Virus genome (UHGV): UHGV-0231970
Source: a virus
DNA: 21,313 nt
Strand: one strand, 5' to 3'
Shown here: positions 1 through 21,313 of the stretch, in pieces
Layout: each line of letters begins with the position of its first letter
How positions within the stretch are numbered: position 1 is the stretch's first letter
Notes under the pieces: generated by a model
Told to the model about the DNA's origin: nothing
Database searches by the model: none
What the model saw: only the letters and a program-made list of their open reading frames with translations
Translations under genes and position numbers: made by a program

Positions 1-1569
1 CCGGACGGCATGACATCGCTGCGTGAATATGCCGGTTATCACGGCGGTGGCAGCGGATTTGGTGGGCAGTTGCGGGCGTGGAACCCACCGGGTGAAAGTG
101 TGGATGCAGCCCTGCTGCCCAACTTTACCCGTGGCAATGCCCGCGCAGACGATCTGGTACGCAATAACGGCTATGCTGCCAACGCCATCCAGCTGCATCA
201 GGATCATATCGTCGGGTCTTTTTTCCGGCTCAGTCATCGCCCAAGCTGGCGCTATCTGGGCATCGGGGAGGAAGACGCCCGTGCCTTTTCCCGCGAGGTT
301 GAAGCGGCATGGAAAGAGTTTGCCGAGGATGACTGCTGCTGCATTGACGTTGAGCGAAAACGCACGTTTACCATGATGATTCGGGAAGGTGTGGCCATGC
401 ACGCCTTTAACGGTGAACTGTTCGTTCAGGCCACCTGGGATACCAGTTCGCCGCGGCTTTTCCGGACACAGTTCCGGATGGTCAGCCCGAAGCGCATCAG
501 CAACCCGAACAATACCGGCGACAGCCGGAACTGCCGTGCCGGTGTGCAGATTAATGACAGCGGTGCGGCGCTGGGATATTACGTCAGCGAGGACGGCTAT
601 CCTGGCTGGATGCCGCAGAAATGGACATGGATACCCCGTGAGTTACCCGGCGGGCGCGCCTCGTTCATTCACGTTTTTGAACCCGTGGAGGACGGGCAGA
701 CCCGCGGTGCAAATGTGTTTTACAGCGTGATGGAGCAGATGAAGATGCTCGACACGCTGCAGAACACGCAGCTGCAGAGCGCCATTGTGAAGGCGATGTA
801 TGCCGCCACCATTGAGAGTGAGCTGGATACGCAGTCAGCGATGGATTTTATTCTGGGCGCGAACAGTCAGGAGCAGCGGGAAAGGCTGACCGGCTGGATT
901 GGTGAAATTGCCGCGTATTACGCCGCAGCACCGGTCCGGCTGGGAGGCGCAAAAGTGCCGCACCTGATGCCGGGGGACTCACTGAACCTGCAGACGGCTC
1001 AGGACACGGATAACGGCTACTCCGTGTTTGAGCAGTCACTGTTGCGGTATATCGCTGCCGGGCTGGGTGTCTCGTATGAGCAGCTTTCCCGGAATTACGC
1101 CCAGATGAGCTACTCCACGGCACGGGCCAGTGCGAACGAGTCGTGGGCGTACTTTATGGGGCGGCGAAAATTCGTCGCATCCCGTCAGGCGAGCCAGATG
1201 TTTCTGTGCTGGCTGGAAGAGGCCATCGCTCGCCGCGTGGTGACGTTACCTTCAAAAGCGCGCTTCAGTTTTCAGGAAGCCCGAAGTGCCTGGGGGAACT
1301 GCGACTGGATAGGCTCCGGTCGTATGGCCATCGATGGTCTGAAAGAAGTACAGGAAGCGGTGATGCTGATAGAAGCCGGACTGAGTACCTACGAGAAAGA
1401 GTGCGCAAAACGCGGTGACGACTATCAGGAAATTTTTGCCCAGCAGGTCCGTGAAACGATGGAGCGCCGTGCAGCCGGTCTTAAACCGCCCGCCTGGGCG
1501 GCTGCGGCATTTGAATCCGGGCTGCGACAATCAACAGAGGAGGAGAAGAGTGACAGCAGAGCTGCGTAA
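1..1569 (+). CDS. B: Portal protein gpB, 5'-partial (the reading frame is open from base 1, so the start lies upstream of the window)
   Basis: ORF 10..1569 translation (MTSLREYAGYHGGGSGFGG...) matches lambda portal protein B from recall; frame reads PDGM from position 1, so the true start is upstream. Stop TAA 1567-1569. Confidence 0.93.
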   Translation, partial: PDGMTSLREYAGYHGGGSGFGGQLRAWNPPGESVDAALLPNFTRGNARADDLVRNNGYAANAIQLHQDHIVGSFFRLSHRPSWRYLGIGEEDARAFSREVEAAWKEFAEDDCCCIDVERKRTFTMMIREGVAMHAFNGELFVQATWDTSSPRLFRTQFRMVSPKRISNPNNTGDSRNCRAGVQINDSGAALGYYVSEDGYPGWMPQKWTWIPRELPGGRASFIHVFEPVEDGQTRGANVFYSVMEQMKMLDTLQNTQLQSAIVKAMYAATIESELDTQSAMDFILGANSQEQRERLTGWIGEIAAYYAAAPVRLGGAKVPHLMPGDSLNLQTAQDTDNGYSVFEQSLLRYIAAGLGVSYEQLSRNYAQMSYSTARASANESWAYFMGRRKFVASRQASQMFLCWLEEAIARRVVTLPSKARFSFQEARSAWGNCDWIGSGRMAIDGLKEVQEAVMLIEAGLSTYEKECAKRGDDYQEIFAQQVRETMERRAAGLKPPAWAAAAFESGLRQSTEEEKSDSRAA

Positions 1570-2869
1570 TCTCCCGCATATTGCCAGTATGGCCTTTAAT
1601 GAGCCGCTGATGCTTGAACCCGCCTATGCGCGGGTTTTCTTTTGTGCGCTTGCAGGCCAGCTTGGGATCAGCCGCCTGACGGATGCGGTATCCGGCGACA
1701 GCCTGACTGCCGGAGAGGCACCCGCGGCGCTGGCGTTATCCGTTGATGATGACGGACCACGACAGGCCCGCAGTTATCAGGTCATGAACGGCATCGCCGT
1801 GCTGCCGGTGTCCGGCACGCTGGTCAGTCGGACGCGAGCGCTGCAGCCGTATTCGGGGATGACCGGTTACAACGGCATTATCGCCCGTCTGCAACAGGCT
1901 ACCAGCGACCCGATGGTGGACGGCATTCTGCTCGATATGGATACGCCAGGCGGGATGGTGGCAGGGGCATTTGACTGCGCTGACATCATCGCCCGTATGC
2001 GTGACATAAAGCCGGTATGGGCGCTGGCCAACGACATGAACTGCAGTGCAGGTCAGTTGCTTGCCAGCGCCGCCTCCCGACGTCTGGTCACGCAGACCGC
2101 CCGGACAGGCTCCATCGGCGTCATGATGGCTCACAGTAATTACGGTGCTGCGCTGGAGAAACAGGGCGTGGAAATCACGCTGATTTACAGCGGCAGCCAT
2201 AAGGTGGATGGCAACCCCTACAGCCATCTACCGGATGATGTCCGGGAAACACTGCAGTCCCGGATGGATGCAACCCGCCGGATGTTTGCACAGAAGGTGT
2301 CGGCATATACCGGCCTGTCCGTGCAGGCTGTGCTGGATACCGAGGCTGCAGTGTACAGCGGTCAGGAGGCCATTGATGCCGGACTGGCTGATGAACTTGT
2401 TAACAGTACCGATGCGATCACCGTCATGCGTGATGCACTGGATGCACGTAAATCCCGTCTCTCAGGAGGGCGAATGACCAAAGAGACTCAATCAACAACT
2501 GTTTCAGCCACTGCTTCGCAGGCTGACGTTACTGGCGTGGTGCAAGCGACGGAGGGCGAGAACGCCAGCGCTGCGCAGCCGGACGTGAACGCGCAGATCA
2601 CCGCAGCGGTTGCGGCAGAAAACAGTCGCATTATGGGGATCCTCAACTGTGAGGAGGCTCACGGACGCGAAGAACAGGCACGCGTGCTGGCCGAAACCCC
2701 CGGTATGACCGTGGAAACGGCCCGCCGCATTCTGGCAGTTGCACCACAGAGTGCACAGGCGCGCAGTGACACTGCGCTGGATCGTCTGATGCAGGGGGCA
2801 CCGGCACCGCTGGCTGCAGGTAACCCGGCATCTGATGCCGTTAACGATTTGCTGAACACACCAGTGTAA
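1550..2869 (+). CDS. C: Prohead protease / minor capsid protein C (S49 ClpP-like family)
   Basis: ORF 1415..2869 contains the lambda gpC sequence starting at GTG 1550 (MTAELRNLPHIASMAF...). Overlaps the B 3' end by 20 nt. Internal-start choice by homology, 439 codons. Confidence 0.88.
   Translation: MTAELRNLPHIASMAFNEPLMLEPAYARVFFCALAGQLGISRLTDAVSGDSLTAGEAPAALALSVDDDGPRQARSYQVMNGIAVLPVSGTLVSRTRALQPYSGMTGYNGIIARLQQATSDPMVDGILLDMDTPGGMVAGAFDCADIIARMRDIKPVWALANDMNCSAGQLLASAASRRLVTQTARTGSIGVMMAHSNYGAALEKQGVEITLIYSGSHKVDGNPYSHLPDDVRETLQSRMDATRRMFAQKVSAYTGLSVQAVLDTEAAVYSGQEAIDAGLADELVNSTDAITVMRDALDARKSRLSGGRMTKETQSTTVSATASQADVTGVVQATEGENASAAQPDVNAQITAAVAAENSRIMGILNCEEAHGREEQARVLAETPGMTVETARRILAVAPQSAQARSDTALDRLMQGAPAPLAAGNPASDAVNDLLNTPV
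2474..2869 (+). CDS. Nu3: Capsid scaffolding protein Nu3, nested in-frame in the 3' third of C
   Basis: Internal ATG 2474 in the C frame, preceded by AGGAGGG (2464-2470); product MTKETQSTTVSATASQ... matches lambda Nu3 from recall and shares its stop with C. Confidence 0.8.
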   Translation: MTKETQSTTVSATASQADVTGVVQATEGENASAAQPDVNAQITAAVAAENSRIMGILNCEEAHGREEQARVLAETPGMTVETARRILAVAPQSAQARSDTALDRLMQGAPAPLAAGNPASDAVNDLLNTPV

Positions 2870-2878
2870 GGGATGTTT

Positions 2879-3211
2879 ATGACGAGCAAAGAAACCTTTA
2901 CCCATTACCAGCCGCTGGGCAACAGTGACCCGGCTCATACCGCAACCGCGCCCGGCGGATTGAGTGCGAAAGCGCCTGCAATGACCCCGCTGATGCTGGA
3001 CACCTCCAGCCGTAAGCTGGTTGCGTGGGATGGCACCACCGACGGTGCTGCCGTTGGCATTCTTGCGGTTGCTGCTGACCAGACCAGCACCACGCTGACG
3101 TTCTACAAGTCCGGCACGTTCCGTTATGAGGATGTGCTCTGGCCGGAGGCTGCCAGCGACGAGACGAAAAAACGGACCGCGTTTGCCGGAACGGCAATCA
3201 GCATCGTTTAA
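2879..3211 (+). CDS. D: Head decoration protein gpD
   Basis: ORF 2873..3211; [27 protein letters not shown]... matches lambda gpD (110 aa) from ATG 2879. The ATG at 2873 is an alternative start two codons upstream. Confidence 0.9.
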
Positions 3212-3228
3212 CTTTACCCTTCATCACT

Positions 3229-3253
3229 AAAGGCCGCCTGTGCGGCTTTTTTT
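3229..3253 (+). terminator. Intrinsic-terminator-like hairpin between D and E (stem GCCGC / GCGGC, loop CTGT, followed by a T-run)
   Basis: Read directly: AAAGGCCGC-CTGT-GCGGCTTTTTTT. The A-tract and T-tract extend the stem, so it could act in either direction. Sits between D stop (3211) and E start (3267). Confidence 0.45.
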
Positions 3254-3266
3254 ACGGGATTTTTTT

Positions 3267-4292
3267 ATGTCGATGTACACAACCGCCCAGCTGCTGGCGG
3301 CAAATGAGCAGAAATTTAAGTTTGATCCGCTGTTTCTGCGTCTCTTTTTCCGTGAGAGCTATCCCTTCACTACGGAGAAAGTCTATCTCTCACAAATTCC
3401 GGGACTGGTAAACATGGCGCTGTACGTTTCGCCGATTGTTTCCGGTGAGGTTATCCGTTCCCGTGGCGGCTCCACCTCTGAATTTACGCCGGGATATGTC
3501 AAACCCAAGCATGAAGTGAATCCGCAGATGACCCTGCGTCGCCTGCCGGATGAAGATCCGCAGAATCTGGCGGACCCGGCTTACCGCCGCCGTCGCATCA
3601 TCCTGCAGAACATGCGTGACGAAGAGCTGGCCATTGCTCAGGTCGAAGAGATGCAGGCAGTTTCTGCCGTGCTCAAGGGCAAATACACCATGACCGGTGA
3701 AGCCTTCGATCCGGTTGAGGTGGATATGGGCCGCAGTGCGGCGAACAACATCACGCAGTCCGGCGGCACGGAGTGGAGCAAGCGTGACAAGTCCACGTAT
3801 GACCCGACCGACGATATCGAAGCCTACGCGCTGAACGCCAGCGGCGTGGTGAATATCATCGTGTTTGATCCGAAAGGCTGGGCGCTGTTCCGTTCCTTCA
3901 AAGCCGTCAAGGAGAAGCTGGATACCCGTCGCGGCTCTCATTCCGAGCTGGAGACAGCGGTGAAAGACCTGGGTAAAGCGGTGTCCTATAAGGGGATGTA
4001 TGGCGATGTGGCCATCGTCGTGTATTCCGGACAGTACGTGGAAAACGGCGTCAAAAAGAACTTCCTGCCGGACAACACGATGGTGCTGGGTAACACTCAT
4101 GCACGCGGTCTGCGCACCTATGGCTGTATTCAGGATGCGGATGCATTGAGTGAGGGTATTAATGCGTCTCCCCGTTATCCGAAAAACTGGAAGACATCCG
4201 GCGATCCGGCGCGAGAGTTCACCATGATTCAGTCAGCACCGCTGATGCTGCTGGCTGATCCTGATGAGTTCGTGTCCGTTCAACTGGCGTAA
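3267..4292 (+). CDS. E: Major capsid protein gpE
   Basis: ORF 3240..4292; MSMYTTAQLLAANEQKFKFDPLFLRLFF... matches lambda gpE (341 aa) from ATG 3267. The GTG at 3240 lies inside the upstream hairpin and is unlikely to be used. Confidence 0.95.
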   Translation: MSMYTTAQLLAANEQKFKFDPLFLRLFFRESYPFTTEKVYLSQIPGLVNMALYVSPIVSGEVIRSRGGSTSEFTPGYVKPKHEVNPQMTLRRLPDEDPQNLADPAYRRRRIILQNMRDEELAIAQVEEMQAVSAVLKGKYTMTGEAFDPVEVDMGRSAANNITQSGGTEWSKRDKSTYDPTDDIEAYALNASGVVNIIVFDPKGWALFRSFKAVKEKLDTRRGSHSELETAVKDLGKAVSYKGMYGDVAIVVYSGQYVENGVKKNFLPDNTMVLGNTHARGLRTYGCIQDADALSEGINASPRYPKNWKTSGDPAREFTMIQSAPLMLLADPDEFVSVQLA

Positions 4293-4294
4293 TC

Positions 4295-4312
4295 ATGGCC
4301 CTTCGGGGCCAT
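4295..4312 (+). promoter_or_regulatory. Perfect 7-bp stem with TTCG (UUCG) tetraloop immediately after the E stop codon
   Basis: Read directly: ATGGCCC-TTCG-GGGCCAT at 4295-4312, followed by TTTCTCTC. The ATG inside the stem (4295) is the upstream alternative start of the FI ORF. Confidence 0.4.
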
Positions 4313-4333
4313 TTTCTCTCTGTGGAGGAGTCC

Positions 4334-4729
4334 ATGACGAAAGATGAACTGATTGCCCGTCTTCAGGTGCTGGGTGAGCAACTGAACCGTGATGTCAGCC
4401 TGACGGGGACGAAAGAAGAACTGGCGCTCCGTGTGGCAGAGCTGGAAGAGGAGCTTGATGACACGGATGACGCTGCCGGTCAGGACACATCTGTCAGCCC
4501 GGAAAATGCGCTGACCGGACATGAAAATGAGGTGGTATCAGCGCAGCCGGATACCGTGACTGATACGGCTGATCTGGTCACGGTTGTGGCACTGGTGACG
4601 CTGCATACCGATGCACTTCACGCCACGCGGGATGAGGCTGTGGCATTTGTGCTGCCGGGAACGGCGTTCCGTGTCTCTGCCGGTGTGTCAGCTGAAATGA
4701 CAGAGCGCGGCCTGGCCAGAATGCAATAA
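4334..4729 (+). CDS. FI: DNA packaging / head assembly protein gpFI
   Basis: ORF 4295..4729; MTKDELIARLQVLGEQLNRDVSLTGTKEELALRVAELEEELDD... matches lambda FI from ATG 4334, preceded by GGAGGAG (4324-4330). Confidence 0.85.
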   Translation: MTKDELIARLQVLGEQLNRDVSLTGTKEELALRVAELEEELDDTDDAAGQDTSVSPENALTGHENEVVSAQPDTVTDTADLVTVVALVTLHTDALHATRDEAVAFVLPGTAFRVSAGVSAEMTERGLARMQ

Positions 4730-4740
4730 CGGGAGGCGCT

Positions 4741-5094
4741 GTGGCTGATTTCGATAACCTGTTCGATGCTGCCATTGCCCGCGCCGATGAAACGATACGC
4801 GGGTACATGGGAACGTCAGCCACCATGACATCCGGTGAGCAGTCCGGCGCAGTAATACGTGGTGTTTTTGATGACCCTGAAAATATCAGCTATGCCGGAC
4901 AGGGCGTGCGCGTTGAAGGCTCCAGCCCGTCCCTGTTTGTCCGGACTGATGATGTGCGGCAACTGCGGCGTGGAGACACGCTGACCATCGGTGAGGAAAA
5001 CTTCTGGATAGACCGGGTTTCGCCGGATGATGGTGGAAGCTGTCATCTCTGGCTTGGGCGGGGCGTACCGCCTGCCGTTAACCGTCGCCGCTGA
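4741..5094 (+). CDS. FII: Head-tail joining (head completion) protein gpFII
   Basis: ORF 4741..5094 (117 aa, GTG start) matches lambda FII over its full length (MADFDNLFDAAIARADETIRGYMGTS...). GGGAGG at 4731-4736. Confidence 0.9.
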   Translation: MADFDNLFDAAIARADETIRGYMGTSATMTSGEQSGAVIRGVFDDPENISYAGQGVRVEGSSPSLFVRTDDVRQLRRGDTLTIGEENFWIDRVSPDDGGSCHLWLGRGVPPAVNRRR

Positions 5095-5105
5095 AAGGGG
5101 GATGT

Positions 5106-5684
5106 ATGGCCATAAAAGGTCTTGAGCAGGCCGTTGAAAACCTCAGCCGTATCAGCAAAACGGCGGTGCCTGGTGCCGCCGCAATGGCCATTAACCGCGT
5201 TGCTTCATCCGCGATATCGCAGTCGGCGTCACAGGTTGCCCGTGAGACAAAGGTACGCCGGAAACTGGTAAAGGAAAGGGCCAGGCTGAAAAGGGCCACG
5301 GTCAAAAATCCGCAGGCCAGAATCAAAGTTAACCGGGGGGATTTGCCCGTAATAAAGCTGGGTAACGCGCGGATTGTCCTGTCCCGACGCAGGCGTCGTA
5401 AAAAGGGGCAGCGTTCAGCCCTGAAAGGTGGCGGCAGCGTGCTTGTGGTGGGAAACCGTCGTATTCCCGGCGCGTTTATTCAGCAACTGAAAAATGGCCG
5501 CTGGCATGTCATGCAGCGTGTGGCCGGGAAAAACCGTTACCCCATTGATGTGTTGAAAATCCCGATGGCGGTGCCGCTGACCACGGCGTTTAAACAGAAT
5601 ATTGAACGGATACGGCGTGAACGTCTTCCGAAAGAGCTGGGCTATGCGCTGCAGCATCAACTGAGAATGGTAATAAAGCGATGA
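5106..5684 (+). CDS. Z: Minor tail protein gpZ (tail completion)
   Basis: ORF 5106..5684, 192 aa, MAIKGLEQAVENLSRISKTAVPGAAAMAINRV... matches lambda Z. Stop TGA overlaps the U start as ATGA. Confidence 0.9.
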   Translation: MAIKGLEQAVENLSRISKTAVPGAAAMAINRVASSAISQSASQVARETKVRRKLVKERARLKRATVKNPQARIKVNRGDLPVIKLGNARIVLSRRRRRKKGQRSALKGGGSVLVVGNRRIPGAFIQQLKNGRWHVMQRVAGKNRYPIDVLKIPMAVPLTTAFKQNIERIRRERLPKELGYALQHQLRMVIKR

Positions 5685-6076
5685 AACATACTGAACTCCG
5701 TGCAGCCGTACTGGATGCACTGGAGAAGCATGACACCGGGGCGACGTTTTTTGATGGTCGCCCCGCTGTTTTTGATGAGGCGGATTTTCCGGCAGTTGCC
5801 GTTTATCTCACCGGCGCTGAATACACGGGCGAAGAGCTGGACAGCGATACCTGGCAGGCGGAGCTGCATATCGAAGTTTTCCTGCCTGCTCAGGTGCCGG
5901 ATTCAGAGCTGGATGAGTGGATGGAGTCCCGGATTTATCCGGTGATGAGTGATATCCCGGCACTGTCAGATTTGATCACCAGTATGGTGGCCAGCGGCTA
6001 TGACTACCGGCGCGACGATGATGCGGGCCTGTGGAGTTCAGCCGATCTGACTTATGTCATTACCTATGAAATGTGA
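5681..6076 (+). CDS. U: Tail tube terminator protein gpU
   Basis: ORF 5681..6076, 131 aa, [39 protein letters not shown]... matches lambda U. Confidence 0.9.
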
Positions 6077-6083
6077 GGACGCT

Positions 6084-6824
6084 ATGCCTGTACCAAATCC
6101 TGTAATGCCGGTGAAAGGTGCCGGGACCACCCTGTGGGTTTATAAGGGAAGCGGTGACCCTTATGCGAATCCGCTTTCAGACGTTGACTGGTCGCGTCTG
6201 GCAAAAGTTAAAGACCTGACGCCCGGCGAACTGACCGCTGAGTCCTATGACGACAGCTATCTCGATGATGAAGATGCAGACTGGACTGCGACCGGGCAGG
6301 GGCAGAAATCTGCCGGAGATACCAGCTTCACGCTGGCGTGGATGCCCGGAGAGCAGGGGCAGCAGGCGCTGCTGGCGTGGTTTAATGAAGGGGATACCCG
6401 AGCCTATAAAATCCGCTTCCCGAACGGCACGGTCGATGTGTTCCGCGGCTGGGTCAGCAGTATCGGTAAGGCGGTGACGGCGAAGGAAGTGATCACCCGC
6501 ACGGTGAAGGTCACCAATGTGGGCCGTCCGTCGATGGCAGAAGATCGCAGCACGGTGACGGCGACAACCGGCATGACTGTGACGCCTGCCAGCACCTCGG
6601 TGGTGAAAGGGCAGAGCACCACGCTGACCGTGGCATTCCAGCCGGAAGGCGCAACCGACAAGAGCTTCCGTGCGGTGTCTGCGGATAAAACAAAAGCCAC
6701 CGTGTCGGTCAGTGGTATGACCATCACCGTGAAAGGTGTTGCTGCAGGCAAGGTCAACATTCCGGTCGTATCCGGTAATGGTGAGTTTGCTGCGGTTGCA
6801 GAAATCAACGTCACCGCCAGTTAA
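6084..6824 (+). CDS. V: Major tail tube protein gpV (with C-terminal Ig-like domain)
   Basis: ORF 6054..6824; lambda gpV homology starts at ATG 6084 ([22 protein letters not shown]...), GAGGA at 6075-6079. 246 aa. Confidence 0.9.
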
Positions 6825-6839
6825 TCCGGAGAGTCAGCG

Positions 6840-7262
6840 ATGTTCCTGAAAACCGAATCATTTGAACATAACGGTGTGACCGTCACGCTTTCTGAACTGT
6901 CAGCCCTGCAGCGTATTGAGCATCTCGCCCTGATGAAACGACAGGCAGAACAGGCGGAGTCAGACAGCAACCGGAAGTTTACTGTGGAAGACGCCATCAG
7001 AACCGGCGCTTTTGTGGTGGCGATGTCCCTGTGGCATAACCATCCGCAGAAGACAAAGCTGCCTTCTATGAATGAAGCCGTTAAACAGATTGAGCAGGAA
7101 GTGCTTACCACCTGGCCCACGGAGGCAATTTCTCATGCTGAAAACGTGGTGTACCGGCTGTCCGGTATGTATGAGTTTGTGGTGAATGATGCTCCTGAAC
7201 AGACAGAGGACGCCGGGCCTGCAGAGCCTGTTTCTGCGGGAAAGTGTTCGATGGTGAGCTGA
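6840..7262 (+). CDS. G: Tail assembly chaperone gpG
   Basis: ORF 6840..7262, 140 aa, MFLKTESFEHNGVTVTLSELSALQRIEHLALMKRQ... matches lambda G. Confidence 0.9.
   Translation: MFLKTESFEHNGVTVTLSELSALQRIEHLALMKRQAEQAESDSNRKFTVEDAIRTGAFVVAMSLWHNHPQKTKLPSMNEAVKQIEQEVLTTWPTEAISHAENVVYRLSGMYEFVVNDAPEQTEDAGPAEPVSAGKCSMVS
7238..7244 (+). promoter_or_regulatory. Programmed -1 ribosomal frameshift slippery heptamer G GGA AAG (G to G-T)
   Basis: Read directly: GGGAAAG at 7238-7244 in the G frame (codons GCG GGA AAG). The -1 frame from 7244 is open through the T ORF to 7678. Confidence 0.8.
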
Positions 7263-7678
7263 GTTTTGCCCTGAAACTGGCGCGAGAGATGGGGCGACCC
7301 GACTGGCGTGCCATGCTTGCCGGGATGTCATCCACGGAGTATGCCGACTGGCACCGCTTTTACAGTACCCATTATTTTCATGATGTTCTGCTGGATATGC
7401 ACTTTTCCGGGCTGACGTACACCGTGCTCAGCCTGTTTTTCAGCGATCCGGATATGCATCCGCTGGATTTCAGTCTGCTTAACCGGCGCGAGGCTGACGA
7501 AGAGCCTGAAGATGATGTGCTGATGCAGAAAGCGGCAGGGCTTGCCGGAGGTGTCCGCTTTGGCCCGGACGGGAATGAAGTTATCCCCGCTTCCCCGGAT
7601 GTGGCGGACATGACGGAGGATGACGTAATGCTGATGACAGTATCAGAAGGGATCGCAGGAGGAGTCCGGTATGGCTGA
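7244..7678 (+). CDS. T: T segment of the tail assembly chaperone fusion gpGT (expressed as G residues 1-~135 + T via -1 frameshift)
   Basis: ORF 7244..7678 (FDGELSFALKLAREMGRPDWRAMLAGMSSTEYADW...) matches lambda gpT. It has no independent ATG or SD; the first codon is GTG at the slip site. Confidence 0.85.
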   Translation: MFDGELSFALKLAREMGRPDWRAMLAGMSSTEYADWHRFYSTHYFHDVLLDMHFSGLTYTVLSLFFSDPDMHPLDFSLLNRREADEEPEDDVLMQKAAGLAGGVRFGPDGNEVIPASPDVADMTEDDVMLMTVSEGIAGGVRYG

Positions 7679-10232
7679 ACCGGTAGGCGATCTGGTCGTT
7701 GATTTAAGTCTGGATGCGGCCAGATTTGACGAGCAGATGGCCAGAGTCAGGCGTCATTTTTCCGGTACGGAAACTGATGCGAAAAAAACAGCGGCAGTCG
7801 TTGAACAGTCGCTGAGCCGACAGGCGCTGGCTGCACAGAAAGCGGGGATTTCCGTCGGGCAGTATAAAGCCGCCATGCGTATGCTGCCTGCACAGTTCAC
7901 CGACGTGGCCACGCAGCTTGCAGGCGGGCAAAGCCCGTGGCTGATCCTGCTGCAACAGGGGGGTCAGGTGAAGGACTCCTTCGGCGGGATGATCCCCATG
8001 TTCCGGGGGCTTGCCGGTGCGATCACCCTGCCGATGGTGGGGGCCACCTCGCTGGCGGTGGCGACCGGTGCGCTGGCGTATGCCTGGTATCAGGGCAACT
8101 CAACCCTGTCCGATTTCAACAAAACGCTGGTCCTTTCCGGCAATCAGGCCGGGCTGACGGCAGATCGTATGCTGGTCCTGTCCAGAGCCGGGCAGGCGGC
8201 AGGGCTGACGTTTAACCAGACCAGCGAGTCACTCAGTGCACTGGTTAAGGCGGGGGTAAGTGGTGAGGCTCAGATTGCGTCCATCAGCCAGAGTGTGGCG
8301 CGTTTCTCTTCTGCATCCGGTGTGGAGGTGGACAAGGTCGCTGAAGCCTTCGGGAAGCTGACCACTGACCCGACGTCGGGGCTGACGGCGATGGCGCGCC
8401 AGTTCCATAACGTGACGGCGGAGCAGATTGCGTATGTTGCTCAGTTGCAGCGTTCCGGCGATGAAGCCGGGGCATTGCAGGCGGCGAACGAAGCCGCAAC
8501 GAAAGGGTTTGATGACCAGACCCGCCGCCTGAAAGAGAACATGGGCACGCTGGAGACCTGGGCAGACAGGACAGCGCGGGCATTCAAATCCATGTGGGAT
8601 GCGGTGCTGGATATTGGTCGTCCTGATACCGCGCAGGAGATGCTGATTAAGGCAGAGGCTGCGTTTAAGAAAGCAGACGACATCTGGAATCTGCGCAAGG
8701 ATGATTATTTTGTTAACGATGAAGCGCGGGCGCGTTACTGGGATGATCGTGAAAAGGCCCGTCTTGCGCTTGAAGCCGCCCGAAAGAAGGCTGAGCAGCA
8801 GACTCAACAGGACAAAAATGCGCAGCAGCAGAGCGATACCGAAGCGTCACGGCTGAAATATACCGAAGAGGCGCAGAAGGCTTACGAACGGCTGCAGACG
8901 CCGCTGGAGAAATATACCGCCCGTCAGGAAGAACTGAACAAGGCACTGAAAGACGGGAAAATCCTGCAGGCGGATTACAACACGCTGATGGCGGCGGCGA
9001 AAAAGGATTATGAAGCGACGCTGAAAAAGCCGAAACAGTCCGGCGTGAAGGTGTCTGCGGGCGATCGTCAGGAAGACAGTGCTCATGCTGCCCTGCTGAC
9101 GCTTCAGGCAGAACTCCGGACGCTGGAGAAGCATGCCGGAGCGAATGAGAAAATCAGCCAGCAGCGCCGGGATTTGTGGAAGGCGGAGAGTCAGTTCGCG
9201 GTACTGGAGGAGGCGGCGCAACGTCGCCAGCTGTCTGCACAGGAGAAATCCCTGCTGGCGCATAAAGATGAGACGCTGGAGTACAAACGCCAGCTGGCTG
9301 CACTTGGCGACAAGGTTACGTATCAGGAGCGCCTGAACGCGCTGGCGCAGCAGGCGGATAAATTCGCACAGCAGCAACGGGCAAAACGGGCCGCCATTGA
9401 TGCGAAAAGCCGGGGGCTGACTGACCGGCAGGCAGAACGGGAAGCCACGGAACAGCTCCTGAAGGAACAGTATGGCGATAATCCGCTGGCGCTGAATAAC
9501 GTCATGTCAGAGCAGAAAAAGACCTGGGCGGCTGAAGACCAGCTTCGCGGGAGCTGGATGGCAGGCCTGAAGTCCGGCTGGAGTGAGTGGGAAGAGAGCG
9601 CCACGGACAGTATGTCGCAGGTTAAAAGTGCAGCCACGCAGACCTTTGATGGTATTGCACAGAATATGGCGGCGATGCTGACCGGCAGTGAGCAGAACTG
9701 GCGCAGCTTCACCCGTTCCGTGCTGTCCATGATGACAGAAATTCTGCTTAAGCAGGCAATGGTGGGGATTGTCGGGAGTATCGGCAGCGCCATTGGCGGT
9801 GCTGCCAGTGGTGGAGCATCCGCGTCAGGCGGTACAGCCATTCAGGCCGCTGCGGCGAAATTCCATTTTGCGACCGGGGGATTTACGGGAACCGGCGGCA
9901 AATATGAGCCAGCGGGGATTGTTCACCGTGGTGAATTTGTCTTCACGAAGGAGGCAACCAGCCGGATTGGTGTCGGCAACCTGTACCGCCTGATGCGGGG
10001 CTATGCGGAAGGTGGTTATGTGGGCGGTGCCGGAAGTCCGGCGCAGATGCGGCGGGCTGAAGGCATTAATTTTAATCAGAACAATCACGTGGTGATTCAG
10101 AACGACGGTACGAATGGTCTGCCAGGTCCACAGATGATGAAGGCAGTGTATGACATGGCCCGCAAGGGTGCCCGTGATGAAATTCAGACACAGATGCGTG
10201 ATGGTGGCCTGTTCTCCGGAGGTGGACGATGA
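7671..10232 (+). CDS. H: Tail tape measure protein gpH
   Basis: ORF 7671..10232, 853 aa, MAEPVGDLVVDLSLDAARFDEQMARVRRHF... matches lambda H. GGAGGAG upstream; overlaps the T 3' end by 8 nt. Confidence 0.95.
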   Translation: MAEPVGDLVVDLSLDAARFDEQMARVRRHFSGTETDAKKTAAVVEQSLSRQALAAQKAGISVGQYKAAMRMLPAQFTDVATQLAGGQSPWLILLQQGGQVKDSFGGMIPMFRGLAGAITLPMVGATSLAVATGALAYAWYQGNSTLSDFNKTLVLSGNQAGLTADRMLVLSRAGQAAGLTFNQTSESLSALVKAGVSGEAQIASISQSVARFSSASGVEVDKVAEAFGKLTTDPTSGLTAMARQFHNVTAEQIAYVAQLQRSGDEAGALQAANEAATKGFDDQTRRLKENMGTLETWADRTARAFKSMWDAVLDIGRPDTAQEMLIKAEAAFKKADDIWNLRKDDYFVNDEARARYWDDREKARLALEAARKKAEQQTQQDKNAQQQSDTEASRLKYTEEAQKAYERLQTPLEKYTARQEELNKALKDGKILQADYNTLMAAAKKDYEATLKKPKQSGVKVSAGDRQEDSAHAALLTLQAELRTLEKHAGANEKISQQRRDLWKAESQFAVLEEAAQRRQLSAQEKSLLAHKDETLEYKRQLAALGDKVTYQERLNALAQQADKFAQQQRAKRAAIDAKSRGLTDRQAEREATEQLLKEQYGDNPLALNNVMSEQKKTWAAEDQLRGSWMAGLKSGWSEWEESATDSMSQVKSAATQTFDGIAQNMAAMLTGSEQNWRSFTRSVLSMMTEILLKQAMVGIVGSIGSAIGGAASGGASASGGTAIQAAAAKFHFATGGFTGTGGKYEPAGIVHRGEFVFTKEATSRIGVGNLYRLMRGYAEGGYVGGAGSPAQMRRAEGINFNQNNHVVIQNDGTNGLPGPQMMKAVYDMARKGARDEIQTQMRDGGLFSGGGR

Positions 10233-10558
10233 AAACCTTCCGCTGGAAAGTGAAACCCGGTATGGATGTGGCTTCGGCCCCTTCTGTAAGAAAGGTGCGC
10301 TTTGGTGATGGCTATTCCCAGCGAGCGCCTGCCGGGCTGAATGCCAACCTGAAAACGTACAGCGTGACGCTTTCTGTCCCCCGTGAGGAGGCCACGGTAC
10401 TGGAGTCGTTTCTGGAAGAGCACGGGGGCTGGAAAGCCTTTCTGTGGACGCCGCCTTATGAGTGGCGGCAGATAAAGGTGACCTGCGCAAAATGGTCGTC
10501 GCGGGTCAGTATGCTGCGTGTTGAGTTCAGCGCAGAGTTTGAACAGGTGGTGAACTGA
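10229..10558 (+). CDS. M: Minor tail protein gpM
   Basis: ORF 10229..10558, 109 aa, MKTFRWKVKPGMDVASAPSVRKVRFGDGYSQRAPAG... matches lambda M. ATGA overlap with the H stop. Confidence 0.9.
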   Translation: MKTFRWKVKPGMDVASAPSVRKVRFGDGYSQRAPAGLNANLKTYSVTLSVPREEATVLESFLEEHGGWKAFLWTPPYEWRQIKVTCAKWSSRVSMLRVEFSAEFEQVVN

Positions 10559-11256
10559 TGCAGGATATCCGGCAGGAAACACTGAATGAATGCACCCGTG
10601 CGGAGCAGTCGGCCAGCGTGGTGCTCTGGGAAATCGACCTGACAGAGGTCGGTGGAGAACGTTATTTTTTCTGTAATGAGCTGAACGAAAAAGGTGAGCC
10701 GGTCACCTGGCAGGGGCGACAGTATCAGCCGTATCCCATTCAGGGGAGTGGTTTTGAACTGAATGGCAAAGGCACCAGTACGCGCCCCACGCTGACGGTT
10801 TCTAACCTGTACGGTATGGTCACCGGGATGGCGGAAGATCTGCAGAGTCTGGTCGGCGGAACGGTGGTCCGGCGTAAGGTTTACGCCCGTTTTCTGGATG
10901 CGGTGAACTTCGTTAACGGAAACAGTGACGCCGATCCGGAGCAGGAGGTGATCAGCCGCTGGCGCATCGAGCAGTGCAGCGAACTGAGCGCGGTGAGTGC
11001 CTCCTTTGTACTGTCCACGCCGACGGAAACAGATGGCGCTGTTTTTCCGGGACGTATCATGCTGGCCAACACCTGCACCTGGACCTATCGCGGCGATGAG
11101 TGCGGTTATCACGGTCCGGCGGTCGCGGATGAATATGACCAGACAACGTCCGATATCACGAAGGATAAATGCAGCAAATGCCTGAGTGGCTGTAAGTTTC
11201 GCAATAACGTCGGCAACTTTGGCGGCTTCCTTTCCATTAACAAACTTTCGCAGTAA
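10558..11256 (+). CDS. L: Minor tail (tail tip) protein gpL
   Basis: ORF 10558..11256, 232 aa, MQDIRQETLNECTRAEQSASVVLWEIDLTEVGGERYFFCNE... matches lambda L. Start ATG overlaps the M stop (TGATG). Cys cluster near the C-terminus (C..C...C..C). Confidence 0.9.
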   Translation: MQDIRQETLNECTRAEQSASVVLWEIDLTEVGGERYFFCNELNEKGEPVTWQGRQYQPYPIQGSGFELNGKGTSTRPTLTVSNLYGMVTGMAEDLQSLVGGTVVRRKVYARFLDAVNFVNGNSDADPEQEVISRWRIEQCSELSAVSASFVLSTPTETDGAVFPGRIMLANTCTWTYRGDECGYHGPAVADEYDQTTSDITKDKCSKCLSGCKFRNNVGNFGGFLSINKLSQ

Positions 11257-11261
11257 ATCCC

Positions 11262-12005
11262 ATGACACAGACAGAATCAGCGATTCTGGCGCACGCCCAG
11301 CGATGTGCGCCAGCGGAGTCGTGCGGCTTCGTGGTGAGAACGCCGGAGGGGGAAAGATATTTTCCCTGCGTGAATATTTCCGGTGAGCCGGAGGATTATT
11401 TCCGGATGGCTCCGGAGGACTGGCTGCAGGCAGAAATGCAGGGTGAGATTGTGGCGCTGGTCCACAGCCACCCCGGTGGTCTGCCCTGGCTGAGTGAGGC
11501 TGACCGGCGGCTGCAGGTGCAGAGTGATTTGCCGTGGTTGCTGGTCTGCCGGGGGGCGATTCATAAGTTCCGCTGTGTGCCGCATCTCACCGGGCGGCGC
11601 TTTGAGCACGGGGTGACGGACTGTTACACGCTGTTCCGGGATGCTTATCATCTGGCGGGGATTGAGATGCCGAATTTTCATCGCGGGGATGACTGGTGGC
11701 GTCACGGCCAGAATCTCTATCTGGATAATCTGGAGGCCACAGGGCTGTATCAGGTGCCGTTGTCATCAGCACAACCGGGCGATGTGCTGCTGTGCTGTTT
11801 TGGTTCATCGGTGCCGAATCATGCCGCCATTTACTGCGGCGACGGTGAGCTGTTGCACCATATTCCTGAACAACTGAGCAAACGAGAGAGGTATACCGAC
11901 AAATGGCAGCGACGCACACACTCCCTCTGGCGTCACCGGGCATGGCACGCATCTGCCTTTACGGGGATTTACAACGATTTGGCCGCCGCATCGACCTTCG
12001 TGTGA
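11262..12005 (+). CDS. K: Tail tip assembly protein gpK (MPN/JAMM-like plus NlpC/P60-like peptidase domains)
   Basis: ORF 11262..12005 (247 aa) begins 6 nt after the L stop. Lambda K homology throughout; HSHPGG (JAMM-like HxH) and a Cys-His pair (GVTDCYTLF ... NHAAIY). An internal ATG at 11406 would give the 199-aa form; the 3' end overlaps I by 103 nt. Confidence 0.8.
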   Translation: MTQTESAILAHAQRCAPAESCGFVVRTPEGERYFPCVNISGEPEDYFRMAPEDWLQAEMQGEIVALVHSHPGGLPWLSEADRRLQVQSDLPWLLVCRGAIHKFRCVPHLTGRRFEHGVTDCYTLFRDAYHLAGIEMPNFHRGDDWWRHGQNLYLDNLEATGLYQVPLSSAQPGDVLLCCFGSSVPNHAAIYCGDGELLHHIPEQLSKRERYTDKWQRRTHSLWRHRAWHASAFTGIYNDLAAASTFV

Positions 12006-12574
12006 AAACGGGGGCTGAAGCCATCCGGGCACTGGCCACACAGCTCCCGGCGTTTCGTCAGAAACTGAGCGACGGCTGGTATCAGGTACGGATTGCCGGG
12101 CGGGACGTCAGCACGTCCGGGTTAACGGCGCAGTTACATGAGACTCTGCCTGATGGCGCTGTGATTCATATTGTTCCCAGAGTCGCCGGGGCCAAGTCAG
12201 GTGGCGTATTCCAGATTGTCCTGGGGGCTGCCGCCATTGCCGGATCATTCTTTACCGCCGGAGCCACCCTTGCAGCATGGGGGGCAGCCATTGGGGCCGG
12301 TGGTATGACCGGCATCCTGTTTTCTCTCGGTGCCAGTATGGTACTTGGTGGTGTGGCGCAGATGCTGGCACCGAAAGCCAGGACGCCCACGGCAGCAAGT
12401 ACAGATAACGGCAAACAGAACACCTATTTCTCCTCACTGGATAACATGGTTGCCCAGGGCAATGTTCTGCCCGTTCTGTACGGTGAAATGCGCGTGGGGT
12501 CGCGGGTGGTCTCTCAGGAGATCAGCACGGCAGACGAAGGGGATGGTGGTCAGGTTGTGGTGATTGGTCGCTGA
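11903..12574 (+). CDS. I: Tail tip assembly protein gpI
   Basis: ORF 11903..12574, 223 aa, MAATHTLPLASPGMARICLYGDLQRFGRRIDLRVKTGAEAIRAL... matches lambda I. Gly/Ala-rich hydrophobic C-terminal half. Confidence 0.9.
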   Translation: MAATHTLPLASPGMARICLYGDLQRFGRRIDLRVKTGAEAIRALATQLPAFRQKLSDGWYQVRIAGRDVSTSGLTAQLHETLPDGAVIHIVPRVAGAKSGGVFQIVLGAAAIAGSFFTAGATLAAWGAAIGAGGMTGILFSLGASMVLGGVAQMLAPKARTPTAASTDNGKQNTYFSSLDNMVAQGNVLPVLYGEMRVGSRVVSQEISTADEGDGGQVVVIGR

Positions 12575-12591
12575 TGAAAAACGTTTATGTG

Positions 12592-12612
12592 AAACCGCCT
12601 GCGGGCGGTTTT
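12592..12612 (+). terminator. Hairpin between I and J (AAACCGCC-TGCG-GGCGGTTT followed by T)
   Basis: Read directly; 8-bp GC-rich stem, 4-nt loop, short T-run (TTTTGTCGTTT). J RBS GAGGA and ATG 12634 follow. Confidence 0.4.
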
Positions 12613-12630
12613 GTCGTTTATGGAGCGTGA

Positions 12631-16032
<3,402 letters not shown>

Positions 16033-16050
16033 ATTTTATAACTCAGAACG

Positions 16051-16074
16051 GGCGTCAGAAATGACGCCTTTTTT
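16051..16074 (+). terminator. Rho-independent terminator after J (GGCGTCA-GAAA-TGACGCC + TTTTTT)
   Basis: Read directly: perfect 7-bp stem, GAAA loop, six T immediately 3'; 19 nt after the J stop. Confidence 0.7.
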
Positions 16075-16098
16075 ATTGCAGAAAAGCGAGAGGTAATT

Positions 16099-16698
16099 AT
16101 GCGTAAACTTTATGCCGCCATTTTGTCCGCAGCCATTTGTCTGGCCGTATCAGGTGCGCCTGCATGGGCGTCTGAACATCAGTCCACGCTGAGCGCGGGG
16201 TATCTTCATGCCTCGACGAACGTTCCCGGCAGCGATGATCTGAACGGGATTAACGTGAAATACCGTTATGAGTTTACGGACACACTGGGGATGGTGACGT
16301 CATTCAGCTATGCAGGAGACAAGAATCGCCAGCTGACTCATTACAGCGATACCCGCTGGCATGAAGATTCCGTTCGTAACCGCTGGTTCAGCGTAATGGC
16401 GGGGCCGTCTGTGCGCGTGAATGAATGGTTCAGCGCGTATGCGATGGCGGGTGTGGCTTACAGCCGTGTGTCGACTTTCTCCGGGGATTATCTCCGCGTA
16501 ACTGACAACAAGGGGAAAACGCACGATGTGCTGACCGGAAGTGATGACGGTCGCCACAGCAACACGTCTCTGGCGTGGGGAGCTGGCGTGCAGTTTAACC
16601 CGACCGAATCCGTGGCCATTGATGTCGCTTATGAAGGCTCCGGCAGTGGTGACTGGCGCACTGACGGGTTCATCGTGGGTGTTGGTTATAAATTCTGA
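16099..16698 (+). CDS. lom: Lom-family outer membrane protein (Ail/Lom/PagC beta-barrel family; lysogenic-conversion moron)
   Basis: ORF 16099..16698, 199 aa. Signal-peptide-like N-terminus (MRKLYAAILSAAICLAVSGAPAWA). The C-terminal half (...MAGPSVRVNEWFSAYAMAGVAYSRV... AYEGSGSGDWRTDGFIVGVGYKF) matches lambda Lom including the terminal aromatic residue. RBS AGAGG upstream. Confidence 0.85.
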   Translation: MRKLYAAILSAAICLAVSGAPAWASEHQSTLSAGYLHASTNVPGSDDLNGINVKYRYEFTDTLGMVTSFSYAGDKNRQLTHYSDTRWHEDSVRNRWFSVMAGPSVRVNEWFSAYAMAGVAYSRVSTFSGDYLRVTDNKGKTHDVLTGSDDGRHSNTSLAWGAGVQFNPTESVAIDVAYEGSGSGDWRTDGFIVGVGYKF

Positions 16699-16724
16699 TT
16701 AGCCAGGTAACACAGTGTTATGAC

Positions 16725-16751
16725 AGCCCGCCGGTTCAGGCGGGCTTTTTT
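16725..16751 (+). terminator. Rho-independent terminator after lom (AGCCCGCC-GGTTCA-GGCGGGCT + TTTTTT)
   Basis: Read directly: 8-bp GC stem, 6-nt loop, T-run 16746-16750. Confidence 0.7.
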
Positions 16752-16762
16752 GTGGGGTGAAT

Positions 16763-19700
16763 ATGGCAGTAAAAATTTCAGGTGTACTGAAAGACGGCAC
16801 AGGAAAACCGGTACAGAACTGCACAATCCAGCTGAAAGCAAAACGTAACAGTACCACGGTGGTGGTGAACACGCTGGCATCTGAAAATCTGGATGAAGCC
16901 GGGCGTTACAGTATGGACGTTGAGTACGGTCAGTACAGCGTTATTCTGTTGGTGGAAGGATTCCCGCCGTCACATGCCGGGACCATCACAGTGTATGAAG
17001 ATTCCCGACCCGGTACGCTGAATGATTTTCTCGGTGCCATGACGGAGGATGATGCCCGTCCGGAGGCACTGCGCCGTTTTGAGCTGATGGTGGAAGAGGT
17101 GGCGCGTAACGCGTCCGTGGTGGCACAGAACACGGCAGCCGCGAAGAAGTCAGCCAGTGATGCCAGCACATCAGCCCGTGAGGCGGCAACCCATGCGACT
17201 GATGCTGCAGGCTCAGCACGCGCAGCCAGCACGTCAGCCGGACAGGCCGCGTCGTCGGCTCAGTCAGCGTCTTCCAGCGCAGGAACGGCATCAACAAAGG
17301 CCACTGAAGCCTCAAAAAGTGCTGCCGCTGCAGAGTCCTCAAAAAGCGCGGCGGCTACCAGTGCCGGTGCGGCGAAAACGTCAGAAACGAATGCGGCAGC
17401 GTCAGAACAATCAGCCGCCACTTCTGCATCCACCGCGACCACGAAAGCGTCAGAAGCTGCCACCTCAGCCAGGGATGCGTCGGCTTCAAAAGAGGCGGCA
17501 AAATCATCAGAAACGAACGCATCATCAAGCGCCAGTAGTGCAGCTTCCTCGGCAACGGCGGCAGGAAATTCCGCGAAGGCGGCAAAGACGTCTGAGACAA
17601 ACGCCAGGTCCTCTGAAACGGCAGCAGCACAGAGTGCCTCCGCAGCAGCAGGCTCAAAAACAGCGGCTGTGTCGTCGGCCAGTGCCGCGTCAACAAGTGC
17701 CGGGCAGGCCTCAGCCAGTGCCACCGCCGCCGGAAAATCGGCAGAAAGCGCCGCATCATCCGCTTCAACAGCCACAACGAAGGCTGGCGAAGCCACTGAA
17801 CAGGCCACTGCAGCAGCGAGGGCTGCTTCCGCAGCGAAGACATCCGAAACGAACGCGAAAGCGTCGGAAACCAGCGCAGAATCCTCAAAAACGGCTGCCG
17901 CATCGTCCGCCAGTTCGGCGGCGTCATCGGCATCATCGGCGTCTGCTTCAAAAGATGAGGCGACCAGACAGGCGTCAGCAGCGAGGGGCAGCGCCACGAC
18001 GGCATCCACGAAGGCGACAGAGGCTGCTGGCAGTGCGGCAGCGGCAGCACAGAGCAAAAGTACGGCAGAATCCGCAGCAACTCGCGCTGAGACAGCGGCA
18101 AAACGGGCAGAGGATATTGCATCCGCCGTGGCGCTTGAGGATGCGAGCACGACGAAAAAGGGGATAGTACAGCTCAGCAGTGCGACTAACAGCACGTCTG
18201 AAACGCTGGCGGCAACGCCAAAGGCAGTAAAAGCAGCCTATGACAATGCAGAGAAACGTCTGCAGAAAGACCAGAACGGTGCTGATATTCCCGACAAGGA
18301 CCGCTTCCTGAGTAACATTAATGTTTACAGCAAAGGTGAAGTGGATCAGAAAAAGGGGATGCGATACGTTGTGGTAAATGCCCCGGCGGGTGTCCAGGAA
18401 GGTAAATATTATCCGTTAGTGATAAAAAGGAATGACAGCCATCGGGCATCCCGCGTTGTCATTTCAACGCCAAGTCGCTTAGCTAATCACAGAATGAATA
18501 ATTGTGAGTTTAATGGTTTTGTTTGCGCAGGCGGCTGGACGGACCGGGGTAGCTATGCCTGTGGTATGTTCTGGGCTTATTCATCATCGGAACGCGCTAT
18601 TCATTCCATTCTGATGAGTAATAAAGGCGATACCGTAGACAGCGTATTCTATATAGAAGGTGGGGCATTTCCCGTAGAGGTCTTTTTAGAAGAAGGTCTC
18701 TCCGTTACTGCACCTGCTTCTGATTATATTGTTGCTGAAACGACTTATAAATTTGGCGCAACTGATCCTTATTCTGAATCAGTTGCGGTAAATTTAATTT
18801 TAGATTTTAAACAAGGTAATGGATTTTATAGTTCGTATCCTGTTTTGAGTAAGTCAGACATTAGCGGGAATAAGATTTACGCTAATGATGAAGTTATTGT
18901 CCGTAGTCAGAACGCGTTAAGGATGATTGCAGGTGATTACGGTGTCATATGGCGAAATGATGGAGCAAATACTTACTTGCTCATGACTGATAAAGGCGAC
19001 CAGTACGGTGGCTGGAACGGTCTTCGACCATTTGCAGTAAATAACGCAACAGGTGAAGTGACGATCAATACACCACTTAATTCTCCTAAGGGGATTAAGG
19101 GAAATTCTTATACAGCTACGAAACTTCAGACAGCAATAAAAATATCTGGTGTTTCGTTTGATGGTTCTACTGATATCACTTTAACCGCTGCGCATGTTGC
19201 TGCTTTTGCCAGAAGAGCAACGGATACGTATGCCGATGCGGATGGGGGCGTTCCCTGGAATGCCGAATCAGGCGCTTACAATGTCACTCGCTCTGGCGAC
19301 AGCTATATTCTGGTTAACTTCTATACCGGAGTCGGAAGTTGCCGGACCTTGCAGATGAAGGCGCATTACAGAAATGGTGGTCTGTTCTACCGTTCTTCAA
19401 GAGATGGCTATGGTTTTGAGGAAGACTGGGCAGAAGTTTATACCTCGAAAAATCTTCCACCAGAAAGCTACCCAGTCGGTGCACCAATCCCGTGGCCATC
19501 AGATACCGTTCCGTCTGGCTATGCCCTGATGCAGGGGCAGACTTTTGACAAATCTGCTTACCCGAAACTTGCAGCCGCTTATCCGTCAGGCGTGATCCCT
19601 GATATGCGTGGCTGGACGATTAAGGGCAAGCCCACCAGTGATCGAGCCGTATTGTCTCAGGAACAGGACGGCATTAAATCACACACCCACAGCGCCAGCG

Positions 19701-20140
19701 TATCCAGTACGGATTTGGGGACGAAAACCACATCGTCGTTTGATTACGGCACTAAATCCACGAATAACACTGGTGCGCATACCCATAGTGTTAGCGGTAC
19801 GGCTGCTTCAGCCGGTGCACATACCCATTCGATGACATTTGTTTCAGGTGGTTCCAGTGGTGCTCCGGGAAGTGGATCACCTGATTATTCTAAATACAGT
19901 GTTAACACTTCTTCTGCAGGCGCTCATACGCACTCTGTATCGGGTACTGCTGCAAGCGCAGGTGCACACGCACATACTGTCGGTATTGGTGCTCATACGC
20001 ACTCCGTTGCGATTGGTTCACATGGACATACGTCTTCAACGAGATGCCACGATGCCTCATCACTGTTGAAAACAGCCACGAAGCCTGCCGGAATATCTGG
20101 CGGTGCAATATCGATACTGTTTGCTGGCAGACCTGTATGA
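16763..20140 (+). CDS. stf: Side tail fibre protein Stf (long mosaic form, with a non-canonical C-terminal 35 residues)
   Basis: ORF 16757..20140 (the GTG at 16757 gives the ORF-track M; homology-consistent ATG at 16763, [26 protein letters not shown]...). Lambda Stf-like N-terminus, Ala/Ser/Thr-rich repeats, AT-rich central segment, seven His-x-His boxes, then an ending not found in lambda Stf. Confidence 0.85.
19954..20031 (+). repeat. Left copy of a perfect 78-bp inverted repeat (inside the stf coding sequence, His-box region)
   Basis: Direct comparison: 19954-20031 is the exact reverse complement of 20320-20397; identity stops at both outer ends (19953 and 20398 do not pair). Confidence 0.9.
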
Positions 20141-20319
20141 GGCGGAATATATGCGTCAACTTCACCAATAAATTCATTAGTTCCGGCCAGCAGATTATAA
20201 ATTTTTATGGTCCGTGGTTGTTCATTCATTCTGAATGCCATTATGCAAGCCTCACAATATAGTTAAATGCGATGTTTTTGACGGTGTTTTCCGCGTTACC
20301 AGCAGCGTTAACGGTGATG
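20032..20319 (-). other. 288-bp segment between the inverted repeats, carrying the canonical stf 3' end (...[25 protein letters not shown]) and tfa codons 1-~69 on the - strand
   Basis: - strand ORFs 20241..20453 and 19993..20241: the first ends ...[31 protein letters not shown] (lambda Stf C-terminus); the second begins [27 protein letters not shown]... (lambda Tfa N-terminus). They are joined by a TAATG stop/start overlap at 20239-20243. Confidence 0.85.
20035..20241 (-). pseudogene. tfa: tfa' : N-terminal fragment of the tail fibre assembly protein Tfa (about 69 homologous codons, then runs into the antisense of the left repeat)
   Basis: ORF 19993..20241 (-): [70 protein letters not shown] matches the lambda Tfa N-terminus; the remaining 12 residues ([12 protein letters not shown]) are antisense of the stf His-box codons. 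No Tfa C-terminal part anywhere in the window. Confidence 0.8.
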
Positions 20320-20397
20320 GTATGTCCATGTGAACCAATCGCAACGGAGTGCGTATGAGCACCAATACCGACAGTATGTGCGTGTGCACCTGCGCTT
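20320..20397 (+). repeat. Right copy of the perfect 78-bp inverted repeat
   Basis: Exact reverse complement of 19954-20031; on the - strand it encodes [25 protein letters not shown] in the stf frame. Confidence 0.9.
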
Positions 20398-20529
20398 CCG
20401 TGTCTTATCTTCATCATCAACAACGATAAAAATTTTCCCGGTATAGCCAGCACGACGCAACGTCCGGTAAGTCAGAACTTTGTCCGGTCGCCCGTGAGTC
20501 AGAATAAAGGCGCAAAAATCATCACGCAT
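20398..20529 (-). pseudogene. 5' fragment (about 42 codons) of an unidentified gene, truncated at the right inverted-repeat boundary
   Basis: - strand ATG at 20529-20527 preceded by GGAGGAGGA, overlapping the upstream stop as ATGCGTGA. Product [42 protein letters not shown], then the frame enters the repeat and becomes Cys/Arg-rich nonsense (ORF 20308..20550). The pattern I-x-T-x-x-R-P-D ... I-x-V-V-D-D is reminiscent of a GT-A-fold glycosyltransferase N-terminus, but this is weak. Confidence 0.45.
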
Positions 20530-21313
20530 ATTCCTCCTCCTCACCACCATGCATGATCTCCACCATGCGCTGCGTCATCCGGACAAATCCATTTTCAATA
20601 GCCTGCTGATAATCAATGATCACCAGCGCCGACTCCTCGAAAAAACACTGAATTTCAGAGGGGGCGTGAGCGTAATAGTCCGCAATTCTGCTGAAATTAA
20701 ACACCGTGTGACGTTCTGCCGCACACAGGAGGAATTTCTCAATATCAGGCTCAAGGGACGCCGAACGTATCCGGCTGATCAGCTCCTGAGTTTTCGTATC
20801 GTCGTACAGTTCACTGATATCCGGTTTACCGCCCGACGGCTCATAAACAGGCGTATCAATTTTCGTCGTATACGGCTCCTCCTCATTTCCTGTACCGGGC
20901 AAAACATCCGTCAACAGTTCATCAATTTCTGTCGGGATGAAGCCTGTCAGGGAGACATCAAAATCAGCATTGATTAGGTCCGACAGCTCCATCCGCAACA
21001 GATCTTCATCCCAGCCAGCATTCATCGGCAGGCGATTATCTGCCAGGCGGTACGCCTTTTTCTGCTCATCCGTCAGGCCAGACAGAACAATGACCGGAAC
21101 AGAATCCATTTTGAGCATTTCAGCCGCCATAACACGACCGTGACCCGCAATAATTTCGCCCTTTTCGTCAATCAGCACCGGATTAGTCCAGCCGAATTGC
21201 TTAATACTTTCTACCAGTTGTGCCACCTGCTCAGGGCTGTGCGTCCTGGCGTTGTGCGCATACGGTGACAATTCTTGTAATGGGCGATAGACTATCTTTA
21301 ATTTCTCGCTCAT
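20522..21313 (-). CDS. ParB N-terminal-domain (ParB/sulfiredoxin-like nuclease fold) protein; start codon lies exactly at the window edge
   Basis: ORF 20522..21313 (-), 263 aa. Motifs typical of ParB-like domains: LSPYAHNARTH, IAGHGRVMAA (GxxR box), AYRLADNRL. Acidic C-terminal tail (GGEEEEYA) whose codons form the SD of the next gene. Cannot tell whether the protein extends beyond the window. Confidence 0.7.
   Translation of the reverse strand: MSEKLKIVYRPLQELSPYAHNARTHSPEQVAQLVESIKQFGWTNPVLIDEKGEIIAGHGRVMAAEMLKMDSVPVIVLSGLTDEQKKAYRLADNRLPMNAGWDEDLLRMELSDLINADFDVSLTGFIPTEIDELLTDVLPGTGNEEEPYTTKIDTPVYEPSGGKPDISELYDDTKTQELISRIRSASLEPDIEKFLLCAAERHTVFNFSRIADYYAHAPSEIQCFFEESALVIIDYQQAIENGFVRMTQRMVEIMHGGEEEEYA

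Follow-up and report, generated by a model that had tools for sequence, protein, structure and literature searches.

The side-tail-fibre gene stf in the window (the whole stretch of DNA that was analysed, 21,313 nt) carries a series of His-x-His (HxH) boxes near the end of its reading frame, and directly behind the last box the sequence is rearranged. The locus raises two questions, namely whether the boxes bind metal in a needle like that at the tip of T4 gp37, and what the rearrangement does to the fibre. From sequence comparison, the boxes are considered, with a probability of about 0.88, to be the ligands of a tip needle of the T4 gp37 type, in a gene copy that is most likely decaying and without a folded needle.

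The stf reading frame and its histidine boxes

In its present form, the stf ORF encodes 1127 aa from a GTG codon, from which Stf residues are numbered here (Table 1), while the alternative start, ATG 16763, gives 1125 aa. Native Stf sequence stops at aa 1092. Pfam families were matched at aa 3–136 (PF08400), aa 657–760 (PF21446), aa 908–955 (PF07484, Collar, E=7.9e-12), and aa 1003–1016 (PF03335, Phage_fiber repeat). Prophages of over 1000 complete E. coli genomes match the J-lom-stf DNA at 97–98% identity. The intact stf relatives, found in the same J-lom-stf context, are 1115 aa long and are followed by tfa and pin.

Translation and a regex scan revealed exactly seven HxH boxes in the stf ORF, in the order already given in an earlier note on this DNA, and no further HxH outside them in the whole 1127 aa. 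The array spans nt 19682–20029 (aa 976–1091) and holds 14 of the 22 Stf histidines. Residue shuffles of Stf (n=20,000) contained a mean of 0.41 HxH and a maximum of five; seven boxes are far above chance. Two details of the earlier description needed correction. Its start at 19680 misses the reading frame by one base, and translation from there yields nonsense; the codon in frame opens at 19679, and the first His of box 1 is encoded from 19682. The motifs said to be regularly spaced follow each other at uneven distances of 32, 14, 35, 14, 9, and 9 residues, nearly alike to the 32-14-37-14-9-9 of T4 gp37.

Table 1. Features of the stf-tfa region and its right flank (positions in the window)
Feature	Position (nt)	Strand	Residues, alignment, or basis
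stf side-tail-fibre ORF, present form	16757..20140	+	1127 aa from GTG 16757; ORF list
Collar domain, N-terminal part	19463..19681	+	aa 903-975 = gp37 811-882; phmmer alignment to 2XGF; Pfam Collar
Needle stem, outward half, boxes 1-3 (by alignment)	19682..19828	+	aligned to gp37 H883/885, H915/917, H929/931
Box 1, SHTHS	19682-19690	+	aa 976/978
Box 2, GAHTHS	19778-19786	+	aa 1008/1010
Box 3, GAHTHS	19820-19828	+	aa 1022/1024
Tip subdomain, presumed receptor-binding distal pole	19829..19924	+	aa 1025-1056; aligned to gp37 tip 932-959
Needle stem, returning half, boxes 4-7 (by alignment)	19925..20029	+	aligned to gp37 H966/968, H980/982, H989/991, H998/1000
Box 4, GAHTHS	19925-19933	+	aa 1057/1059
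Box 5, GAHAHT	19967-19975	+	aa 1071/1073
Box 6, GAHTHS	19994-20002	+	aa 1080/1082
Box 7, GSHGHT	20021-20029	+	aa 1089/1091
Inverted repeat, left arm, stf boxes 5-7	19954..20031	+	inner end = J1 (20031/20032)
Foreign tail of stf ORF, 35 codons (SSTRCHD...GRPV) + stop	20033..20140	+	antisense of tfa; translation
tfa, first 70 codons, cut at J1	20032..20241	-	then 12 junk codons to 19993
Native stf, last 25 codons + stop	20241..20318	-	= gp37 1002-1026; now on the opposite strand
Inverted repeat, right arm, stf fragment starting at box 5	20320..20397	-	outer end = J2 (20397/20398)
TET-associated glycosyltransferase gene, 5' fragment ('GREB1-related')	20398..20529	-	PF20691, E=3.4e-8; RefSeq annotation of cM2a locus
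ParB/Srx-type YnaK homologue	20522..21313	-	263 aa; PF02195

Homology to the T4 gp37 tip

A phmmer search of PDB sequences aligned Stf aa 903–1095 with chain residues 27–220 of the T4 gp37 tip (2XGF) at E=1.8e-73, with 128 of 192 residues identical (67%), and all 14 box histidines fall on gp37 HxH histidines (14/14; Table 1). In gp37, seven iron ions lie along the needle axis, coordinated by the HxH motifs (PMC6957217; PMC11705849). The needle of gp37 is inserted in the collar and runs out of it and back again, with tip residues 932–959 between boxes 3 and 4 and residues 1010–1026 going back to the collar (PMC6957217). Because all 14 histidines coincide with the iron ligands of gp37, the reading of this region as a gp37-type collar and needle is supported. 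The metal needle of gp37 type proposed in the earlier note is borne out by this match, and the similarity to gp37-type tips that the note had named as a check was found. Its linear picture of boxes at the distal end was mistaken, as the distal pole is placed between boxes 3 and 4, and the tip (aa 1025–1056) lies upstream of the junction.

Identity to gp37 varies along the domain. It reaches 59 of 72 residues (82%) in the collar (gp37 811–881) and 72% and 67% in the stem flanking the tip, and drops to 5 of 28 (18%) in the tip itself, where a 32-aa insert of Stf faces gp37 932–959. A conserved scaffold bearing a variable receptor tip would be expected to give such a profile. As the Stf tip is so divergent and two residues shorter, its receptor contacts probably differ from those of gp37. 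For the reconstituted domain (217 aa), 698 matching phage records were found, T4 gp37 (69%) and lambda Stf (67%) among them. Homologues down to 50% identity retain boxes 1, 2, and 7, with invariant histidines, as well as the 25 aa at the C-terminus. AlphaFold2 modelling of one chain (aa 880–1127, no alignment) returned pLDDT 37 and pTM 0.14, the method being ill-suited to an obligate intertwined trimer.

Judged by its homology with the gp37 tip in the 2XGF crystal structure, Stf would form a thin, beta-stranded needle of three intertwined chains. One HxH pair per chain would supply two imidazoles, and six histidines would bind one metal ion octahedrally (Fe(II) in T4). Since each HxH level from three chains would hold one ion, seven metal ions would be stacked on the needle axis. 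The metal is presumed to be iron by analogy with T4, the sole source of its identity. Each chain would leave the collar, run outward via boxes 1–3 to the hypervariable receptor-binding tip, and return via boxes 4–7; in an intact chain, the 25 conserved residues at the end would complete the stem and lead back into the collar. Folding would require the downstream chaperone Tfa.

Loss of the stf C-terminus and truncation of tfa

Homology to intact stf genes ends at 20031 (megablast break at query 732/733). This break, J1, falls two bases into the Thr codon closing box 7, in agreement with the junction that the earlier note had set directly after this box. The 78 nt before J1 form one arm of an inverted repeat whose arms are 100% complementary and 288 nt apart. 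Between the arms (20032–20319) lie, on the reversed strand, the native 25-codon end of stf and tfa codons 1–70. At 78/78 nt, the native stf end matches the corresponding end of the intact gene in E. coli MB15. Its 25 residues are the most conserved stretch of the family alignment, with 22/25 identical to gp37; they are absent from the present stf ORF and are regained only after an in-silico flip of the segment. The foreign tail now ending the ORF is the reverse complement of sequence within tfa codons 1–70.

The tfa fragment reads MAFRMNEQ...WHLVEDV, compared with ...WHLVEDHRGK in intact TfaR, and no Pfam family was detected in it. The intact chaperone gene directly downstream, which in relatives encodes a Tfa of 191–194 aa, is absent here. 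The in-silico flip yields a 1115-aa Stf with 98% identity to the MB15 Stf and leaves tfa cut at codon 70. Since the conserved 25 residues are lost and tfa is cut at codon 70 and placed on the wrong strand, the gene is disrupted rather than cassette-switched. Judged from conservation, this stf copy is probably dead and would not make a folded needle. A tfa paralogue elsewhere in the genome could serve in trans. The view that the rearrangement replaces whatever follows the needle holds in that 25 residues are swapped for 35 antisense-tfa residues, but the part exchanged is not the receptor-binding one, as the tip lies upstream.

The right flank and the origin of the junctions

The DNA to the right of J1, the right repeat arm included, runs collinear with the Rac-type remnant in E. 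coli cM2a. At J2, the glycosyltransferase fragment is fused to the stf fragment, a deletion junction also present in cM2a. The YnaK homologue, whose gene is annotated beside trkG in relatives, marks the right flank as the early region of a Rac-type prophage. The inner 288 nt differ at three positions from the stf-tfa of MB15, a relative of the left-hand prophage, and at seven from the cM2a remnant.

J1 had been taken for an inversion junction, which is doubtful because the DNA right of 20032 follows a separate Rac-type remnant and not the rest of this prophage's tfa. A simple in-situ inversion of the stf end and tfa start was rejected, since tfa from codon 71 onward should then follow in the flank, where instead, just as in the cM2a remnant, an inverted stf fragment is fused to the glycosyltransferase fragment. 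Recombination between homologous, inverted copies of stf-tfa was discarded too, since J1 would then show unbroken collinearity across the repeat. No microhomology in the inverted sense was found at J1. Both native breakpoints share ACCATC, with the break between AC and CATC, and it is a remote possibility that this motif marks a sequence-specific cleavage from which the head-to-head joint arose. If the chromosome had been inverted between two prophages of the same orientation, for example a phage at the DLP12 site and the Rac remnant, the reciprocal joint, ...GCGTTAACGGTGATG followed by CATCGGGGTAAAACG..., would lie elsewhere in the genome, and a deletion between convergent copies would have removed the DNA between them.

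The 30-nt sequence across J1 occurs in 0/5426 complete E. coli genomes and in none of the representative genomes, viral contigs, or metagenome contigs searched. Neither the chimeric Stf, with GTG or ATG as its start, nor the chimeric Tfa fragment had an exact match on record. J2 occurs exactly in one of the 5426 complete E. coli genomes (cM2a) and is absent from the metagenome and genome collections. A literature search on stfR/tfaR/pinR rearrangements found nothing relevant.

Alternative explanations

The 288-nt segment resembles the invertible fibre segments of Mu (G/Gin), P1 (C/Cin), e14 (P/Pin), and p15B (Min), in which inverted repeats within the fibre gene likewise enclose the fibre 3' end and the 5' end of an assembly gene. 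It could be read as a programmed switch of the Din-invertase type (Gin/Cin/Pin) that exchanges the fibre end, the more so as pin recombinase genes lie 3' of related stf-tfa modules, adjoining the intact stf relatives, and as a flip of the segment restores the stf ORF. Unlike those switches, the window offers one C-terminal cassette, with a single stf 3' end, a single truncated tfa, and no alternative to either; its junction lies downstream of the receptor-binding tip, and its assembly gene is truncated in both orientations. The consensus core of Din-type crossover sites is AAACC-NN-GGTTT. No such core, with up to two mismatches, was found within 6 kb of the junction or anywhere in 14024–21313, and the whole window has six against 7.2 expected. 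No invertase gene is present in the window, and right of the repeat there is no recombinase gene as far as 21313, this stretch being occupied instead by the truncated glycosyltransferase gene and the ParB-like gene. The head-to-head joint of the left half of stf to the left half of tfa would also not be the product of conservative site-specific recombination. The Din-invertase reading is largely refuted and barely credible. A RecA-dependent flip at low frequency between the 78-nt repeats, toggling a truncated and a 1115-aa Stf, is very unlikely. It would fit the perfect identity of the arms, a restored ORF as long as the intact relatives and 98% identical to the MB15 Stf, and an inner segment nearer to MB15 than to the cM2a remnant, but the other orientation was seen in no collection (complete or representative genomes, viral, metagenome), and a chance rearrangement beside a remnant copy would leave the same arrangement. 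As tfa is cut in both states, any function of the flipped Stf would need tfa in trans. It is likewise very unlikely that the repeats form a recombinase-independent, RecA-driven flip-flop by which a resident prophage switches a full-length, iron-needle-bearing Stf on or off while a second cryptic prophage provides Tfa in trans.

That J1 is a chimeric join from sequencing or assembly, the real genome having an intact stf-tfa and a Rac-type remnant elsewhere, is unlikely, though it would account for the absence of J1 and of the chimeric ORF products from the records and for the 98–99% match of each side to ordinary, widespread arrangements. An assembly misled by the shared 78 nt would run collinearly from stf into tfa and would not join them head to head, a graph assembler would require reads across the novel join, and J2, equally rare, is found in an independent complete genome. 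A further alternative concerns the boxes themselves, which might be a beta-strand repeat signature, free of metal or binding one that is not iron. In Pfam, the PF03335 motif is described as no more than a repeat ('Phage tail fibre repeat'), and an alignment includes homologues with shorter needles in which boxes 3 and 4 are missing. This reading is nevertheless highly improbable, given a homologue of solved structure, 67% identical, whose seven Fe are bound by precisely these histidines (PMC6957217), the loss of plaque formation when gp37 H929 or H931 is changed to alanine (PMC6957217), and the invariant histidines of boxes 1, 2, and 7.

Comparison with related fibres and significance

The gp37-type reading places Stf beside T4 gp37 (2XGF; D10 collar, D11 needle), with which it shares a collar followed by a needle with seven HxH at matching positions. 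The chaperone gene stands directly downstream of gp37, as it does in intact stf copies, the chaperone being gp38 in T4 and Tfa for Stf. In contrast to gp37, the remainder of Stf is lambdoid (PF08400 N-terminus), and the copy in the window has other residues in place of its last 25 and an incomplete chaperone gene. Closer relatives are Ur-lambda Stf/Tfa, Rac StfR/TfaR, and Qin StfQ/TfaQ, which have the J-lom-stf-tfa order, the N-terminal domain, and a gp37-like collar and needle in common with the present copy. Lambda Stf residues 578–774 have been modelled on 2XGF (PMC7291167), and the HxH motifs were reported to be conserved in lambda (PMC11705849). In the collar-needle region, lambda Stf is 67% identical to the present Stf but contains eight HxH boxes and, in addition, an SFDYGTK repeat; it is 774 aa long, whereas the present Stf, once restored, has 1115 aa like the Rac/Qin-type Stf. 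The junction after box 7 is unique to the present copy.

An iron needle has already been published for lambda-type Stf, and the present finding is a confirmed and ordinary one. The HxH iron needles of gp37 and lambda-type Stf are textbook knowledge, to which the present Stf adds a further member with a different tip sequence. Since the receptor-binding part of this fold sits in the middle of the His-box array, a rearrangement after the last box cannot retarget the fibre. For annotation, stf should be marked as disrupted, with its C-terminus lost and tfa truncated, and the significance of the locus beyond this is little. As an instance of prophage decay and mosaicism in E. coli, the unique head-to-head junction is a minor curiosity.

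Seven His-x-His boxes in the Stf C-terminus

The window lies at the right-hand end, the late part, of a lambda-like Escherichia coli prophage. Among 5426 complete E. coli genomes, 1099 cover at least 80% of the J-lom-stf region (12000-20031), and the best-matching prophages align with it over its full length at 96.5-98% identity. In these relatives, stf encodes 1115 aa and is followed by the tail fibre assembly (chaperone) gene tfa (191-194 aa) and often next by a pin recombinase gene.

The translation of stf, numbered from GTG 16757, contains seven His-x-His (HxH) motifs (boxes 1-7), exactly those listed in the earlier note and in the same order; the start assigned to the array there, 19680, misses the reading frame by one base. 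The boxes hold 14 of the 22 Stf histidines, and no further HxH occurs among the 1127 residues; 20,000 shuffled Stf sequences gave a mean of 0.41 and a maximum of 5. They lie 32, 14, 35, 14, 9, and 9 residues apart and are therefore not regularly spaced, contrary to what had been claimed. A 20-nt direct-repeat family is still recognisable at the DNA level in four boxes.

Features of the window with their positions and, where applicable, Stf residues
Feature	Position (nt)	Strand	Stf residues (aa)	Basis or remark
Head and tail genes	1-12600	+		ORF list
gpJ	12634-16032	+		ORF list
lom	16099-16698	+		ORF list
stf, long ORF	16757-20140	+		ORF list
Long frames in low-complexity stf part, examples	17157-18167	+		
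	17260-18195	-		
	17355-18122	-		
gp34-type and Mu-S-type domain region	18725-19480	+	657-909	domain matches
HxH cores, boxes 1-7	19682-20029		976-978, 1008-1010, 1022-1024, 1057-1059, 1071-1073, 1080-1082, 1089-1091	
Stf tip	19829-19924	+	1025-1056	mapping from gp37
First 70 tfa codons	20241-20032	-		overlaps stop of stf by one base
Native 25 C-terminal stf codons and stop	20318-20241	-		within the 288-nt segment
TET-associated glycosyltransferase gene, 5' fragment (Pfam TAGT; RefSeq 'GREB1-related protein')	20398-20529	-		fused to stf box 5
ParB/Srx-type YnaK homologue, full-length	20522-21313	-		start codon is the window's last triplet

Homology to the T4 gp37 tip

When the last 327 Stf residues were searched against all PDB sequences, gp37's receptor-binding tip (2XGF), from the long tail fibre of phage T4, was matched at E=1.8e-73 (Stf 903-1095 versus chain residues 27-220), with 128 of 192 aligned residues identical. 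All 14 box histidines pair with gp37 histidines (883/885, 915/917, 929/931, 966/968, 980/982, 989/991, 998/1000), and the gp37 boxes have nearly the spacing of those in Stf (32, 14, 37, 14, 9, and 9). Pfam placed a Phage Tail Collar domain at Stf aa 908-955 and recognised box 2 as a 'Phage tail fibre repeat'; structure prediction for one chain without an alignment gave a pLDDT of 37. Because the homology to 2XGF reaches such a level, a gp37-tip fold can safely be assigned to the Stf C-terminus, and the idea of a gp37-type needle proved right; the trimer geometry and metal content of the Stf needle are proposed by homology. In gp37, such histidines hold seven iron atoms, one site being formed by H929 from three chains, and replacement of H929 or H931 by alanine abolishes plaque formation (PMC6957217). 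The same structure has been summarised as paired histidines (HxH) coordinating seven iron ions, with the motif conserved in lambda (PMC11705849).

In gp37, residues 811-881 and 1010-1026 make up the collar D10, into which the needle D11 (882-1009) is inserted; two segments of D11 (882-931 and 960-1009) build its stem, and between them lies the tip (932-959), which forms the distal pole and bears the receptor-binding residues (PMC6957217). On Stf, this places boxes 1-3 on the strand that runs outward and boxes 4-7 on the one that returns, with the tip between boxes 3 and 4. The fibre therefore has its distal end amid the His-box array rather than after box 7; the earlier placement of the boxes at the distal end has to be revised, as the distal pole is upstream of the junction after box 7. 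The collar is 82% identical to that of gp37, the stem halves reach 72% and 67%, and the tip 18%; by sequence comparison the predicted domain is a conserved scaffold with a variable adhesin.

Box 7 is followed in intact relatives by about 25 residues (here [25 protein letters not shown]), which correspond to gp37 1002-1026, the stem end and collar-completing strand. This stretch also occurs in T4, lambda, a P2-like Salmonella phage, a Yersinia phage, and a Klebsiella prophage and is the most conserved of the whole domain, with eleven invariant columns across homologues of only 50-76% overall identity. Short-needle homologues (P2-like, including Salmonella phage SEN4, and others) have neither the tip nor boxes 3 and 4, and lambda Stf has eight boxes and a duplicated SFDYGTK unit, compared with seven boxes here. 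Box number differs among the aligned homologues (lambda, the Yersinia phage, the Klebsiella prophage, and SEN4), so needle length seems to evolve through the gain or loss of box units.

Before the gp37-like collar and needle, Stf is mosaic too: aa 657-760 are a T4 gp34 trimerisation domain (PF21446), and aa 815-909 form a domain that phage Mu fibre protein S shares (PDB 8ju3, E=1.9e-21). Its Ala/Ser/Thr-rich low-complexity part (about aa 120-470; window 17100-18200) contains long ORFs in several frames on both strands, which are almost certainly composition artefacts and not genes.

A broken stf-tfa copy

Between the arms of a perfect 78-nt inverted repeat (19954-20031 and 20320-20397) lie 288 nt whose minus strand carries the stf 3' end and the tfa start. 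The stf ORF therefore departs from the native sequence at 20031/20032 (J1, the inner end of the left arm), two bases into the Thr codon following box 7, which agrees with the junction recognised earlier after the seventh box, and continues through 35 codons of antisense tfa to a stop at 20140. In-silico flipping of 20032-20319 restores a 1115-aa Stf, 98% identical to that of E. coli MB15, a strain with an intact stf; tfa is cut at codon 70 whichever way the segment points. The rearrangement had been thought to replace the part beyond the needle; instead, it takes away the chaperone gene and a part of the scaffold that is conserved and essential, and this stf copy is therefore most likely a pseudogene.

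E. coli cM2a carries a Rac-type prophage remnant with which the window is collinear from 20032 to its end. In this remnant, trkG, ynaK (ParB-like), and a regulator gene precede a TET-associated glycosyltransferase gene that is truncated and fused straight to stf at box 5, after which come the stf 3' end, full tfaR, and pinR. The outer end of the right arm, J2 (20397/20398), is an old deletion joint of this remnant, found in 1 of 5426 complete E. coli genomes, that of cM2a. Thus, a full-length stf cut after box 7 joins a second, remnant copy head-to-head, the latter truncated at tfa codon 70. Eight of 1282 positions differ from cM2a, seven of them in the inner 288 nt and a single one in the next 994 nt (20320-21313); the inner 288 nt have only three mismatches to MB15 stf-tfa, which suggests, from these sequence differences, gene conversion or a mosaic origin for the segment between the repeats.

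The evidence speaks against the 288-nt segment being an invertible switch. It offers only one fibre end, not two, and the receptor-binding tip lies outside it; the AAACC-NN-GGTTT crossover core was not found near either repeat end, nor did Pfam detect a recombinase gene in the right flank to the window end. The collinearity with the cM2a remnant also argues against a switch, and conservative site-specific recombination would not be expected to yield a joint of two 'left halves'. Homologous recombination between inverted copies was likewise rejected as the source of J1, since it would not give a head-to-head joint. Four histories are compatible with J1: inversion between two co-oriented prophages, e.g., a DLP12-site phage like that of MB15 and the Rac remnant; deletion of DNA lying between convergent copies; template switching in a complex event; and chimeric assembly. 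The joint is without microhomology in the inverted sense. Read in the same sense, both native partners have AC|CATC at the breakpoint (stf ACATAC|CATCACC, tfaR GAAGAC|CATCGGG), which may be chance or hint at a sequence-specific break.

Relation to known tail fibres

The homology of lambda-type Stf C-termini to the gp37 tip, including the collar, six-stranded needle, and OmpC-binding domain, has been published, and T4 and lambda tail fibres are functionally interchangeable (PMC7291167). Searched with the restored 217-aa domain, 698 phage records gave matches, with identities of 69% for T4 gp37 and 67% for lambda Stf; what was recognised, correctly, is therefore a motif already known in a protein family that is known as well. 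J1 was not found elsewhere in complete E. coli genomes, representative genomes, viral contigs, or metagenome contigs, and exact look-up of the chimeric Stf and Tfa-fragment products returned no record. This unique junction is the only unusual item in an otherwise familiar fibre.

Follow-up and report, generated by a model that had tools for sequence, protein, structure and literature searches.

The terminal part of a side tail fibre gene (stf) in the virus genome UHGV-0231970 is bracketed by a long inverted repeat, which raises the question of whether this locus is a tail-fibre switch, the fossil of such a switch, or an arrangement with an altogether different origin. In the stretch of DNA that we analysed (21,313 nt; hereafter the window) a repeat search recovered two arms of 78 nt (19954-20031 and 20320-20397; 100% complementary, spacer of 288 nt), in agreement with an earlier note that had described them as exact reverse complements and had proposed that they delimit either an active switch or a fossil of one. 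A perfect inverted repeat of 78 nt is far beyond chance in 21 kb, and it exists because one piece of the stf gene occurs twice, the repeat itself not being selected for. Translation confirmed that both arms lie in the His-box coding region of stf (GAHxH repeats). On the plus strand, the stf of a lambda-like prophage (hereafter prophage X; 16763-20140) contains the left arm and reads normally up to ...AIGSHGHT at 20031 (native to codon ~1090), from where it continues into antisense tfa and gains a nonsense tail of 35 aa that ends with a stop at 20140. The minus strand, followed from 20397 downward, encodes the His-box peptide of the right arm (20320-20397), the native 25-residue end of Stf (last 25 codons plus stop, 20241-20319, in which the stop overlaps the tfa start codon as TAATG) and residues 1-70 of the tail fibre assembly protein Tfa (20032-20241; MAFRMNEQ...SWHLVED, M1-D70). 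The spacer cargo had thus been described correctly as regards the last 25 stf codons and the tfa start, the number of tfa codons being 70 and not 69.

Inversion of positions 20032-20319 in silico restored an in-frame lambda-type stf end (as had been anticipated), yielding a 1115-aa Stf identical to the one encoded by a related metagenome scaffold (L009), while the Tfa of the flipped state consisted of 70 native and 12 junk residues. The Pfam domains detected in Stf were phage_tail_N, Gp34_trimer, Collar and Phage_fiber; the Caudo_TAP domain occupies residues 72-191 of the full 194-aa Tfa and is absent here in either orientation, so that Tfa is predicted to be non-functional in both of them. 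The Stf shaft (window 17100-18200) comprises a long Ala/Ser/Thr-rich stretch of low complexity with many imperfect direct repeats (families D1-D7), which also yield long spurious open reading frames in the other frames and on the opposite strand.

The plus strand of the window carries a lambda-like late operon (portal, tape measure at 7671-10232, J at 12634-16032, lom at 16099-16698 and stf from 16763), within which a stretch of 17.4 kb (2634-20031) was found to be 100% identical to scaffold L009 and to show 1 mismatch to L007 and 4 to L006, both of them NCBI draft contigs. In all three relatives the stf gene (1115 aa) runs through the His box and its last 25 codons into a 194-aa tfa, beyond which a methyltransferase gene, appY and ompT typify the DLP12/argU neighbourhood. 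Because of the full identity to contigs with a normal stf-tfa arrangement, the left arm (19954-20031) was assigned to prophage X, and every alignment of an X relative to the window ends exactly at 20031. A prophage of 98.7% identity, with a pin gene after tfa, resides at the Qin site (ydfJ) of strain CT29.

The opposite flank of the repeat belongs to another prophage. Positions 20396-21313 show 100% identity to many Rac prophages, among them that of E. coli SE11, and encode on the minus strand a ParB/Srx-family protein (20522-21313; 263 aa, the full-length form of ynaK, next to which trkG is found in Rac relatives) and the first 44 codons of a truncated 310-aa TET-associated glycosyltransferase (TAGT; 20398-20529). 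The gene order of the intact SE11 Rac prophage is trkG, ParB, TAGT and terminase, and its full-length glycosyltransferase bears the domain PF20691 (RefSeq name 'GREB1-related protein'). At 20397/20398 (hereafter junction 2) TAGT codon 44 is fused to the His box of the Rac stf (stfR), with a microhomology of 2 bp (TT). A 221-bp query over junction 2 had, among complete E. coli genomes, a 100% match solely in E. coli cM2a; no match was found in metagenomes, IMG/VR or representative genomes, and an exact-protein look-up of the open reading frame that spans the junction returned none on record. In cM2a the Rac remnant (trkG, truncated ynaK, regulator, truncated TAGT, a 156-bp stf 3' fragment, tfaR and pinR) is base-identical to the window over 20211-20815. 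The Rac-type neighbourhood (ParB/ynaK and TAGT) and the shared deletion junction are therefore both present, with trkG itself lying beyond the window. Since cM2a lacks a prophage at the Qin site (ydfJ intact) as well as at the DLP12 site (argU site empty), and thus has no X at either locus, junction 2 arose in Rac independently of X. In line with this, strain FT130 has the same breakpoint on the glycosyltransferase side and has lost another 30 bp, and strains CH4799 and MSHS472 have a different Rac deletion that likewise ends in the stf His-box region; as other Rac remnants carry like deletions ending in the same part of stf, such scars are routine. Judged by these identities, junction 2 is an old deletion scar internal to Rac, and the right arm is the first 78 nt of the truncated stfR fragment and not a copy of the left arm. 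We also considered cM2a as the unrearranged ancestor, with X beside the Rac remnant, and rejected it, given that both its Qin and its DLP12 site are free of a prophage; it informs on the Rac side only.

These two origins bear directly on the idea of a fossil switch, according to which an invertible cassette of the Mu G, P1 C or e14 P type once stood at the end of this stf and has since degraded. We regard this as highly improbable. Rac-type prophages with true invertible segments do exist (as in L023, described below), and Rac and Qin-site relatives have a pin gene just after tfa; the outer flank of the right arm, however, is the Rac glycosyltransferase gene and not pin or an alternative fibre cassette, and the spacer holds a single cassette, collinear with a normal stf-tfa. 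Moreover, the repeats of the real segment in L023 lie far upstream of the His boxes and contain a 26-bp crossover site, neither of which applies here. The status of junction 2 as a deletion within Rac largely refutes such a cassette, and the fossil interpretation fails inasmuch as the arms stem from two different prophages (X on the left, and on the right a Rac remnant whose junction 2 recurs in cM2a).

The earlier note had further taken the zero divergence between the arms as a sign of a recent event, which we found to be unsupported. Complete E. coli records with the exact 78-nt allele (100% identity) number 336 and include cM2a, which has no X at either of the above two sites; versions that are at least 90% identical occur in 3573 of the 5426 E. 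coli genomes, and the exact allele is shared by the cM2a Rac remnant, the Qin-site prophage of CT29 and the relatives of X. Being so widespread, the allele renders the identity of the arms uninformative on recency.

With regard to an active switch, the window was scanned for the sites and genes on which known tail-fibre inversion depends. No match was found in it for the Gin/Cin/Pin/Hin core AAACCNNGGTTT (at most 1 mismatch), for the 24-nt crossover consensus (at most 3 mismatches) or for the e14 P-segment repeat CCTTCTCCCAAACCAA (at most 3 mismatches; repeat sequence taken from PMC12529663), which bears out the observation that the window has no crossover site of the AAACC..GGTTT type. The motif scan is capable of finding such sites, since it detected gix-like ones in a positive control, L023, as 38-nt repeats containing TTCCTGTAAACCGAGGTTTTAGATAA. 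The annotation of homologous regions likewise upheld the statement that the window has no invertase gene: every region with an open reading frame corresponds in annotated relatives to structural genes, ParB or the truncated TAGT, and pinR, which follows tfaR in Rac relatives, is missing, its place being past the break in tfa (codon 70). The segment contains one cassette (25 stf and 70 tfa codons), collinear with a normal stf-tfa, and no second one. The positive control is itself a Rac-type prophage (trkG-ParB context) with a Gin/Pin-type invertible tail-fibre segment (9355-12441; GCA_014527525.1, JABCUZ010000020.1), in which 38-nt inverted repeats with a gix-like site enclose 3011 bp with two opposed cassettes of fibre tip and tfa, and in which a resolvase-family gene adjoins the invertible segment from 12492 onward; it illustrates the form of a genuine switch in this prophage family.

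In the absence of a dedicated site, the 288-bp segment could still act as an on/off switch of Stf if it flipped at a useful rate through RecA, replication slippage or a Pin-family invertase supplied in trans. In favour of this stand the arms themselves (perfect, 78 nt long, only 288 bp apart and above the minimal RecA length), the in silico flip, whose Stf matches the protein of intact relatives exactly, and the presence of the X allele in the spacer, for which one or more earlier flips are the simplest explanation; additionally, PinQ, PinR and PinE reportedly work in trans on the P segment of e14 (PMC12529663). Against it, no Pin/Gin/Hin site is present even with 3 mismatches allowed, the window has no invertase gene, tfa is truncated both ways so that a complete stf-tfa module is found in neither state, conservation of the arrangement was seen nowhere in the collections searched, and the right arm can be shown to be a deletion scar of accidental origin. 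We thus hold an active switch to be very unlikely, and the claim of a tail-fibre switch falls on the lack of a recombinase gene and of a crossover site, the single cassette, the nonsense orientation and a tfa cut before Caudo_TAP; the dead rearrangement scar, named by the earlier note as the outcome that would refute its proposal, is essentially what the evidence favours.

Flipping as such is another matter. RecA can act on perfect inverted homology once its length exceeds a few tens of bp (the minimal processing segment), and closely spaced repeats are also a substrate for RecA-independent exchange. The arms (78 nt at 100% identity, spacer of 288 bp) qualify as a substrate of general recombination, so that occasional flipping at low frequency is to be expected, without a functional alternative state; the X allele of the spacer hints that a flip occurred at least once in the past. 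This is a property of any such repeat and not a dedicated mechanism. A bolder version holds that Stf has accidentally become phase-variable, RecA- or slippage-driven flips keeping both isomers in the population and Tfa being provided in trans by another prophage; we deem this very improbable, and were it true, a rearrangement scar in a grounded prophage would have turned de novo into a switch, with no dedicated recombinase.

The remaining join (20031/20032; hereafter junction 1) connects the end of the His-box region of the X stf to the reverse complement of tfa codon 70 (...CATGGACATAC joined to GTCTTCAACGAG..., the latter being antisense tfa codon 70). The join is blunt, comparison with the native partner sequences showed no microhomology, and no match to it was found in 5426 complete E. 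coli genomes, in 185,579 species-representative genomes, or in IMG/VR, JGI metagenomes and PLSDB plasmids; exact-protein look-ups of the proteins that span it (the chimeric Stf and the truncated Tfa) likewise returned none on record. Junction 1 is hence either an illegitimate join peculiar to the source strain or a product of chimeric assembly. The allele content of the inverted piece adds to the picture: the 366 bp of the minus strand (arm, stf end and tfa 1-70) have 0 mismatches to X's own sequence in L009 and 7 SNPs against cM2a, all of them in tfa (20080-20210), and tfa codons 1-70 (20032-20241) are 100% identical to those of L006, L007 and L009. Going by these base identities, the minus-strand unit combines a ParB side of the Rac type with a tfa of the X type, the changeover being located within a shared stretch of 187 bp. 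The two native breakpoints (17398/17399 and 17686/17687 in L009) both sit, on their coding strands, directly 5' of CATC (ATAC/CATCACC in stf and GAC/CATCGGG in tfa); the shared tetranucleotide is probably due to chance, and besides it we found no resemblance between the two breakpoint sequences as direct or inverted sites.

Taken together, these observations make it reasonably probable, in our judgement, that the repeat is a by-product of the late operon of X abutting a decayed Rac remnant head to head via two non-homologous joins. The X side would contribute the late operon from portal through J and lom to stf, and the Rac side, in opposite orientation, ParB, the glycosyltransferase gene in its truncated form and stfR from the His box to its 3' end; as both fragments share the widespread 78-nt His-box allele of stf, a perfect inverted repeat results where they abut. 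The older of the joins would be junction 2, the Rac-internal deletion shared with cM2a, and the second would be junction 1, which appears private, blunt and illegitimate. Given that the inverted 366 bp carry the X allele, the simplest history (in the order of events that we infer) would be a join followed by a flip: X, broken after tfa codon 70, would have joined a Rac remnant broken 78 nt into its stf fragment, and homologous recombination between the 78-nt arms would then have flipped the 288-bp spacer once. Equally parsimonious would be a conversion of the Rac copy to the X allele, after which tfa codon 70 of Rac was joined to the end of the His box in X. Either way, one older deletion and one private illegitimate join would be involved, the inverted repeat being the overlap of the two partners; the resulting locus would have no dedicated machinery, one of its orientations giving the native Stf and the other a nonsense C-terminus, and prophage X would be severed from its right end. 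We rejected a simple homologous crossover of X with Rac, whether inverted or direct, as the source, for it keeps stf and tfa collinear and cannot make junction 1.

On the K-12 map the DLP12 and Rac loci lie ~850 kb apart and are co-oriented, so that a real join between them would imply a large intra-replichore inversion or some other unusual chromosome structure outside the view of the window, which weighs against the scar reading; an inversion would predict the reciprocal junction ...GCGTTAACGGTGATG joined to CATCGGGGTAAAACGG... (antisense stf 3' end to tfa codon 71 onward). Another route, namely a deletion of ~200 kb that spans the terminus and has a Qin-site and a Rac prophage, convergently oriented, at its ends, could be envisaged from the X-like prophage that CT29 has at ydfJ; we do not favour it, as the closest relatives of X (100% identity) sit at the DLP12/ompT locus.

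That junction 1 is a singleton in the collections searched counts against the scar reading, as in this respect it is indistinguishable from a chimera. An assembly, scaffolding or library chimera would mean that the source genome holds an intact X (with stf-tfa) and, separately, a Rac remnant of the cM2a kind, and several features agree with this: junction 1 was found in none of the collections searched, the look-ups gave no record of a protein across it, microhomology is lacking at the join, and the 366 bp of the inverted piece match X's own sequence base for base. Furthermore, the left part ends 78 nt into sequence shared by X and Rac, which would correspond to the unitig overlap of a de Bruijn graph with k=79, and the arms measure 78 nt, so that an assembler with k<=77 is unable to fix the orientation of the spacer from k-mers alone (if the source was assembled in this manner, the spacer orientation itself may be unreliable). 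Nevertheless, no simple mis-traversal of a de Bruijn graph joins the end of the His box to antisense tfa codon 70, for which junction-bearing reads are needed, and the window continues with 1.3 kb of coherent Rac sequence up to a gene boundary, as would be the case inside a longer contig. A foldback or missed-adapter artefact would produce a perfect palindrome with the join at its centre, unlike the arrangement seen here; both, along with a replication foldback within X, were rejected, since the palindrome would extend into upstream stf and the Rac glycosyltransferase gene follows instead. We therefore consider a chimera a somewhat unlikely alternative to the head-to-head scar.

Compared with known systems, the locus resembles the serine-invertase switches (Mu G/Gin, P1 C/Cin, e14 P/Pin, p15B Min, and that of L023) in having inverted repeats within a fibre gene around its C-terminal part and a tfa-type chaperone gene, and in that inversion alters the C-terminus of the fibre. 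Those switches, however, have an invertase, a 26-bp crossover site and two complete cassettes, of which the window has none, its one cassette being truncated; their short sites are placed at the boundary between constant and variable parts, whereas here 78 nt of coding homology lie in the His-box region and one orientation is nonsense. Intragenic invertons also consist of a repeat-flanked segment in a coding region whose inversion recodes the C-terminus, but they are conserved and use short repeats and dedicated invertases, while the window has an accidental long repeat, no recombinase and a singleton arrangement. A further comparison is with the remnant in cM2a (NZ_CM176588.1, ~2.38 Mb), one of the decayed Rac cryptic prophage remnants that (together with those of FT130 and CH4799) form a known class: it has the same right arm, junction 2, truncated TAGT gene and ParB/ynaK, with identity over 20211-20815. 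There, however, a full tfaR follows, then pinR, and the remnant is on its own at the Rac locus; the remnant of the window stops at tfa codon 70, has tfa in its X allele and meets the stf of another prophage head to head. Homology in tail-fibre modules is a classic substrate for exchange between lambdoid prophages, and rearrangements of the latter (lambda x Rac recombinants and prophage-mediated inversions in E. coli) resemble the window in that two prophages with stf/tfa homology are joined; the private junction here differs from them in being non-homologous and inverted and not a homologous crossover.

The scar accordingly belongs to the ordinary decay and rearrangement of prophages and matters little in itself, as one more case of prophage decay with tail-fibre modules as rearrangement hotspots. 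It does carry a caution, namely that a perfect inverted repeat around a fibre tip and the start of its chaperone gene may mimic a switch of the Mu G or e14 P type and yet be an overlap of fragments; relatives separate the two, as cM2a does for the right arm and the intact X prophages do for the left. Should junction 1 be real, the chromosome of the source strain has undergone a large rearrangement between two prophage loci, which may be worth noting for the assembly or the biology of the source genome.

Several minor observations accompany this analysis. The window begins 33 nt inside the portal gene and ends (21313) at the ParB start codon, and it looks like a provirus call, with a gene-boundary trim on one side and the contig end on the other. 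At the DLP12 locus of L006 and L007 (18116-19026), a reverse-strand methyltransferase gene and a tfa fragment of 61 aa are found between tfa and appY, and constitute older scars of tail-fibre modules. Fusions of the glycosyltransferase N-terminus to the stfR His-box region were also observed in the Rac remnants of L001 (6210-6498), L002 (6210-7160), L013 (3209-3467) and L014 (3209-3600); at least two such Rac deletion types occur in complete E. coli genomes (cM2a/FT130/EC50 versus CH4799/MSHS472/others), and some of these remnants show secondary small losses in the repetitive His-box DNA. Lastly, in Rac (window 20398-21313; L003 19200-20916) the 263-aa ParB/Srx gene is followed by that of the 310-aa PF20691 glycosyltransferase, between the trkG and terminase genes; although no TET/JBP gene was seen adjoining this pair, it may represent a DNA-modification module or its remnant.

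Follow-up and report, generated by a model that had tools for sequence, protein, structure and literature searches.

The window analysed here is the whole stretch of 21,313 nucleotides, and our attention was directed at its right-hand part, where the side-fibre gene stf meets the chaperone gene tfa (Table 1). The stf ORF encodes 1125 residues when read from the ATG at 16763 and 1127 residues when read from the GTG at 16757, and its Pfam matches (PF08400, 1e-70; PF21446, 4e-30; PF07484, 8e-12) are to the N-terminal prophage fibre, trimerisation and collar domains. The HxH His boxes of the needle are present up to residue 1090, and in a protein comparison the encoded residues 1-1090, which end in GSHGHT, are all identical to those of the canonical Stf of the closest relative (contig L017). 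This canonical protein has 1115 residues, the last 25 of which are replaced in the window by a tail of 35 residues that results from reading tfa codons 36-70 in antisense; in GSHGHT, the final Thr codon (ACG here versus ACC in the canonical gene) already takes its third base from the tfa-derived DNA. The original prediction had stf running on past GSHGHT into 35 antisense tfa codons, and translation of the ORF against the L017 Stf confirms this. The conserved C-terminal end of Stf (…HGHTITVN…) is not part of the fibre reading frame but is encoded on the minus strand. Further upstream, an Ala/Ser/Thr-rich region of stf (window 17150-18200) consists of at least eight degenerate repeat units; the long ORFs of 311, 336 and 255 aa that arise there in the other frames, including those of the opposite strand, are spurious. 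It is inside this region, at window position 17262, that Logan contigs from related strains break off.

Table 1. Features around the stf-tfa junction of the window. R is the repeat common to the two parental loci; R78 and R366 are positions 78 and 366 within it.
Feature	Coordinates	Strand	Basis and remarks
stf	16763 (ATG) or 16757 (GTG) to 20140	+	ORF; Pfam phage_tail_N, Gp34_trimer, Collar, Phage_fiber
Antisense-tfa tail of Stf	20033..20140	+	35 codons and stop, SSTRCH…GRPV
tfa codons 1-70 (N-terminal module only)	20032..20241	-	Translation, tblastn; without Pfam domain
Left arm of 78-nt inverted repeat	19954..20031	+	Last His boxes of stf; equals R positions 1-78
Right arm of 78-nt inverted repeat	20320..20397	-	His-box fragment of Rac-remnant stf'
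Canonical Stf C-terminus, 25 codons and stop	20241..20319	-	On the strand opposite to stf; together with the tfa fragment makes up the spacer
Unique blunt junction	20031..20032	.	R78 joined to the reverse complement of R366; without microhomology
TAGT glycosyltransferase gene start (PF20691)	20398..20529	-	First 44 codons (132 nt; intact protein 310 aa), fused to stf'
ParB_N-domain protein, 263 aa, complete	20522..21313	-	Rac-type prophages, normally after lysis genes and trkG

On the opposite strand, tfa is reduced to its N-terminal module. The remnant is identical to full-length Tfa at 70/70 residues (tblastn E=9e-46), whereas residues 71-194 have no tblastn match anywhere in the window. The frame of the remnant stays open to 19993 through 12 junk codons of antisense His-box DNA, which gives a product of 82 aa. 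While Caudo_TAP (PF02413) spans residues 72-191 in full-length Tfa relatives (3e-45 and 2e-42), the 82-aa product has no Pfam match, the whole Caudo_TAP domain being missing. An earlier estimate of about 69 minus-strand codons with the C-terminal part absent from the window is borne out by tblastn on both the truncation and the absence, and the count is corrected to 70. The start of tfa overlaps the stf stop (TAATG, 20239-20243), as in the usual stf-tfa arrangement. Tfa helps Stf trimers assemble and belongs to the virion (PMC7291167); the structure paper on Ur-lambda (PMC12617516) gives no information on Tfa or the Stf C-terminus.

The consequence of the exchanged C-terminus for the fibre can be judged by comparison with structurally characterised tips. 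The tip of lambda Stf consists of a collar, a six-stranded needle and an OmpC-binding head of the gp37-type fold (PMC7291167). Over its last 215 residues, the canonical Stf can be aligned to 2XGF, the crystal structure of the receptor-binding tip of T4 gp37 (E=1.5e-88), as far as the final residue, and the end of this alignment, …HGHTITVN(S/A)(T/A)GN(T/A)…, is nearly invariant between the two. As judged from this alignment, the descending strand of an interwoven gp37-type trimer normally ends in the very 25 residues that are replaced here, and these are nearly invariant. Without this conserved tip end, the encoded Stf is very probably non-functional and would not be expected to fold into a working side fibre. 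Because the 25 missing residues are the end of the gp37-type tip fold, Stf should be unable to form the tip with any chaperone. The original prediction of a non-functional fibre unless a chaperone is supplied in trans is thus reasonable in its first part; rescue in trans would not be expected, since the native gp37-type tip end is gone.

Absent from the original prediction is a perfect 78-nt inverted repeat, the arms of which enclose a 288-bp spacer (20032-20319); also absent from it are the native Stf end that this spacer carries on the minus strand and the origin of all DNA right of 20031 from another prophage. Flipping this spacer in silico restores the exact canonical Stf of 1115 residues; because the repeat arms are identical, tfa remains truncated after the flip as well.

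To the right of the inverted repeat, the window continues in antisense into TAGT' and parB. The TAGT'|stf' fusion is an older natural deletion with 2 nt of microhomology (AA) that occurs in at least four E. coli assemblies, and a 23-mer across the TAGT'(132 nt)|stf' junction is identical in L001, L021, L022 and L023. Through this deletion a Rac-type prophage lost its entire head and tail module; the intact gene for TAGT (TET-associated glycosyltransferase) can be seen in L004 (10785-11717). An ORF spanning the fusion was found on three contigs, all of them Rac remnants of the form ParB-TAGT'-stf': two of the three extend over the complete tfaR (191 aa) as far as ynaE-uspF-ompN, one of them (L021) with a pinR call, and the third (L023) ends inside tfaR. 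Strain cM2a has the same ParB-TAGT'-stf' Rac-remnant structure; there, the ParB gene appears in two pieces, a ynaK pseudogene and a 'transcriptional regulator'. The exact ParB protein lies in a Rac-type context (lysis genes-trkG-ParB) in 10/10 places read, followed in nine of these ten by TAGT (310 aa) and terminase. In the assembly collection, 18,595 blocks list an identical ParB protein, and the ParB_N and TAGT pair between trkG and the terminase genes (L004-L013) looks like a DNA-modification module.

Both sides of the window can be assigned to loci that are canonical elsewhere, and both loci occur in the same ENA assembly, ERZ28657829 of BioSample SAMN14445740. Window 2634-20031 is 100.000% identical to scaffold_1827 (L017), a lambda-like prophage of the DLP12-site type, in which a canonical stf (1115 aa) is followed by an intact tfa (194 aa) straight through the breakpoint position. 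Window 20032-21313 (1282 nt) matches scaffold_3522 (L021) in reverse complement with 100.000% identity, and this scaffold reads TAGT'-stf'-tfaR (191 aa, intact)-pin, again straight through the breakpoint position. In a near-identical isolate (GCA_040040235.1; 1 and 8 mismatches), each locus lies on a contig of its own and no trace of the join is present, namely a canonical stf-tfa on L015 and the Rac-remnant locus on L023, the contig that ends inside tfaR. As for the left-hand side, the exact J protein is present on nine public contigs, all of which, if long enough, have the 1115-aa stf, the 194-aa tfa and a methyltransferase. The sole J contig that reaches further (L014) has appY/ompT/envY next, which places it at the DLP12 site, and the complete genome of CT29 has the same arrangement with 99.4% identity over the stf segment searched. 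Likewise, window 20032-21313 is colinear with the Rac remnants of cM2a, ERZ28657829, GCA_012997085 and GCA_040040235 at 99.4-100% identity. The parental-type loci together carry two intact tfa genes. Hence, the scrambled stf-tfa is not a property of the phage type: 100% identical prophage DNA elsewhere has the canonical stf-tfa, and the tfaR of the Rac remnant is intact. The two intact parental Tfa proteins (194 aa, L017 17477-18061; 191 aa, L021 7999-8574) show no difference over residues 1-117 and diverge mostly at the very end of the chain; in a strain with both canonical loci, the two chaperones are thus nearly interchangeable.

The two parental loci have in common a repeat, R, of 503 identical bp (or of 719 bp at 97.8%), which starts at the TAGT'|stf' deletion junction and covers the last His boxes, the stf end and the first 115-117 tfa codons. 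Expressed in coordinates of R, the window reads unique stf, R positions 1-78, the reverse complement of R positions 1-366, and antisense TAGT' and ParB, and therein only one junction is novel. Left of it stands the …J-lom-stf late operon of the lambda-like prophage at the DLP12 site; right of it, inverted, stands the Rac remnant ParB-TAGT'-stf' (last His boxes and C-terminus)-tfaR codons 1-70. The single R78/R366 join therefore accounts at once for the inverted repeat (78 nt) and its spacer (288 bp) as well as for the antisense end of Stf and the truncation of tfa.

No common or complementary bases flank the junction 20031|20032, for which reason a microhomology-mediated template switch or fold-back priming was rejected; a nearby 6-nt inverted pair, ACCGTT/AACGGT, would give another junction than the one observed. 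The breakpoints do resemble one another when read in gene orientation (…ATAC|CATCAC… in stf and …AGAC|CATCGG… in tfa; window 20026-20037, L017 17393-17404, L021 8203-8214), with the 6 nt AC|CATC in common (p ~0.002). As a result of this common context, the join creates ACGT, and the reciprocal join would create the 8-nt palindrome GATGCATC. The AC|CATC coincidence is explained by neither the artefact model nor that of a large inversion between the two loci, and we know of no nuclease specific for AC|CATC. A further observation concerns the length of the left arm: the left piece ends 78 nt into R, which is k-1 for k = 79 and thus the point at which a de Bruijn-graph contig would stop on entering the repeat. 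This offset is a hint at a contig end in the left piece and nothing beyond that. A corresponding signature at R366, the end of the right-hand piece, was not found: tfa is colinear across codon 70/71 in 4,385/4,415 E. coli records, so that no common allele boundary lies there. Two abutted de Bruijn-graph contig ends, which would be expected to branch at codon 70/71, accordingly remain no more than a hint.

We then asked of the public record whether the join recurs. Junction 20031|20032 was found in none of 5,426 complete E. coli genomes, and in none of the GTDB representatives (one genome per species), IMG/VR, the JGI metagenomes or 50,697 phage records. The predicted reciprocal junction, …CCCCGATG|CATCACCG…, also written GTCATAAACCGTTTTACCCCGATG|CATCACCGTTAACGCTGCTGGTAA, and the junction predicted for a flip in place were likewise found neither in the 5,426 complete E. 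coli genomes nor in JGI metagenome contigs. At the protein level, neither the chimeric Stf nor the 82-aa truncated Tfa is on record, and a search of 5.8 billion protein clusters gave no match to the 35-aa tail, which is therefore not a recurring Stf terminus. The original prediction had named a tail conserved and recurring at the Stf terminus of related phages as the observation that would overturn it; no such match exists among these clusters, and an alternative, recurring Stf terminus was rejected on the same grounds. Because the junction was seen in no other sequence, it represents a one-off breakage or an assembly error and not a new biological device.

With the anatomy of the join, its two parental loci and its uniqueness established, the question is how one non-homologous head-to-head join of two separate prophage loci could have come about at 20031|20032. 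In our assessment it was probably made in sequencing or assembly, which we consider likelier than a cellular origin. By one route, a single copy of R would have given rise to a fold-back or chimeric junction, read forward as far as R78 and resumed on the opposite strand from R366, at a distance of 288 nt, whereupon the assembly path would have left through the shared repeat into the other locus; alternatively, two sequence pieces may have been abutted without a spacer. An artefact is favoured because an independent assembly, 100% identical on both sides of the join, has only the canonical structures, and a fold-back junction with its ends 288 nt apart in one copy of R needs fewer coincidences than the cellular route. 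If the source record stems from another isolate than sample ERZ28657829, as may be the case, this disagreement between assemblies is no evidence. Most assemblers are unable to make a junction that is present in no read, and therefore an artefact requires chimeric DNA or reads, or a concatenation without spacer. The competing view, a real private rearrangement, is a possibility that we hold to be doubtful but take seriously: an illegitimate inversion of ~0.85 Mb, or an equivalent inverted insertion, would have joined the DLP12-site stf to the Rac tfaR and pseudogenised both genes, and the reciprocal junction would carry an intact 194-aa tfa after the last 25 stf codons, severed from the late operon. 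The sequence is in fact internally clean, each of its sides is 100% identical to a real locus, and illegitimate junctions are natural in this region, as the TAGT'|stf' deletion in at least four assemblies attests; the identical AC|CATC context of both breakpoints could, moreover, indicate a sequence-dependent cut. Furthermore, the stf-tfa genes of Rac and Qin are documented lambdoid recombination partners, and under laboratory conditions phages can do without side fibres or even gain from their loss (PMC3945230; PMC7291167). Against this view stands the geometry of the two loci. The late genes of the DLP12-site and Rac prophages of K-12 lie in direct orientation, ~850 kb apart and within one replication arm. 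Homologous recombination between the two prophages is thereby ruled out as the source of the join, because the K-12 loci are direct repeats and the join is inverted, blunt and offset by 288 nt in R. What is left for a cellular origin is an inversion of ~0.85 Mb with both non-homologous ends in a 0.5-kb repeat, and that two random breaks 850 kb apart should both fall into this repeat is extremely unlikely. An 850-kb inversion inside one replication arm is also expected to be costly, neither junction occurs in any other genome searched, and the assembly with 100% identical DNA is canonical at both loci.

An inversion in place, confined to the 288-bp segment of the DLP12-site prophage between two AC|CATC motifs and followed by an exit of the assembler through R into the Rac remnant, would account for the 6-nt context, the blunt join and breakpoints 288 nt apart in one locus. 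As it requires an unusual cellular event plus an assembly mis-path, and as its predicted second junction, …GGTGATG|CATCGGGG…, is absent from the complete E. coli genomes and the JGI metagenome contigs, we consider it exceedingly improbable. The inverted repeat also invites the idea of a reversible switch, in which RecA-type recombination or a Pin-family invertase would flip the 288-bp cassette and thereby alternate between an Stf with a complete receptor-binding tip and one with a dead tail. A 78-bp repeat that is perfect and long enough for homologous recombination, the exact canonical Stf that results from the flip, the position of pinR next to tfaR in the parental Rac remnant and the fact that invertible fibre cassettes are a known theme all speak for such a switch. 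A genuine locus of the invertible type is present in another E. coli (L011 10785-16686; GCA_014527525.1), where Caudo_TAP genes and fibre-tip genes each occur twice, the former in opposed orientation, together with part of a resolvase gene; it lies beside the same ParB gene, from which a deletion leads straight into the J C-terminus, followed by lom. In the window, however, there is no ORF for an invertase or recombinase, and pinR occurs solely in the parental Rac remnant, past the stretch that the window lacks. A hix/gix core (AAACC-NN-GGTTT type; up to 2 mismatches) matches six times against 7.2 expected, none of them beyond position 14023 or near the repeat ends. Only one orientation encodes anything meaningful, tfa is truncated in both, and one 25-codon tip end with one truncated tfa leaves no second cassette; the repeats are by-products of the join and not conserved sites, and neither orientation of the arrangement occurs in the 5,426 E. 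coli genomes. A programmed switch is thus very unlikely, and a Pin/Gin-type invertible segment, for want of an invertase, a crossover-like core and a second cassette, was rejected. To speak of 'this orientation', as the original prediction did, implies a switch and is accordingly not warranted. RecA-mediated flipping at the 78-bp repeats is physically possible, but as an accident of the join and not as a device; that the join is real and its repeats flip by ordinary homologous recombination, so that an active and a cryptic prophage would have recombined into an invertase-independent on/off switch of the tip, has hardly any probability in our view.

Taken together, the feature is a private, derived chimeric junction that is most likely not biological and otherwise a product of ordinary prophage decay. 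Caution is advisable in annotation: the unusual C-terminus of Stf, the apparent lack of a chaperone and the striking inverted repeat can be traced to one private junction of two prophages, which should be annotated neither as a new fibre variant nor as an invertible element. Side fibres are dispensable for lambda, and laboratory lambda is without them (PMC7291167; PMC3945230); the loss of Stf would therefore not disable the phage, even if the join were real. In that event, the locus would add one more case of prophage tail-fibre decay and, as a rare non-homologous inversion between the DLP12-site and Rac prophages, would be of modest interest.

Compared with the lambda Stf-Tfa module, which is homologous to the T4 gp37 tip and the gp38/Tfa chaperone, the window has the same J-lom-stf order, the N-terminal fibre domain, Gp34_trimer, the collar, the HxH His boxes and the TAATG overlap of stf and tfa. 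It differs in that both the start of tfa and the final 25 residues of Stf are encoded on the opposite strand, that tfa ends at codon 70 before Caudo_TAP and that Stf ends in 35 unrelated residues. With deleted derivatives of the cryptic E. coli prophage Rac (trkG-ynaK…stfR-tfaR-pinR), window 20032-21313 is colinear, the TAGT'|stf' junction included; whereas in Rac remnants a tfaR of 191 aa is followed by pinR, the window tfaR is cut at codon 70 and abuts the stf of another prophage in opposite orientation. The Mu G/Gin, P1 C/Cin and e14 P/Pin switches also have inverted repeats in fibre genes around the fibre C-terminus and the chaperone start, and a pin gene is present in one of the parental loci; in contrast to these systems, the window has no invertase, no crossover-site consensus and no second functional cassette, but one chimeric join that does not recur. 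Finally, fold-back chimeras of amplification or library preparation usually have an overlap of a few bases, which the window junction lacks; in common with them and with repeat-induced misassemblies, it combines a strand reversal from a point a few hundred bases away, breakpoints in a repeat common to two loci and a junction private to one assembly.

Follow-up and report, generated by a model that had tools for sequence, protein, structure and literature searches.

A truncated ParB-glycosyltransferase gene pair in a decayed Rac-type prophage and the probable role of its intact counterparts

Genes and features at the end of the window

The stretch of DNA analysed here (the window: 21,313 nucleotides, UHGV virus genome UHGV-0231970) ends in a leftward unit of two overlapping genes, which are listed in Table 1 together with the neighbouring features. 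The first ORF of the unit shares 100% DNA identity with an annotated gene in five E. coli phage or prophage records and, by these matches, corresponds to E. coli ynaK in the full-length version known from intact Rac-type prophages. The Rac ynaK of E. coli is the same gene, of which K-12 retains just the first ~85 codons, in contrast to the full-length 263-aa form in the window. The original prediction that this ORF is intact and that its product is ParB-like held on both counts, the profile PF02195 matching residues 23-90 with 28.9 bits, above the curated threshold of 26.3. The protein also matched Spo0J/ParB structures in phmmer searches (E 2e-5), and its N-terminal domain tested positive for the ParB/Srx three-dimensional fold; the test for the full ParB/RepB/Spo0J architecture with an HTH DNA-binding domain was negative. 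The nucleotide-binding motifs G57-H-G-R60 (Box II / P motif) and D92-N93 (Box III) are invariant among 36 enterobacterial YnaK homologues, and among 114 diverse homologues R60 and N93 are each kept in 81%. An AF2 model of YnaK built with 114 diverse sequences was confident, and a search with it retrieved no convincing structural relative of the C-terminal domain, the conserved motifs of which are YTxKIxxPxYEPxG, AAxRHTVF, IAxYYAHA and SALVIIDxxxAIxxGF. This C-terminal domain is represented in no domain library and occurs in 1180 clusters. Literature searches returned nothing specific on ynaK function.

The final codons of ynaK read GAG GAG GAG GAA TAT GCG TGA, and both the purine-rich end and the overlap of the next ATG with the stop codon are present as anticipated. 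The same 8-nt overlap occurs in an annotated relative (L001; CDS 5202-6134 and 6127-6918), which bears out the proposed coupling of the two genes through it. The GAGGAGGAGGAA run lies upstream of the second start codon at a spacing of 1 nt (whole run) to 6 nt (first GGAGG) and, by its sequence, may serve in ribosome binding.

The second frame (MRDD...DEDKTR) agrees with an intact homologue over 44 codons, two more than the 42 originally read. Homology to the intact gene stops at 20398, followed by two shared bases (20397-20396), after which the frame runs on out of frame through the right arm of an inverted repeat for 29 codons, down to a stop at 20310-20308. The gene had been described as decapitated; it is the 5' end that was kept (14% of the gene), the missing 86% being its 3' part. 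The idea that this short ORF is not a complete small gene proved right, its relatives all being 285-310 aa long, and the intact homologue could be identified as a 310-aa TAGT glycosyltransferase. This protein matches PF20691 (121.1 bits, cut-off 27.5, E 7.6e-35, residues 8-222) and PHROG 842 (E 1e-103) and keeps the DDD (DxD) motif of the family, D102-D103-D104, which is invariant in five distant TAGT homologues; the TAGT profile found no match among the sequences of solved structures. The fused ORF of 73 aa carries the precomputed Pfam label "TAGT (weak)". D102-D103-D104 and all residues beyond are absent from the window copy, and an identical 132-nt remnant in E. coli strain cM2a is labelled by PGAP as a "GREB1-related protein" pseudogene. 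The TAGT copy of the window is a pseudogene. The cassette in the window is dead: because its enzyme lacks the catalytic core it is non-functional, and ynaK is left as a relic.

Table 1. Coordinates of the features at the right end of the window
Feature	Position	Strand	Basis or remark
ynaK-type gene, intact, 263 aa	20522..21313	-	ATG starts at the last base of the window
YnaK ParB/Srx (ParB-CTPase fold) N-terminal domain	20909..21313	-	residues ~1-135
YnaK disordered linker	residues ~136-146	-	AF2 domain layout
YnaK conserved C-terminal "TAGT-partner" domain	20579..20875	-	residues ~147-245; without Pfam entry
Purine run GAGGAGGAGGAA, last ynaK sense codons	20531..20542	-	Shine-Dalgarno-like
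Start/stop overlap ATGCGTGA, 8 nt, ynaK stop and TAGT start	20522..20529	-	next ATG at 20529-20527
TAGT-family (PF20691) glycosyltransferase gene remnant, codons 1-44 of 310	20398..20529	-	identity to intact homologue
Junction 1: TAGT codon 44 / stf ~51 codons before stop	20396..20397	.	2 nt microhomology
Rac stf 3' remnant (last 51 codons and stop)	20241..20397	-	includes the right repeat arm as its first 78 nt
tfaR, truncated at junction 2 (codons 1-70 kept)	20032..20241	-	sequence match
Junction 2	20031..20032	.	Qin-site-type prophage stf (+ strand), cut 25 codons before stop, head-to-head with tfaR codon 70
Left repeat arm	19954..20031	+	same 26 stf codons, in the other prophage's otherwise full-length stf (16757/16763-20140)

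The intact ParB-TAGT cassette in other phages

Intact Rac-type prophages show the gene order lysis-trkG-ParB-TAGT-69aa-terS-terL-portal, in which the ynaK-TAGT pair heads the packaging operon about 20 kb away from stf, and 889 of the 5426 complete E. coli genomes (~16%) carry the pair intact. The cassette ranges over phages of Proteobacteria, Firmicutes, Actinobacteria and Bacteroidota, and over those of haloarchaea: ParB partner and TAGT share 32-49% identity across E. coli, Lactobacillus, Nocardia and a haloarchaeal virus, always with the overlap, and a Porphyromonas phage has the same gene layout with a TAGT identity of 27%. In annotated phages the two genes overlap by 4-29 nt. In IMG/VR the ParB partner stands upstream of TAGT in 80/80 loci and the genes overlap in 79/80, the 80 loci, out of at least 510, being the closest relatives (56-100% identity) and not a random sample. 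In 16 non-redundant loci, the four genes that follow TAGT encode 14 proteins with a large-terminase domain and nine with a small-terminase domain. TET_JBP was not among the 25 commonest Pfam families of the four genes on each side of TAGT in these 16 loci, no TET/JBP dioxygenase is annotated in a complete Rac-type prophage or in phage c5, and none of ten hypothetical proteins of phage c5 is a recognisable dioxygenase; nor did these three sources (16-locus neighbourhoods by their commonest families, Rac-type prophage and phage c5) contain an enzyme for a hydroxymethyl acceptor. As far as gene order and content tell, intact ParB-TAGT is a fixed overlapping cassette, TET-less and directly upstream of the terminase genes. 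Contexts of ParB and TAGT were reportedly first discussed in Iyer et al. 2013 and Iyer et al. 2009; our literature searches gave nothing specific on a ParB-glycosyltransferase pair upstream of terminase.

The TAGT family PF20691 takes in the second glucosyltransferase of T6-like phages, the kinetoplastid base-J glucosyltransferase and animal GREB1. The YnaK-linked clade differs from the rest in not being TET-associated and in being tied to a partner with ParB and C-terminal domains and to terminase genes. No hydroxymethyl or glucosyl-HMC acceptor is known in the DNA of the hosts of ParB-TAGT phages. A close parallel to the arrangement is the 5mYOX176/ParB176 pair, in which, as described, the ParB protein likewise has its NTP-binding domain connected by a disordered linker to a C-terminal domain and lacks a canonical DNA-binding domain, and its gene is an accessory to a neighbouring post-replicative DNA-modifying enzyme, often near terminase genes (PMC13229309). 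That layout of ParB-activated pairs (NTP-binding domain, linker, C-terminal domain and adjoining enzyme) is found in YnaK-TAGT too, according to the AF2 model and in 79/80 loci. The partner here, however, is a glycosyltransferase and not a dioxygenase, and no 5mYOX/TET gene lies nearby. The ParB-dependent subclass of 5mYOX accompanies kinases, amidotransferases and amino-acid transferases; glycosyltransferases accompany the ParB-independent one (PMC13229309).

How might the intact cassette work? YnaK and TAGT would be produced together and late, off one message, right before terminase. The C-terminal domain of YnaK would act as a TAGT-specific partner and its ParB domain, by analogy with ParB-dependent phage thymine dioxygenases, would give a nucleotide-dependent grip on double-stranded DNA, while the glycosyltransferase would put a sugar onto phage DNA before or during packaging, using an acceptor other than TET-made 5hmC or 5hmU. 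It has been reported that a phage DNA dioxygenase is activated on dsDNA by a ParB homologue with NTP-binding domain, linker and C-terminal domain (PMC13229309) and that TAGT relatives add sugars to DNA bases (PMC13390438, PMC7968844); a proposal that ParB directs modification enzymes during packaging is also cited in PMC8256090. As a counterpoint, mutating the NTP-binding residues changed little in the one ParB-enzyme pair studied, and no stable complex was trapped (PMC13229309). By these analogies we infer that the intact cassette probably serves a ParB-assisted, late glycosylation of phage DNA.

The sugar could instead be destined for a protein, be it a virion protein, terminase, a host protein or YnaK itself, with YnaK as adaptor or substrate. 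GREB1, which represents this glycosyltransferase family in animals, attaches O-GlcNAc to a protein and not to DNA (PMC7968844); no source of hydroxymethyl-pyrimidine came to light in the neighbourhoods surveyed, and the YnaK linker motif YTxKIxxPxYEPxGxKP offers an invariant Tyr and a near-invariant Thr/Ser. We nevertheless consider a protein target unlikely, since every characterised phage or kinetoplastid family member acts on DNA bases (PMC13390438, PMC7968844), the partner has a DNA-clamp fold that elsewhere is fused to DNA methyltransferases (PMC12704722), and a site right before the packaging genes suits DNA modification (PMC8256090).

It is improbable that YnaK is a classical partition or nuclease protein, serving plasmid-prophage maintenance or pac/cos cutting, with the glycosyltransferase as an unrelated neighbour. 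Phage records do carry the annotation "chromosome (plasmid) partitioning protein ParB", the gene adjoins the terminase genes, and in NTR1 no small terminase is annotated between the ParB-TAGT pair and terL. Yet YnaK falls below the cut-off of the partition-ParB model TIGR00180 (38.5 vs 58.45), no ParA gene occurs in any of the neighbourhoods examined, where trkG and lysis genes precede ynaK and TAGT and the terminase genes follow it, and the overlapping pair co-occurs at every one of the 80 IMG/VR loci. In Vibrio phage pv27, moreover, a protein made of the C-terminal domain alone, lacking the ParB domain, still precedes TAGT. The N-terminal domain itself (residues ~3-141) is nearest to the N-terminus of phage ParB-DNA methyltransferase fusions (ParB_N + N6_N4_Mtase; PHROG 498, E 1.2e-50), whose ParB domain is the one most similar to that of YnaK. 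Like YnaK, these fusions are prophage-enriched (PMC12704722); unlike them, YnaK has no methyltransferase domain but a conserved C-terminal domain in its place, the enzyme being encoded by a separate overlapping gene.

Two junctions behind the truncation and the inverted repeat

The TAGT gene breaks off at junction 1. A search with a junction-centred query showed E. coli cM2a to be the sole carrier of the identical junction among 5426 complete genomes; three other assemblies also have it, arranged as trkG-ynaK(263 aa)-TAGT'-full tfaR-pinR-ynaE-uspF-ompN. In cM2a and these three assemblies junction 1 comes without any inverted repeat and is followed by complete tfaR and pinR. FT130 shares the breakpoint on the TAGT side. 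The matches of many genomes to 20032-21313 had suggested a widespread Rac form with junction 1, which was rejected: one complete genome has the exact junction, and the rest are other deletions or insertions. Decay of Rac is common, with partial ynaK-TAGT pairs in ~690 genomes besides the 889 full ones and many cases in which YnaK is fused to Lom, TerL, Tfa or NlpC.

On the comparison of these sequences, the break in TAGT is an old Rac deletion that predates the inverted-repeat rearrangement. An illegitimate deletion with the 2-nt microhomology would have removed everything from TAGT codon 45 onward up to the last 51 stf codons, that is, the small gene, terS, terL and the head and tail genes, and ynaK-TAGT would have come to lie beside stf through loss of all that stood between. 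Because the deletion spared the last 51 stf codons, the right repeat is a leftover of Rac's own stf.

The original prediction had taken the pair for an accessory or defence-type locus, ParB plus enzyme, beside the tail-fibre genes and broken by the inverted-repeat rearrangement of stf. The partner enzyme does come from a DNA-modification family, so that the modification half of this idea stands, and the break falls at the outer boundary of the right arm. As a whole the reading is very unlikely: the four other assemblies have the same break without the repeat; in intact phages the pair is no neighbour of stf, its two genes being those that open the packaging/late operon; and the defence half found no match among defence models beyond the shared ParB domain, YnaK matching just the ParB-domain part of the type II methyltransferase model of PADLOC-DB 2.0 (MTase_II, 2.2e-38, with its N-terminal domain) and TAGT matching nothing there. 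In the place of the "upstream partners" expected outside the window, relatives have the moron trkG and the lysis cassette.

The inverted repeat, in turn, is real as predicted: its arms (19954-20031 and 20320-20397) are 78 nt long, 100% complementary and separated by 288 nt. It arises because a second, complete lambda-like prophage of the Qin/ydfJ-site kind, which carries the same stf codons, abuts tfaR codon 70 head-to-head. The window is set apart from all other Rac sequences searched by this tfaR cut at codon 70, inverted against the stf of another prophage. Window positions 1-20031 match CT29 at 98.7%, adjoining ydfK/ynfT/ydfJ; in CT29 the Rac side (nifJ) lies ~230 kb from the Qin-site-type prophage, and the tfa/pin ends of the Rac and Qin-site loci both face the interval between the two. 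Junction 2, where the two prophages meet, has zero homology and no microhomology. It was absent from 5426 complete E. coli genomes (megablast) and, as an exact 34-nt junction pattern, from viral, genome and metagenome contig collections, and an exact-protein look-up found neither of two junction-2-specific ORFs in the gene-position index. A draft contig with the same Rac form stops inside tfa. On plausibility, junction 2 most likely represents two contig ends, both in multi-copy tail-fibre sequence, placed end to end, the alternative being a real deletion of ~200-230 kb of the terminus region between the convergent Rac and Qin sites. We also considered the repeat length as a de Bruijn-graph k-mer artefact (78 = 77 + 1), against which the outer repeat edge is set by junction 1 regardless. 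The inverted repeat is probably a join of two prophage loci rather than a biological switch.

A Pin/Gin-type invertible tail-fibre segment with the ParB-TAGT stump merely lying beyond it is hardly credible, even if the repeat sits within a fibre gene, pin genes come after tfa in related loci and a flip of the 288-nt spacer would give back a normal stf C-terminus, since there is no gix-like crossover site, both arms consist of normal stf coding sequence (78 nt) that comes from two separate prophages, the segment between them contains a truncated tfa and offers no alternative fibre end, and the right arm is bordered on its outer side by the junction of the Rac deletion. The whole window was searched for Mu gixL (up to 3 mismatches) and for AAACCNNGGTTT, the core of the gix crossover site (up to 1 mismatch); neither gave a match.

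Implications of the intact gene pair

We favour, with a probability of roughly 80%, the reading of window positions 20398-21313 as the promoter-proximal stump of a Rac-type prophage late operon that was truncated by an old deletion and to which a second prophage was joined, the intact cassette having the role proposed above. The window itself is a case of ordinary prophage decay and of little import, the Rac stump being already present and annotated in public genomes. Its use lies in revealing what has disappeared, a ParB-glycosyltransferase cassette that is conserved between E. coli and viruses of haloarchaea and lacks the dioxygenase from which the family takes its name.

When intact, the two genes make up a phage cassette that is widespread and uncharacterised. 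Tentatively, and at clearly worse than even odds, we propose that it constitutes a TET-independent modification module tied to DNA packaging, in which the acceptor would be a base, either unmodified or modified by the host, the end of a DNA molecule or a packaging protein, and the ParB domain would be a DNA-loading switch. The question can be tested in a standard host: is the DNA of Rac-type lambdoid phages glycosylated, and is the enzyme licensed by a ParB-fold protein, as in the phage thymine dioxygenases? If the proposal of a TET-independent module is true, an overlooked system for the glycosylation of DNA or of packaging proteins would be present in lambdoid prophages that are common in E. 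coli.

ynaK and the stump of its partner gene

The original prediction of a two-gene unit on the minus strand, lying beside an inverted repeat, was borne out by our analysis, small details aside (see the table). The first frame, predicted there to be ParB-like, passes the Pfam ParB_N cut-off (28.9 versus 26.3 bits) and ends with the codons GGT GGT GAG GAG GAG GAA TAT GCG TGA. The second is a real remnant, of 44 codons homologous to the intact gene and not 42 as first counted, followed by 29 further codons up to its stop; it is the 3' part that is missing, the 5' end being kept, so the gene is not decapitated as had been described. The window's last base is the A of the ynaK ATG, which leaves outside it the promoter and the upstream region, where relatives carry trkG and a lysis cassette; the first base lies 33 nt within the portal gene of a lambda-like prophage, as judged against that of E. 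coli CT29.

Coordinates of the minus-strand unit, the inverted repeat and the two junctions
Feature	Position	Strand	Detail
ynaK ORF	ATG at the window's last base, 21313, to TGA 20524-20522	-	263 aa
Start/stop overlap, ATGCGTGA	next-frame ATG 20529-20527 versus ynaK TGA	-	8 nt
Purine run, GAGGAGGAGGAA	20542-20531	-	5' of the overlap
Stop of the second frame	20310-20308	-	
Junction 1 (TAGT codon 44/stf)	20396-20397		
Inverted repeat, right arm	20320-20397		78 nt, perfect
Inverted repeat, left arm	19954-20031		78 nt, perfect; 288-nt spacer
Junction 2 (stf/tfaR codon 70)	20031/20032		

The 916 bases at 20396-21313 match five E. coli phage or prophage records at 100% identity and one Salmonella phage record at 99.8%. 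In these records trkG and the lysis cassette are followed by the ParB-like gene, a 310-aa gene with the same 8-nt overlap, a 69-aa gene, terS, terL and portal. One record extends into the flanking chromosome (ttcA, intR, recET, racR and others) and is therefore a complete Rac-type prophage. RefSeq names the first gene ynaK, a "ParB/Srx family N-terminal domain-containing protein", and the second a "GREB1-related protein". These intact homologues in related prophages reveal what the truncated gene was, namely a glycosyltransferase of the TAGT family (PF20691, E 7.6e-35; PHROG 842, E 1e-103), whose members include the second glucosyltransferase of T6-like phages, the kinetoplastid base-J glucosyltransferase and animal GREB1 (PMC13390438, PMC7968844). 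Only codons 1-44 of TAGT remain in the window; the invariant DDD motif (residues 102-104) has been lost and this copy is thus a pseudogene. In the intact prophage, the 69-aa gene after TAGT (5015-5224 of the record) matches the C-terminal part of small-terminase PHROG 309 (E 1e-17), and the annotated terS (3917-5011) is unusually long, 364 aa, with its Terminase_2 domain confined to residues 122-321.

The intact ParB-TAGT cassette

Using the E. coli TAGT as tblastn query, 38-49% identical proteins were found in Lactobacillus phages phi jlb1 and c5, Nocardia phage NTR1 and haloarchaeal virus HHTV-2, in all of which a ParB-like gene of ~245-280 aa overlaps the TAGT start by 4-29 nt and terminase genes come next; in c5 the pair forms the first two genes past cos. 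A Porphyromonas phage shows the order ParB-TAGT-terS-terL-portal at 27% TAGT identity. In IMG/VR 510 relatives were confirmed, and the ParB partner lies upstream on the same strand in all 80 loci retained (the closest relatives), overlapping TAGT in 79. The lone exception (IMGVR_UViG_3300047160_004028, 2945-8719; L086) has ~3.2 kb of mainly opposite-strand ORFs between the partner and a 572-aa TAGT ORF that may be a fusion or contain an insertion. Neighbourhoods were counted over 16 non-redundant loci, four genes per locus; lysis or replication genes lie upstream of the pair, and 14 of the 63 downstream proteins carry a large-terminase and nine a small-terminase domain, which corresponds to at most 14 of the 16 loci. 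No TET/JBP family appeared among the top 25 Pfam families listed for these neighbourhoods, nor was a recognisable dioxygenase or hydroxymethylase found in the complete Rac-type prophage or in the 31.8-kb phage c5. Matches to Methyltransf_23, MptE-like and Glyco_transf_9 occur in two of the 16 neighbourhoods, in a four-gene stretch upstream of the pair, and these genes could be part of the same modification pathway; the Pfam table gives member counts alone, and the loci L055 and L060 (about 3900-5400) are our guess at the carriers from their ORF layout.

PHROG 620 covers the whole of YnaK (E 8.5e-91), and the N-terminal 140 residues of the protein are closer to the ParB domain found in phage fusions with DNA methyltransferases (PHROG 498, E 1.2e-50; PADLOC MTase_II, 2.2e-38) than to partition ParBs. 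A recent survey describes ParB-CTPase folds fused to methyltransferases as prophage-enriched (PMC12704722). The ParB partners align end to end, the C-terminal 100 residues (motifs YTxKIxxPxYEPxG, AAxRHTVF, IAxYYAHA and SALVIIDxxxAIxxGF) being better conserved than the ParB domain, a contrast inflated by the selection of the 114-sequence set with the C-terminal domain itself. As a query against 1.84 billion representatives, this domain retrieved 1180 clusters at 50% identity, most of them proteins of 250-300 aa that end in the domain, and some of 128-180 aa. In the 191-kb Vibrio jumbo phage pv27 (OR413349.1, 2959-4388) the gene before TAGT encodes the C-terminal domain only (139 aa, E 1e-46), devoid of a ParB domain, and a helicase, not terminase genes, follows. 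What accompanies this TAGT clade throughout is therefore the C-terminal domain, and the ParB fold is its usual N-terminal addition. An AlphaFold2 model of YnaK built with the 114 diverse sequences (mean pLDDT 87.5) places a disordered linker at about 136-146 (pLDDT <50 around 141-147) ahead of the extended YTxK...YEPxG motif (147-165); conserved residues include R60, the Box II arginine, and N93, the asparagine of Box III. A matching layout has been published for the ParB homologues that serve phage thymine dioxygenases as activators on double-stranded DNA (PMC13229309).

As the most likely mechanism we propose that YnaK and TAGT would be co-produced late from a single message immediately upstream of the terminase, that the C-terminal domain of YnaK would bind or position the glycosyltransferase while its ParB domain would provide nucleotide-dependent access to duplex DNA, and that TAGT would glycosylate phage DNA prior to or during packaging. 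The identities of the genes, their overlap and co-occurrence, their place ahead of the terminase, the absence of TET from the neighbourhoods as listed and the folds are established, whereas the contact between the two proteins, the DNA target and the time of expression are inferred. To DNA glycosylation by the intact cassette we assign a probability of about 40-45%. That the acceptor is instead a protein seems unlikely; still less likely is a role of YnaK in packaging or partition unconnected with the enzyme, YnaK scoring below the cut-off of the partition-ParB model TIGR00180 (38.5 versus 58.45). In the window the cassette is inoperative, since TAGT is truncated.

Junction 1 and the decay of Rac

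TAGT homology ends at 20398, with two extra bases common to stf, and past this point the minus strand reads the final 51 stf codons and then tfaR from its ATG. The break had been tentatively blamed on a rearrangement of stf at the inverted repeat; the identical junction, however, stands at the Rac locus of E. coli cM2a, followed by complete tfaR, pinR, ydfK, uspF and ompN. Of 5426 complete E. coli genomes, cM2a alone has the exact junction, and the 73-aa fused ORF is present in three further assemblies, in the order trkG, ynaK (263 aa), truncated TAGT, full tfaR, pinR, ynaE, uspF and ompN. Given its presence in cM2a and these assemblies, junction 1 goes back to an old illegitimate deletion within Rac that removed the whole structural region without involvement of the inverted repeat. 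The original prediction was right on the kind of genes and wrong on their history and setting. E. coli FT130 (L092, 1709-1967) has the same TAGT-side breakpoint and a diverged stf remnant 30 nt shorter, and a diguanylate cyclase gene replaces pinR 3' of tfaR in this strain; the difference stems either from a second, small deletion with CCG repeats on both sides or from a related event.

Rac decay of this type is frequent, as illustrated by genome counts, K-12, fusion proteins and strain BE2-5. The full ynaK-TAGT pair is kept in 889 of the 5426 complete genomes and at least a part of it in 1580, about 85 ynaK codons are left in K-12, and many YnaK fragments in the protein database are fused to Lom, TerL, Tfa or NlpC/P60 domains. 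Among the latter, the E. coli proteins P0073, P0077, P0079, P0086, P0099, P0111 and P0114 join YnaK residues 1 to 150-165 to Lom, tail-fibre-assembly, NlpC/P60 or terminase domains, and represent independent deletions with one end within ynaK. BE2-5 (NZ_CP032986.1, 4136-7718) carries another Rac rearrangement, in which an inverted segment with the 69-aa gene and terS is flanked on one side by an stf remnant and on the other by a TAGT gene complete but for its C-terminus. A short stf fragment abuts this TAGT gene head-to-head; inversions in the Rac region do therefore occur in finished genomes.

The inverted repeat and junction 2

Positions 1-20031 are a lambda-like head-and-tail module that begins in portal and goes on to J, lom and stf. 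The CT29 prophage adjoining ydfK, ynfT and ydfJ, the Qin site, is collinear with it at 98.7% identity. The stf of the module is normal to ...GSHGHT (20031) and is joined there, with no shared bases, to the reverse complement of tfaR codon 70 from the Rac side, so that the repeat arms are the same 26 stf codons of two different prophages; junction 1 bounds the right arm on the outside, and junction 2 bounds both arms on the inside. The Ala/Ser/Thr-rich, low-complexity part of stf (17100-18200) is also open over long stretches in its other frames and on the minus strand; the ORFs at 17157-18167 (+), 17260-18195 (-) and 17355-18122 (-) are shadows produced by this composition and not genes.

Junction 2 was absent from the 5426 complete E. 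coli genomes, from viral, genome and metagenome contig collections and from a gene-position index of the junction ORFs. On either side it is flanked by tail-fibre sequence present in multiple copies; draft contigs stop in such sequence, and a contig of one assembly with the 73-aa fused ORF indeed ends within tfa. Its uniqueness, the multi-copy sequence on both sides and the zero homology favour two contigs joined end to end, which we regard as its probable origin. A real large deletion comes second and is rather unlikely. The Rac and Qin sites are opposed across the terminus region, about 230 kb apart in CT29, and the tfa/pin ends of both loci are directed at the interval between them (cM2a, CT29); a single deletion of this interval would therefore generate the topology of the window. 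Recombination between the arms (19954-20397) would flip the spacer to give a complete stf with normal C-terminus followed by tfa codons 1-70, whereas in the present orientation 35 codons of antisense tfa stand in for the final 25 codons of stf. An invertible segment of the Pin type is unlikely, as no gix-like site was found in the window.

The two-gene stump of the window is an ordinary leftover of Rac prophage decay that public genomes already contain and annotate, and it probably adjoins an assembly join. It is itself of little interest; the intact cassette is a reasonable target for experiments.
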